The notes below the pieces were generated by a model, which worked only from the letters and a program-made list of their open reading frames with translations, was not told the DNA's origin and searched no databases. Both the position numbers and the translations under genes were made by a program. DNA of 64,000 bases from Welwitschia mirabilis. Lineage: Eukaryota. Of the stretch, positions 1 to 64,000 are shown piece by piece; within the stretch, counting starts at the first letter, position 1, and each line of letters opens with the position of its first letter. Where the stretch lies: NCBI GenBank assembly GCA_051453625.1, contig JBOZIK010000001.1, positions 35,519,860-35,583,859 of the forward strand, given 5' to 3'.

Positions 1-522
1 TAATTTAGTCCCACTTATATAAAATAGTTATCATTCTGATTGTCATGAGGATAATAGTGGGGATGATGCCTCTTAACAATAGATAATTAATTATCTTTTG
101 ACTCCATAATCAATCCTGTAGTTAGCTTCTAAATTTTGTTCCCCCTTATGTTATGAAAATGATAATGGAGACGACACTTTCTCAGAAAAGATGCTTCATT
201 AACTCTAAGCTCCAGTCCAAATTGCTATTATAATAGGCGAATACATTGCTATTATCCCCTCTATCATGGGGACAACAATGGAAATGATCACCTTCCAAAG
301 CTTATTAGGTAAAAAAAATTATTCTTCTTCATCATTAATCTTCCTTCCATATACTAAGTATCAGAACATGCTTGAAATGCCTCTAATTATGCCAAGAATT
401 ATATGTTTCCATGATCATTCCATTGACTCTCCATGATCATCATAATTACAACTAAACCTATATAAATGTATTGCAAAAATATCTAAATAAGCCATCAACT
501 TCCTACAAATTGACATATAACA
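1..522 (-). mobile_element. Partial 3' LTR of an Athila-like Ty3/gypsy element (cut by the window start)
   Basis: Homologous to the LTR at 8801-10145 (e.g. taatttagtccc, catactaagtatcagaacatgc, ttcctacaaattg). Ends ...ataaca at 522 (TGTTA on minus), next to a PPT-like tract (minus aaataggggacta). Confidence 0.75.
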
Positions 523-3219
523 TAGTCCCCTATTTATCCTTGTCAGTCCCTCACAAAATGGGTAATCAACTATATTGCAAGCCAATTTGACTAAGATAAT
601 TATCAACTTAGAAAAATGAAATTTGAGTTCAATTTTATCATGTAGGAGTAGACAATAAAAATCCATTAACTAATATAATTACTAATGTAGTCATAAGCCC
701 CCTACTTAAACACATCATAATAAATGAATGAATGTCATACATATAAACAAATTGTAAAATGTAATAATGATAGTTCAGAAAACGATAATGTGTATGTAAA
801 ATAGGGATACTAAAATTGATGTGTAAAACTAAGTAGTAATAATCTCAAAGAATGATGCATAAAAAGGTCATTAATGTTTTCTATAAGGAGTGAAGTACAA
901 AAGTAAATATAGCATTTTTAGATGATCTAAAATATAGCTGCAAGAAAACTCTATAAGTGGGTTACAATGCTCCTATTAAATAAAGTCCATTTATTCAAGT
1001 GACATGAAATCATATCCAAAAAACTCATTATAAATATGTACCATGAAACCTAAAAATGATCTTTTTAAATTTAAAAATTATAAATTTTTACTTAGTATTC
1101 TAGAAGAAAGCTCAAAGAGATGTCTTTCCCCCACCACATGTGAAGCAAGAGATCCTAGATTGCACAAATGAAAAAGGATAACTATCATTCTGTATGTCAT
1201 GGGGACAACAGACATGAGATAACAACGTTCAAATGAGATGTTAGGATAGATTAGGAAAAATCTAAATAAGTCCAGTAGCAAGAAAGTAGTGAAAAATTAG
1301 AAGAAAAATGGAAGAAAGGTAGAAAGTGAAGAATCATTCTTAAAAACATAACCATGGGGAAAAAGACTTATGAGACGATAATAATGTATTAAGTATAAGG
1401 AAGAAATTATTAAAAGTACTCCTCAAATGTATCCCAAACTCCATGAGTATTCAAGATTATGTAAGTGGATGGATGTAAAACCAAAAGCAAAGAAATGGAA
1501 AAACAGTAATCATAAAAAAAAAGGAATACATCAATCAAAGCAAAAAGAAGGCATCCAATTAAAGTACTAAAAGTAAAAATAGTCCTTATAAATAAAAACT
1601 ATGAGTGAAAATAAAAAGATAACTAGAAAGCTACCAAATGATTGAGTCCTAAGTATGATGTGGAAAAAGATATGAAATGACTTTGAAAAGTCCAAACAAA
1701 ATAACTAAGAAAAACATAATGAAAATGAACAATAAGAAACATGAAGAATATTTCTTACCTACCCAAAATCCTAGTAAAGTACCTTGGTAGAAATCATAAA
1801 ATCATCTAATAATGATGCATAACATAATGTAAAAATTCATAAAGTTCCACTCAAATAGGCAATAATTATGATGATGTCAAGTATGTCTAATGTTATCAAA
1901 TAATGAATGATAAGATAAAAAGCTATTAAAATAGAAACTTANNNNNNNNNNNNNNNNNNNNNNNNNNNNNNNNNNNNNNNNNNNNNNNNNNNNNNNNNNN
2001 NNNNNNNNNNNNNNNNNNNNNNNNNNNNNNNNNNNNNNNNNTTGGACATGTGAATGACAATGATAAGATTGATCAATGACAAGTTGGATGAGCTTATGTA
2101 GAAATGACATTGATAAGAAAAGTCTCGTATCAAGTAAGTAGTGAAAAAGTAGAAGAAAAATGGAAGAAAGGTAGAAAGTGAAGAATCATTCTGAAAAACA
2201 TAACCATGTAGAAAGAGACTTACAAGATGATAATAATGCATTAAGTAGAAGGAAGCATGCTTAAAAGTACTCCTCAAATGTATCCCAAACTCCATGAGCA
2301 TTCAAGATTGTGTAAGTAAATGGATGTAAAACCAAAAGCAAAGAAAAGAAAAAACAATAATCATAAAGAAAAAGAAATACATCAATCAAAGCAAAAGGAA
2401 GGCATCCAATTAAATTACTAAGAGTAAAACAATCCTTATAAATAAAAAGTATGAGTGAAAATAAAAAGATAGCTAAAAAGCTACCAAATGATTAAGGTAT
2501 GATGTGGAAAAAGATACGAAATGACTTTGAAAAGTCCAAATAAAATAACTAAGAAAAAACATAATAAAAATGGACAATGAGAAACATGAAGAATATTTCT
2601 TACCTACCCAAATTCCTAGCAAAGTACCTTGGTAGAAATCATAAAATCACATGATAATGATGCATAAAATAATATAAAAATTCATAAAATTCCACTCAAA
2701 TAGGCAATAATTATGATGATGTTAAGCATGTCTAATGTTATCAAATAATGAATGATAAGATAAAAAGCTATTAAAACAGGAACTTACAAGCGATCAGCTT
2801 AAAACAAAACTAGAATATGAAAAAGTAAAGTGATCATGTGGAAGTACTAGAAATAAGTAAAGAAAATAAGCTTAGAAAATAAGTAATGTCTTTGATGACA
2901 CTAGGTACATCACTAATATTATAGCCTTTAAGTAAAATTGTATTTTACCATGATGAGGGGAGTGCAACCACTATCAAAGGAGTAAGAACTTACATAGCAT
3001 GGTCAACTAATCCCTTAGTGAAGTTCTTACAGCTACCATATCACATTGCCAAAGGCACCTATTGAGAAAATTTACCCTAGTGTCCTTGTGATAGGACATC
3101 ATGAAGGCCATGTTTTAAGATAGAATGAGAAATAACGTGACCTTTTTTTTTTAAATTTTATTTCCCTCTTTCTTTTTATTTTGAGAGTAAATTCTACATG
3201 ATCAAATACTCATAAGGAT
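523..3219 (-). mobile_element. 3' internal non-coding region of an Athila-like element, with a gap-flanking duplicate
   Basis: Collinear with 3441-5530. Carries the conserved ~165-nt motif at 2948-3112. Segment 1281-1941 recurs at ~2131-2786 across an N gap. Confidence 0.7.
2948..3112 (-). other. Conserved post-integrase motif (candidate structured RNA), copy 1
   Basis: GC-richer island with nested inverted repeats, shared with six other copies. Confidence 0.7.
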
Positions 3220-5228
3220 NNNNNNNNNNNNNNNNNNNNNNNNNNNNNNNNNNNNNNNNNNNNNNNNNNNNNNNNNNNNNNNNNNNNNNNNNNNNNNNNN
3301 NNNNNNNNNNNNNNNNNNNTGTTTCAATGAATATCCTATCAACTCTCCATAATCATTAGAATTACATTCTAACGCATATAAATATCCTATAAAAGAACTC
3401 AAAATATACCATCAAGTTCCTACAAATTGGCATCGCAACATATCCTACTACTTAGCCTTATTAGTCTTGAATAAAGTGAGTGATTAACAATATTGTAAGC
3501 CAATTTGATTAAGCTAAATAGTAACTAGAAAAATATATATTAAGTTTAGAAATATTCACTATGAAGATTAAATATCAAAAACTAATTTACTAATATAATA
3601 CCTCTATATAATTCATAATAGATTTGTCATCTTGTATGTCGTCTAGATAACAATGGGGATGATAGGTTTGGAAAATTAGAATGAAAGTGAGATGCTTTCA
3701 AATATGATAATTATAAAAATATAAGTACTAACATCTTTGTTAGTCCGCTACTCAAAATGTTTAACACATTGTAATATAATCATTGAATGTCATACATAAT
3801 AATTATCATAAGATATAACAATGATAAATTCAATAAAATGATGGTGTATATGCATAATTAAGGATAGTGATACTTCAAATGATGTATATAAACTAAGTAC
3901 TGGTAACTCAAAATGATGTATACAAATTCATAAGTGAGTTTTAAATATAATTTACAAAGAAAAAATTCAAAAAATAATCATAGTTTTACTTTCCTTTTTC
4001 AAGGTTTCTTGAGTATCCTAGATCATACCTACAAGAAAGTTCTGTAAGTGCGCTATTATGGCCTGCTAAATAATGTCCATAATGCATACCATACAAGAAC
4101 TATGAAATTATATATAGACTAGTAATCACATATATGTATAATAAAAGCTTAAAATGACCCTCATAAATAAAATTTTTGCTTAAATATCTTTAAGATTTCA
4201 TAGAACTCAATCCTGTATCCCTTATAACAAAATTAATGTGTCACATATTGCAATAAGTTAAGAGGAACTACATCATTCACCTAGAAATTTTAATAACATA
4301 CATGAGACGATAGTGAAAAAGAAGTATCAGGAAAAATAGTGAAGTCTAGGTAGAATTTTGATAATAAATAATAGCAACAATAAAGCCTTCAAAAGTCATT
4401 ATAAATTCTAAAATATAAGTAAAAGCTAAGAATCACCATCTAAGAAATCATGATAAAAGGAGTCAAAAATAGGAAAAACTCAAGGTAATAGAAAAGGATT
4501 AGGCCAAGATAAGGCATGAAAGAGATAGAATCAATATGAAAGAATATCATAAAATGTACCCCAAACTCAATAAGCGTTCAAGATTTTATAAGTGTATGTA
4601 TGCAAAACTAAAAGCAAAGAAATGAAAAAAAAAATATTAACATAAAATAAAAGGAATTCATCAATTAAAATGAAAGGAATGCATTAAATAAAGTACTAAA
4701 AGAAAAAAAAAATCTTATAAATAAAAAATATGGATGAGAATGAAAAAATGACTAGAAAACTACCTAATGATTAAGTCCCAATTATTATATAGAAAAAGAT
4801 ATGGAAATGACTTTGAAACTTTAAAATAAAACAACTAAGGAAAACATAATAAAAGTAGATAATAAGAAATATGAAGGAGATTATTTACCTATTTAAAATT
4901 CAAACCTAAGTCTCTTAGTAGAAATCATAAAATCACCTAAATAATGATGCATGACATAATGAAAAAAACTTTAGAAAGTACCACTTAAATGGGCAATGAT
5001 TATGATAATGTCAAGTATATGTAAAATTTTTAATCAATGAATGATAAAATTAAAAGATACTTAGAAATGAACTTACTTACTCATATTCCAAAACAACACC
5101 AGAATCCAAAAAATGTATAATGATCATGTAAAAGTACTATATGCAAAATGAGTCTAAAAAATAGGAAATACATTTGATGATACCAGGGACATCATTGATC
5201 CCCTAGCCTCTGAGTAAAAATTATTTTT

Positions 5229-5393
5229 CCATAATTAGGGGAGCGCAACCATTATCAAATGAGTAAGAATTCACATAACATGGCCAACTGATCCCTTACT
5301 AGAGTTTCCATAGATATCATATCACACAACCAAAGGCTTCTCTTAGGAAAATTTGCCCCATTGTGCTTGCGGTAGGACATTAGGGTGACCATG
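5229..5393 (-). other. Conserved post-integrase motif, copy 2
   Basis: As copy 1; keeps catggcca...tgaccatg and gcggtag. Confidence 0.7.
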
Positions 5394-8300
5394 ATTTTAG
5401 CTCAGATATGAAAGATCATAGTCATTATTTATTTATTTTCTTTTTTTCTGTCTTTTTTCTTTTTTTTCTTTTCTATTTATTTATTTCTTTTGAAATAAAA
5501 AAAAATCCACATCACCAAGTACTAATAAGGATAAGGGTGAATTAATGAGATTAGAAATAAGGAAGAACACCCAAATAACTAAAGACTCATAACATTGAGA
5601 GAGAATAAAAGAAACCAAGGCATCTTCCTTTAGAATGAAGTTCATATATGAATGAATGTCTTAAGATTGGATGAATTGAATATTGTGATTTAGAATGCCA
5701 AGTAAAAGATTTAGTAATTATGGTAACCTTATAAAGTAAAACATTAGTCAAGTTAAAGATGTTCAAGTAATAGCATGATGTTTATCAAAAGAATCAATTA
5801 AGGAAGAATTTATATAATGGTAGAAGGAAAATTCTAACAAAAATGCTTCTATCATGTTCAAGGCTAATCGATAGATATTTCAATGATGTTTAACCTTCTA
5901 TCCATTAAATTTTAAATTTCCCAAATGTTTAGATTGAAAGTTTTAGCTAAGCCATTTAAACATGTACTTTTTTTTAAAGATAAGAACTTAACTATTGAGA
6001 AGTTTAACTAGTTATATAAAAAGTACGCTTGGGTATTACATGTTTCAGAAAAATAAGGTCCAAATCAAATACAAACCAATTAATAAAACATAAAAGGTAT
6101 ACACTCATTTTTTATTAAAATCAATTGGAGGTAAAAAGAGTAAAATGATAAAACATTGATAGCATAAATTTCAGAATCCAAATAAGGGATAAAGAAGTGA
6201 TAAATTTTATGCACAAATAAGCTCTTATTAACACATTATAAATCATAGTATCATTATATAATGTGTTTAAGGTACTACTTAAAGAATGGATCTAGGAGGT
6301 TTATAAGGGCTTTGAAGAATGTTTAATAAGATTGAGAAGCTTCTTAAGATTCAATTCTAAGCATGTGTTATCAGCGAGATAATAAGGTTTACCCTAATTC
6401 AAAATTCCAAGCTATTCCAAGTTAAACTTTTGAAAAGGATAATCATTAAAAGCACAAGGTAAAGTAATCTTGGTAGGAAAAGAAAGGATGGTACCTAGAG
6501 TATCACATGGATTTCTAAAAGAAAGATATTGAGTAATAGGAGAAATAGATTCTTCAAAATTATGTGTTTTATGAGAGTCAAGAAAGAAACATGGCCTTAA
6601 GATTTATATGAATGTTTAATTAGAAGAGATTGAGAACAATTATCATTACCAAGGACATAAGGTAAGGTGAAAATGGACGTAGAAGTGGAAGTAAGGATGT
6701 GATTTGAAGTTGTATATGAAGGCATAGGTGGCAATGATGTAGAAGTACAAGTAGAATGAATAAGTCTATCCTTCTTAAAATTTGAATGAATCTCTATGGG
6801 CCTTTTATAATGATCAGTCTCTTCACAATTGTCCTTATTACTATTTCATTGGATTGTTTCTTCACTTTTCTTATAATTGGTTGTATTTAATTCTTCCTTC
6901 TTTTATTGAATAGTGCCTTCATTCTCTGAATTATTAGATTCATTAAAAATATTATCAAGGGAAATAAAAGAATTATCTTCATTATTAATTAAAAAATTTT
7001 TAGATTCTTCATGAATAGATTTCTCATCTCGATTATATAGCAGTAAATGGATGGTAGGGATATAATTAAATACTTTAATATCATCATCTAATAAATGGTC
7101 ATACTTGATTTTGATTGTTGAAAGACTGAGTTGTATTATTATTATCTCCTCTTTTCTCATCTCCTAACGGTAAGAGATTAAAGTTTGATTTGAAATTTCA
7201 TCTTCTATTGAAAAGCAAGAATCATTATCATTTATTTCTAAGTTCTCCTCATTTTCCTCAAGGTAGAATAAAGCAAGATATTTTAAGGATGTTGTGTTGT
7301 AAAAGATCCTTGAATTTGTAATAGTATTTATTGCAAGATTTTAACCAAAGTTTATAGGTTTTAATTAGTATTTTCTAGTATTTTATTGGTATGTTCTTGG
7401 CTATTCTCTATTTTATCAATCATTTCTTACATAGGATCATTTTCTTCCTCATAGTAGTTCATAAGAAATAGTTTGTCTTCATAGTAATACATGGGGGATG
7501 GTTGAGATTGATAAAACTAATGGTAAAGAGTTTTCTAGATGAGGTGAAATTTCTAAAATGTGGAGAATCTTCATTTTTATTTCTATATGGGGTTTAAAAA
7601 GAAGAGGTAACAGAATAAGAAGGTTAAAAAGATAAAAGGGGCTAATTCCTACTCTCAATAGAATTTTGTATTATTCTCCTTCCTATAAAACCTTGTAAAA
7701 TGTTTTATCACTATAAACCTCAGAATCATTTAAATGACTTCTCCTTTCTATAAAGATCTCTCTAAGTGTTTTCTTACTATTATCCTCATAATCTTTTAAG
7801 TTTCTTCTCCTTTCAAAAAGAAGTTTCTTAATTTTCCTTCTATCGGTATTCATTAAATCAATCAAGAAGAATGGAATAAGAGAATTTTATTTCAAGATGA
7901 TAAGGAAGAGAAGTACATAATGAAGATCAAGTTTTTTTTCTCTTTGATGTTTCATCATTTTACAAGATTATTGATCCTTAACACTCAAAATATGTGTAAT
8001 GGATGTTTATTTTAACTAACAGAATGTTTACAGAGAGAAAGAAAAATCTAATTCTGAAATAATAAAAATAGAAAAATTCTTCTTCTTTAATTCTTGGAAC
8101 TTATGTACTTGGAATGCGCATACTTAGATTTTGCTCAAAGTCGAATAATCTTTCTTTAATATTTCTATCAATCAAGTTCCACCCCCTTTGATATTCTGTC
8201 TGACTACTAGAATCTACTATGTCCTTGCATGATTAGACAACACACAAAAAACTGAAATTAAAAATAACATCCTACCGTTTACCTGGTCATGGAGATGACC

Positions 8301-8776
8301 AGGGAAATAATGATCACAAAAAAAACTAAACTTAACGAAAAAAATTGAAAAAAATGAAAAATTAAACTATCATTTATTCTATCATTAAAACAACTGCAAG
8401 GATGATGATCACACTACTATAAAATCAAAACTTAAAAACTCAGAGAAAAAAATTACTGGAACTCAGAAAAATCACATTGTCGCTGGGCTATCTTGGGGAT
8501 GATAGAGGAGATGATAGTACTTTTATTACTAAACTAAAAATAAAAGAAAAATCATAAAAATAGAAACTAATATTGAAATTTTAGAACTATCATGCCCAAT
8601 GTCATTGGGATAACATAGAGGATGACAGGGATCTTAAACTACAGAAAATAAAAATTGTAGAAATAGACCTACTTTAAGCTAAGCTAAAAATATAGTACTA
8701 ATTTAAATAAATAATCTAAATTGAAAATTCAAGGTACTTATTTGGTTAGTAATAATTCTTTAGCTCATTATGGTCT

Positions 8777-8794
8777 TTCCTAGCAATGACACCA
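8777..8794 (-). promoter_or_regulatory. Primer-binding site, tRNA-Asp type (Athila), deaminated
   Basis: Minus strand TGGTGTCATTGCTAGGAA versus canonical Athila TGGCGCCGTTGCCGGGGA. All differences are C>T or G>A. Confidence 0.85.
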
Positions 8795-8800
8795 AAATAT

Positions 8801-10145
8801 TGCAGTGTGAATTTATGGAATCTTAAAATCCTTTTGATAAACCTATAAATCAAATTACTTTTAGAAAAATACATGCTAGTGTAGATGGGGGTTCACTTGA
8901 ATGTCATAATTCTAATGAAGGCACTAGGCTCAGAATTAGAGAATTAATTTCCAAAGGTATTTTTACTCTTTTTATCTTTTAACAACTAAAAGTAAATAAC
9001 AAAATAAAATGCAATGTAAAGTGAATAGAGATTAAATGCAAATAGAAGTAAAATGGATTCTATTAGAGCCTAATCCTTCTATCACAAGAACTAGCTTATC
9101 TATAAGTCATATCAATTAAGAAGAGTACTTAACTTATTCCTAATCAATGTGAACTATGATATATATTAAGTAGAATTATGAAATATGATGTAAGATGAAA
9201 ATGGAATGCAAATCTAAACTAATCAAGTCAAGATTAATAAAGGTTACTTTTATGATATAAATTAATTATAGAATTATCACTAGGCTACAACAAACTTAAA
9301 TCATAAAGGACATAAATAGAATTTGGATTAAAAAGAGTAATTGTATTAATTTCAAGAACTTTACATTCACTTACAACAAAATAGCAACACCTCAAGAAAG
9401 AAACTTATCCTAGCACCAAGGAAACTCCTTTCTATAGCTACTGGATGGACCTCTTGTTTTTCAGTCCTCTTTTACAAGCATATTAGGTACAAAAGATGGT
9501 TTGGAAGTAAGAACAAGGGAGATATATATAGTTTTACATTGGAAGTTCTAGAATTATAACCCTAGAAGTTAGAGAAGAAACCGTAGTAGTCCAAGTAGGA
9601 TGCATGACCCAATTACAAGATAATTTAGTCCCTCTTATATAAAACAATTGTTGTTTTGACTATTATGGAGATGAGACTATGCATAATGCCTCTTAACAAT
9701 ATACAATTAATCAGCTTCTGGCTCCACAATCAACTCATAGTTGGCTTCCAAATGTGTTGTCATTCCTTATGTTGTGGGGATGACAAGGGAGATGATACCT
9801 CCTTAGAAATAGTGCTTTGTTAACTTCAATATCCTATCCAAATCACTATTACAATAGTCCAATACAGTGCTGTCATTCCCTTTGTCATGGGGACAATAAC
9901 GAGAAAGACACCCTTCCAAAGCTTCTTAGATAAAGAAAATTAGCCTTCTTCATCATTAATATTTCTTTAACATACTAAGTATCAGAACATGCCTAAAATG
10001 CCTTCAATTATGCCAATAATTACCTGTGTTCATGATCATTCCATTGAGTCTTCATAATCATTAGAATTGCATCTAAACTTGTATAAATGTCTTGTAAAAG
10101 TACTCTAAATACACCATTAAATTCCTACAAATTGGCATAATAACA
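8801..10145 (-). repeat. 5' LTR (~1.35 kb) of the Athila-like element
   Basis: TG...CA termini (tgcagtgtg at 8801, ...taaca at 10145), adjacent to the PBS, similar to 1-522 and 3320-3440. A second version lies at 10680-11610. Confidence 0.8.
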
Positions 10146-10679
10146 ATGAACTATCATAATGAAATGAGTGGTTTTATTTTCCTATACTCTAATAAACTCT
10201 ATAAGCTTAACCATTACATCATGTTCTATCCATAGAATGTGATGATGTACATCAGTGAGCTACTTCTCAGTGTGCTAGACTCTCCTCTCAATGGTAGGTA
10301 TCCTATCTCGAAGAATAATCCTCATTCAATGTTCTCTCTAAGACCCTAAACTATATTAACCAGGAGTGCTTGAATTTGATCAATAGTAGCTCTATTTATA
10401 AGTCTTTCTACCTAAGGTTTCTCTACCTCTTTTGGAATATGAATTCTGATGTCCTGTAGGTAGCAAGATGAAGTCTATAAATGTGTCAATATCTACTCTT
10501 CTATAGGCTCAGATATACTAAAGCATATAAATATCACTAAGAAAAGACATGGATATTTTAGAGTCTATAAATACTTGACNNNNNNNNNNNNNNNNNNNNN
10601 NNNNNNNNNNNNNNNNNNNNNNNNNNNNNNNNNNNNNNNNNNNNNNNNNNNNNNNNNNNNNNNNNNNNNNNNNNNNNNN

Positions 10680-11610
10680 TGCAAATCTAAACTAATCAAG
10701 TTAATCTTAATAAAGGTTACTCTTATAATATAAATTAATTATAGAATTTTCATTAGGCTACAAAAAAATTAAATCATAAAGGACATAAATAGAATTTGAA
10801 TTGAAAAGAGTAATTGTACTAATTTCAAGAACTTTACATCCACTTATAACAAAATAGTAATACCTCAAGGAAAAGACTCATCCTAACACCAAGGAAACTC
10901 CTTTCTATAGTTACTTGATGGACCTCTTATCCTATAGTCTTCTTTCATAAGCATATTAGATACAAAAGATGGTTTGGAAGTGAGAACAAAGGAGATATAT
11001 ATAGTTTTACTTTAAAATTTCTAGAATTATAACCCTAGAAGTTAGAGAAGAAACCCTAGCAGCATAAGTGGGATGCATGACCCCATTACAAGATAATTTA
11101 GTCCCTCTTATATAAAACAATTATTGTTTTGGCTATTATGAAGATGATACTATGGACAATTCCTCTTAACAATATACAACTAATCAGCTTCTGGCTCCAC
11201 AATTAACCCACAGTCAGCTTCCAAATGTGTTGTCATCCCTTATGTTGCGGGGATGACAATGGAGATGATACCTCCTTAGAATTAGTGCTTTGTTAACTCC
11301 AATTTCCTATCCAAATTGCTATTACACTAGTCCAATACNNNNNNNNNNNNNNNNNNNNNNNNNNNNNNNNNNNNNNNNNNNNNNNNNNNNNNNNNNNNNN
11401 NNNNNNNNNNNTCTTCATCATTAATCTCTTTTTAACATACTAAGTATCAAAACATGCCTAAAATGCCTTCAATTATGCTAATAATTACATGTGTTTGTGA
11501 TCATTCCATTGAGTCTTCATAATCATTAGAATTGCATTTAAACTTGTATAAATGTCTTGTAAAAGTACTCTAAATACACCATCAACTTCCTACAAATTGG
11601 CATCATAACA
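10680..11610 (-). repeat. Second, diverged version of the same LTR including its insertion junction
   Basis: 10680-12045 parallels ~9205-10579, including the LTR end (tggcatcataaca) and the same flanking sequence. Confidence 0.8.
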
Positions 11611-14112
11611 ATGAGCTGTCATAGTAAAATAAGTGGTTTCATCTCTCTATACTCTAATAAACTCTATAAGCTTAATCATTACATCATGCTCTATCCATAG
11701 AATGTGATGATGTACCTCCGTGAGTTACTTCTCTGTGTGCTAGATTCTCCTCTCAATGGTAGATATCCTATCTCGAAGCTTAATCCTCATTTAATGATCT
11801 CTCTAAGACTGTAAACTATCTCAACCAAGAGTGCTTGAATTTGATCAATAGTAGCTCCATTTATAAGTCTTTGTACCTAAGGTTTCTCTTACTCTTCTGG
11901 AATATGAATCCTAATGTTCTGTAGGTAGCAAGCTGAAGTCTATAAATGTGTTAAGCTCTACTCTTCTGTAGGCTCAGATATACTAAAGCATCTAAATATC
12001 ACTGAGAAAAAACATAGATATGTTAAAGTCTATAAATACTTGGCCTTAATCATGGATCTAAGTCTTATCTAAATGAAAGTTGAAAGGTCCATCTACTTCC
12101 CTTACTTGGATAATGCCAAAATTTGAAAATGTGCTACCATAGCATGACTACTATGGAAATAATAAGCTAATGTTGTGGATTAACCCTCTATGAAGAATGC
12201 AATAGGCAGGTGTTAAATGTATAACTAAAATTTCCTTTCTATCACCAGTAACATCATCTAGTATATCTAACACTATGCCATAAGTATGATGATTTTTTAT
12301 ACCACCAGCTGTGTGAATATTTATACTCTTGATGCCATCTAAACTAGTGATAGTAGTAGTGTGATTTAAGAGAATCAATACCTCATGGCAATATATAGAT
12401 GCTATAATCATATTAACCAAATGATCATGAACATCTAATCACCTCTCAATGTGTATAGTGTTATAGAATTCTCTGATCTCTGAGGTGAAGTATGATCCAT
12501 GGGCATTAATGATCCATTTGACCTATAGATTTGTCAATCTTTAATTTACCTCTAGATTTAATCAACTCATAAAATAATCAAAGTATCTCTCAATATTGAT
12601 AGAAGCCATCTAGATCGACTAAGAATGTGCTTGTCGAGGTGGAGGATGTACAGGAATAGTGCACTCTATCATGAGTGGAACTAAAGGATTTGCCTCTTGC
12701 TCTATTGGCTTAGCCTCTACCTCAACCTACCTATCTCTAATATGCATGACCCAATCAAACATAAAAATGTAGTGTATCATGTGTATTGAGTGGAAATTGC
12801 AAAAATTATATCTCATGAAAGCTTTAAAATAACCCCATAAATTGATTTTTTTAGTGTAAAAATTATGAAAATAAGTTCTACTCTCCTCCAATAAAAATAA
12901 TATATTATGTATTAGCTAATAGAACAAATAAAATCACAAGAAAATCAAGAAAAATGAAAAACTACTAAAGTGGATCCCACAAAAGGTCAAAAATTGAAAT
13001 TTTTCAAATGAAAAATCTAATCAAGTAGAAACATAGAGCTCGTTATACTAATCAATTTTGCTAAAATGATCATGCAACTTATAGTTTATGAGGAAATAAG
13101 TTCTAAAGATAAAAACCTAATTCTACCTCATAAAATGCAAATTTCAAATTTCATAAAAAATACATGGTGAAAACTACATTCATAAGTTCAAAATTAGAGA
13201 GCACAAAAAACTAAAAAACATAGGTCCAAAATATGATCTAAAAGGCTAAGAAATAATAGGAAAAATTAAAAATAAGTGAGAGAATAAGAACACACCTCAT
13301 TNNNNNNNNNNNNNNNNNNNNNNNNNNNNNNNNNNNNNNNNNNNNNNNNNNNNNNNNNNNNNNNNNNNNNNNNNNNNNNNNNNNNNNNNNNNNNNNNNNN
13401 NATACTTGACCTTAATCATGGATCTAAGTCTCATCTAAATGAAAGTTGAAAGATCCATCTACTTCCCTTACCTGGATAATGCCAAAATTTGAAGATGTAC
13501 TACTATAGCATGACTGTTTTGGAAATGATGAGTTAATGTTGTGGATTAACCCTCTATGAAGAATGAAATAAGAAGGTTTCAAATGTATAACTAAAATTCC
13601 CCTCTTATCACTAGTAACATCATCTGGTATATCTAATACTATGCCATAAGTGTGATGATCTTTTATACCACTAGCTGAGTAAATATTTATACTCTTGATG
13701 CCATCTAAACTACGATAGTAGTAATGTGGCTCAAGAGAATCAATACATCATGTCCATATGTAGACGCTATAATCATATTAACCAAATGATCATGGACATC
13801 TAATCGCCTCTCAATGTGTATAGTGTTATAGAATTCTCTGATCTCTAAGATGAAGTATAATCTATGAGCATCAATGATCCATTCCAACTATAGATTTATT
13901 AATCTTTAATCCACCTATAGATATAACCAACTCATAAAGTCATCAAAGTATCTCTCAATATGAATAGAAGCCATCTAGATCAACTAAGAACGTGCTTGTC
14001 GAGGTGGAGGATGTACAGGAATAGTGTGCTCTATCATGAGTGAAACCAAAGAACTCGCCTCCTAATTTATTAGCTTAGCCTCTACCTCAACCTACCTAGC
14101 TCTAATAGGCAT
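11611..14112 (-). pseudogene. Decayed Athila-type extra (post-pol, env-position) ORF, two overlapping versions across a gap
   Basis: Peptides EIREFYNTIHI and CILHRGLIHNIS resemble the VREFYAN and LH..I..NI.P motifs of the Athila accessory ORF. It lies between pol and the 3' LTR and has many stops. Confidence 0.6.
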
Positions 14113-15721
14113 GGCCTAATCAAACATAAAAATGTAGTGTATCATGTGTATTGAGTGGAAATTCCAAAAATTATATCTCATGGAAGCTCTAAAATGACCC
14201 CATAAATTGATTTTTTTTGGTGTAAAAATTATGAAAATAATTTCTACTCTCCTCCAAGAAAAATAATATATCATGTATTAGCTAATAAAGTAAATAAAAT
14301 CATAATAAAATCAAGAAAAATAAAAAACTACTAAAGTGGATCCCACAAAAGGTCAAAAATTGAAAGTTTTCAAATGAAAAATCTAATCAAGTAGAAACAT
14401 AGAGCTTATTATCCTAATCAATTTTGCTAAAATGATCATGCAACTTACAGTTTGTGAGGAAATGAGTTCTAAAGATAAAAACCTAATTTTACCTCATAAA
14501 ATGCAAATTTCAAGTTTCATGAAAAATACATGGTAAAAAATAAATTCATAAGTTCAAAATTAGAGAGCACAAAAAACTAAAAAACATAAGTCCAAAATAT
14601 GATCGAAAAGGCTAAGAAATAATAGGAAAAATTAAAAATAAGTGAGAGAATAAGAACACACCTCATTTTCAAAAATTCACTTGAGTCTTACAATCTAGAG
14701 CATTAAATTTGAGAGTGGGGATTTTAACTCAATGGTAGGACCTAGCGTAATACATCTCTCATGAGGGAATGGAGTGAGAAGGCTCAAAAATGGTAAAAAA
14801 TGGTAAATGAAAAAGGCATTCCACAATTTTAACACACTATTATCTGCTCAGGTCATTGAAATGATAACCTGGAGATGACTATTAGAAAAATCTAGATTTT
14901 CATCCTTCATGTCATCTAGATGATTAGGTGGATGATGAGTGTTTGTCAAAATTTTTTAAAAAATTAAATTTTAATAGTTAACAAATTAAGTTTAGAGCTT
15001 AGTGTAGAAATTTTAGATTCAAAAAATAAATATTTGGGGAATATTTTAACAAATATGGAAGTTGAATAATTAAAAGATTAAGCAATAAAAATGTGCTAGG
15101 TGGAATGAAGCATGTCCATAAGTGTCTAACAAACATGCCCTAATGAAAATGATTATGAACAATGTGTAGAACTCAAAAATAATAAAAATAAACATCACAA
15201 AAATTATAAGGAAACTCATCTAATCAAGAATCATCTTTTTATTAAAAACTAAGCAAAGAAACTACTAAATGTTAAGGTCATAAAATAATAAGAAAATATA
15301 GAAGTGACACTGAAATAACTAACTAAATAATGAAAGAAAAATAAAATAAAAAATGGACATAAGGAACATGAAGAAGATATCCTACCTATCCTAAATTCTA
15401 ACTTAGCAAAATCCTATGGAAGGAATCATAGCATCACTTGATTTAAAATGCATGATTAAATGTATGACCTTGTAAAATTCCATTAGATAAGGTAGTGATT
15501 ATGATGATGCTAAAAATTAAATGCTATAAATAATGAGTGATAAGATCAGAGAGTTGCTAAAATATGAACTTACCTAATTACATCTTAAAACATACACTTG
15601 AATCCTCAAGATTGAAATAATCATGTGAAAAGACTAAGAGCCTAAGAAAGAAGTAATTCTTCTGATGATACCAAAAAACATCACTAATTCCATAGCCTTA
15701 AAGTTTTTATTATTTTATTTT

Positions 15722-15885
15722 CCATGATTAGAGGAGTACAATATAGTTAGAGAAGTAAGAACCTATAAAGCATAGCCAACTGACCTCCTAGTGGAGTTTC
15801 CATAGCTACTATGTCACACTGCTAAAGGCCCCTCTCAGGAAACTTTGCCCTGGTGTACTTGAAGTAGGACATCATAGTAACCATA
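15722..15885 (-). other. Conserved post-integrase motif, copy 3
   Basis: As copy 1; keeps gtggag..ccat, cacactgc and gccctggtg. Confidence 0.7.
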
Positions 15886-16279
15886 TTTTTAAGCTAGTTT
15901 AGATATGAAACATCATGGTCTTATTTTTTATAAATTTATTTATTTTAAAAAAATATAAATTCATCATAATCATATACCCTAAAAGATCAATGTGAAGTAG
16001 TGAAATGAAAGACAAAAAAGAATACACCTAAATAGTCAAAGACCCTTCACCTTTGAGAAAAATATAAGAAATAAAGAATATTACTTCAAAATAAAGTTCA
16101 TGAACATGTGGATGTCTTAAGATGGTTAAATTTAATCTTACCACTATAAAATGCCTAAGTACAAAGACTAGTCATGGAAATAAAATAAATACATAAGTCA
16201 TGTTTACAAGATAATCTAGTAATATTATAACCTCCTCCAAAGGAATAAGCTAAGAGAGAATTTAGAAAATAGTAGGAAG

Positions 16280-19200
16280 GAAGTCCTCCTCATTAAGGAG
16301 AACCTCAAGATAAGTGCTTCTATCATATTAAAGATTGCATCGAAAGATTGCTTATATATTTTCAACCTTTATTCATTAACTTTTAGAATTTATTTAGTGG
16401 TTAAGTCAAAATCTTAATAGAGCTATGTACTTTCTTGATAATGTAAGGACTTAACCATTTTAAGTTTAACTTGTTATGTAGAAGATGTACTCTATATTAT
16501 ATAACAAAACTAGTTGACTAGGTTCAAACTTCTTATGGATTAACTTTTATCATGTTTGAACTTATTTTGGGCTTTGTGAATAAGTTGACAATGTATAACT
16601 CGAGTTTGTTTTTCATCTAAATGATATAATTGAGATAAAAAAGTTTTAATATTTTCTTATAAATTTAGAAGATTAAGTTAATGTATAGAATGATAGGAAT
16701 TATAACAAACATCAATAGGTAAAACATAAACTTTACCATATACAAGTTCATAAGGTGATAAATTAAGAGAATTATGCCAAGTAGTACGATAATCTCAAAG
16801 AACATCATTAAATTTAAAATCCCAATATTTCTCATTAGTAGAGACAATTTTATAAAGCATTTTTAAAATGTCTCTATTAGCATTTTTAGCTTGTCCATTG
16901 GTTTTGTGGATGGTAAGCACAAGCTACTCTATGTTCTATTCTAATGGATAAAAGAATTTTCCTAAAAATATGATTGATAAAATGAATTTCTTGATCAGTA
17001 ATAATTATTCAAGAAAAGCCAAAAAATTGAAAAATTTAAGTTCTAACAAAATTACATATAGTTTGGGCATTACTTAAAGAAGTACGGATTACTTCAATCC
17101 ATATAATCACATAATCAATAACCACTAAGATATAGTTTTTATTCTTAGAAGGTGGTTTAATCAGAACTATGAAATTGATTTCTCAATCATCAAAAGATTC
17201 ACATTTAAGACTAGGTTTAAGGGGCATTTCTTGGTAATGTATAATACTACCATAACATTGACATGCATCACACCTTTTAGCATAATTAAAAGAGTCCTAA
17301 AAATGATTAGCCAATAAAATATAGAGTAAAAATTTTTCATTAGTATTTTTTGACTACTAAAATATCCACCAAAAACCCCACCATGATAATGACAAATGAT
17401 ATTTGATTTTTCCCATTCTAACACACATTTTCTCATGATTTAGTTTTTGCATCTATAGTTATGATGTGGCTCTATCTATTCAAAATTACCTATTCTATGG
17501 AGCAAAGATTTTCTATGATTATGAGTTCAATTATATAGTGTTTTTAAAGTAACAAGATAATTGGAAATATTAGCATACCAAGAAGGGAAATGAGTATAAG
17601 ATATAATAAAAAGTTATTCATCTAGAAAAGAATCATTAATAGAAAGATCGTTAAAAGAATAAAGGTGTAATAAATGATCTACTACATTATTATGTTTTCT
17701 TGCCTTATCTATGATGGTAAGATTAAATTCTTACATTAAGAGAATTCATCTAATCAATCTAGCATCAAAATATTTCTTAGTTATTAGGTATCTAATACTT
17801 GCATGATCTATGTAAATGTTTGTATGAAAGCTTAAAAGATAATGTCTAAGATTATTCAGATAAAAGATTATCGCTAATATTTCTCTCTCAATAGTTGTAT
17901 AATTTGTTTAAGCTTTGGATAACTTTTTATTATGGTAAGATATAACTTTAAAATTATTTTCATATTTTTGTTCAAGTATCTCACCCACAGTAATATTACT
18001 AGCATCACACATTAGATTAAAATTATTATTCTAGTTAGATCATATTCTAATAGGTGTAGAAGAGATTTTATCCTTAAGTGCATTGAAAGAAAGCTAACAA
18101 GATTTATTCCATTCAACTTTTACTTCTTTCTCTAGTTACAAGTGAAGGAGTTTCATAATTTTGTATGAAGTGATGATAAAAACCATAATGTCCAAAAAAA
18201 GATTGAANNNNNNNNNNNNNNNNNNNNNNNNNNNNNNNNNNNNNNNNNNNNNNNNNNNNNNNNNNNNNNNNNNNNNNNNNNNNNNNNNNNNNNNNNNNNN
18301 NNNNNNNCCATGTAGTCACATAATCAATAACTACTAAGATGTAATTTTTATCCTTTGAAGGTGGTTTAATTAGACCTATGAAATTGATTTCTCAATCATC
18401 AAAAGATTCACAGTTAAAAATAGGTTTAAGGGGCATTTCTTGAAAATGTATAATACTATCATAACATTGACATACATCACACCTTTTAGCATCATTAAAA
18501 GAGTCCTAAAAACGATTACGCTAATAAAATCTAGAGTAAAAATTACTATTTTTTAACTACTAAAATGTCCATAAACGACTCTACCATGATAAAGACAAAT
18601 GATATTTAATTTTTCCCATTCTAACACACATTTTCTCATGATTTAGTTTTTGCATCTACAGTCAAGATGTGGCTCTATCTATTCAAAATTACTTATTCTA
18701 TGGAGCAAAGATTTTTCTATAATTATGACTTCAATTATATGGTGTTTTTTAAGTAATAAGATAATTGGAAATATTTGCATACCAAAAAGGGAAATGAGTA
18801 GAAAATATAATAAAAAGTTATTCATCTAGAAAAGAATCATTAATATAAAGATCATTAGAAGAAGGAAGGTGTAATAAATGATCTACTACATTATTATGTT
18901 TTCCTGCCTTATCTATGATGGTAAGATTAAATTCTAACATTAAGAGAATTCATCTAATCAATCTAGCATCAAAATATTTCTTAGTTATTAGGTACCTAAT
19001 ACATGATCTATGTAAATGTTTATATGAAAGCTTAAAAGATAATGTCTAAGATTATTAAGACAAAAGATTATGGTTAATATTACTCTCTTAGTAGTTGTAT
19101 AATTTGTTTAAGATATGGATAATTTTTTATTATGATAAGATATAACTTTAAAATTATTTTCATATTTTTGTCCAAGCATCTCACCCACAGTAATATTACT

Positions 19201-20160
19201 AGCATCACACATTAGATCAAAATCCTTATTCCAGTTAGGTCATATCATAATAGGTGTAGAAGAGATTTTATCCTTAATTGTATCGAAAGCAAGCTAACAA
19301 GATTTATTCCATTCAAATTTTAATTCTTTCTCTAGTTACAAGTGAAAGAGTCTACAAATTGTAGCATAATTTGGTATGAAGTGATGATAAAAACTATAAT
19401 GTCCAAAAAACTGTTGAATTTGTTTAATATTGATTGGAGGATTTAAGTCTTTAATGATGCTTACTTTTTTAGGATCCATCCTAATTCCTTTATTAGAAAT
19501 GTGATGACCTAAGAATATTTCATATCAACTAAAAATAAGCTCTTTTCATGACTTAAATAAAGCCATGCTTTATGCATCTATCAAGGATTTTCTATAATAT
19601 TTCTAAGATTTAGTCAAATTTTTTCCCAAATATTGAGAAGTGACCTATAAATATTTCTATCAAATCCTCTAAAATGTTAAAAACGTTACTCATAATATCA
19701 CGTTAAAAAGTTCCAAAAGTTTTTCAAAGTCCAAAAGGAATTCATCTAAAAGCAAACATCCCAAAAGGTGAAGTAAAAGTTGTTTTAGCCTAGTATTCAC
19801 TAGCTATACAAATCTGATTATAGCCACTATATCCATCAAGAAAGCAATAAAAATCATGTTCCTAAATTCTCTCAAGTATTTGGTCAAGAAGGGTAGAGGT
19901 TGATGGTTCTTCTTCATGACTTTATTAAGTTTTCTAAAATCTATGCACATTCTCCATTTCCAATCTTTCTTTCGTGCCACAGTTAAAGGACTAATCCATT
20001 TACTATCTGATATAGCATAAATGATCCTAGCATCCATTAATTTAATGATTTCCTTCTTTACTACTTGTTTAAGTGCTAGATTTCATATCCTCTATAGTTT
20101 CCTAATAGGTTTTGAGTTTTCCTCAAGATAAATTTTATGCTAAACAATAGGATGAGGAAT
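16280..20160 (-). pseudogene. Decayed gypsy pol (RT, RNase H, integrase)
   Basis: RT motif DARIIYAISDSKWISP..KK..WRMCIDFRKLNK...PLPF (19804-20037). Integrase zinc-finger region CH..YHGGVFGGYF..QK (17167-17436). Frameshifts and stops throughout. 17105-18207 recurs at 18309-19415. Confidence 0.9.
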
Positions 20161-21534
20161 GGCTGATAAATATTTATGATATAAAGTAAATACATTAACT
20201 TTAGAATTAAAAAGAGAGATAAAGGTTAATTCTTATTTAGGATAGAGTTTTTTATTAATTATTAAAGATTTGTTTTAATCATTATAGAGAAAAATATATT
20301 CTAGTCCATTGAGTAGAGATTTTCGATTTAGATTCAAATTAAGATTTTCAGTTTTTGTAAAAGATTCATCAAGATTGACCATCATCTTAGATGGTCATTT
20401 AGACATTTTTGCGGCTACTTTTCTCATAAATTTGTATCTATGATTTTGATTAATCAATTTTTGCTTTAATTTTTGGATTTGGTCTAATACAATGGGTATT
20501 ATTCTGTTATGCTCAAAATATGAAAGGAGTTTAAAAACTAAAACTTTCATAATAAAATAATTTATTAAAAGCATGTTATAATAAAAAAATATTAAGTATA
20601 ATTTGTATTGTGAATGGATTTACGAATAAAGTAATGAATTAAAAAGATGAATAAAATTTATTAGATTCTCATATGGGTAAATACATGTATTTAAATAACT
20701 AGTCCAAATGTCATACCATAAACGTCTTGAGAATTTATCCAAATAATAGTGATGTAAATTTTGATCAAAGTTCTAAATTTAGATATAAATTTCTTTCATC
20801 TCTAAGCTATCTGATAGTATTTGAAAACTATTTTGTGGTTAATATTTTCATTAAATCTAAAAGAGAATTGCTTTTCAATGTTATATAAGAAACAAAATAA
20901 TAGAAGAAGTTGAAGATTTAATAAGCAAAACTAGATTAATTACATACAGAGAACTTAATATCACTTTTAAATAATACAAGAAGTTCTATATTGGAAAATA
21001 CATTAAAAAAACTAAAATAAGAATTAAATATTGAGCTAAGAATTTTCCTAGCATTGTGTTAGAGTTTTGATCTCTACTAATTTGCTTGCATACCTGTGAT
21101 GCTGCTGTTGCTATGGCCTTACCATTCGCATTCATTTTCTTGCTATTTTTTATCTGTCTCTCTAATCTTTTGCCTCACTCTGATGCATGTTGTATCATCT
21201 CTTGTTTTAGCTCTACATTCATCCTTTGTGATATTTCTCCATCTCTGTGTTTTTTGGTTGTGTGTTTACCCCTATGATATGTGTTGTTTCTTATTTCTAA
21301 TCATTTCATTCCCTAATGCATTCCTGTTTTTGAATGTCATTCTCCCCTCAAGTAATAGCCAAGATGTAAGAATTGCTTTTTTATTATAGGAATTCTGTTG
21401 CTGAAGTAAAATATTCTTAGCTCTATTATGTAGCTGATCTAAAAAACTCAACAAAATAATGTTGCATCTATTAGCATTCACTCTTAGAACAGCCTCCAAA
21501 TTCTTCAACTTGTTATACTTTTCTTTACACTATC

Positions 21535-22281
21535 CCTAGTCCCTAGGTTCATAGACAGACGTAGTACTAACCAATCATTCTGATTTAGCTGGTGAATCAT
21601 CCCTTGTAGTTTATTTTGGAGATATGCTCATTTATTTTATCCCTACAGTAGGGGATGAGCTCCTGGTGGTGCACCCACTAATGTTGCAGTTGCAATTATA
21701 AGGTTAAGTGGTGATTTTGCTTTCATTGAAAAGGTTTATGTAGATGAGTTTGGTTGCATGCTTGCTAATATTTTGGATAAAAATAATGTAGACAATAAAG
21801 GTATGTGTTTTAATGCTAATGCTCGAAGTGCACTAGCATTTGTCACATTAATATCTAATGGTGAGTATGAATTCACATTCTATAGAAACTTAAGTATAGA
21901 CATGCTACTTATAGAGTTGAAACTTGAAGGTGATCTCTTAAAAAAGATCAACATTTTACATTATGGGTCTATTATCTTAATTGCTAAACCTTGTAAATCT
22001 ACATAGTTAGTAATAATGAAAATTACAAAGGATTCTAAGGTTCTTCTTTCATATGATCCTAATTTGAGGCTACCACTATGGTTGTTAGCTGAGTCAATTT
22101 GCATAAGTATTCAGAGCATATGAGATAAAGTAAATAGCATACATATAAATGAAGATAAGATCACATTTTAACTGAAGGTGAAGATTCTTGTGATGATGCT
22201 ATTATGTGCAAACTTTTCCATCTTAATATCAAGTTGCTTCTTGTGATAGAAGGCCAAGATGGATGTAGGTATTATACAAAG
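21535..22281 (+). pseudogene. FRK: Intron-less fructokinase (pfkB family, plastid FRK type) fragment, copy A
   Basis: Continuous ESSLVV.FG.MLI.FIPTVG, APGGAPTNVAV, DEFGCMLANIL..NNV..KGM.F..NARSALAFVTL...GE.EF.FYRN, HYGSI.LI..PCKS, LLSYDPNLRLPLW, KLLLV.EG.DGCRYYTK. Stops and frameshifts present; the C-terminal DTTGAGD region is absent. Confidence 0.92.
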
Positions 22282-22393
22282 AAGAGATTCAATTACTGGT
22301 TAAACATCACATCACACTTTTTGGAATGTCAGTATATGTTGAAATTTTATAAAGGTGATTGTGATATTTGTTTCCAAGCCTGATGATTATGAT

Positions 22394-22650
22394 AGCTTGC
22401 TAATGACTCAATGTGATAATCCATCTACAAATAGTAAAAAGATAAAGAATTAGGGTTCTATGATCATTTTGAAGTATATTAATTTTCTTTTAATTATAGT
22501 TGATGTAGCTACAAAGAGAATAACATATGCAATGCATTCGTCTATTAATAATTCTATTTCAAAAGGATATGACAGTTCTTTAGGTTTTGATAACATGCTC
22601 CATTTGACTTTAGTGGGAATTAACAATCTAATGGGCTAGCAAGATATTAG
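22394..22650 (+). pseudogene. ACC: Fragment of homomeric acetyl-CoA carboxylase (central domain), copy A
   Basis: K..GSMIILKYINFLLIIVDVA...T.AM...NMLHLTLVGINNLM resembles plant ACC1 KWGAMVIIKSLQFLPSIISAALRET...GNMMHIAIVGINNQM. Confidence 0.75.
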
Positions 22651-22658
22651 ATATTGAC

Positions 22659-23652
22659 ATGCATAGGGAGAGACCCAAGCTTAGATGCCACAAAAACAAG
22701 ACATGAATTTTTCTCATTTTGCTTACTCTTTAGTATGATACTCAGTCATTGCTTTCCAAATTATTTACTTAAAAAGAAGTCACTGTAACATATCTTCTGT
22801 ACTTGCTTGTGAATTCACAAAGGTTCTATGTGCTTTAATATTAATGTTACAAGATGTAATCTTAGAAAAAATAAGAAAGGAATGGATTCTTTTGGGTTTG
22901 TTAATGATTTCAAGATTTCCAAATACTATTTATGTTTTGTAGAATAGCATATTACAACTTTCTTATTGAAATTGTGACTCTCTTATCTTCATAATGCTTA
23001 ACTAGAAAAAGATACTTTTCACTGCTCTTTTCATGCATTTCGTTTGATGGTAGAAGAAGTTACCATAATAAATTGGGGCTTTGTTTCTATTAATTGTAGT
23101 GGCTTTGCTTCTCAGTATAGGAGAGAAAATTCGTCATGGTTTTAAGGATATTAATCATGAGCGTGCATTTGTTTTTAATGTCATACTTATGATTATTAAT
23201 TCTATATTGTATAAACTTATATTCTCACTTTTCCAGTGGACATCATAGGTCAAGAAAAGAAGTTCATAATCAATGACCATTGAGATGTCTATAGTTGGAT
23301 GCTTGTATATGTTGACAAGCATATTTAAATCATCTGATGGCAAAGCTATAAGAGAGAAAGTTTTCTTTTTCCTTTTTTCTTTTTTCTTTTTTTCTGGTTG
23401 ATACTTGCAACTCTTATCCCTATTTTTATGAATGAAATTGAAGGCATTTTAGTTGGAACTGTTACTACTCAATCTAGTGTTATATAGAAGGGATTTATTA
23501 TTGTATCCACTCTAATTGTAACAACCTTCTTATAGTTTATATTTGATGGTATACCTCCTTATGTGTATGTATTGATGACCTTACCTCTCATGGTTACTAG
23601 CATCATTATTTATCAAAAGTACCCCTATAAAGAAAAAGAAAAGAAATTATAA
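22659..23652 (+). pseudogene. ROCK1: Full-length intron-less nucleotide-sugar transporter copy (ROCK1/At5g65000 type), copy A
   Basis: Collinear over ~1 kb: LLTL*YD.Q, SSVLACE..KVLCALILM, KEWILLG, *NSILQLSY, IGALFLLI...LLSIGE, QW.S*VKKRSS..MTIEMSIVG, DGKAIR, GILVG.VT....KGFIIVS.LIVT, YQKYPYKEKEKKL-stop. Many C>T/G>A stops. Confidence 0.88.
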
Positions 23653-23759
23653 GAGATAATACTTTACTGACCTACTACACTAGAATGTGCTGGTTCAGCT
23701 TTCTCCTTTACTTTTCAATGTATTATAAAATTTCATTTGATATCCTATTTTTTTTAAAA

Positions 23760-25960
23760 TTAAATAAGAGGATAAATAAAAGGGATAAAGGATAATTAAG
23801 TAGAAGGATAAAGTGGGAACATAGAATTTCTATACTAGAGTTGCCCCCTATTTGATGTAAAGTGAAATATGAGCTTGACATAAAAAATATAAGAAAAATG
23901 AACATGTATCTTAATCAAGATTTTACATGTGCAAGTCATTTCAGTATAATGGCAAAGATCCAAAATGATGAAAGTGATTTGATTAAATGGTAAAAACATA
24001 ATATGAATAAGGTTTAGACATGCATATAAGAGAAATAAAAAATGTATCATGGATGGTAATGAAAGATAATAAAAGAATAGGTTCAATTATACAAAATAGA
24101 AATGAGTTAAAATAACTATATGGTAAAAAGAAGTTGGGTATTGAAAATGGATAAGTTAAATAAGAAGTAAAATTATCCTTAGGTACGTTTATAAGTAAAT
24201 GCAAAGAATGACTTTGACATAATTAATTTCAAATATTAAAAAAGATTACTTGAAAATGGACAAACAGAGGGATAAACGACATTGATTATAATGTCTCTAA
24301 ATATTAACCTAGCAATGTCTATTGGTATGAATCATAAAACTATTTGATACCATTAACAATGGTTTGATGCTAAACCACACAGAGTTTCAGGTGATTAGGA
24401 TAGTGATTATGAGAATGTTTATGGTCAAAGTATCAATATAATGTTAGCACTATAACTCAATCTAATCATTGTTTGTAATAGCAAATGACAACTTAATAAT
24501 TTATCATTTAATAATTAATATATTCTGAATGATCATGAAATCATAGCTTTAAAGTCATGGAAAAATAAGTTAATGGAATTTTTAGAAGAAATCATCTATC
24601 ATCATGAGGGGAGTGTAACCATTGTCAAGAGCATAAGGATCTACAAGTTGAAGCCAGATTGTAATCAACTGATACTATAGTGAAGTTTCCACAACTACCA
24701 TATCACATTGTAAAAGGTACCTCTTAAGAATATTTATCCTAGTGTACTTGCAGTAGGACATCATGATTTTTTTTTTGTGGTGTATGATATTGATATTTTA
24801 CCAATTGATGTGATTTTTCTTTTTTTTATTTTCTTTTTTTTTGAATATTAATTGATCATTGGAATGATAAATTGTAAGATTCACTAGTAAAGACAAGTAT
24901 TAGATTTGATACAAATTGTTATTAGGATAGTAGAACATGAGACATTAGTTGTCATAGACATAGGAATATATTAAGATTGAGTGAAATCCAATCTTACAAT
25001 TGTAAATATTTCAAAGTAGGAAAGATACTTTAATAAAAACTTGAATGTAGTTTAACATAGAACCAAATGAAATTGACAATCAAATAAATAAATGACTTTA
25101 ATCAAGAAATGCTATTAAGGAGTCATTTAGGTAAGGGCCAAGAAAAGACTTATCTCTCGATCAAAAGGGTCCTCCTACTCAATTAATTCTATTATGCCAA
25201 GAGTACTATGATAATTATTAATGTAATCTTAGTTGTTATCCATTGAGGCTAAGTTTTCTTAGCATCAAAATTAAGAACTCAATGAAGTCATTTGAAATAC
25301 ACTTCTTTGTAAAGTAATTCATTTATCACTTAGGAGCTAAATTATTATAAGAATGTATCCAAATGTCATGCAGTAAAATAAAATAAATTGATTGAAGATA
25401 AATGTAGATGATGAGTTTAAGAGGAATTGAGTATAGAATGGAAACGAAAAACTACATAATGAACTATTAAAGAAAAAGAGGTAGATAAAACACACTATCA
25501 CTAGATATAAGAATGGATGTTTTACATAAGAAGGTGGCATAAAATGATTTGTGCAAAAGTCTAAGCTTTAAGAGAGAGTAAATAAGTGGTATCATAGCAA
25601 GGATCAATATAGTATATGCTATCATTGTCATCATCATCTTCCATAAGGGGAGTGTCATGAAATGAAATGTTAATTAGAGAATCTCAACAAGGGATAAAAT
25701 GACATCTACTAAGTATAAATGACACATGATGATTACTAATATAAATCTACTAGAATCTGACACATATGGTTGGCCATGATCTGTAAAACTCAAAAAAACA
25801 AAGAAAACATGAAACCTATGTAACATATGAAAACATGCTATTTTAAATAATCAGTAATTACATGGATGTATGTCACATTTTATTATGAATAAAATAGTAA
25901 CAATAAATGCATGAAATGAGTAAATAAAACACAGTAAAAATGATGTGAGTTATGAATTTT
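23760..25960 (-). mobile_element. 3' part of another non-autonomous Athila-like element (integrase C-terminal remnant, conserved motif, AT-rich spacer)
   Basis: Motif at 24598-24766. 25140-25340 on minus resembles the integrase tail (KW.....K..SN...VN..L). Collinear with 59830-60843 and 61800-64000. Confidence 0.6.
24598..24766 (-). other. Conserved post-integrase motif, copy 4 (variant with an insertion outside the core)
   Basis: Core caactgat...ggacatca kept; outer stem degraded. Confidence 0.65.
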
Positions 25961-26039
25961 ATTGATAGTATGATCAAAGCTAGAATAAGTTTATTGGTTC
26001 TTTATCCTTAATGTCAGTCAGATATTTGAGTTTATATGT

Positions 26040-26903
26040 TTCTTTATTAAATTTTGTAATATGATAAATGACCCTAACCAATTTGGTGAAAATTTTAAGA
26101 TTGGAATTCCAAGTTGAACTCAGCGATAATTGATTTCCACTTTATTAAATGAGTACTCCCAGTAGAATATTCAAGTAGATGTTTGAATAAATTCTAATTA
26201 TTGATCACAAGTGTTCTATTTATCACCATATAATGCAAAAATTTCTATGAAGTAAAGACTAGAATCAAAGATGATTTTTCTACTTTAAAGTAATTTTTTT
26301 CATATTGGTGTAATATTCTATTGATGTAGTAATTTGGATGATCTTAGTGTAATCCATTTCATTAAAAGATCATTGTGATAATTGATGATAATGTTAGAAA
26401 AGGTAAAGAAAAAAGGATTAATTAGTTTATATATACTTAAAATAGGGGTAAGCATGAGATATTCTTCGATCTTATTAAAATCCTTTTAGAAATTTTCATC
26501 CCATTTGAATTCATTGTCTTTCTTGAACAAATGCATAAATGGTTTACATTGATCTATTAAAGTTGAAACAAATTGATGTATTACTTGTATTTTACCTTAA
26601 GGCTACATAATTGTTTCAAGTTACATGATGATGGCATGTCAGTAATTACTTTAATCTTTTTTGGATTAATTTCTATCCTTCCTTTTAAAACTATAAACCA
26701 TAAGAGTTTTCATGATGGCATATGAAAGACACATTTCTTTGGATTGAGGCATAAATTGTAACATCTTGCTTGCTTGAAAAGTTGTTTCAAATCATGTGGA
26801 TGATCATCTATTATTTATAATTTAACTACAACATTATCAACATAATATTTTACATTATGATATATCAAGTTATGAAATATATGTGTCATTGCTCATTAGT
26901 ATG
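26040..26903 (-). pseudogene. Tat/Ogre-type gypsy RT-RNase H fragment
   Basis: Minus translation AMTHIFHNLI...YYVDNVVVK...LCLNPKKCVF...GRIEINPKKIKVITDMP..CNLKQL...CKPFMHLFKKDNEFKWD. Confidence 0.8.
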
Positions 26904-26904
26904 C

Positions 26905-29900
26905 TTACAATGAACTACAATAATGAAGTACAAGATCTGACCTTCTATGCAAAGATTCAACAAATTTAGGCTCGTCCTTAGTTAGGAATGCAATGCCCAG
27001 TAAGTATAATGATTAATCACTAGTTTCAATTGTTTGGAAAAATGTTAAAAAAAGTTCTTCTAGTGATTTCTCTTTTGACTATTTATAATGAAAGGCTTTT
27101 AGGGTAAGTACAGTTAAAATCATGCTTCCAATAGCTAGAAAATGGCTACATAATAGATACATCTATAAAATTTCATTTCAGTTTCAGTTGGTTGACCCCT
27201 TAATCANNNNNNNNNNNNNNNNNNNNNNNNNNNNNNNNNNNNNNNNNNNNNNNNNNNNNNNNNNNNNNNNNNNNNNNNNNNNNNNNNNNNNNNNNNNNNN
27301 NNNNNNNNNNNNNNNNNNNNNNNNNNNNNNNNNNNNNNNNNNNNNNNNNNNNNNNNNNNNNNNNNNNNNNNNNNNNNNNNNNNNNNNNNNNNNNNNNNNN
27401 NNNNNNNNNNNNNNNNNNNNNNNNNNNNNNNNNNNNNNNNNNNNNNNNNNNNNNNNNNNNNNNNNNNNNNNNNNNNNNNNNNNNNNNNNNNNNNNNNNNN
27501 NNNNNNNNNNNNNNNNNNNNNNNNNNNNNNNNNNNNNNNNNNNNNNNNNNNNNNNNNNNNNNNNNNNNNNNNNNNNNNNNNNNNNNNNNNNNNNNNNNNN
27601 NNNNNNNNNNNNNNNNNNNNNNNNNNNNNNNNNNNNNNNNNNNNNNNNNNNNNNNNNNNNNNNNNNNNNNNNNNNNNNNNNNNNNNNNNNNNNNNNNNNN
27701 NNNNNNNNNNNNNNNNNNNNNNNNNNNNNNNNNNNNNNNNNNNNNNNNNNNNNNNNNNNNNNNNNNNNNNNNNNNNNNNNNNNNNNNNNNNNNNNNNNNN
27801 NNNNNNNNNNNNNNNNNNNNNNNNNNNNNNNNNNNNNNNNNNNNNNNNNNNNNNNNNNNNNNNNNNNNNNNNNNNNNNNNNNNNNNNNNNNNNNNNNNNN
27901 NNNNNNNNNNNNNNNNNNNNNNNNNNNNNNNNNNNNNNNNNNNNNNNNNNNNNNNNNNNNNNNNNNNNNNNNNNNNNNNNNNNNNNNNNNNNNNNNNNNN
28001 NNNNNNNNNNNNNNNNNNNNNNNNNNNNNNNNNNNNNNNNNNNNNNNNNNNNNNNNNNNNNNNNNNNNNNNNNNNNNNNNNNNNNNNNNNNNNNNNNNNN
28101 NNNNNNNNNCAATTGCCCTAGTTTCTTACAGCTCTATGTCTGGTTGATCCCTTAGGATCCGATCGATCCCTCATCAAGTCGCCTACATATCTATCTATTT
28201 GCTTACTTGTCATAATAAAAATCCATTCCAGTTTTCTGCATTAGATCTGATTGACCCCTTAAGTTCCTAATCAATCCCTTAATGATCATCTTAGGAATAT
28301 CAGATGTATAGTGCTTAGGTCTAATCGATCCATTATAAGTCTAGTTGATCCTTTTATAATTTATTCAAGAGTACTAGTTCTTAGGTTCACAGACCTAGTC
28401 AACCCATCAGAAGTTCAGTTAACCCCTCTAAATTTAGTCTAATATTGAGAGTTTACTCAAGTGCAGTTAACCCCATGAAAGTTTGGTCGACCCCTCAAGA
28501 GGGTAATTGAACTTGATAGATTTTAGTAATCAAAATGTGACATTTCTTGCTCTAACTTCTAACTTATAAGTGATCAATATTTTCTTCACAAGATACACAA
28601 ATTTTAATTCAAAAAAACATTATTTTAACATTAATTGGTAATACATAATCTAGAAATCTATTCATTTAACATTGATGATAAACATTAAAATATTAAAATT
28701 TGAGAAAATAACCCCTCACAAAATGCCTATTAAGCTTTGCAAAAAAAGTAAGCTTTTGATATAAAATTAATAAATTTTGATAAGATTTATTTTTTGCTAA
28801 TATTAAAGCAATTAGACGTGAAAATTTTAGAGAGTTAGGAAAATGCCAAAATGTTTATGAAAAATTACATTTATAAGAAGAAAAATTTTGATCATCCAAT
28901 ATTCAACATTTTGTTCATTGATAATTACAAGTGCACTTATAGATGTATAGGATAAACAACATTTTAAATAGGAATGTTTAATATATAAAAAATTTAAGTT
29001 CATATGGAAATCAAGTTTATATTAAAAATTTGAAACACCACTAGTTCTCCCCTTTTGATGCTGATAACAAAGAACAAAGACACATAAGCAAATCAGAGAA
29101 GAAAAATAATCATATAGCAAAGATTGAAATAGATTCCACATTTTCTTCTTATTTGAGTGCTTTTCACTTTAAGCTTTTAACTTCCTTTGAAGAGGCATAC
29201 AGACCTCATAGGATCTGAATGACTGAGCTTTTATGTTGGTCGACTAACTACATCTCATCAACCAAATTATGGATCTGGTCAATTATCCTACAATCAATGA
29301 GAGAATGATGAGATAATCCCTAGTTTGTTTCTAAGAAAAATAAAAGTATAAAAATTTAGGAGTTTGATAAAAATATCTACTAGTTGTTGATCTTTACTCA
29401 TAAAGTTTATAGAAATGTGTTCTTTTTCTACTTTATATTTTAAAAATTGATGCCTTAGCTTAGTATGCTTGATTCTTAAGTGCTGAGTAGGATTTTTAGA
29501 GATGTTTATAGCACTGGTATTGTCACAAAGGGTAGAAACTTGTTCAAAATTAATACCAAAATCTCTTAGCATTTCTTTAATCCATAAAATATGAGTTCAA
29601 CAACTACCTACTGCAATATATTCCACTTCTATAGTTGAAAGAGATATTGAATTTTGTTTCTTACTAGTCTATCCTACTAAGCATGAACCTAACAAAAATT
29701 AGTTTTCACTGGTGCTCTTTTTATCATCCTTATAACTAGATTAATCCACATCACTAAAACCTACAAGATCAAAGGATTTCTCTATAGGATACCACAAACC
29801 ATAATCACATGTATGTTTTACATACCTAATTACTCTTTTTACTACTTGTAGATGTAATTTTTTTGATTGGGATTGATATCTTGCACACACTCTAAACATA

Positions 29901-32900
29901 GTGTTTGATCTACTTACAATAAAATATAATAAACTTTCATTTATACTTCTATAAAGTTTTTGATCTACTGATTTATGATTCTTATCCAAACTTACTTTAC
30001 AAGATGTTGGCATAGGTGTCAGTTGTTTTTGCATTTTCTAACCCAAAACATTTGATTAAATCTCTTACATATTTGGATTGAAAAATAAATATTCCATTTT
30101 TTAATTACTTTATTTGTAGTCCAAGAAACATTTTCAATTCACCAAGTACACTCATTTCAAAATGAGTTCATAATAATTACAAATTCTTTTGACAACCTTT
30201 AATTTAAGGAACTGAATATGATATCATCCACATAGATTTGTATAATAATGAAATACTTTCATAAGTTCTTTAAAAATAAGGTTTTGTCTACTATTTTATG
30301 AATATATCCATTATCATTTAAAAAATTTGCTAGTTTTTCATACGAAGCTCTTGGAGCTTGTTTTAATCTATATAGGGCTTTCTTAAATCTATACATATGA
30401 TTAGTTATATGAGAATCAATAAGACCTTGTGGTTGTTCTACATAAGCTTCTTAATTTAATGTACCATTTAAAAAGGCACTCTTCACATTCATTTAATACA
30501 CTTTGAAATTTTTAAAAACTAGAAAAGAGAAAAACATTCTAATGCTATCTAGCCTTGTAACAAGAGCAAATGTATCACTTACATCAATGCCTTATATCTA
30601 GTTTTATCCTTGTGCTACTAATCTTGCATTGTTTTTAATGATATTTTTTTATTCATCACATTTTTTTTTTAAAAATTCACTTAATCCCAATGATATTTTT
30701 ATCTTTTGGCCTTTATACAAGTTTTCAAGCATCATTTCTCTTAAATTATTATAGTTAATCTTGCATTACCATTATCCATTCCTTATGTATTTTAGCTTCT
30801 TCAAATTTCTTGGGCTCTGTTTTTGAAACTTAATAAATGTGAGCACATATATTATTCATAAAACTTCTTGTCTTTATTTTAAAACCAACTTCTCCAATAA
30901 TAGAATCTAATGGGTGATCTTTTAACTCTTCGATCTTTTTCAGTATGCCTTCTTTTGTAGAAGCTTCATTAGTTATGGGGATACTTATAGATATAACTTC
31001 CTCTTCATTCAAATAATTTGGTGTTGTTTCAATCCCATCAATTTGCACATTTATTGACTCTTTATCATTAAAATTCTCTTATTGAAAACTTAGTATTCTC
31101 TACTTCTAGTTGAGTAGTCCAAAAAAATAGCTTCATCCTCTTTAAAATCGAATTTACTTAGATGTTCTCCATCTTTTAGCACATAGCATTTACTTTAAAG
31201 AATTCAAAATATGAAATGTCAGGTTATCTTTCTTTTCATAACTCATATGGCATTTTAACTGTATCGGGTCTAAGATAAATTCTATTAATAATATAGCATG
31301 CTAATAGCCTCAGCTCAGAATGATTTAGAAATCTCCTTATCATTTAACATAGTTTGTGCCATTTCTTGGAGGACTCTATTATTTTTTTTAGCTATATCAT
31401 TTTGTTGGGGCATCTTTGGGGCTGAAAATTGATGATTAATTTCATTATCAATGTAATATTTCTTAAAGAGATGGTTCTTAAATGCATCACTATGATTACT
31501 CCTTATTTTCTTTATGGTATACCCATTTTCATTTTGAATTTTTTTTATATCTTAACCTAATATTTATATGCTTTAGATTTATTGGAGAGGAAAGCTATTC
31601 AAGTATATCTAGATAAGTTATCAACCATAGTAAAAAAATAATGTTTACCACTTAGAATTTGAGTTTGAGTAGGGCCTACCAAGTCCATATGAATAAGCTC
31701 TAATAGCATAGTTATGGAAGTTTGGTTTTTACTTTTATGTGAAGTTCTTATTTTTTTGCCTTTTTGACACACATTATATAAATCTTATTTTTCTACATTT
31801 ATCTTAAGGAGACCTTTCACAATGTTTTTACAAATAATCATTTTCAATTGATCATAATTAACATGACCTAATTGTTTATGACAAATCTCTTTTTTAGGCA
31901 CATTAGAAAATTAAAATGGAGAAAATGATTGTTCTATGCTATAAACGTTGTCTAGTCTACTTGCTCTAAGGATAAAATCATTTGATTTTTCATAAAAAAT
32001 TTTACATTTTGTATTATTGAAAACTACCTTATGACCTTTATCCCATATTTGGCTAATACTTAATAAATTATGCTTTAAACTATTTATACGTAAAACTTTA
32101 TTAATTCTAGGAAGGTTACCTCCACCGATGCTTCCTATACCTTCTATTTTTGCTCTTCCATTGTCATCAAAATTCACTTATCCTCTACCAAAGTTACTTA
32201 ATTGCTTGAACTTGGGTTTGTTTCCTATCATATGTTTTGAACATCCACTATTCAAATACTAGCTACTACTATTTAAGACCTTGAAACCTGTTTGAATTAA
32301 AAGACTTTTAAGATTGTTGGCTTTCACCTATTTATTCTTTTTAGAATTATGCAGTGTACCTTCTTTTGAAATAAATTTAAAAAGAAAAGAACTGATTAAA
32401 CTTTAAAACAAGATTAAATTTCTAGCACTGCAAAAAATCTTTGAATGTTTAATCTTTTTACAAAAATGACAAGTAAGTTTTAAGATGAACTTACTTTGTC
32501 ACATCACATGATTTTGTTGTCTTTATAGTGTTTGGGAGATGAAAGCAATACCTGAGTTATCACCAGTAGGCTTATAAACTCTAAGTAACTATTCTAATTT
32601 AGAATAACCACTAGAAAAGTTATTAACAAAATGAGATAGATCTTTTACCTGTGAAATGAGATCGGATTTTTTAGGTTTGATATTATTCTATCTTGATTTT
32701 ATTTCCTCCCTTTTTTTGTTAAGATAGTTTATAATCTTATTTAGATCATTTATCCTTTTAGCTAACTTTTTACATTCTAAATATAGTTCTGGATAGGTAT
32801 CTTCTATCTCATCTTATTCGTTATTAATCACATCTAAAGAATCATGTTCTATTGTGCTAGGCAAGTTCTGTAGAGAAGGCACAATTGCCATGAAGGATAT

Positions 32901-33500
32901 ACTTCTGTCTTTGTCAGATGTTTGACCTAACCTATTGTCACTTTTTTAAGACTCCTTTGTATATCCATAGTATACAATCTACTTCAGAATATATCCACAT
33001 ACTATCCATACCAATAAGAGTATAGATGTCTAAGAAAGGCACAGTTAAAAAATCAATAAAGGAATTTCTCATTTTTGGGTTCTAGAGTTTAGATTGATTA
33101 AAATCTAACAATGGACTTAACTTAGCTATAATACCAATTGTAAGGATCAATAATCTTAGAAGGGGAAATGAATAGATTTAATAGTAATATTTGAATAATC
33201 TCATGATAAAAATTTGCTTAAAGAGATTACTAAAAGCTTATGCATAAGAATTAAAAGTAATCTACAAAATAAAAATAATGGACAACATAAAAATACTAAT
33301 CAGGTGCATGCAAGGTCTATTATGGTTTAGGAAACCCCCTACTTCACTTTTAATGATTAACTTACAAAGCCTAAGCTGGATATTTATTAACTCTTTTAGG
33401 TATTGCAAGTTCACCTGTAATCTTCACACCCAGACTTTTGTAGGCTAAGTCTCAACCTTTTTAAATGGATTATTACAGGCTAAGTCTTAACCTTCATAAA
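26905..33500 (-). mobile_element. SIRE/Sirevirus-like Ty1/copia element, decayed, version 1
   Basis: PBS-Met remnant 33125-33136, LTR from 33139 with an AGAAGGGGAAATGAATAG signature, CCHC knuckle near 32440-32480, protease/INT/RT/RNaseH remnants (ORFs 31911, 29741, 29294: CDNTSAINISKNP.QH.R.KH, QLVDIF.K), PPT signature ttctccccttttgatg at 29045. 3' LTR remnant ~26905-28720. Confidence 0.85.
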
Positions 33501-33600
33501 NNNNNNNNNNNNNNNNNNNNNNNNNNNNNNNNNNNNNNNNNNNNNNNNNNNNNNNNNNNNNNNNNNNNNNNNNNNNNNNNNNNNNNNNNNNNNNNNNNNN

Positions 33601-36600
33601 CAAGTTTCCAAACATCATTTTTCTTAAATTATTGGAGTTCGTCTTGCATTACCATTATCCATTCCTTATGAATTTTAGCTTCTTCAAATTTCTTGGGCTC
33701 TGTTTTTGAAACATAACAAATGTGAGCACATAAATTATTCATAGAACTTCTTGTCTTTATTTTAAAATCAACTTCTCCAATAATAGAATCTAATGGGTGA
33801 TCTTTTAACTCTTTGATCTTTCTCAGTATGCCTCCTTTTGTAGGAGCTTCATTAGTTATGAGGATACTTGTAGATATAACTTCCTCTTCATCTAAATAAT
33901 TTTGTCTTATGTCAACCCATCAATTTGTACATTTAGTGACTCTTCTATTATTAAAATTCTCTTATTGAAAACTCAATATGCTCTACCTCTAGTTGAGTAG
34001 CCTAGAAAAATAGCTTCATCCTCTTTAAAATTGCATTTACTTAGATGTTCTCATCTTTTAGCACATAGCATTTACTCCAAAAGACTTCAAAATATGAAAT
34101 GTTAGGTTATCTTCATTTTCATAACTCATATGGCATTTTAACTGTATTGGATCTAAGATAAATTCTATTAATAATATAGCATGCTAATAGCCTCAACTCA
34201 GAATGATTTAGAAATCTCCTTATCATTTAGCATAGTTTGTGCCATTTCTTGGAGGACTCTATTATTTTTTTCAGCTATATCATTTTGTTGGAGCATCTTT
34301 GGGGCTGAAAATTGATGATTATATTCATTATCAATGCAATATTTCTTAAAGCGATGGTTCTTAAATGCATCACTATGTTTACTCCTTATTTTCTTTATGG
34401 TATACCCATTTTTATTTTGAATTTTTTTTAATTATATCAACCTAATATTTATATGCTTCAGATTTGTTGGATAGGAAAGATATTTAAGTATATCTAGATA
34501 AGTTATTAACCATAGTAAAGAAATAATGTTTACCACTTAGACTTTGAGTTTGAGTAGGGCCTACCAAGTCCATATGAATAAGCTCTAATAGCATAGCCAT
34601 GGAAGCTTGTTTTCTACTTTTATGTGAAGTTCTTATTTGTTTATCTTTTTAACACACATTATATAAACCTTATTTTTCTATATTTATCTTAAGAAGATCT
34701 TTCACAATGTTTTTATGAACAATCATTTTTAATTGATCATAATTAACGTGACTTAATTATTTATGCCAAAGCTCTTCTTAAGGAACATTAGAAAAGTAAA
34801 ATTAAGAAAATGATTGATCTATGCTATAAATGTTGTCTATTCTATTTGCTCTAAGGATAAAATCATTTGATTTTTCATGTAAAATTTTACATTTTGACTT
34901 ATTGAAAACTACCTTATGACCTTTGTTACATATTTGGCTAATACTCAATAAACTATGCTTTAAACTATTTATACACAAAAATTCATTAAGTCTAGGAAGG
35001 TTACCTTCATCAATGCTTCCTATACCTTCTATTTTTTCTCTTTCGTTGTCATCAAAATTCACTTATCCTTTATCAAAGTTACTTAATTTCTTGAATCTGG
35101 ATTTGTTTCCTATCATATGTTTTAAACATCCACTGTTCAAATACTAGCCACTGCTATTTAAGACCTTGAAAGCTGTCTAAATTAAAAGAATTTTAAGATT
35201 ATTAGCTTTCACCTATTTAGTCTTTTTAGATTTATGTAGTGTACCTTCTTTTGAAATAAATTTAAAAGGAAAAGAACTGATTGAACTTAAAAATAAGATT
35301 AAATTTCTAGTATTGCAAAAAATCTTTGAATGTTTAGTATTTCCACAAAAATGACAAGTAAGTTTTAAGATGAACTTACTTTACCACATCACGTGATTTT
35401 GTTATCTTTGTAGTTTTTGAGAGATGAACCCAATACCTGACTTATCACTAGTAAGCTTATAAACTTTAATTAACTATTTTAATTTAGAAGAACCACTAGA
35501 AAATTTATTAACAAAATGAGATAAACCTTTTACTTGTGAAATGAGATCCAATTTTTCAGATTTGTTTTTCTTCTATCTTGATTTCATTTCCTCCCTTTTT
35601 TTGGTAACATAATTTATAATCTTATTTAGATCATTTATCCTTTTAGCCAACTTTTTACATTCTAAGTATAGTTCTTGACAGGTATCTTCTAGCTCATCCT
35701 ATTCTTCATTAATCACATCTAAAGCATCATGCTCTAATGTGCTAGGAAAGTTCTGTAGAGAAAGCACAATTGCCATGAAGGATATACTTCTATCTTTGTC
35801 AGATTTTTGACCTAATCTATTGTCACTTTTCCAAGACTCCTTTGCATATCCACAATATACAATCTACTTGAGAATATATCCACATACTATCCATACCAAT
35901 AAGAGTATAGATGTCTAAGAAAGGCACAGTTAAAAAATTAATAAAGGAATTTCTCATTTTTGGATTCTAGAGTTTAGATTGGTTAAAATATGAAAATGGA
36001 CTTAACTTAGCTATAATACCAATTGTGAGGATTGAGAATCTTAGAAGGGGGAATGAATAGATTTAATAGTAATATTTAAATAATATCATGATAAAAATTT
36101 GCTTAAAGAGATTACTAAAAACTTATGAATAAGAATTGAGAGTAATCTAAAAAATGAAAATAATGGATAGAATAAAAATACTAATTAGAGGCACGCAAGG
36201 TCTATAGTAGTTTAGGAAACCCTCTAGTTCACTCTCAATAATCAACTCACAAAGCTTAAGCTGGATCTTTATTAACTCTTTTAGGTATTACAAGTTTATC
36301 TGTAATCTTTACACCCAGACTTTTGTAGGCTAAGTTTCAACCTTTTCAAATGGATTTTTGCAGGCTAAGTCTTAATCTTTAAAAAATGTAATAGTAATGG
36401 CAAAATTTCCTAGTGCACTAATATCACTCGTTCTTTTACATAATAACAGCAATAAAGTTCTTCACCTGTAGATCATACGAGCTACAACAATGAAGTATAA
36501 GATCTAATATTCTATGCAAAGATTCAATAGATGTCAGCTTGTCTGTGGTCAAGAATGCAATGATAAGCTAGTACAATGATTAATCACCGGTTTCAATTGT

Positions 36601-38150
36601 TTGGAAAAAGCTCAAAAAAGTTAGTATAGTGATTTCTCTCTTGGCTATTTATAATGAAAGGCTTCTAGGGTAAGTATAGTTAAAAGCATGCTTCTAATGA
36701 CCACATGATGGAAATATAACAGATATAAAATTTCATTTCTGTTTTGGCCAGTCAACCCCTCAATCATTTGGTCAATCTTTCAATTGTCCAATCAACCCCT
36801 CTTAGTGCTATGACTTAAATAGATTACCCGAGTAAACTGTTCAGTTGTCCTAGTTTCTCATGACTNNNNNNNNNNNNNNNNNNNNNNNNNNNNNNNNNNN
36901 NNNNNNNNNNNNNNNNNNNNNNNNNNNNNNNNNNNNNNNNNNNNNNNNNNNNNNNNNNNNNNNNNGATCTAATATTCTATGCAAAGATTCAATAGATGTC
37001 AGTCCATCTGTGGTCAAGAATGCAATGAAAAGCTAGTACAATGATTAATAACTAGTTTCAAATGTTTGGCAAAAGCTCAAAAAAGTTATTCTAGTGATTT
37101 CTCTCTTGGCTATTTATAATGAAAGGCTTCTAGGATAAGTATAGTTAAAAGCATGCTTCTAATGACTAAATAATGGAAATATAATAGATATAAAATTTCA
37201 TTTCTATTCTGGCTAATTGACCCCTCAATCATTTGGTCGATCTCTCAATTGTCTAATCAACCCCTCTTGGTGCTATGACTTAAATAGGTTACCCAAGTAA
37301 ACTATCCGGTCATCCTAGTTTCTTATGGCTCCATGTCCAGTTGATCCCCAGGGTCTAGTCGACTATTTATCTGATCGCTTACATATCTATCTGGTCATTT
37401 ACTTATCCTAATAAAAATCCATTCTAGTTTTCTACATTAAATCCAATCAACTCCTTAAGTTTCTTATTCATCCTTTAATGATCAGCTCATGGATATCACA
37501 TGCATAATACTTAGNNNNNNNNNNNNNNNNNNNNNNNNNNNNNNNNNNNNNNNNNNNNNNNNNNNNNNNNNNNNNNNNNNNNNNNNNNNNNNNNNNNNNN
37601 NNNNNNNNNNNNNNGAGTAAACTGTTCAGTTGTCCTAGTTTCTCATGACTCCATTTTCCGTTGACACCTATGATCTAGTTGACTATTTATCCAGTCGCTT
37701 ACATATTTGTCTGGTCACTTACTTGTCCTGATAAAAATCCATTCTAGTTTTCTATAGTAAGTCTAATCAACCCCTCAAGTTTCTTGTCAATCCCTTAATG
37801 ATCAGCTCATGGATATCATGTGCACAATACTTAGGTTAAATCGATTCCTCATAGGTCTAATTGATCCCTTGATAATCTATTCAAGAGTACTAGTACTCAG
37901 GTTCATAGATCTAGTCGATCGCTCTAAATTCAGTCTAATTATGAGAGTTTACTTTAGGTGCAATTAACTCATTAAAAGTCTGGTTGACCTGTCAAGAGGG
38001 TAATTGAACTTGATAGGTTTTAGTGACTAAAATGTAAAATTCCTTACTTTAGATTTTGATCTACAAGTGATCAATATGTTTTGCACAAGATACATAAATT
38101 TTTCTTCATAAATAACATTAGTTTAACATCAATTGACAATACACAATCTA
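33601..38150 (-). mobile_element. SIRE-like copia, version 2 (5' half plus 5' LTR in gapped, partly duplicated pieces)
   Basis: 33601-36380 parallels ~30718-33500 and has the same mutated PBS (minus TGGTATTATAGC, 36010-36021). LTR starts tgtgagg at 36024. 36480-38150 matches 26905-28650. Confidence 0.85.
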
Positions 38151-38154
38151 ATAT

Positions 38155-39401
38155 AAAAAACTAGCCCAAATGTGTATCATGAAGGTCTTAAGAATTTATC
38201 TAAAAAATAGTGATGTATGTTTCAATTAGAGTTTTAAATTTAGATATAAATTCCTTTCTTCTCTAAGCTATGTAATATGTTTGAAAACTATTCTATGGAT
38301 AATATTTTTATTAAATTTAAAAAAAAATCACTTTTTAATGTTATACAAGAAATAAAATAATAGAATGAGTTGAAGATCTAACAAGCAAAACTAGATTAAT
38401 TACATAAAGAGGTCTCAATCTCAATTTTAAACAATAAAAGAAGTTCTAGATCAGAAATAAATTAAAAAACCTAGAATAGTAAAAAAAAAGTTTTACATAA
38501 AAAGTAGCCAAAAATAAGTAATAGAAATAGAAAAAATAGTTCAAAAAATAACCTTGAAAAAATTAGAAAAAAAGGAATTACAAAACACTAGATATAAATA
38601 AAAAATGTGTTCCTAACTATACATAATATTGAAAAAAAAATCTAAAAATAATGAAAATTACAAAAAGGAAAAGAGGGATGGATGTTTTTATCTCTATTTT
38701 AACTTCTCCAATTTTTATTCACTTTTTTATTTTTTGTTTTAATTACTTTAACTCTATTTAAGAAAAAACCAAAAACAACTTATTAGTCTTGTATACTAAA
38801 GACTAATATAGTAATGATATTCCTCATTAGAGATAAAATGATTAATAAAATAAAAAAAATAAAAGAAAATAAAGATAAGGACTAGTTAGAACATCACTGA
38901 AAGAGAACTCATATCACACATTCAAGAGTATAGAAAATGAAAAGTACTAAAATATAAATGCAAGAAAATAAAACATGTGCATGCTCTACTATATCTACCT
39001 TATTGTTATCCCTAGAAATCATGTCAAAAATATATTTGTAGTGAAATTTGGCTATGCTTGTATCTATTATTAATATCTGATAATGTGCATTATTACTCTA
39101 GGAATACAAATCTTACATTATTAAATCCAATTTTTACCAAATAAAATTAGGACTTTTGTTGTAGCATGTTCCTAGTGTCATTTTTTTCTTGGAATAAATG
39201 CAATATAATATTAATAAAGTTATGCAATACTTTTTTAGCAAAATATTTAAACAATATTTTAAGTTAAGAATGAGAATGAAAGAGAAGTTCAATAAATAAG
39301 ATCCTGGAAATGGAGCATAGCAGCTAAGTTCTAACATGAATATTTCATTAAGATAAGAGAACTCTATTCAATGATATATTATAAAGTTTCATAATAAAAA
39401 T
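38155..39401 (-). mobile_element. 5' leader, degenerate PBS and LTR edge of an older Athila-like element
   Basis: Minus TGACATGATTTCTAGGGA (39009-39026) resembles the tRNA-Asp PBS, mostly by transitions, and is followed by tgtagtg at 39037. 38160-38480 is homologous to 20700-21020 and 50870-51190. Confidence 0.45.
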
Positions 39402-40949
39402 NNNNNNNNNNNNNNNNNNNNNNNNNNNNNNNNNNNNNNNNNNNNNNNNNNNNNNNNNNNNNNNNNNNNNNNNNNNNNNNNNNNNNNNNNNNNNNNNNNN
39501 NNNNNNNNNNNNNNNNNNNNNNNNNNNNNNNNNNNNNNNNNNNNNNNNNNNNNNNNNNNNNNNNNNNNNNNNNNNNNNNNNNNNNNNNNNNNNNNNNNNN
39601 NNNNNNNNNNNNNNNNNNNNNNNNNNNNNNNNNNNNNNNNNNNNNNNNNNNNNNNNNNNNNNNNNNNNNNNNNNNNNNNNNNNNNNNNNNNNNNNNNNNN
39701 NNNNNNNNNNNNNNNNNNNNNNNNNNNNNNNNNNNNNNNNNNNNNNNNNNNNNNNNNNNNNNNNNNNNNNNNNNNNNNNNNNNNNNNNNNNNNNNNNNNN
39801 NNNNNNNNNNNNNNNNNNNNNNNNNNNNNNNNNNNNNNNNNNNNNNNNNNNNNNNNNNNNNNNNNNNNNNNNNNNNNTGAGTGTTGGTGAGATCTTCTAG
39901 TTACTCTAGTTTGTCATAGTCTATCCATAAGCATGAAAAGTAGGAAACATATCTAAAGAGTTATTAAATGAAATTATACTATGAGACTAGAATATGAATA
40001 AGAAGTATAAAATAAATCACAACTTGAAATCAAGAAATAAAACTATAAACTTTAATATGAAAAAAATGGTATAATGAATTACATCAAAGAAGGAAAAATA
40101 ATGCATCCCTTGATGTATTAGAAACAAATAATATTCTTAAGGATTACTAAATTTATCTTTAAATAGGATACTATTTTAATGTGATGCTAATCTTTATCTT
40201 TATTTCCTTGGTTGTTATTTTCATATGTTTACTCCATTTGATTATAAAAGTTGCATTTGGTTACAAAAATAATTTTTAAATGATTATTAAAATACGTTAA
40301 TAAAAAAGAAAAATATAGTGATTAAGAGATAACTAGGATTTAATTTCTTCTTTAACCAAACTCCTATTCTATATATACTTCTCAAGCCATAAAGCATATT
40401 AGAAATGGTGTGTTTCATGGCTATTTGTATTCTTTGAAGCTTTTGTCTTCTAATAAGATTTCTATGATACCTTATTCAGGATGTAGATTAGAAAGGGCCA
40501 AATTTCATTAAATATTATATGAAATTTTAGTTTTATTTCTATTCATGTTTGTTTTTATTTTACATGTTTTTTTATTTTACCTTATATTACATTTGAGTTG
40601 ATAATATATTACACATTTTAATTAGCATTTTGGGACTTAAAAATGTGAACATCCTAAACTAAACCTTTTGTTATTATAAGGAAAAAAATATAAGTGAGGC
40701 ATTGTAGTATTGTACATGATATAGTAAGAAAGTAATTTTAGTAAACATTTTATATAATAATGAATAATGAATAGAGAGAGTGATGCATGAATTAATATAA
40801 GAATACATGTATGACATGAACAAAGATAATTATAGATAATATTACCTTGTTATCTTTCAATCTTAACAAGTATATATAGTACTTTTAGTTATCATAATAA
40901 TCTACAACACATCCCATATAACATTAACATTAAAAAATCCTTCTTAGTT

Positions 40950-42250
40950 ATATGGATTTCATAAAATTATTCTTATGAATTCAATGATATAATATAAAGT
41001 CATTTAATAAAATTATGAAAGTTTGTGTAAGAAAGTGATTTAGTGAACCTACATGTTACGTTATCTATTATTCTTATGTACTTAATATTCATGGTTTACA
41101 TGTAAATTCTCATGTATATGTTTCTTTTTTATTATGAGTAGGAATCTAGATTACATAAATTACTACTTAATTCTCATTTATATCATAACATAAAGTTTTA
41201 ACTTTACTTCTTATATCTTTTCATAAGTTCTTTAGCTATATAACTATTATGATTATATTATTTATTTATTTTATTATAATTTCATTAGAATTAAAATACA
41301 AAAACTTGTCTTTAAATTCTCTAAAATATTGATATCTTTCTAAGGAACATTACATTTTTAATGAAGTACTTAATTACAGAGGTCATTAAAATATTTGAGT
41401 TGAATGAATCATACTATCTCATCTTTTTAAATTTTATCTTTAATTTCTCTAAAAAATTGATATATCTCTAAGGAACACTACATTTTCAATGAGGTACTTA
41501 ATTATAGATGTTACTAAAATATTTGGGTTAAATGGCTTATACTATCTCATTCATCATTTAGTTTAGCTTCATTCCTAGATAGTAGTATTGGGCTAATGCT
41601 TAATAGTTTTTAATGTATTGCTAAATTTCTTTATAGACATATTAATACATAACATGCTACTAGCTAATAGCATATTCTTAGAATTAAAAGTAATTAAATG
41701 AATTTTTGTAATAGTAATAAATTTTTTGAAATTATTAGTTTATGAGAAAATTCTGCATTTATATGTAACTAATTTTTTGGGGCATTATGTCAAACCATAT
41801 AATTTCATCAATTTACAGGTGAATGAACTAGTTTCCTTAAAATTGGCTATCTAATGTGTTAGATAAATGCTTGAGATATCCTTTAAAGTCTAGAAATACT
41901 ACTAAATGTTATGTTATAACCTTTGTGATGGTTCAATCCATATGTATCTATCCAACCCAATATATAAAAATGCTTCTTTAAGATTATTCTGGAGTAATTT
42001 TTATTCTATTTATATTATAATATGAATAATCAGGTATAATGTATTCATACATGTAATAGAAGAGAGTCTTAAATAAAATGATACCATATTCTTGGGAATA
42101 ATATTTAGCTATATTATAAGCATTACTTTTAACAATAGATAATCATTCCTTTATTTTATTAAAAAGTTTCATTTTGATCCTAAACCATTAACATTTGAGG
42201 TTGGCATTTCACTAAGTCCTATAAATTCCTTTTGAGATACTATGATAATT
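40950..42250 (-). pseudogene. Very old Ty1/copia RT-RNase H remnant
   Basis: Minus-strand traces: DLVKC...NV.G, YSQEYGI, EAFLY, CKLMKLYGLT*CP (cf. CKLKKSLYGLKQAP), KHI and FTKSL near 41.0-41.15 kb. Confidence 0.6.
41312..41555. repeat. Two-copy tandem duplication, unit ~128 bp
   Basis: aattctctaaaa..ttgatat...tctaaggaaca.tacattt..aatga.gtacttaatta...catactatctcat occurs at ~41316 and ~41442. Confidence 0.85.
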
Positions 42251-42364
42251 TTTATTAAAAAAAGTTATTAAATACCTCTATATCCATCTTCTTATCTATC
42301 TCTCAATCTTTTTTAGTATAGGAGTTATGACATTAAGTTTAGTAATATTATAATTAGTATTCAT

Positions 42365-42573
42365 AAAAACCAAGAATCATTAAACTCAGAGGGGATGGGT
42401 GAATGAGGTCTACCAAAAATAATTTAGCTAAAAACAAATTAAAAATTGCACACTAAATACCTTACTAAATTAACATGATTCCCAAACCTGAGTATGTCCA
42501 CACATAAAAGGTAACTTATTCTTACACTCTGAATATTTTTAACCTATAAAAAATAGTGGTTTTAGAGCATCAC
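42365..42573 (-). mobile_element. Possible SIRE-type LTR end fragment, interrupted by the Athila LTR
   Basis: agaggggatgggtgaatgag at ~42388 resembles the SIRE LTR signature seen at 33158 and 36043. Confidence 0.35.
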
Positions 42574-43755
42574 TGTCGTGGTGGTTAATTTTGCAATCCT
42601 TTACATCTTACTAAATCCTATCAATCACAAGTAGATATATTGCAAATACCACATACTAGTATAGATGGGAGTGCCCAATTATAGTAAACCCATTGAAGGA
42701 ACGTAAAAGAAGAAGGAGAATTAATTTCCAAAGAAATATTATATTATTCTAGAATTTAAAAAATAATGCAAGAAGCAATGTAATGAAATATACTTATGCA
42801 AATGCAAATGCATTCTATTCTAGATGAATACCTATCTGATTACAAAATCAACTTGTCAAAAAGATCGACCTTGTATAGCCTAAATTAGTTAGGGAAATTG
42901 TCACTCACTAAGACTAACTTAAGATATTAAGTAATTTGAATAGAATGTAATTCAAGTTAATATAAAAATGCATCTAAACTAATATCATAAATCATAGCAA
43001 ATGTTGTCCTTAAGACCTATATCATAAGTGAATTGTTATTAAATCAAAAATAACATAAACCATCAGGAATATGTAAAGTATTAAACAAATGAAAGAGAAA
43101 TAGAGTATGTATTAAGCAAACTAGAATCTAGATTATAAAGAAACCATACCTTAATTGAGGATGCATACTTCAATACTAAGGAAGATGTCTCTTTGTAATG
43201 ATCAAGGATGGATCTCCCACCATTTGATCTCTTGTTACAAGAATTTCTTATGCATCAAAGATAGATAGAAGCATCAAGGGAGAGGTTTATTTATACTTAG
43301 AAAAAAAAACTAACACACACTCAAGGTGTAATAGATGCATAACAAATGCACTTAATCATGAGAAAGAAATGTAGTGCTATCCTGACTATCGTCCAGATGA
43401 TAAAAGGGACGATGCCAACTATAGAGGCTTCATAGTTGCTTGACTTATTCAATGATCATCCATATTAGTAAGTTTATATCTATCATCCTTACTATCATTT
43501 AAATGATAAAGTGGATGATATGCTTTAACAAAGGTTTTATTAAATTTTACCAGCTTATTTGTTTACAACATATTTGCTTGAAACATGAAGTATTGTGACT
43601 TGCTTCAAATGTTGTAAAATGTAATGAACTTTGTATGATTTCATGACTTTTGCTTTAGCTCTTCATAATCATAGAAACTCAGCATAAACCTCTTTAATGT
43701 CATATAAAATAACTCATAATACCCCCTTAAATACATCCAATTTGGCAGCACATCA
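42574..43755 (-). repeat. 3' LTR (~1.18 kb) of Athila-like element copy B
   Basis: TG (42574)...CA (43755) termini, PPT-like tract (minus ctaactgaggggcta) immediately inside, distant similarity to the 8801-10145 LTR. Confidence 0.75.
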
Positions 43756-46700
43756 TAGCCCCTCAGTTAGCCTTATCAGTACTTGACAAACGAAGTTGAA
43801 CAACTATGATTGTGAGCCACATTATATTAAATAAAAATCAATTTAGAAATTATAAAACGGGCTCAAAAATAATTTTTAAAATGTCACAGAGTAGGATAAG
43901 ACATGAAAATTAGATGACTAAAATTTTTACTTATGTAGAGTCACTAAGACAAGCTATTATCTGCCTAATTGTCTAGATGATAAAAGGGATGATAACCAAT
44001 TAAAAAGATTGAAAAAATAGAAGCCTACAAAATGTTTTTTAAATAGATACATATTAGCTCTTATTTAACAATTAATAACCCCCACTTATATTTGAGTATA
44101 TCATGAAAATAACAACATATGACATGTAATATTATCATAATAAAAAATGCCTTAAGTTATAAAACATACATAATAATTATAAACATAATTAAAAATGCTC
44201 AAAAATCATGTCTATAAAATCATTACTTTTTTAAGTATAATTCATGGAGGGAAGATACAAGGAATAATAAAAATATATATCACTCCCCTCATTGTGCTGT
44301 GATTAACTCCTGATGGATAGTAGGAACAAGTGAAGGTAGAGAAAATAAAGGATGCTCAAGATCTTAGGAAAATACTAGTCAAAAGTTGTTGTAATGCAAT
44401 GAATGATCTCATATCCCTATACTTTAATAAACTTTAAAGGGTCAACTGTCACACCATTCTCTATCTGTAGGATGTGGTGATATACATCAATGAGCTACTT
44501 CTTAGTTTGCTAAACTCTTCTCTCAATGATAGATATCCTATTTTAAAGCTCAATGAAGCATTATTTTATGATCTCTCTAAGATCCTAGAATATATTAACT
44601 AGGAATGTCTAAATTTGATCAATAGTAGTCCTAACTATAACTCTTTACAGCTAAGGTCTCTTTGCCTCTTTTGGAATGTGAATCCTGATGTCTTGTAGGT
44701 AGTAAGATGAAGTCTCTAAATCTATTAATCTCTACTATTATATAGGATCAGGTATAATAAAGTATTTGAATATTATTGAGAGAAGGCATGGATATTTTAG
44801 AGCCTGTAAATATTTATCCTTAATCATGAATCTGAGTCTCTTCTAAATAAAAGTTGAAAGGTCTAGCTGCTTCCTCTACCTGAATACTAATAAAATCTAA
44901 AGATATGCTATTATAGCATGACTGCTGTGGAAATGATAAGCTAATGTTATGAATTAACCCTCTATGAATGATGCAATAGGCAGATGTCAAATGTATAACT
45001 AAAACTCCCCTTGTATTACATATCTAATACTACACCATAAGTGTAATGGTCTTTTGTACCATTAGCTAAGTGAATATGTATACTCTTGATGTCATCTAAA
45101 CTAGTGATAGAAGTAATGTAACTCAATAGGATCAATACCTCATGGCCATCTATAGAAGCTATAATCATTTTAACTAAATGATCATGGGCATCTAATCACC
45201 TCTCAATGTGTATAGTATCATAGAAATCTCTGGTCTCTAAGGTAAAGTATGATCCATGGGCATCAATGGTTCATTTTAACTATAGATATATCAATCTATG
45301 ATTACCTATGGATCTATCCAACTCATATAGTCACAAAGTATCTCTCAATATGAATAGAAGCCATCTAGATCAACTAAGAATGTGCTTGTTGAGGTGGAGA
45401 ACATATAGGCATAGTGTGTTATATCATGAGTGGAACCAGAGGGCCTACATCCTACTCTATTGGCTTAACTTCTACCTCAACATACCTAGCTCTACATGTG
45501 TTTAACCTAATTAAACAAGAAAGTATAGTGTATCATGCATATTGAGTGGAAATTACAAAAATTATGTCTCATGGAAACTCTAAAATGACCTGATAAATTG
45601 ATTTTTATGGAGTAAAAATTATGAAAATAAGTTCTACTCTCCTCTAAAAAAAATACTATATCTTGTATTAGCTAATAAAGTAAATAAATCATACAAAAAC
45701 CATGAAAAATGGAAAACTACTAAAGTGGATCTCACATAAGGTCAAAAAATGAAAGTTCTCAAATGAAAAACCCAATTAAGTAAAAGCATAAACCTTATTA
45801 CAATATTCAATTTTTCTAAAATGATCATGTAAATCCAACTTATGGTCTATGAGAAAATAAATTTTAAAGATAAAAACCTAATTCTACCTCATAAAATGCA
45901 CAATTTCAAAGTTTGTGAAAAATACATAGTGAAAACTAAATTCATAAGTTCAAAATTGTAGAACATGAAAAATAAATAACATAGGTACAAAATATGCTTT
46001 TAAAGGATAAGAAATAATAGAAAAAGTTAAAAATAAGTGAGAGAATAAGAAAATACCTCATGTCAAAAATTCACCCAAATCATGTAATCTAGAGTACTAA
46101 ATTAGTGAGAGGGGGTTCCAAATTAGTGGTAGGTCCTAGCGTGATACATGTCTCATGAAGCAATGAAGTGAGAAGGATTAGAAATGGTAAAAAATGGTGG
46201 AAAATAAAGGCAATTCACAATTTTAACACATTGTCATCCACTCAAGTCATTCAAAAGATAGCCATGTAACTATCAGAAAAATATAGACTGCCATCCTCCC
46301 TATCATCTAGACAATTAGGCAGACAATGAATATTTTTTAAAATTTTGTAAAAATTAAATTTTGATAGTTGACAAATTATGTTTAGAGCTTCCTCTAGCAA
46401 TGTCAGATTTGAAAAGCAAAGATTTGGGGAATATTCTAACAAATATGGAATGTGAATGATTGAAATATTAAGCAATAAAAATGTAATAAGTGGAATGAAG
46501 CATGTTCATAGGTATCCAAAACACATTTCTTGATAAAATAATTATGAACTATGTGTATAACTCTAAAAGACTAAAAATAAACATTATAAAAATTACAAGG
46601 AAACTCATCTAATCAAGAAATCAGTTTTTTATTAAAAACTAAGTAAGAAAACTACTAAATGTTAAGGTCCTAAAATGATAAGAAAATATAGAAAAAAATT

Positions 46701-47110
46701 TGAAATAACTAACTAAATAATGAAAGGAAAATAAAACAAAAAATGGACAGAAGGAACATAAAGAAGATAGCCTACCTACCTTAAATTCTAACTTAGCAAA
46801 CTTCTATGGAAGAAATCATAACATCACATTATTTAAAATACATGATCAAATGTATGACCCTATAAAATTTCATTCAATAAATCAATGTTTATGATGATGC
46901 TAAAAATCAAATGCTCTAAACAATGAGTGATAAGATCAAAGAATTACTTAAAAATAAACTTACCTGCTAACATCTCAAAACATACATTTAAATCCTCAAA
47001 AGTGAAATGATCATGTGAAAAGTTTAAAAGTCTAAGAAATAAGTAATCCTTCTAATAATACCAAGAATAACACTAATTATATAGCCTTAAAGTTTTTATT
47101 ATTTTATTTT

Positions 47111-47268
47111 CCATGATGAGGGGAGTGCAATATAGTCAGAGAAGTAAGGGCCTATGAAGCATGGCTAACTGACCTCCTAATGGAATTGTCATAACTATTA
47201 TATCACACTGCTAAAGGCCCCTCTTAGGAAATTTGCCTTGATGTACTTACAGTAGGACATCACGGTGA
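47111..47268 (-). other. Conserved post-integrase motif, copy 5
   Basis: Counterpart of copy 3 in block B. Confidence 0.7.
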
Positions 47269-50200
47269 TTAGACTAGTTTAGATATAAAAAATCATGGTT
47301 TTATTTTTCTTTAATTTATTTTTTTTTTAAAAAATAAATTCGTCATGGTCATATGCCCTAAAATATAAAGGTGAAGTGGTGAAATAAAAGATAAAAAAGA
47401 ACATACCTAAATAACCANNNNNNNNNNTTCCTTTAAGGAAAATATAATAAATAAAGCATCTTCCTTTAAAATGAATTTTACAAATATGTAAATGTCATAA
47501 TATTGGGTGAATCCAATCTTACCACTGTAAAATGCCTAAGTATAAAGACTAGTCATGGAGATAAAAGAAATACATAAGTCATGTTTAAAAAATAATTCAA
47601 TGACATTATAACATCCTCAAAAGGAATAATCTAAGAGAGAATTTAGAAAATAATAGGGAGGAAGTCCTTCTCATTAAGGAGAACCTCAACATAAGTGCTT
47701 CTATCATGTTCAAGATTACATCAGAAGGTTGCTCGTATATTTTCAACATTTGTTCATTAACTTTCAGAATTTCTTTAGTGGTTAAGTCAGAAATCTTAAC
47801 AGAGCCATTAGAATGTACTTTCTTGACAAGGTAAGGGCTTAACCATTTTAAGCTCAACTTATTAGGTAGAAGATGTACTCTAGGATTATATAAAAAAACT
47901 AGTTGACCAGGTTCAAACTTCTTATGGGTTAACTTTTTATCATGTTTGAACTTATTTTGGGCTTTATGAATAAGCCGATAATGTATAGCTCAAGTTTGTT
48001 TTTCATCTAAATGATATAATTGAGATAAATAATTTTTAAGATTTTTTCTAAATTTACAAGATTAAGTTGATAGATAGAATGATAGGAATTATAACAAACA
48101 TTAATAGGTAAAACACAAACTTTATTATATACAAGTTCATAAGGTAAGAAACTAAGAGAATTATGTCAAGTAGTATGGTAAGCTCCAAGAACATCATTAA
48201 GTTTAAAATCCCAAGATTTCTCATTGGTAGAGACAAGTTTTTGAAGCATTTTTTTTTAAATTTCTCTATTGGCATTTTCAGCTTGTCCATTAGTTTGTGA
48301 ATCATAAGCACAATCTACTCTATGTTCTATTCTAATGGATAAAATAAGTTTTCTAAAAAGATGATTGATAAGATAAGTTCCCTAATCACTAATGATTATT
48401 TGAAAAAAGCCAAAACATTGAAAAATTTGAGTTCTAACAAAGTTACAAACAGTTTGGACATCATTTAAAGAAGTAGGAATTACTTAAACCTATTTAGTCA
48501 CATAATTAATAGCCACTAAGATGTAGTTTTTATCCTTAGAAAGTGGTTTAGTTGGATCTGTAAAATTGATTCTCCAATCATTGAAAGATTCACATTTAAT
48601 AATAGGTTTGAGAGGAATGTCTTGAGAATGTATAAGGCTACCATAACATTGACATGCATCACATCTTCTAGCATAATTAAAAGAGTCTTAAAAAAGGTTA
48701 GGTCAATAAAATCCAGAGTAAAGAACTTTCATTGCTATTTTCTAATCACTAAAATGTTCATTACAAATCCTACCATGATAAACATAAATGATATTTACTT
48801 TTTCCCATTCTAGCACATATTTTCTCATGATTTGGTTTTTCATCTATAATAAATATGTGGTTCTATCTATTCATAATCACTTATTCTATGGAAAAAATAT
48901 TTTCTCTGATTATAACTCCAATTATGTAGTGTTTTTAAAGTAATAAGATAATTGATAATATCAGAATACTAAGAAGTGAAATGATTTTAAGATATGATAA
49001 AAAGTTATTCATCTAGAAAAGAATCATTGATAGAAAGATCATCAGAAGAAGAAAGGCATAATAAATAATCTACTACATTGTTATATTTTCCTATCTTATT
49101 TGTGATGGAAAGATGAAATTCTTACATTAAGAGAATTTATCTAATCAATCTAGAATCAAAAACTTTCTTAGTTATTAAGTTTCTAATAGCTACATGATCT
49201 ATGTAAATGTTTGTATGGAAGCATAAAAGATAATGTCTAATATTATTGAGGTAAAAGATTATGGCTAACATTTCTCTCTCACTAGTTATATAATTTATTT
49301 AAGATTTGAATATTTCTTTATTATGATAAGATATAACTTTAAAATTATTTTCATATTTTTGTCCAAGCACCTCATCCACAACAATATTACTAGCATCACA
49401 CATTATCTTAAAATCCTTATTCCAGTTGGATTAAATTACAATAGGTGCGAAAGAGATTTTATGCTTAAATATATTGAAAGCAAGCTGATAAGATTTATTT
49501 CATTAAAATTTTTCTTTTTTCTCTAGTAACAAGTAAAGGATTTTACAAATTTTAGCATTATCTTATATGAAGTGATGATAAAAATCATAATGTCCAAAAA
49601 AAGATTGAATTTATTTAACATTGGTTGGAGGAGTTAAGTTTTTAATGATGCTTACTTTTTTAGGGTCCATGCTAATTCCTTTATTAGAAATGTAATGATT
49701 TAGGACTATTCCATTATCAACAAAAAAAATATCTTTTTATGATTTAAATAAACCATACTCTATGCATCTATCAAGGACTTTCTCTAATCTTTCTAAGATT
49801 TGGTTAAAGATTTTTCCAAAGATTGAGAATTAATCTATAAATATTTCTATCGAATGCTCTAACATGTTAAAAAAAATACCCATAATAGCATGTTAAAAAG
49901 TTTCAAGAGTGTTTTAAAGTCCAAAAGGAATTTGTCTAAAAGTAAATGTTCTAAAAGGTGAAGTAAAATTTGTTTTAGCCTAGTATTCACTAGCTACACA
50001 AACTTGATTATAACCACTATATCCATCAAGAAAGTAATAAAAAGCATGATCTTGAATTCTATCAAGTATTTGGTCAAGAAGGTTATAGGTCAATGATCTT
50101 CTTTCATGACTTTATTAAGTTTTCTAAAATCTATGAACATTCTTCATTTTCCATCTTTCTTTACTACCACAATTAAAGGATTAACCCATTCACTATCTGA

Positions 50201-51699
50201 TATAGCATAAATGATCTTGGCATCCATTAAATTAATGATTTCCTTCTTTACTACTTATTTAAGTGCTAGATTTAATCTCCTTTATAGTTGTATAATAGGT
50301 TTTGAGTTTTTCTTAAGATAAATTTTATGCTAAGTAATAGATAGAGGAATGTCTAATAAATCTTTATGATACAAAGTAGATACATTAACTTTAGAATTCA
50401 AAAGAGAGATTAAGATCAATTCTTATTTAGGAGAGAAGTTTTTATTGATTATTAAAGGTTTGTTTTGATCATTATATAAAAAAATATATTTCAATCTACT
50501 TAGATTCAGATTCAAATTAAGATTTTTAGTTTTTCTAAAAGATTCATCAAGATTGACCATTGTCTAAGATTGTCATCTAGATATTGTTGGGACTACTTTT
50601 CTCACAAATTTATATTTATGGTTTTGATTAATCTAGTTTTGCTTTGATTTTTGGATTTGGTTTAATACAATGAATATTATTATGTTACGCTCAAAATGTG
50701 AAAGGAGTTTAAAAACTCAAAATTTCATGATAAAATAATTTATTAAAAGTATGTTATAATCAAAACATATTGAGTATAGTTTGTATTGTAAATGGATTTA
50801 CAAATAAAGTAAAAAGATGAATAAAATTTACTAGATGCTCATATGGGTAAATACATGTATTTAAATAGCTAGCCCAAATGTGATATCATAAATGTATTAA
50901 GAATTTATCCAAACAATAGTGATGTAAATTTTGATCAGAGTTCAAAATTTAGATATAAATTTCTTTCATATCTAAGCTCTATGATGTTATTTAAAATCTA
51001 TTCTGTGGATAACATTTCTATTAAATTTAAAAAAAATTACTTTTCAATGTTATACAGGAAATAAAATAATAGAGGGAGTTGAAGATCTAACAATCAAAAC
51101 TAGATTAATTACATAGAAAGACCTTAATCTCACTTTTAAATAACAAAATAAGTTCTAGGTTGGAAATAAATTGAAAAATCTAGAATGAGTATCAAATATT
51201 GAGCTAAGAATTTTCTTATCATTATATTAGTTTTTTAATCTTCACTGATCTACTTGCATGCCTGTGATGCTGCTGTCCCTATGGCCTTGCCATTTACATG
51301 TGTTTTGTTGCTATTTTTCATCTATTTCTTTAATCTTCTACCTTGCTCTAATGCACATTGTTTCGTCTCCTGTCTTAGCTCTACATTTTCCCTCTGTGAT
51401 ATTTCTTCATCTCTATGTTTTTTGGTTGTGCGTTTACCCCTCTGATTTGTGTTTTTTCCCCCTCAATTCTTGATTGTTCCACCCCCTGATGTATTTCCAT
51501 TTTTTATTATTGTTCTTCCCTCAAGTAATGGCTGGGATGTAAGGATTGATTTCTTATTATGGTAATTTTATTGCTAAAATTAAAGATTATTAGTCTTTTT
51601 ATGTAGCTAATCTGAAAAACTTGACAAATTGATGTTGTGTCTATCGACATTTCCTCTTAAACGGGACTCCAAATGCTTTAACTTATTATCCTTTTCTTT

Positions 51700-52137
51700 A
51701 CACTCTTCCCAGTCCCTAGGTTTGTGGATAGCTTTAGTACCAACCAATCATTCTCATTTAACTGTGAATCATCCCTTGTAGTTTTCTTTGGAGAGATGCT
51801 CATTGATTTTATCCCTATAGTAGGGGATGCATCACTGGCTGATGCTCCTACCTTTAAGAAAGCTCCTGGGGATGCATCCACTAATGTTGATTCTACTTTC
51901 ATTGGAAAGGTTTATGTAGATAAGTTTGGTTACATTCTTGCTGATATTTTGGATAAAAATAATATAAATAATAAAGGCATGGATTTTGATACTAGTGTTT
52001 AAACTACACTAGCATTTGTTACATTAAGATCTGATGGTGAGCAAGAATTCATGTTCTATAGAAATCAAAGTGTAGACATGCTACTTATAGAGTTGGAACT
52101 TGAAGTTAATCTCTTAAAAATGGCTAAAATTTTACAT
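51700..52137 (+). pseudogene. FRK: Fructokinase processed fragment, copy B1 (cut by gap)
   Basis: [69 protein letters not shown]. Confidence 0.92.
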
Positions 52138-52504
52138 NNNNNNNNNNNNNNNNNNNNNNNNNNNNNNNNNNNNNNNNNNNNNNNNNNNNNNNNNNNNNNN
52201 NNNNNNNNNNNNNNNNNNNNNNNNNNNNNNNNNNNNNGATATGTGTTTTTTTTTTTTTAAGTCCTAGTTGTTCCATCCCCTGATGTATTCCCATTTTTTA
52301 TTATTGTTCTCTCCTCAAGTAATGGTTGGGATGTAAGGATTGCTTTCTTATTATGGTAATTTTATTACTAAAATCAAAGCTTATTAGCCTTGGTATGTAG
52401 CTAATCTGAAAAACTTGACAAAATGATGTTATATCTATCGACATTTTCTCTTAGACCGACCTTCAAATGCTTCAACTTGTTATCCTTTTATTTACACTCT
52501 TCTA

Positions 52505-53264
52505 AGTCCCTAGGTTCATGGATAGCTTTAGTACTAATCAATCATTCTCATTTAACTTGAATCATCCCTTGGAGTTTTCTTTGGAGAGATGCTCATTGAT
52601 TTTATCCCTACAGTAGGGGATGCATCACTGGCTGATGCTTCTACCTTTAAAAAATCTCTTGGAGATGCATCCACTAATGCTGTAGTTACAATTACAAGGT
52701 TAAATGGTGATTCTACTTTTATTAGAAAGGTTTTGGTTACATGCTTGCTGATATTTTAGATAAAAATAATATAAATAATAAAGGCATGCATTTTGATGCT
52801 GGTGCTCGAACTACACTAGCATTTGTTACATTAAGATCTGATGGTGAGTATTAATTCATGTTCTATAGAAATCCAAGTGTAGACATGCTACTTACAGAGT
52901 TGGAACTTGAAGTTGATCTCTTAAAAAAGGCCAAAATTTTACATTATGAGTCTATTAGCTTGATTACTAAACCTGGGAAATCTACATAATTAGTAATAAT
53001 GAAAATGACAAAGGATGCTGGGGTTCTTCTTTAATATGATCCTAATTTAAGGCTACCACTATGGCTATTAGTTGAGATAATCCATACAATTATTATAAGC
53101 ATATGAGATAAATTAAACAACATAAGGAAAAATGAAAACGAGATCACATTTTAACTAAAGATGAAGACCCTTATGATGATGCTATTATGTGTAAATGTTT
53201 CCATTCCAATCTCAAGTTACTTCTTATGACAAAAGGCCAAGATGGATGTAGGTATTATACAAAG
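52505..53264 (+). pseudogene. FRK: Fructokinase processed fragment, copy B2
   Basis: Same motifs through [55 protein letters not shown], ending GCRYYTK. Confidence 0.92.
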
Positions 53265-53389
53265 AAGCGCTTTAGTTATTGATGGAATACCACTTGCAAT
53301 GTCAGTATATGTTGAAATTTTATGAAGGTAATTGTAGTAGCTATTTTCTATCCTCATATTTTAGTAGATTATTGTAGTAATAGTAAGGG

Positions 53390-53757
53390 GAAGATGATGC
53401 TTATTTCTTTTTGCTTTGATTTGTTTTTTAGAGATCTTATGTAGTATAAGAAGCCTTCATTTTGACCATGTGATAAATCTTAAATTTGAAGATCATCATT
53501 TTGATACTAGTGTATCTTTGGATGACTCTCACAAAATTACTATTAGAGTTATGTCTCCCTATGGAAATAGTATGCACTTTGTAAACTTAGTGAAAACAGG
53601 TTATTTCTCTTTTATAACTTATGAAGCAGGTAATTACATGACATGCTTTTGGATGTATCATGCTCATTCTATAGTCATTTTTACCATTGATTTTGAGTCG
53701 AAGAATGAATTTCTTGCTAAATAGTAAATAAGAATTACCAAAAGGGAGGAAATTGAT
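53390..53757 (+). pseudogene. p24/emp24/GOLD-family (p24delta-like) N-terminal fragment
   Basis: SLHFD...SHKITIRVMSPYGNSMHF...KTGYFSFITYEAGNYMTCFW...TIDFE resembles the plant p24delta GOLD domain (HKI.V.VTSP.GN..H.....GQFAF...EAG.YMACF...IDF.W). Internal deletion after SLHFD. Confidence 0.8.
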
Positions 53758-53804
53758 AGCCTGATTTATTCTTCTATTCTTCTGCTCTTCCTTTGATGTG
53801 CGCT

Positions 53805-56800
53805 TTTAGATCTACAAGGTATTGGGGTTAAAATTGATGATGAGTATTAAGCCATTATTTTCTTGCGTTCTCTACTGAATTCCTATGAGAATTTTATTGA
53901 TAACATGTTGTACAATAGAGATAGTATATCTATTAGTGATGTGAAGGATGCTATGTAGTCTAAGGAATTAAAGAGAAGAGTCTCTAACCCTAAAGAAGAC
54001 ATTGCAAAAGTAGGTCTATTTGTTAGTAGAGGGAGGAACAATAAAAGAGATGGTGGAAGAAGAGGTAAGTTACATTCCAAATTGAGGGCTAAATCACTTC
54101 GATGTTTTCACTATAAAGAGAAAGGGTACATAAGGAAGAATTATCCACAGTGGAAGAAGGAAAACAACAGAAAGGAATTAAATAGTAATAATAGTGCTGT
54201 AATAGTATAGGAAAGCTCTAATGAAGTAGAGAGAAGTGATGTTCTGATTTTGCAAATACTTGGGTTTTGGACACTGGTGCATCGTATTACAAGACTTTTA
54301 CACACAATTCATTTACTTCCTTCAAGTAGTGAAATGGCAGTGTAATGTTGGGTGATGATGGAGAGCTTAGTATCAAGGGCAATGATTTTATGCATATTGA
54401 GATGCATAATTGAATAATCAGAACATTTGATGCATGGTATGTTTCTAATCTACAGAAGAATTTGATATCCCTAGGTATCTTAGACAAACAAGGATACAAG
54501 TGCTCTTGTGCAAATGGATAGCTGAAGGTTTCAAAGAATGCTATGATAGTAATGAAGGGTAAATTACAACATGAGATTTACATCTTAATAGATAATGTAG
54601 TGATGAGAATAGTGGAATAATGTGGTAACAAAATGATTGTATAGAATTATGGCATTACAGATTGGATCACATGAGTGATAAAGGAATGACAATATTAAGA
54701 AAACAAGGATTATTAGATTGAGCAGAAACTAGAAAGTTCAAATTCAATGAAGCTTGTATTATGAAAAATCAATGCATAGTTAAATTTAGTTTTGGTAGAC
54801 ATACCACTAAGGATATCCTTGAGTATGCTCATTTAGATTTATGGGATCCTTCTCCAATTGAGTCTCATGGCAGATGTAGGTACTTTATTACTTTCATTGA
54901 TGACTACTCCAGAAAGGTTTAGTTGTATTTTATAAAATCCAAGGATGAGGTGTTTGGGTAGTTCAAGGAGTGGAAGATTATGGTTGAAAAATAGACTAAA
55001 AAACAAATCAAGACACTCAGAATAGATAACAGGTTGAAATTCTATAATGCACTATTTGATGAGTTCTGTAAGAAATAAGGTATAGTGAGAAACCACACTG
55101 TATGGCATACACCATAGCAAAATGGAGTTATAGAATACATGAACCAAACACTCATGCAGCATGCTCGATGCATGTAACTAAATGCTAGCTTGTTAAAGCA
55201 ATTTTGGGTTGAAGCAGTTAACACTGCTTATTATCTGGTCTCCATCAACTGCAATTGATTTTGGCCTATCTATATAAGGGGTATGGTCTAGTCAAATTCT
55301 AATTATTTTAGCCTACCTATATTTAGTTATGCTACTTATGCTCATGTTAATTATGGTAAATTGGAGTTGAGGGTAATGAAATGCATACTTGTAGGATATG
55401 CAAATAGAGTTAAAGGGTATAGAATATGATGTAGTGAAAATAATAAAACTCCAAAATTTATCATTAGTAGAGGTATTACTTTTGATGAATCTACTATGTT
55501 TGGTCAGAAAGAGGAGCTGAGTCATCATGTAGACAATAAAGATCAAAGTGCTAGCTAGAAGGTGGATCTTAAAATTAAAGTTCTAAAGAGGATTACAAAA
55601 AATCCTGTATAATAGCCTAGGAAAGAGGAAGAAGAATAACAGAGTATAGCAGCAAGATCAAGGAGGGGAATTAAAAGACCTGTAAGGTATGCAGATTATG
55701 TTAGTATTGTTGATATTAACTCTATTGCATATGCCTTACTAGTGGAATAAAATATTGATTTTGATGAATCGAGATCTTACAAGGAGAAAATTGAAAGTAG
55801 AGAAGCATCTGAATGATTGATTGTAATAAATGAAGAATTAAGCCTCTTACAAAGAATAAAACCTAGGATTTAGTACCTCTACCAAAGGCTATGAAACCAG
55901 TATGATGCAAATGGATGTTTAAGAAGAAAGAAGGCATTCCTTGAGTTAAAGCACTTAGATTTAAGGCAAGTCTTATGGAAAAGGGTTTTTCATAGAAGGA
56001 AGGAATTTATTACCATAAGCTATTCTCATCAGTTGTAAAGCATAAAACTATTCAAGTTCTTCTAGCCATGATAAGTGCATTAGACTTGAAGTTGAAATAA
56101 CTTGATATTAAAACTACATTCTTACATGATAACCTAAATGAGTAGATTTACATGTCATCCTTGATTTTGAAAAGGAAGATCATGTATGTTTGCTAAAGAA
56201 ATACTTGTATGGTTTGAAGCAGTCTCCAAGGTAGTGGTATAAGAGGTTTGATGCATTTATGATTTCTTATGGTTTTATGTGCAATCAATCTAATAATTGT
56301 ATCTACTTTAAGAGACCTTTAGATGATTCCTATATATATTTGTTGCTATATGTGGATGACATGTTTATCGTAGCTAAGAACAAGGCTGAAATCAAAAATT
56401 TAAAGACGTTATTAAAAGGTGAGTTTGAAATGAAGGATTTGAATGCATCTAAGAAGATTTTGGGCATAGAAATTTCGAGAGATAGAAGTGTAGGTCTACT
56501 ATATATATTTCAATAGAAGTACATTAAAAAGTTATTGCAATCTTTCTAGATGTTTAATCTAAGATAGTTACTACTTCATTGGTAGCACACTTTAAACTTG
56601 ATGCTTGTGCGATACCTAATACAGTTGAGAAGAAGGATTACATGAGTACAATTCCTTACTCCAGTGTTATTGGAAGTATGATGTATGCCATGATATGTAC
56701 TAGGCTTTATTTAGCTCATGTAATCAGTGTGGTAAGCAGGTTTATGAGTAATCTAGGAAAATCTTACTAGGAAGTAGTTAAATGGATTATGCGGTATTTG

Positions 56801-57704
56801 AAAGATACGAGAAATATCTACTTGGCTTATGGTGATAATAAATCTATTGGTAATTTGATTAACTATATAGATTCTGACTATGCCAGAGATCTTGAAAGGG
56901 AAGATCCTTAACATGCTATATCTTCACCCTATATGGATGTGTCATTAGCTAGATGGAAACACTTTAATCTATAGTTTTTTCATCTATCATAAAAGCTGAA
57001 TACATGTAATTAACAAAAGGGGTTAAAGAAGGTATATGGTTGTATGGTCTTATTAATAGCTTAGGATTGAATGTTCAGAGATCTATCATCTATTATGGTA
57101 GTTAGAGTGCATTAGACATGACCAAGAATCAAGTCTATCATGAGAGATTAAAACATATTGATGTCAACCTAAATTTCATTAGAGATGTTATAGAGGATAA
57201 TAGGTTATTCATTAATAAGACAGCCATAGCAGAGAATCTAGTAGATATGTTGACAAAGCCATTACCTATAGAGAAGTTCAAGTATAGCTTGAACTTGGTG
57301 AATGTTCACATAGCATGAGGCCCTAAGGGGCATGAATGGTAGGGGTGAAATTTCTCTTAGTTTCTAGTGATTTGAGACAATTCAAGTTAAGGTGGAGAAT
57401 TGTTAAGAACCTTGAATTTTAGTGAATTGTTATATGTATTTTCTTTTGATGAATGGTTCGAATCATTAAATGTATTTTATTTTGATGAACAATTCAAATA
57501 ATTATATGTATTTTTTTCTAGAGTGACCCAAACCGGTTAGTTTATATATATGGTTCTAGGATTCATCATCTTGCAATAATTATTTTACTTGAGGAATAAG
57601 AAATCTCTCTTCCTACCCATGGACATAGGTCACATTGACTAAACCACATAAATCCTATGTATTCTCATTTATCTTCCATTTATATCTCCTTTTTTCTCAT
57701 AAGA
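53805..57704 (+). mobile_element. 5'-truncated Tork/Tnt1-like Ty1/copia (partial gag, PR, INT, RT, RNase H, PPT, one LTR)
   Basis: LQGIGVKIDDE (gag), WVLDTGASY (protease), DLW.PS..ESHG.CRYFITFIDDYSRKV (INT), LYGLKQSPR and LLLYVDDM (RT), KHIDV...DMLTKPL (RNaseH, stop 57318). PPT aaggtggagaat to 57400. LTR 57401-57704 with a deaminated cccgtggacgtagg...aaccacgtaaa motif. Confidence 0.92.
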
Positions 57705-57706
57705 AG

Positions 57707-57935
57707 TGGTATCAGAGCTAAGGTTATTGGCAGGTCTTAGGTTCAAGTCTTCCTAGTAGATTTTGGTTCATGTGAGTACTTGGCATGTGAATCGAGAGGG
57801 GAGATTATTATATATGTGATTTCCATGCCCAGCCTGACAAGTGAGTAAATGTAATGGATTCCAGTTTATCAGATTCCACTAATAGTCATGGCTTTTGATG
57901 TGATGGTAAAGGGTCCAATACCTATGTCTATGATA
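57707..57935 (+). mobile_element. PBS-Met, ~90-bp internal region, PPT and short LTR-like sequence (TRIM-like)
   Basis: Perfect TGGTATCAGAGC at 57707-57718 and GAGAGGGGAGA at 57794-57804. The following sequence is unlike the upstream copia LTR. Confidence 0.6.
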
Positions 57936-58274
57936 AACATGAATTTCTCTAGTGGAGTGCCCATTTCCATTTCCATGAAGTAAGGCATAATTCCAAGTGA
58001 CACTGCAGATATGAAAAGATTTGAAGAGACTACCAAATAGTGCTTTCTCTCATGATTCCTTTTGTCGATGGATGCATGACATGCTGCATCATGTACAAAG
58101 GGATCATAGATTTATTCCTTATGGGAATTGAAATAGAGGATGAACGGACTATTTGTAGAGTGATAGTAGATTAGCATCGTTAATTTTATTTTTAGTTTTA
58201 CTATTTTATGTTAATAAGACAATGGTCTCAAAGAAGTCCAAGCATCAAGAGATAATGAAAATCGATATACATCT

Positions 58275-58712
58275 CGTCTCCATTGAAAGTGCTCTTGTTT
58301 TTTTTTATTTGATCACAATGATCACATACTTCAATGATTTGTTATTAAGACATATATATGGATGCTATATTAGCCTTATCTTATCAAGGGTAGTATCAGA
58401 ATGCAGTGGAGCTAGTCTGTACTTATACATCATGGGAGTTCTTAGATGAAAGTGTCAGTTAACAAAGCTTGCTGATAACTCAATGTGATAATTTATGTAC
58501 AAATATTAGTAAGATAAAGAAATGGGGTTCTATGGTTATTTTGAATTCTCTTAATTTTCTTCTAATTGTAGTTGATGCAGCTCCAAAGGAAACAACACAT
58601 GCAATGCATTCATTTATTAATAATTCTATTTCGAATGAGTATGACAGTTTCTTGGGGTTTGGTAAAATGCTCCATTTGAATTTAGTAGGAATTAACAATC
58701 TAATGGAGTAGA
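58275..58712 (+). pseudogene. ACC: Homomeric acetyl-CoA carboxylase central-domain fragment, copy B (longer)
   Basis: IESALV.LFDHNDHILQ*FVIKTYIWMLY*PYLIKGSIRMQWS*S.L..SWEFLDE...KKWGSMVILNSLNFL...GKMLHLNLVGINNLM versus plant ACC1 VEDALVGLFDHSDHTLQRRVVETYIRRLYQPY..K.SVRMQWHRSGL.ASWEFLEE...KWGAMVIIKSLQFL...GNMMHIAIVGINNQM. Confidence 0.88.
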
Positions 58713-58730
58713 AACAAATAAGATATTGAC

Positions 58731-59718
58731 ATGGATAGGAAGAGACACAAGCTTAGATGGCACAGAAATAAAACATGAATTTTTCTCGTTTTACTTACTC
58801 TTTAGTATGATGCTCAACTGTTGCTTTTCAAATGCTTTACTAGAAATGAAGTCAGTGTAACATCTTCTGTACTTACTTGTAAATGTGCAAAGGTTATTTT
58901 TTCTTTAATATTAATTTGACAAGATGGAAGATTAGCAAAAATTAGGAAAGAATGGATACTTTTGGGTTCATTAGTAATTTTAGAACTTTTGACTACTATT
59001 TATGCTTTGTAGAATAGCATGTTACAACTTTCTTATCGAAATCTTGACTTTCTTATCTTCATAATAATTAACCAGACAAAGTTACTTTTCATCACTTTTT
59101 TTATGTAATTCATTTTATGGCATAAGTAGTTACTACAACAAATTGAGGCTCTATTTCTATTTATTGTAATGACTTTACTTCTCAGTATAGGAGAGGAAAC
59201 TAGTCATGGTTCTAAAGACATTGATCGTGAGTGAGAAATTTATTTTTGATGTCATAATTATGATTATTAATTCTATATTATCTAGAATTACATCCTTACT
59301 TTACCAATGGGTATCACAGGTTAAGAAAAGAAGCTTATAGTTAATGACCATTGTGATGTCTGTAGTTAAATGTTTGTATATGTTGGTAATCATACTGAAA
59401 TTACCTAATGGCAAAGCTATAAGAGAGAAAGTTCTCCTTTTTTCCCCTCTTTTTTGTGCTAGTTGGACACTTGCAACTCTTATCCCTATTTTTATGAATG
59501 AAATTGAAGGGATTTTAGTTGTAATTATTACTATGTATTCTAGTGGTATATGGAAGGGATTTGTTATTGTATCTCCTCTAATTGTGATAGCCTTCTTATA
59601 GTTTATATTTGATGGTATACCTTCTTTTATGTGCATACTGATGGCCTTACCTCTTATTATTACCAACATCATTATTTACCAAAAGTACCCCTATAAAGAA
59701 AAAGAAAATAAATTATAA
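58731..59718 (+). pseudogene. ROCK1: Full-length intron-less ROCK1-type nucleotide-sugar transporter copy B1
   Basis: Collinear with 22659-23652. ORF 59344-59601 has MT..MSVV...NGKAIR...WTLATLIPI..N...GILV..T....G.WKGFVIVSPLIV.A.L. Ends YQKYPYKEKENKL-stop. Confidence 0.88.
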
Positions 59719-60687
59719 GACATATCACTTTACTAGCTTACAACACTAGAATGTGTTGGTTCTACTTTCTCCTTTACTTTTTAATGTATCACAAAATTTT
59801 ATTTAATATCCTAGTTTTCTTTTTAAAAAAATTAAATAAGAGGATAAATAAAAGGGAGAAAGGCTAATGAAGTAAAAGGATGATGCATAAAAAGTGGAAA
59901 TGTAGAATTTATATATTATAGTTATTCCCCTTTTGATGTAAAGAAAAATATGAGCTTGACATCAAAAATATAAGAAAAAGGAATAAATGTCTTAATGAAG
60001 GTTTACATATGCAAGTCATTTTACTATAATGATGAGGATCCAAAATAATGAAAAGTGACTCAATTAAATGGTAAAGACATAATATGAATAAGCTTTAGAC
60101 ATGCATATGAGATAATTAAAAAAATGTATCATGGATGATGATGAAAGATGATAAAAGAATAGGTTCAATTGTATGAAACAGAAATGAGTTGAAATAACTA
60201 TATGGTAAAAAGGAGTTGGGTATAAAAAATGGATAAGTTAACTAAGAAGTGAAATTATCCTTAGATAAGTTTGTAAGTAAATGCAAAAAATGACTTTAAA
60301 ATAAGTAATTTTAAATATTAATAAAGATTAGGTAAAAATAGACAAACAAAGGCATGAAGAAGATTGATTACAATGTCTCTAAATACTAACCTAGCAATGT
60401 ATATTGGTATAAGTCATAAAACTATTTAATACCATTAATAATGGTTTAATGCTAAATAACACAGAGTTTCATGTAATTAGTACAATGATTATAAGAATGT
60501 TTATGGTCATTTTGCAAAGTATTAATATAATATTAGGATTATAACTCAATCCAATCATTGATTGTAATGGTAAATGACATCTTACTAACTTATCATTCAA
60601 TAATCAATATATTCTGAATTCTTACAAAATCATAGCTTTGGAGTTATGGAAAATCAAGTAAATGGAATTTTTAAAAGACATCATCTA

Positions 60688-60843
60688 TCATGATGTGAGG
60701 AGTGTAACCACTGTCAAAAGCATAAGGATCCATAAGCCAAATCCAGATCATAACCAACTAATACTTTGGTGGAGTTCCCATGGCTACCATATCACACTAC
60801 CAAAGGTGCCTCTTGGGAATATTTACCCTAGTGTGCTTGCAGT
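60688..60843 (-). other. Conserved post-integrase motif, copy 6 (cut by gap)
   Basis: gtggagttcccatggctaccatatcacactaccaaaggtgcctcttgggaatatttaccctagtgtgcttgcagt. Confidence 0.65.
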
Positions 60844-60943
60844 NNNNNNNNNNNNNNNNNNNNNNNNNNNNNNNNNNNNNNNNNNNNNNNNNNNNNNNNN
60901 NNNNNNNNNNNNNNNNNNNNNNNNNNNNNNNNNNNNNNNNNNN

Positions 60944-61702
60944 TAGGAAAGAATGGATACTTTTGGGTTCATTAGTGATTTTAGAACTTCCAACTACTAT
61001 TTATGTTATAGCTTTCTTATTGAAATCTTAACTCTCTTATCTTCACAATGATTAATCAGATAAAGTTACTTTTCATCACTCTTTTCATGCACTTCATTTT
61101 ATGGTAAAATTAGTTACCACAACAAATTGAGACTCTATTTCTATTCATTATAGCGGCTTTACTTCTCAGTATAGGAGAGGAAACTAGTTATGGTTCTAAA
61201 GACATTAATTGTGAATGTGAAATTCATTTTTGATGTTATACTTATGATTATTGATTCTATATTATCTGGAATTTCATCCTTACTTTGCCAATGGGCATCA
61301 CAAGTTAAGAAAAGAAGCTTATAGTTAATGACCATTATGATGTCTGTAGTTAAATGTTTGTATATGTTGGTAATCATACTTAAATTACCTAATGGCAAAG
61401 CTATAAGAGAGAAAGTTTTTCTTTTTTCCCCTCCTTTTTATGCTAGTTGGACACTTGCAACTCTTATCCCTATTTTTACGAATGCAATTGAAGGAATTTT
61501 AGTTGGAATTATTACTACGTTATCTAGTGGTATATGGAAGGGTTTTGTTATTGTATCTCCTCTGATTGTGATAGCCTTCTTATAGTTTATATTTGATGGT
61601 ATACCTCCTTTTATGTACACACTGATGGCCTTACCTCTCATTATCACCAACATCATTATTTATCAAAAGTACCCCTATAAAGAAAAAGAAAAGAAATTAT
61701 AA
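60944..61702 (+). pseudogene. ROCK1: ROCK1-type transporter copy B2 (5' part lost in gap)
   Basis: KEWILLGSL through LCQWASQVKKRS to YQKYPYKEKEKKL-stop. Confidence 0.88.
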
Positions 61703-61799
61703 GAGATATCACTTTACTGGCTTGCTACATTAGAATGTATTGGTTATACTTTCTCCTTTACTTTTCAATGTATCACAAAATTTCATTTGATATCCTAGT

Positions 61800-64000
61800 T
61801 TTATAAATAAAATGGAGAAAGGCTAATGAAGTAAAAGGATGATGCATAAAAAGTGGAAATGTAGAATTTATATATTATAGTTGTCCCCATTTTGATGTAA
61901 AGCAAAATATGAGCTTGACATAAAAAATATAAGAAAAATAAACATGTGTCTTAATCAAGGTTTACATATGCAAGTCATTTCACTATAATGATGAGGATCC
62001 AAAATGATGAAAAGTGACTCGATTAAATGGTAAAAACATAATATGAATAAAATTTAGACATGCATATGAGAGAATTAAAAAAATGTATCATGGATGGTGA
62101 TGAAAGATGATAAAAGAATAGGTTCAATTGTATGAAACAGAATTGAGTTGAAATAACTATATGGTAAAAAGAAGTTGGGTATAAAAAATGGATAAGTTAA
62201 CTAAGAAGTGAAATTATCCTTAGCTAAGTTTGTGAGTAAATGCAAAGAATGACTTTAAAATAATTAATTTTAAGTATTAATAAAGATTATGTAAAAAAAG
62301 ACAAACAGAGGCATGAAGGAGATTGATTACAATGTTTCTAAATACCAACCTAGCAATTTCTATTAGTATGAGTCATAAAACTATTTGATACTATTAATAA
62401 TGGTTTCATGCTAAACAACATAGAGTTTCATTTAATTAGGACAATGATTATAAAAATGTTTATAGTCATTTTGCAAAGTATTACTATAATATTAGGATTA
62501 TAACTCAATCCAATCAATGACTGTAATGGTAAATGACATCTTACTAACTTATCAGTTAATAATCAATATATTCTCAATGCTTGTGAAATCATAGATTTGG
62601 ATTTATGAAAAATCAAGTAAATGGAATTTTTAGAAGACATCATCTATCATGATGTGAGGTTTGTAACCAGTATCAAAAGCATAAGGATCCATAGGCCAAA
62701 GCTAGATTGTGACCATCTAATACTTCAGTGGAGTTCCCATGGCTACCATATCACACTACCAAAGGTGCCTCTTAGGAATATTTACCTTGGTGTACTTGCA
62801 GTAGGACATCATGATTTTTTTTTTGGGTGGTGTATGGTATTGATATTTTATTTTAACTTGAATTCCCTTTTTTTAATTTTTTTGAACATTAATTAATCAT
62901 TAGAATGATAAATTATAAGATTCACTAGTAAAGACAAGTATTGAATATAATACAAATTAATATTAGGACAACAAAACATGAGATATTGAATGTCATAGAC
63001 ATAGGAATGTCTTAAGATTGGGTGAAATCTAATATTACCACTAGAAATATCCCAAAGTAGAAAAAAGTACATTTATAAAAACTCAAATGTGGTTTAACAT
63101 AAGACCAAACAAAATCAATAATCAAATAAATAAATAACTTTAATTAAGAAATGCTATTAAGGAGTCATTTAGATAAGGTCCAAGGAAAGACTTACCTCTT
63201 GATCAAAGGGTCCTCCTACTCAATTTATTCTATCATGCTTATAGTACTATGATAAGTATTAATGTAATATTAACTATTATTGATTGACACTAAGTTTTCT
63301 TAGCATTGAAATTAATAACTGAATGAAGTCATTAGAAATGCACTTCTCTGTAAAGTAAGTATTTGACCACTTAGTATTTAACTTATTATAAGAATGTATC
63401 CAAACATCATGTAATAAAATGAAATAAATTGATTGAAGATAAATGTTGATGATGAGTTTAAGAAGAACTAAGCATAGAATGGAAATGGAAAAGTACAAAT
63501 GAATTATTGAAGAAAAATTAGTGGGTAAAACACACTATCATTAGATAGTAGAATAGATGTTTTGCATAAAAATGTAGCATTAAAGGATTTATGCAAAAGT
63601 GTAAGCTATAGGAGAGAGTGAATGGATGGTATCATAACAAAGGTAAGTATAGTATGCTATCATCGTCATCATCATCTTCTACAAGGGGAGCCACATGAAA
63701 TGGAATGTCAATTAGAGAAGCTCGATAAGGGATAAAACAATATCTACTAAGAATAAATGGCACTTAATAATTACCAACATATAACTCTACTAGAATCTAA
63801 CGCATATGGTCAATCATGAGCTGTAAAACTCAAACAAACAAAGAAAACATGAAACCTATGTAACATATAAAAACATGCTATTCTAAATAATAAATAATTG
63901 CATAGATGTATGTCACATTTTATTTTGAATGAAATAGTAATAATAAATGCATGAGACGAGTAATGAAAACATAGTAAAAAGGATGTGAATTATGAATTTT
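61800..64000 (-). mobile_element. 3' part of the non-autonomous Athila-like element, block B (also 59830-60843)
   Basis: Collinear with 23760-25960. Motif at 62647-62813. ORF 63277-63498 ends in an integrase-tail-like KWSNTYFTEKCISN..VN. Confidence 0.6.
62647..62813 (-). other. Conserved post-integrase motif, copy 7
   Basis: Counterpart of copy 4 in block B. Confidence 0.65.

Follow-up and report, generated by a model that had tools for sequence, protein, structure and literature searches.

A conserved non-coding block beside a purine-rich tract, downstream of pol in Athila-lineage gypsy elements of Welwitschia mirabilis

We report that decayed Ty3/gypsy elements in a 64,000-nt stretch of Welwitschia mirabilis DNA (hereafter the window) carry, approximately 0.4 to 0.5 kb past the end of the integrase and on the sense strand of the element, a block of conserved sequence that is flanked upstream by a purine-rich tract. 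Pol domains were searched for with Pfam on read-through frames in which an X was placed at each stop codon. In the element that we refer to as C1 an RT motif near 19850 lies upstream of the RT-linked RNase H (17724-18108, minus strand; Pfam RT_RNaseH, 4.9e-24, and RT_RNaseH_2, 2e-22), which is followed by the integrase core (16906-17158, minus strand; Pfam rve, E 1.7e-07, with X at stops). Remnants of RT and RNase H were also identified in a second element, D1 (26115-26901, minus strand; RVT_1, 5.5e-4, and RT_RNaseH, 1.1e-4, with X at stops, and tblastn similarity to C1). The gypsy domain order on one strand, used as a criterion for the Athila lineage, is hence present in C1, while D1 has RVT_1 together with RT_RNaseH. 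Specifically, the order on one strand in lineages C and D is RT, RNase H, integrase, linker, purine tract and block, with about 500 nt between the C-terminal motif of the integrase and the block in either lineage. An earlier note on this DNA had placed the block downstream of the integrase, which the Pfam data bear out for these two lineages, and had stated that the block is retained in elements without RT/RNase H. This holds for copy B, which has the block and no detectable RT or RNase H and still resembles, at the DNA level, the region of C that encodes the integrase C-terminus (4757-6021 corresponds to 15259-16483). The upstream side of locus A is interrupted by an N gap (3220-3319). With respect to an env-like or ATHILA-specific ORF after pol, no Pfam family was detected in the sense frames past pol. 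Such an ORF occurs in only part of the Athila lineage, and the lack of an env ORF here fits envelope-less members such as Diaspora.

A profile of the block (nhmmer) matched seven places in the window with E values from 6e-63 to 5e-51, the next match having an E value of 2.2, and BLASTN with 2948-3112 gave 72-77% identity over 151-167 nt for the other copies. All seven are on the minus strand, i.e. the sense strand of the element, and both programs confirm the positions given previously (2948, 5229, 15722, 24598, 47111, 60688 and 62647). The previously proposed length was ~165 nt, but the conserved span is ~220 nt (~215-230 nt, e.g. 2899-3115), and an 11-nt indel separates D from A, B and C. 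The copies are A (2899-3115; nhmmer E 2.5e-61), where alignments extend the reported feature by ~50 nt on its 3' side, B (5181-5396; E 5.8e-61; BLAST 77% to A), C1 (15672-15888; E 6.3e-63), on which sequencing reads map, its segmental-duplication twin C2 (47059-47274; E 1.3e-59; 13402-18207 matches 44810-49609 at 83%), D1 (24548-24777; E 5.9e-55), with the 11 additional nt mid-block according to the alignment, D2 (60637-60843; E 4.7e-51), which is cut by the N gap 60844-60943, and D3 (62598-62824; E 3.3e-57).

All seven places thus exist, but they represent only four independent lineages (A, B, C and D). The segments 58943-60843 and 60944-62802 are 90% identical and flank the gap of 100 N, a pattern seen at eight gaps, and since the two lie on either side of an N gap the copies at 60688 and 62647 (D2 and D3) are most likely one locus written twice. 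Moreover, 10157-25960 and 44392-64000 constitute an 83% segmental duplication that includes pieces of host genes, and the copies at 15722/47111 and 24598/60688, being located within it, are therefore pairs.

The block was previously claimed to be more conserved than its flanks, and both the alignment across lineages and the depth of contigs in two DNA runs agree with this. What D has in common with A, B and C is the block only, plus one patch of 32-89 nt ~300 nt further on. Conservation was measured as the summed depth of contigs with at least 80% likeness in the two runs, and in the two related genomes the block is conserved like the integrase C-terminus, 10-100 times above its flanks. The summed depth peaks on 15754-15875 (X1, 61,730 and 37,032; X5, 140,498 and 26,712), which is comparable to that of the integrase C-terminus (66,140 and 39,485; 84,778 and 56,860), while it is 0.4-5 thousand below 15266 and lowest of the stretch in the A-rich linker of C1 (423 and 337). 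The retrotransposon family is hugely abundant, with tens of thousands of contigs in the two genomes. Depth data also bear on the "deamination-corrected" consensus of the earlier note, in which the CG of GAC-GTGG is not the family majority, approximately 98% of the depth at 15813 having another letter. The block is expressed: raw RNA-seq reads concentrate on it, with no piled-up read starts or ends and no splice joints among the reads on the stretch.

It might be argued that the block is an island of likeness without constraint, created by recombination (template switching) between subfamilies or by a higher G+C content that slows apparent decay. The G+C content of the block is indeed 37-42% compared to ~27% around it, and the identity between lineages within the block (67-77%) is not above that of the A-B flanks (74-79%). 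Against this, tens of thousands of contigs from two organisms keep the block at 80% or more while the flanks fall 10-100 fold, and the likeness extends over four lineages whose flanks can no longer be aligned, and we consider an origin without constraint to be extremely improbable.

The block could alternatively be a coding remnant, i.e. the start of a short sense ORF (ATG ATG TCC TAC...) or the C-terminal portion of an antisense ORF comparable to the TRP28 ORFs of Retand elements. Conservation begins at a conserved ATGATG, the sense frame of B is open for 48 codons, and a frame on the plus strand is open for 91-94 codons in D2/D3. However, on both strands the 11-nt indel shifts the halves into different frames in A/B/C relative to D, stops are present in all six frames of most copies, and codon periodicity lacks significance (P 0.11). 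At the block Pfam gave no family among 201 ORFs of at least 48 aa and the read-through frames on both strands, and neither PF04195 nor any other Pfam family was detected at E ≤0.1 in the three plus-strand frames of 13402-15900 and 22400-24800. Exhaustive HMMER searches with the sense-frame alignment gave three matches, which we regard as spurious; two of them are on inspection tandem-repeat proteins with one short motif in common, and the third (P0004) has 11 short stretches. Word-based protein searches that used the antisense ORF, at similar as well as greater lengths, were negative, and the protein atlas gave no usable match. In a six-frame comparison of D with A/B/C the apparent coding likeness was discarded; all frames match equally, which means DNA likeness only. 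In Retand, a gypsy element outside the chromoviruses, a conserved feature likewise lies past pol and ahead of the 3' LTR, but here the open plus-strand (antisense) frame occurs in one lineage only and is not kept across lineages, PF04195 gives no match and the region is short. A coding origin is in our judgement very improbable, and the block is non-coding. Taken together our data support that it is a conserved, non-coding and probably cis-acting piece of Athila-lineage gypsy elements, located on the strand of the genomic RNA.

Adjoining the block on its upstream side is a purine tract that was absent from the earlier note. In A it is located at 3148-3177 (minus strand; purine fraction over 30 nt 0.87) and ends 32 nt before the block, in B at 5445-5474 (minus strand; 0.97), where according to the alignment it forms the core of a tract of ~80 nt, and in D1 at 24814-24843 (minus strand; 0.93); in C1 the corresponding tract (15919-15948, minus strand) is A-rich with a purine fraction of 0.70 and coincides with the depth minimum of 423 and 337. 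Within the 110 nt ahead of the block, the richest 30-nt segment has a purine fraction of 0.70-0.97 in all six copies and of at least 0.77 in five of them, values that a random 110-nt span reaches with P between 0.004 and 0.34. The long tract ends 24-48 nt ahead of the block in all lineages. In lineage C there are, past the tract, CCA and a TGATG located 45 nt ahead of the block, and in D ten A are followed by TCA and TGATG; in D1 these ten A form a second run (24767-24776) that abuts TCA+TGATG. Downstream of the block A, B and C have further segments in common, in the same order, and one of these is also present 0.8-1.35 kb upstream of a putative primer binding site (see below). The shared segments would fit one long LTR-like unit that begins near the block.

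With a purine tract just upstream, the simplest reading is that the block marks where a polypurine tract meets the start of U3 in the 3' LTR, in a family that belongs to the Athila lineage and, like Diaspora, lacks an envelope gene, and we put the chances of this at about even. That the tract is the polypurine tract, that the LTR begins here and that the block has a role in priming or integration we infer from this arrangement. Past pol there would be a poorly conserved linker of 0.3-0.4 kb followed by the long purine-rich tract acting as polypurine tract; the block, opening with TGATG, would come within 0-45 nt of it and represent the first 170-220 nt of U3 in a long LTR of about 2.4 to 4 kb. 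RNase H would spare the purine tract as plus-strand primer, and the sequence right after the tract would become the left cDNA end for recognition by the integrase. Imperfect inverted repeats, CCATGATG...CATCATGG, surround the block, which also contains a potential hairpin of ~62 nt, and these repeats may shape RNA or DNA around the primer site, cf. the proposal for the repeat at the Sirevirus polypurine-tract/LTR junction. Since the genomic RNA includes the U3 of the 3' LTR, the block could also act as RNA. If the block belongs to the LTR, it is moreover trivial that non-autonomous copies carry it.

Several observations speak against an LTR start at the block. The letters directly before the TGATG of the block are not purine-rich in A, B and C, and those directly after the long tract do not read TG in A and D1. 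Within the window the block was found neither twice in one element nor at the start of a 5' LTR, and the closest block on the upstream side of the primer binding site lies at a distance of 4.0 kb and is itself preceded by pol; for this reason the LTR reading needs elements that share LTRs in tandem. The region beside the primer binding site (8300-9700) has no partner in the window except its assembly duplicate, and there are no tandem arrays of note. A weak candidate LTR end of D, TTATCA near 22407 and 58472, shows a terminal inverted repeat of 13/15, which is equalled by 7 of 2240 sites, and does not resemble the LTR end that adjoins the primer binding site. Other purine runs exist downstream, i.e. 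24 nt of purines only ~1.15 kb past the block in D and G-rich runs at 1123-1135 and 691-707; all of them lack a following TG and conservation across lineages. Also, the conserved LTR motifs of those clades that were modelled are described as short, and plant Metaviridae LTRs could not be modelled (PMC3601003); 120-220 nt of conserved sequence at the U3 start would be out of the ordinary.

A candidate primer binding site of the tRNA-Asp type is present upstream of the internal region of B (8777-8794, minus strand), starting 5 nt past ...CA. For the search we used an 18-nt tRNA-Asp/Asn pattern, the last five positions of which are those that we take to complete the site. With transitions tolerated it matched once compared to 0.08 expected matches, this match being the only one in the window and on the strand of the block. 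With C>T and G>A permitted, all of its positions agree with the tRNA-Asp/Asn site (TGGCGCCGTTGCC), in one element only, and the unchanged 13-mer gave no match with up to three mismatches. The first 13 positions are those given in the ATHILAfinder preprint (10.64898/2026.03.20.713144). The LTR end beside the site reads ...CACACTGCA, without the Athila LTR terminal pentamer TATCA; i.e. it ends in ...CTGCA where the preprint gives TATCA for ATHILA. As described in the same source, ATHILA elements likewise have a tRNA-Asp/Asn primer binding site a few bases past the 5' LTR, and their junction, again in the Athila lineage, has conserved non-coding sequence that covers the polypurine tract together with the beginning of the LTR and is kept in non-autonomous copies; that junction is a 20-bp seed from Brassicaceae, the block here is 170-220 nt, and the two are compared by description. 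Diaspora of soybean (PMC1142308), an envelope-less member of the Athila lineage, has a pol stop 128 bp before a polypurine tract that abuts an LTR of 2524 bp. Its layout resembles the present one in the lack of an env-like ORF, the short gap between pol stop and polypurine tract, the very long LTR (here about 2.4 to 4 kb, as estimated from the proposed start) and the tRNA-Asp primer binding site that begins 5 bp past the LTR. The likeness is one of layout, and in the part of PMC1142308 drawn on here no conserved block or fold is reported at the LTR start.

The earlier note had interpreted the block as a structured RNA with nested pairings and a side hairpin. These pairings are complementary, with 83.4% of the cells paired, but covariation over the 34 pairs is not above that of column shuffles, which reach the observed values in 335/500, 377/500, 162/500, 481/500 and 190/500 cases. 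The alignment-shuffle z for the 165-nt span is -0.3, the central hairpin folds no better than shuffles in 12 out of 12 single-copy folds (z -0.74 to +1.16), and the 5' arm of the outer helix, CATGGTCA/TGGCCATG, is missing in D, which has an A run instead. The asymmetry between G-U and A-C for these pairs amounts to 32 vs 21 cells and is not decisive, and no observation points to a ribozyme, an IRES or an export element. On the other hand, the statement that the block is not a described family holds, as there is no Rfam match at gathering thresholds in the whole window. At E ≤10, Rfam searches of 62500-62950 and 5100-5500 gave two chance-level matches outside or marginal to the block (11.2 and 18.4 bits vs thresholds of 80 and 39), and ARAGORN predicted no tRNA.

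A longer fold of the sense strand is weakly suggested, and this leads to the alternative that the block is a structured RNA of the internal region, situated in the 3' untranslated portion of the genomic RNA, with the true polypurine tract and LTR further downstream. The predicted domain is closed by CCAUGAUG/CAUCAUGG and contains the central hairpin and a second arm, with a possible role in packaging, dimerisation, 5'-3' cyclisation or primer selection. The share of paired cells is 83.4% for the pairs of the earlier note and 90.2% for the longer fold compared to 32-47% with partners slid, and for the latter none of 500 shuffles reached the observed paired-cell share, both-side changes or covariation score, although these counts are biased to the longer structure since it was predicted from the same six sequences, representing four lineages. 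On the sense strand the extended alignment has a z of -2.75 (3/300 column shuffles) and domain 2 alone -2.55 (7/300), while the corresponding values on the opposite strand are -2.04 and 0.02; with one copy per lineage z drops to -1.97 and -1.38, and the structure conservation index is 0.49. In the helix 98-107/139-148 both partners have changed in four of nine pairs, among them a G-U to U-G flip that is impossible by deamination, whereas the double changes are mostly C-G to U-A, which heavy deamination produces without selection. The 11-nt indel sits in a predicted loop, the RNA-seq reads concentrate on the block, and a unit of ~1.3 kb past the block, similar in length in A and B, precedes the LTR-like segments, all of which would suit an internal RNA. 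Set against these are the single copies, which fold no better than shuffles, the lack of covariation in the structure first proposed and the absence of an Rfam match. We regard an internal structured RNA as possible but unlikely. The corresponding model is an undescribed retrotransposon RNA domain, with the helix CCAUGAUG/CAUCAUGG enclosing the central hairpin and the second arm (columns 98-148 of alignment A4), that lies beside the plus-strand primer site and would be required in cis across the Athila-lineage family, in autonomous and non-autonomous elements alike, for primer selection, genome cyclisation or packaging; we offer it tentatively, with the same doubts.

Conservation of the block could also reflect a regulatory module at the DNA level, i.e. 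a cluster of protein-binding sites in which the 8-mer CCATGATG occurs in direct and inverted orientation and which, independently of any fold, would act as U3 enhancer, insulator or target of a host or element protein. The 8-mer or near copies of it are found upstream of the purine tract, right after it and at the start of the block, and inverted at the end of the block. The fold signal of the full block on both strands (z -2.75 and -2.04) is as a DNA palindrome predicts, while that of domain 2 is strand-specific. Moreover, Sirevirus LTRs are described as having symmetric repeated motifs with a proposed regulatory role (PMC2829016). The binding sites are putative, and in LTRs of 2.4-4 kb the promoter would be expected far from the 5' end of U3, and we find a DNA module of this kind improbable. 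The inverted repeat at the Sirevirus polypurine tract is likewise conserved and non-coding across very divergent elements, and it has been proposed to expose the tract for RNase H; however, Sireviruses belong to a different superfamily from the gypsy-type element here. Their arms measure 19-28 bp, the left one bordering the tract and the right one beginning 18-28 bp into the LTR, whereas here the arms are 8 nt, CCATGATG is present on either side of the tract and its inverted copy is at least 170 nt downstream, an arrangement that differs from the Sirevirus type.

Outside the window, a degenerate pattern of the 23-nt core was found at no place in viral contigs. Four matches to the same pattern in metagenome contigs were dismissed as chance, as the likeness is confined to these 23 nt.

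Non-autonomous retrotransposons have to retain conserved non-coding signals, and these make good seeds when individual lineages are to be annotated; both ATHILAfinder and MASiVE, a tool for Sireviruses, use them in this manner. Since 170-220 nt of the block can be aligned where LTRs and linkers cannot, and the family is present in tens of thousands of contigs, the block would be a handy marker for the lineage. If it is simply the start of U3, it would be an ordinary junction motif, though an unusually long one. If the sense-strand fold is true, the block would provide a rare handle on plus-strand primer choice or RNA packaging in plant gypsy elements.

The block is a real, strongly conserved, expressed and non-coding feature of an abundant Athila-lineage family, and lies on the minus (element sense) strand beside a purine tract after pol. 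The earlier note, made from the sequence alone, had reported a foldable element of ~165 nt in seven copies, and all seven were recovered: BLASTN with 2948-3112 as query gave six other copies (at 5229, 15722, 24598, 47111, 60688 and 62647) with 72-77% identity over 151-167 nt, and an nhmmer profile of the aligned copies found the same seven places (E 6e-63 to 5e-51; next match E 2.2) and no further copy in the window. The alignment extends the block to ~215-230 nt, its minus-strand 3' end lying ~50 nt beyond that of the proposed element. Moreover, since 60688 and 62647 lie within an artefact pair (58943-60843/60944-62802) and 15722/47111 and 24598/60688 within a segmental duplication, the seven copies represent four lineages, A (2948), B (5229), C (15722 = 47111) and D (24598 = 60688 = 62647). 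Lineage D carries 11 extra nt mid-block and resembles the others only in the block and one short patch ~300 nt further on, while A, B and C have 700-1300 nt in common. Transitions make up 180 of the 243 differences between copies, as expected for old methylated repeats. The 8-mer CCATGATG or near copies of it (in the alignment, e.g. 3190-3205, 15905-15915, 15880-15890 and 15672-15685, minus strand) occur on both sides of the purine tract, adjoining it directly on the downstream side, and at the start and the end of the block, inverted in the latter case; the block is thus bounded by 8-nt inverted repeats.

The window is AT-rich (G+C ~27%), has 14 runs of N and consists of decayed retrotransposons and a few host-gene pieces (PfkB-like and emp24-like ORFs). 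Most 100-N gaps are flanked by the same sequence twice (~90% identity); at 1942, 10580, 11339, 13302, 18208, 33501, 36866, 52138 and 60844 both sides are 87-91% identical (e.g. 1268-1941 and 2120-2786; 12036-13301 and 13402-14667; 30718-33500 and 33601-36385; and the 58943-60843 pair). This looks like an assembly artefact, i.e. uncollapsed overlaps of error-prone contig ends, which inflates copy counts and distances in the window. The C and D elements, together with host-gene pieces, belong to the direct segmental duplication (10157-25960 and 44392-64000, ~80-83% identity), whose second copy contains an additional 5.1 kb (53336-58465); in it lie an emp24/GOLD-like ORF (53398-53721) and a copia RT (56235-56513), both on the plus strand. 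Plus-strand ORFs matching the PfkB carbohydrate-kinase family (21659-22003, 51682-51999 and 52556-52756; best E 9e-16) are situated between D and C, on the strand opposite to these elements; they are a host-gene fragment or exon duplicated with the segment. Minus-strand Ty1/copia remnants at 28700-36400, including RVT_2 (30262-30450) and a weak Pol_BBD match (31914-32177), break up the region upstream of the D copy at 24598. A second gypsy RT piece (36479-37330) is similar to 26912-27206, and 26000-28000 and 38000-42000 are very AT-rich (G+C 0.16-0.22) beside long N gaps (27207-28109 and 39402-39877).

Pfam searches used frames in which X replaced stop codons. Minus-strand matches upstream of the 15722 copy were RT_RNaseH (E 4.9e-24) and the integrase core (E 1.7e-07), with an RT motif further up; those upstream of the 24598 copy were RVT_1 and RT_RNaseH. 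The 15722 and 62647 copies are preceded by ~500 nt by what we take to be the integrase C-terminal motif (weak at 62647, tblastn E 0.14). In B, RT, RNase H and integrase core were not detected with Pfam, and its DNA resembles the integrase C-terminal part of C (4757-6021 and 15259-16483); in A the upstream side is interrupted by an N gap. Hence, the block follows integrase, as the earlier note stated, wherever the upstream side is visible, and Pfam found no env-like or other domain after pol. The sole primer binding site in the window, of tRNA-Asp/Asn type (8777-8794, minus strand), starts 5 nt after a CA and, once C>T and G>A changes are permitted, agrees with the ATHILA site at every position; one match to the 18-nt pattern, the last five positions of which are our assumption, was found where 0.08 were expected. 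This backs the label "Athila-like" and supports, at the level of sequence, placing the block-bearing elements in the Athila lineage. A ~3.3 kb internal region (5480-8776) follows this site and precedes block B; no gag or pol domain was detected in it and, together with the site, it is possibly a non-autonomous element. It includes a 66-nt tandem repeat (7674-7821, 2.3 copies, 78% matches). The order C (15722), LTR, B, LTR, A is possibly a tandem array in which neighbours share LTRs.

The C region 14900-16700 was matched at ≥80% likeness to two DNA contig sets (X1 and X5, from two organisms whose runs contain the unique part of the window) and two raw RNA-seq runs. There were 27,571 (X1) and 31,726 (X5) matching contigs, with summed depths in two bins of the block (15754-15875) of 61,730 and 37,032 (X1) and 140,498 and 26,712 (X5), on par with the integrase C-terminus (16181-16302: 66,140 and 39,485; 84,778 and 56,860). 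Depth was 423 and 337 in the A-rich linker (15937-15997), 5,700-28,000 and 8,000-30,000 after the block (15266-15753), and 400-5,000 and 500-4,200 below 15266. The block is thus conserved like coding sequence across the family and above its flanks, as had been claimed, and we find a complete lack of constraint hardly credible. The family is extremely abundant, and the run labelled as a second organism is about as rich in it as the first; 77% of the words sampled from the unique stretch 21000-25900 were present in that run. The RNA-seq runs gave 81 and 27 matching reads, concentrated on the block, and since 73 of 81 and 27 of 27 match over only part of their length, continuing into unlike sequence, diverged expressed relatives have just the block in common. 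One read-end consensus has the D-type 11-nt extra, and neither read-end pile-ups nor splice joints were seen in the matched reads. That the conserved block serves as a regulatory module at the DNA level we regard as improbable.

Conservation of this kind might reflect a coding remnant. In six-frame comparisons between lineages all frames match equally, A/B/C and D are put out of frame with one another on both strands by the 11-nt indel, and the third-position excess is not significant (P 0.11). No Pfam family was found at the block, including PF04195, a domain which the Retand report, in the portion consulted, assigns to antisense ORFs (PMC11963269), and no relatives were found of the plus-strand ORF of the 60688 and 62647 copies. 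A sense-frame profile from the conserved ATGATG gave three matches among 1.84 billion proteins; the two inspected are tandem-repeat proteins with one short common motif and were rejected. We therefore take the block as non-coding, and a coding remnant is very improbable.

The three-way junction proposed earlier has truly complementary helices (83.4% of 193 cells pair, against 32-47% with partners slid), but covariation in them is at the level of column shuffles, z is -0.3 for the 165-nt span versus shuffled alignments and D lacks the outer helix; in 12 of 12 single folds the central hairpin does no better than shuffled sequence. The G-U over A-C asymmetry said to favour the minus strand amounts to only 32 versus 21 cells, and the deamination-corrected CG in the hairpin's 3' arm does not represent the family majority, ~98% of matched depth at 15813 differing from the C copy. 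RNAalifold on the full block predicts a longer fold made of a closing helix CCAUGAUG/CAUCAUGG, the central hairpin, another small hairpin and a second arm (sense -19.2, other strand -15.2 kcal/mol). Its z is -2.75 (3/300) on the sense and -2.04 on the other strand for six sequences, -1.97 and -1.38 versus -0.98 and -0.19 when each lineage is represented by a single copy (two alternative selections), and -2.55 versus 0.02 for the second arm alone. In this fold the share of paired cells is 90.2%, and for three of five measures none of 500 shuffles attains the observed value; the scoring used the same six sequences, from only four lineages, from which the fold was derived. One helix has four double changes (one a G-U to U-G flip); double changes are mostly C-G to U-A, the kind that deamination yields by itself, and the structure conservation index is 0.49. 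The predicted sense-strand fold is suggestive only, and an internal structured RNA seems unlikely.

A long purine/A-rich tract lies a short way upstream of the block in all lineages (best 30-nt purine fraction 0.70-0.97; background 99th percentile 0.77) and ends 24-48 nt before it. In C, CCA and then TGATG come after the tract, and the block opens with the same TGATG 45 nt later; in D a run of ten A is followed by TCA and the TGATG that opens the block. Downstream, A, B and C carry further common segments in the same order, one of which recurs 0.8-1.35 kb upstream of the primer binding site; these would fit a long LTR-like unit of ~3-4 kb beginning near the block. We give an even chance to the block being the junction of the polypurine tract and U3, i.e. 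the start of the 3' LTR. Against this, the letters directly before the block are not purine-rich in A/B/C, the candidate LTR end in D is weak and other purine runs lie further downstream, none of them conserved or followed by TG. No element in the window has the block twice, and the nearest block upstream of the primer binding site is that of C itself (15722), preceded by pol and 4.0 kb away with duplicated assembly pieces counted once; the LTR reading therefore requires LTRs shared in tandem.

According to the sections consulted, in Diaspora, an envelope-less Athila-lineage element of soybean, 128 bp separate the pol stop from the polypurine tract, which abuts a 2524-bp LTR, and the tRNA-Asp primer binding site begins 5 bp past the LTR (PMC1142308); to that extent its layout of pol end, purine tract and primer binding site is the same as here. 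Likewise from partial texts, the internal/3'-LTR junction of ATHILA bears 20-bp seeds that 97% of elements conserve (10.64898/2026.03.20.713144), an inverted repeat flanks the polypurine tract of Sireviruses as a suggested aid to RNase H in defining the primer (PMC2829016), and LTR profiles gave only short conserved motifs, plant Metaviridae LTRs not being modellable (PMC3601003). As far as those texts go, the block is much longer than any of these and its inverted repeats differ in geometry; no comparable block was found described in a limited literature search. If the block does mark the polypurine tract/U3 junction, it would act in plus-strand priming and end recognition in these Athila-lineage elements.

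Follow-up and report, generated by a model that had tools for sequence, protein, structure and literature searches.

A decayed, intron-less cassette of four host-gene pieces and retroelement sequence in Welwitschia mirabilis, probably assembled through RNA

A stretch of 64,000 nucleotides of the Welwitschia mirabilis genome (the whole stretch that was analysed, referred to here as the window, with positions counted from its first letter) contains a cassette of four host-gene pieces and retroelement sequence that is probably the remnant of one old chimeric cDNA, produced by serial template switching and later duplicated as DNA. The order on the plus strand is fructokinase (FRK), p24/GOLD, copia, an LTR-like block with a primer-binding site (PBS), an ACC-like fragment and a ROCK1-type coding sequence (CDS); the host pieces and the copia share a single, sense orientation, with neighbours about 10-130 nt apart. 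The fuller version is designated copy B and the more compact one copy A, and their features are these:

21576 to 23616, plus strand: copy A, comprising FRK (21576-22281), the 3' part of the ACC-like piece (22394-22650) and ROCK1 (22734-23616), from self-blastn and tblastn.
51772 to 52137, plus strand: FRK pseudogene piece, amino acids 77-207, version B1, cut by the gap at 52138-52237, from tblastn and Pfam PfkB.
52238 to 52944, plus strand: repeat of 51444-52137 at 87% identity, starting from the gap edge, from self-blastn.
52562 to 53264, plus strand: FRK retrocopy, amino acids 76-314 of a 397-aa plant fructokinase, from tblastn and parent-mRNA reads (52525-53385).
53398 to 53721, plus strand: N-terminal fragment of p24 (EMP24/GOLD), from Pfam EMP24_GP25L and RNA reads (53386-53672).
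53809 to 57315, plus strand: degenerate, high-copy Ty1/copia from gag (profile position 112 of 172) to the end of pol, from Pfam and DNA word depth (200-1400).
57346 to 57699, plus strand: single LTR-like block, TG...CA, with 36-bp tandem repeats, depth 700-840, unique in the window.
57707 to 57718, plus strand: exact 12-nt primer-binding site, presumably for initiator tRNA-Met, from a motif search.
57884 to 57918, plus strand: 35-nt segment of very high copy, from loose ends, depth 2180-4170.
About 58240 to 58720 (5' limit approximate), plus strand: fragment of an expressed host gene, ACC-like, from RNA reads (58265-58838).
58731 to 59718, plus strand: complete ROCK1-type nucleotide-sugar transporter CDS, a pseudogene, from phmmer and tblastn.
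60944 to 62802, plus strand: repeat of 58943-60843 at 90% identity, starting from the gap edge, with ROCK1 amino acids 84-323 at 60948-61666, from self-blastn and tblastn.

Two of the host pieces are extensive and collinear with their proteins, leaving no space for introns. The FRK piece aligns over 239 amino acids within 703 nt and ends in the residues GCRYYTK, where the preliminary description had also ended it, with weak homology continuing about 30 nt beyond at either side; Pfam returned PfkB matches (PF00294, E 9e-16 in copy A), and 68 plant fructokinases matched at E<=1e-5 among 252 candidates, the best at 70% identity. It is interrupted by two frameshifts and four in-frame stops. In copy A the FRK alignment at 21576-22281 is likewise collinear. 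Published exon counts for plant FRK genes are 4-7 for cassava and 2-9 for other species (PMC5713366, PMC5319016), and introns in the parent genes are presumed from such plants. The ROCK1 piece covers amino acids 29-334 (306 aa) on 58782-59715, a span of 934 nt, and with an in-frame ATG at 58731 it is the full-length CDS that had been proposed, although it carries seven in-frame stops in 311 codons and one frameshift. A phmmer search with 59341-59715 gave 101 matches at E<=1e-3; the best full-length match is a 334-aa protein whose source names it ROCK1 / CMP-sialic acid transporter 5, and all eight of the matches scanned contain Nuc_sug_transp (PF04142). The window's own ROCK1 pieces gave no direct Pfam match at E<=0.1.

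The p24 piece, an open frame of 108 codons with two out-of-frame ATGs immediately upstream (53394 and 53397), was likewise recognised correctly at the outset as a GOLD-domain fragment: Pfam EMP24_GP25L scores 26.7 bits, barely above the gathering cut-off of 25.9 (E 6.6e-6, profile positions 34-99 of 182). A PDB search with it gave no match. The fourth piece had been called an ACCase central domain, and by plant ACCase motifs it is presumably such a region. That assignment drew no ACCase or ACC_central match in Pfam, a word-indexed protein search, the atlas, PDB or literature motif searches, and what the data show is coverage of 58265-58838 by RNA of an expressed parent; we refer to the piece as ACC-like. 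A separate unknown piece was placed before it, and this turns out to be largely the 5' continuation of the same fragment.

RNA reads fall on the host pieces in four separate blocks (52525-53385, 53386-53672, 58265-58838 and, at low depth, 58839-59699). Their likeness to the window is 85-95%, with fixed differences, and so they derive from expressed parent genes and not from the cassette; none of the 15 joints shown, out of 129, has RNA support. The reads also locate the ends of the pieces, since the parent mRNA departs from the window at 53265 for FRK, 53677 for p24 and 58706 for the ACC-like piece, in each case within the coding region; these three are without their 3' ends. Beyond its departure point the ACC-like parent goes on as LLQDSGDED, and it has one additional G after 58427 in 49 of 56 reads. 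Collinear intron-free pieces, parent-mRNA reads, missing 3' ends and a single orientation together argue for the RNA-mediated, chimeric origin that was first proposed.

Decay of about 10-17% obscures the junctions, and read "loose ends" partly reflect local divergence, not genuine breakpoints throughout; homology extends visibly some 10-30 nt beyond three of them, so junction positions are good to tens of bases only. The interval between the ACC-like and ROCK1 pieces measures 10-24 nt, in agreement with the earlier figure of about 20 bp. A contig of 708 nt, from a run labelled with a second organism, spans this junction and equals 58124-58831 with no differences; among the contigs listed, only some of the cassette junctions are bridged.

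The copia retains the Pfam order Retrotran_gag_2, Pol_BBD, gag_pre-integrs, SH3_retrovirus and RVT_2, lacks gag positions 1-111, and adjoins the p24 piece within 90 nt. It is thus a truncated Ty1/copia member that has lost its 5' LTR and the N-terminus of gag, and the initial reading of an element starting mid-gag stands; the window has no second LTR copy. DNA word depth over the copia part is 200-2000, and self-blastn of the window showed 53336-58465 to occur just once. The copia may also have arrived later, in an event of its own. A purine-rich tract (57325-57345) precedes the LTR-like block, and the PBS follows it; the presumed initiator tRNA-Met motif is matched exactly at 57707-57718 alone among ten sites at two or fewer mismatches, where 2.81 were expected. 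A gag N-terminus was sought after the PBS and none was found. The nearby 35-nt segment occurs in other copies and in RNA reads followed by CAAT and the same PBS, which marks it as the 3' end of another LTR family. An LTR-like block in the middle of a cassette, with a purine tract to its left and a PBS to its right, is unlike a simple LTR-mediated retrocopy. A TRIM at 57200-58500 was considered and set aside: the search for terminal direct repeats found no pair other than the 36-bp tandem units, and the "TRIM-like unit" of the preliminary description is not confirmed.

The host pieces are dead and silent, without sign of function. CpG is strongly depleted: FRK has 2 such dinucleotides where 18 would be expected, and ROCK1 has 3 where 21 would be. 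Window-versus-RNA changes in two RNA runs (first/second) were A>G 139/150 and T>C 126/131, with G>A 21/23 and C>T 19/23; the decay is mainly C-to-T and G-to-A. The cassette is about 10% diverged from its parent mRNAs, and reads at least 99% alike number 1 of 698 and 2 of 1225. Mismatches between copies A and B at the three codon positions are 0.198/0.179/0.149 in ROCK1 and 0.169/0.170/0.121 in FRK; the absence of a third-position excess indicates no codon-position constraint. The host pieces are also low copy (word depth 0.2-23 per bin, single contigs about 5-6).

Copies A and B have flanking sequence in common over at least 7 kb upstream and at least 4 kb downstream, including antisense gypsy debris, and kilobases of common flank identify them as a DNA-level block duplication, the block with copy A being at least 12 kb. 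Both contain the same ACC|ROCK1 junction, which suggests a single origin. Copy A has no equivalent of about 53366-58465, and we infer that it is a 5.1-kb deletion derivative. Inside the cassette interval a 100-N scaffold gap (52138-52237) is flanked by an 87% overlap, as a result of which FRK appears twice; the repeat at 52238-52944 is probably an unmerged contig overlap. The apparent third copy, at 60944-62802, is best read as two diverged contigs that overlap across a 100-N scaffold gap and were left unmerged. Overlaps of 83-91% identity flank eight of the ten 100-N gaps, so that the scaffold mixes diverged copies, and such overlaps at most scaffold gaps inflate apparent copy numbers.

These observations bear directly on the earlier suggestions that the cassette was copied at least three times by transposition and is a multi-gene capture vehicle. 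A non-autonomous retroelement of this kind, retrotransposed at least three times, would account for three versions of the ROCK1 part in the window, for a PBS and LTR-like block inside the cassette, and for further structural variants in the reads, such as a contig joining 58684 to 59594. We nevertheless regard it as unlikely, as copies A and B have non-cassette flanks in common on both sides, the third version begins exactly at a gap edge, like the overlaps at eight of the ten 100-N gaps, host-piece depth is 0.2-23 per bin against 200-2000 for the copia, and almost no RNA reads reach 99%. The window contains no dispersed copies with the same junctions and different flanks, and no LTR pair flanking the cassette, copy B being cut by the window end; candidate flanks have no 9-mer in common that could be a target site duplication (TSD), and the best pair of terminal inverted repeats (TIRs) around copy A is 23 nt long, 83% complementary and of low complexity. 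Neither suggestion is supported.

It seems improbable that the pieces are independent processed pseudogenes and a copia that became neighbours by chance in a nest of transposable elements. The region is certainly a scrapyard of such elements, with remnants of gypsy and copia alongside several families of repeats, and ROCK1 taken alone could pass for a normal processed pseudogene of full length; an A-rich 24-mer lies at 59964, 246 nt past the stop. However, the 64 kb contain 22 tracts of this kind, and by DNA depth a repeat already begins at this one; no clear poly(A) was found for the cassette, FRK, p24 and the ACC-like piece lack both 3' ends and poly(A), and the single orientation and spacing of about 10-130 nt fit poorly with chance. 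Exon capture at the DNA level, by a transposon of Pack-MULE, CACTA or Helitron type or as repair filler DNA, is described as very common in plants (PMC13317346, PMC13477047), and the unit may have its termini elsewhere, copy B continuing beyond the window. We give it little credence all the same, for the FRK and ROCK1 spans have no introns, compact copy A has no convincing TIRs around it, and the cassette is associated with retroelement parts and no transposase. Hardly credible is an assembly artefact, in which mis-joining or cDNA contamination made the junctions: the overlaps at the 100-N gaps invite the suspicion, but about 10% divergence from the parent mRNAs and many stops show that the cassette is not contaminating cDNA, A and B carry the ACC|ROCK1 junction independently, and contigs from other runs match at 0-2 differences, including across that junction.

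Under the reading that we favour, a single template-switched cDNA, reverse transcriptase would have set out in the 3' region of a ROCK1 mRNA and come within about 10-24 nt of the start codon before switching to an internal stretch of a second, ACCase-like mRNA, then to LTR-retroelement RNAs (the copia and a scrap of another family), then to a p24 mRNA, of which it copied the 5' half, and then to a fructokinase mRNA, a switch order that we infer. The product would be one chimeric cDNA, or possibly two abutting cDNAs, and the enzyme could be the copia's own, in a virus-like particle, or that of a LINE. The cDNA, lacking a normal LTR pair, would have become part of the genome and never have been a functional gene; silenced, it would have decayed by deamination-type transitions. 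A block of at least 12 kb including the cassette would then have been duplicated as DNA to give copies A and B, copy A subsequently losing the 5.1 kb that held p24, the copia and the 5' portion of the ACC-like piece. Counting against this reading are the missing flanking LTR pair, TSD and clear poly(A), the mid-cassette position of the LTR-like block, and a scaffold that is unreliable in this region, where gaps carry diverged overlaps. A more specific version, which we put forward tentatively and think rather doubtful, has FRK to ROCK1 as one continuous minus-strand cDNA over at least six templates, in which the enzyme would run off the 5' R of the copia RNA, the LTR would record a canonical R-to-R transfer in mid-path, and entry into the genome would occur without integrase, for example at a break.

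Comparable structures are described elsewhere. Maize Bs1 is an LTR retroelement with three transduced host gene segments, low copy and with common switch points (PMC13317346, PMC5131818). As in Bs1, partial sense-oriented segments of several host genes are joined here within retroelement sequence; Bs1, however, is described as flanked by LTRs, transcribed and translated, whereas no LTR pair was found in the window and the pieces are dead, and against its three genes there are four host pieces, one a complete CDS. In animals, the mouse 'Super' retrocopy joins four genes and an Alu (Tan et al. 2016, PMC5131818), and LTR-mediated chimeras are defined by microsimilarity at switch points and by coexisting 5' and 3' LTRs (PMC5131818). 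The cassette resembles these in that internal retrocopies adjoin a discontinuous LTR retrotransposon with its ORF partly replaced, mRNAs are copied partly, and several parental genes are represented at one locus; it differs in that coexisting 5' and 3' LTRs were not found in the window. The tripartite pseudogene of Magnaporthe is presented as a LINE-mediated chimeric retrogene from template jumps (PMC2104539). Head-to-tail fusion of different transcripts, the 3'-most being the most complete, is common to both, but the searches here turned up neither LINE sequence nor a TSD nor a clear poly(A), and the cassette contains a copia. Template switching is also reported to produce complex insertions of LTR retrotransposons (Sabot and Schulman 2007). 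Like those, the cassette has internal sequence to either side of an LTR (purine tract left, PBS right); unlike them, it lacks the expected outer LTRs and a gag N-terminus after the PBS.

Template hopping between RNAs is thus already known from maize and animals, and the cassette is most likely its fossil. It offers a clear plant case in which one locus holds intron-less copies of four unrelated host genes together with retroelement sequence, and its anatomy – a copia truncated at the 5' side, a single LTR followed by a PBS, and host pieces starting near start codons – could inform both template switching and integrase-free entry of cDNA. Should the continuous-cDNA version be true, no larger multi-gene retrocopy would have been described in a plant, and the cassette would preserve, as few natural loci do, the path of a reverse transcriptase across its templates. 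Silent, decayed and low in copy, the cassette has its value as a mechanistic fossil and as a warning for annotation, in that the FRK, p24 and ROCK1 matches here are pseudogene pieces.

The cassette, a series of host-gene and retroelement pieces on the plus strand at about 51-60 kb of the window, lies in two versions of a larger DNA block, copy A and the main one, copy B. Stop-to-stop frames were searched against Pfam (on the plus strand 87 in 50504-63732, 89 in 1-26500 and 73 in 26500-50500, and on the minus strand 110 over the whole window), and the matches within the cassette, without exception on the plus strand, are to PfkB, EMP24_GP25L and copia domains in colinear succession. The anatomy of the preliminary description proved remarkably accurate overall.

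Pieces of the cassette in copy B
52562-53264, plus strand: fructokinase (FRK) copy, amino acids 76-314 of a 397-aa protein, two frameshifts (local tblastn)
53398-53721, plus strand: p24 (EMP24/GOLD) piece
53809-57315, plus strand: copia, from position 112 of 172 of the gag profile through the end of pol
57707: exact initiator-tRNA-Met primer-binding site (PBS), behind an LTR-like block
57884-57918: 35 nt, the end of another, highly abundant LTR family
58782-59715, plus strand: nucleotide-sugar transporter (ROCK1) copy, collinear with amino acids 29-334 (tblastn), with an in-frame ATG at 58731

The FRK piece of copy A was likewise placed by local tblastn, at 21576-22281, and its 115-aa frame as query matched 68 plant fructokinases with a best identity of 70%; in copy B the last residues are GCRYYTK, exactly the end named beforehand. 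The N-terminal EMP24/GOLD piece (p24) is an open frame of 108 codons that scores 26.7 bits with EMP24_GP25L, barely above the gathering score of 25.9, and it has no match in PDB. A word-indexed protein search with the ROCK1 piece found no match, and an exhaustive phmmer search, for which 59341-59715 was the query with X in place of one stop, returned 101 matches, of which the best full-length one (334 aa) is named in its source as UDP-N-acetylglucosamine transporter ROCK1 / CMP-sialic acid transporter 5; all eight ROCK1 matches scanned contain Nuc_sug_transp. The ROCK1 coding sequence is entire yet dead: of its 311 codons seven are stops, and there is a frameshift. The ROCK1 gene is multi-exon; a literature search on its structure gave no usable result.

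The fourth host piece, the ACC-like fragment at about 58240-58720, had no Pfam match either as single ORFs or as read-through translations with X at stops. A word-indexed search of proteins of at most 2000 aa, which excludes full-length plant ACCases, gave 136 candidates, none of which scored, and nothing was found in the atlas, in PDB or in a literature motif search. Its translation has short motifs near SWEFL, KWG.MVI and GINN.M, and the parent read goes on as LLQDSGDED; in these we presume a resemblance to the central part of homomeric ACCase of plants, and the ACCase name is a lead. The piece stems from an expressed gene, whose reads carry an extra G after 58427 (49 of 56 reads), so that the piece reaches upstream of 58466. 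A separate unknown piece had been placed before it, and since the parent reads extend upstream of 58466 this stretch is largely the 5' continuation of the ACC-like piece itself. The stretch at 57919-58239 (about 320 nt), which separates the LTR scrap from the ACC-like piece, is low copy, with no RNA coverage and no family or Rfam match; it could be filler or one more captured piece, the fifth.

Two sets of DNA contigs and two of RNA-seq reads were aligned to 52238-60843 at a likeness of at least 85%, and the RNA falls into four blocks.

RNA coverage of the host pieces
52525-53385: FRK, depth up to about 57 per strand
53386-53672: p24, depth about 3-4
58265-58838: ACC-like, depth about 12-27
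58839-59699: ROCK1, depth about 1-2.5

Nearly all of these RNA reads are 85-95% alike to the window and carry fixed differences, those at least 99% alike numbering 1 of 698 and 2 of 1225, and they therefore originate from expressed parent genes elsewhere; the cassette's own transcription is barely any at most in these two samples. No RNA-supported joint is present among the 15 listed of 129, and the mature parent mRNA is thus collinear with the pieces. Parent mRNA departs from the window at 53265 (FRK), 53677 (p24) and 58706 (ACC-like), and because homology by eye extends 10-30 nt further at three such ends, the breakpoints are placed only within tens of bases. The differences are heavily one-sided: in the two RNA sets, A in the window stands against G in the read at 139 and 150 places, and T against C at 126 and 131, whereas the reverse changes (G/C in the window, A/T in the read) number only 19-23. 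CpG is depleted as well, with 2 found where 18 are expected in FRK and 3 where 21 are expected in ROCK1, and together these features show deamination-type decay of silenced sequence.

DNA word depth is 200-2000 in the copia and LTR-like part and 0.2-23 per bin in the host pieces, with single contigs at about 5-6, so the cassette is low copy. A 708-nt contig, from a run with a second organism label, equals 58124-58831 with no differences and spans the junction of the ACC-like and ROCK1 pieces. One contig of run X4, of low likeness, connects 58684 with 59594 through 15 different letters; it may represent a further cassette variant without most of ROCK1, or may be spurious.

Copy A spans 10157-25960, and copy B begins at 44392 and continues to the end of the window; they match at about 83% identity through at least 12 kb, a stretch that takes in antisense gypsy RNase H (RT_RNaseH) debris on the minus strand of both (17749-17907 and 49140-49298). 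The two are a DNA block duplication rather than the result of cassette retrotransposition, plausibly in tandem arrangement. In A, 32 bp replace 5.1 kb of B, a stretch in which the 5' portion of the ACC-like piece lies, and this makes A a deletion derivative; the sequence shared at its deletion junction is just about 2 nt. The junction of the ACC-like and ROCK1 pieces is common to A and B, which points to one origin for both cassettes. Mismatches between A and B show no third-codon-position excess, and neither copy has therefore been coding-constrained since the split.

The window is AT-rich (GC 0.16-0.33 in 2-kb bins) and, with 10 of its 14 N-runs exactly 100 N long, is a scaffold. In the window self-comparison, the segment at the left edge recurs from the right edge at 8 of the 10 100-N gaps, with 83-91% identity; the gap at 1942 also has the pattern, with a 78-nt offset, and the gap at 3220 lacks it.

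Examples of 100-N gaps, and overlapping segments
13302-13401: gap
33501-33600: gap; 30718-33500 recurs as 33601-36385
52138-52237: gap; 51444-52137 recurs as 52238-52944
60844-60943: gap; 58943-60843 recurs as 60944-62802

We read these repeats as contig overlaps left unmerged. Their differences are mainly substitutions, with few indels and a transition to transversion ratio of about 2:1, and look like evolutionary divergence (alleles, homeologs or paralogs) rather than read error. Two such overlaps fall inside or beside the cassette, and they account for the second appearance of FRK (51772-52137 besides 52562-53264) and for the recurrence of part of ROCK1 at 60948-61666. The proposal that the cassette had been copied at least three times is thus not borne out, the apparent third copy being the repeat past the gap at 60844. 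Diverged versions of one locus seem to alternate along the scaffold, which inflates copy counts.

Downstream of the copia is a purine-rich tract and then a TG...CA block of 354 bp that contains 36-bp tandem repeats, behind which lies the PBS. The block has no second copy in the window, and the TRIM-like unit suggested for this part is not supported, as no terminal-repeat pair was found. Nor is a simply permuted copia, since no gag N-terminus follows the PBS. The abundant family that ends at 57918 has CAAT and the same PBS next, both in its other copies and in RNA. The repeat-family members at 15243-16483 and 23949-25137 were considered as a possible LTR pair and rejected: only about 59-62% alike, they are too diverged for one insertion when A and B are 83% identical. 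Searches found no tRNA genes, no structured RNAs in 44000-64000 (Rfam, E<=0.1), no target-site duplications (9-mers common to candidate flanks), no convincing inverted repeats around copy A and no clear poly(A) for the cassette.

Several other repeats were observed. An unrelated copia-type element occupies the minus strand at 26912-38150 (RVT_2 at 30262-30450, Pol_BBD at 31914-32177), with LTR-like ends (26912-28652 and 36479-38150) about 75-79% alike and an interior doubled by a gap overlap. The repeat at 60274-60843 (also 24200-24760 and 62445-62814) is extremely abundant, with a DNA word depth of 3800-30000 in both DNA runs, and is distantly related (about 59-62%) to the family at 1425-3177, 4516-6021, 15243-16483 and 46631-47325. 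A discrete 330-bp dispersed element is present at 20689-21019, 38151-38481 and 50859-51191 (83-84% identity), one copy ending precisely where the interval first described begins. About 1.9 kb past ROCK1 in both block copies, a plus-strand motif (25587-25598 and 63627-63638) with one or two mismatches to the initiator-tRNA-Met PBS suggests the start of another LTR element.

The cassette, perhaps with its copia piece included, most likely arose by serial template switching, in which a reverse transcriptase would copy one RNA as far as its 5' end before jumping to the next. Four features fit this origin: of the four host pieces three have no 3' end, all pieces are in sense orientation, no more than about 10-130 nt separates them from each other or from retroelement sequence, and ROCK1 and p24 start near their own start codons. 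Independent retropositions fit none of the four, as each would be expected to have a 3' end, and capture by a DNA transposon, with which introns would be expected, fits none of them either. The RNA-mediated origin proposed at the outset is thus well supported by the truncated 3' ends, orientation, tight abutment and collinearity with parent mRNA, whereas the idea of a multi-gene capture vehicle is not supported. The cassette is old and dead.

Chimeric retrocopies of this kind are already known. The maize element Bs1 contains three segments from the host (PMC13317346), LTR-mediated chimeras of animals include a mouse retrocopy that combines four genes with an Alu (Tan et al. 2016, PMC5131818), and the capture of gene fragments by plant transposable elements is reported as massive (PMC13477047). 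A simple LTR-mediated model predicts a flanking LTR pair, whereas the cassette has only a single, internal LTR-like block, with the purine tract before it and the PBS behind. The finding is of moderate interest, chiefly for this unusual internal retroelement arrangement.
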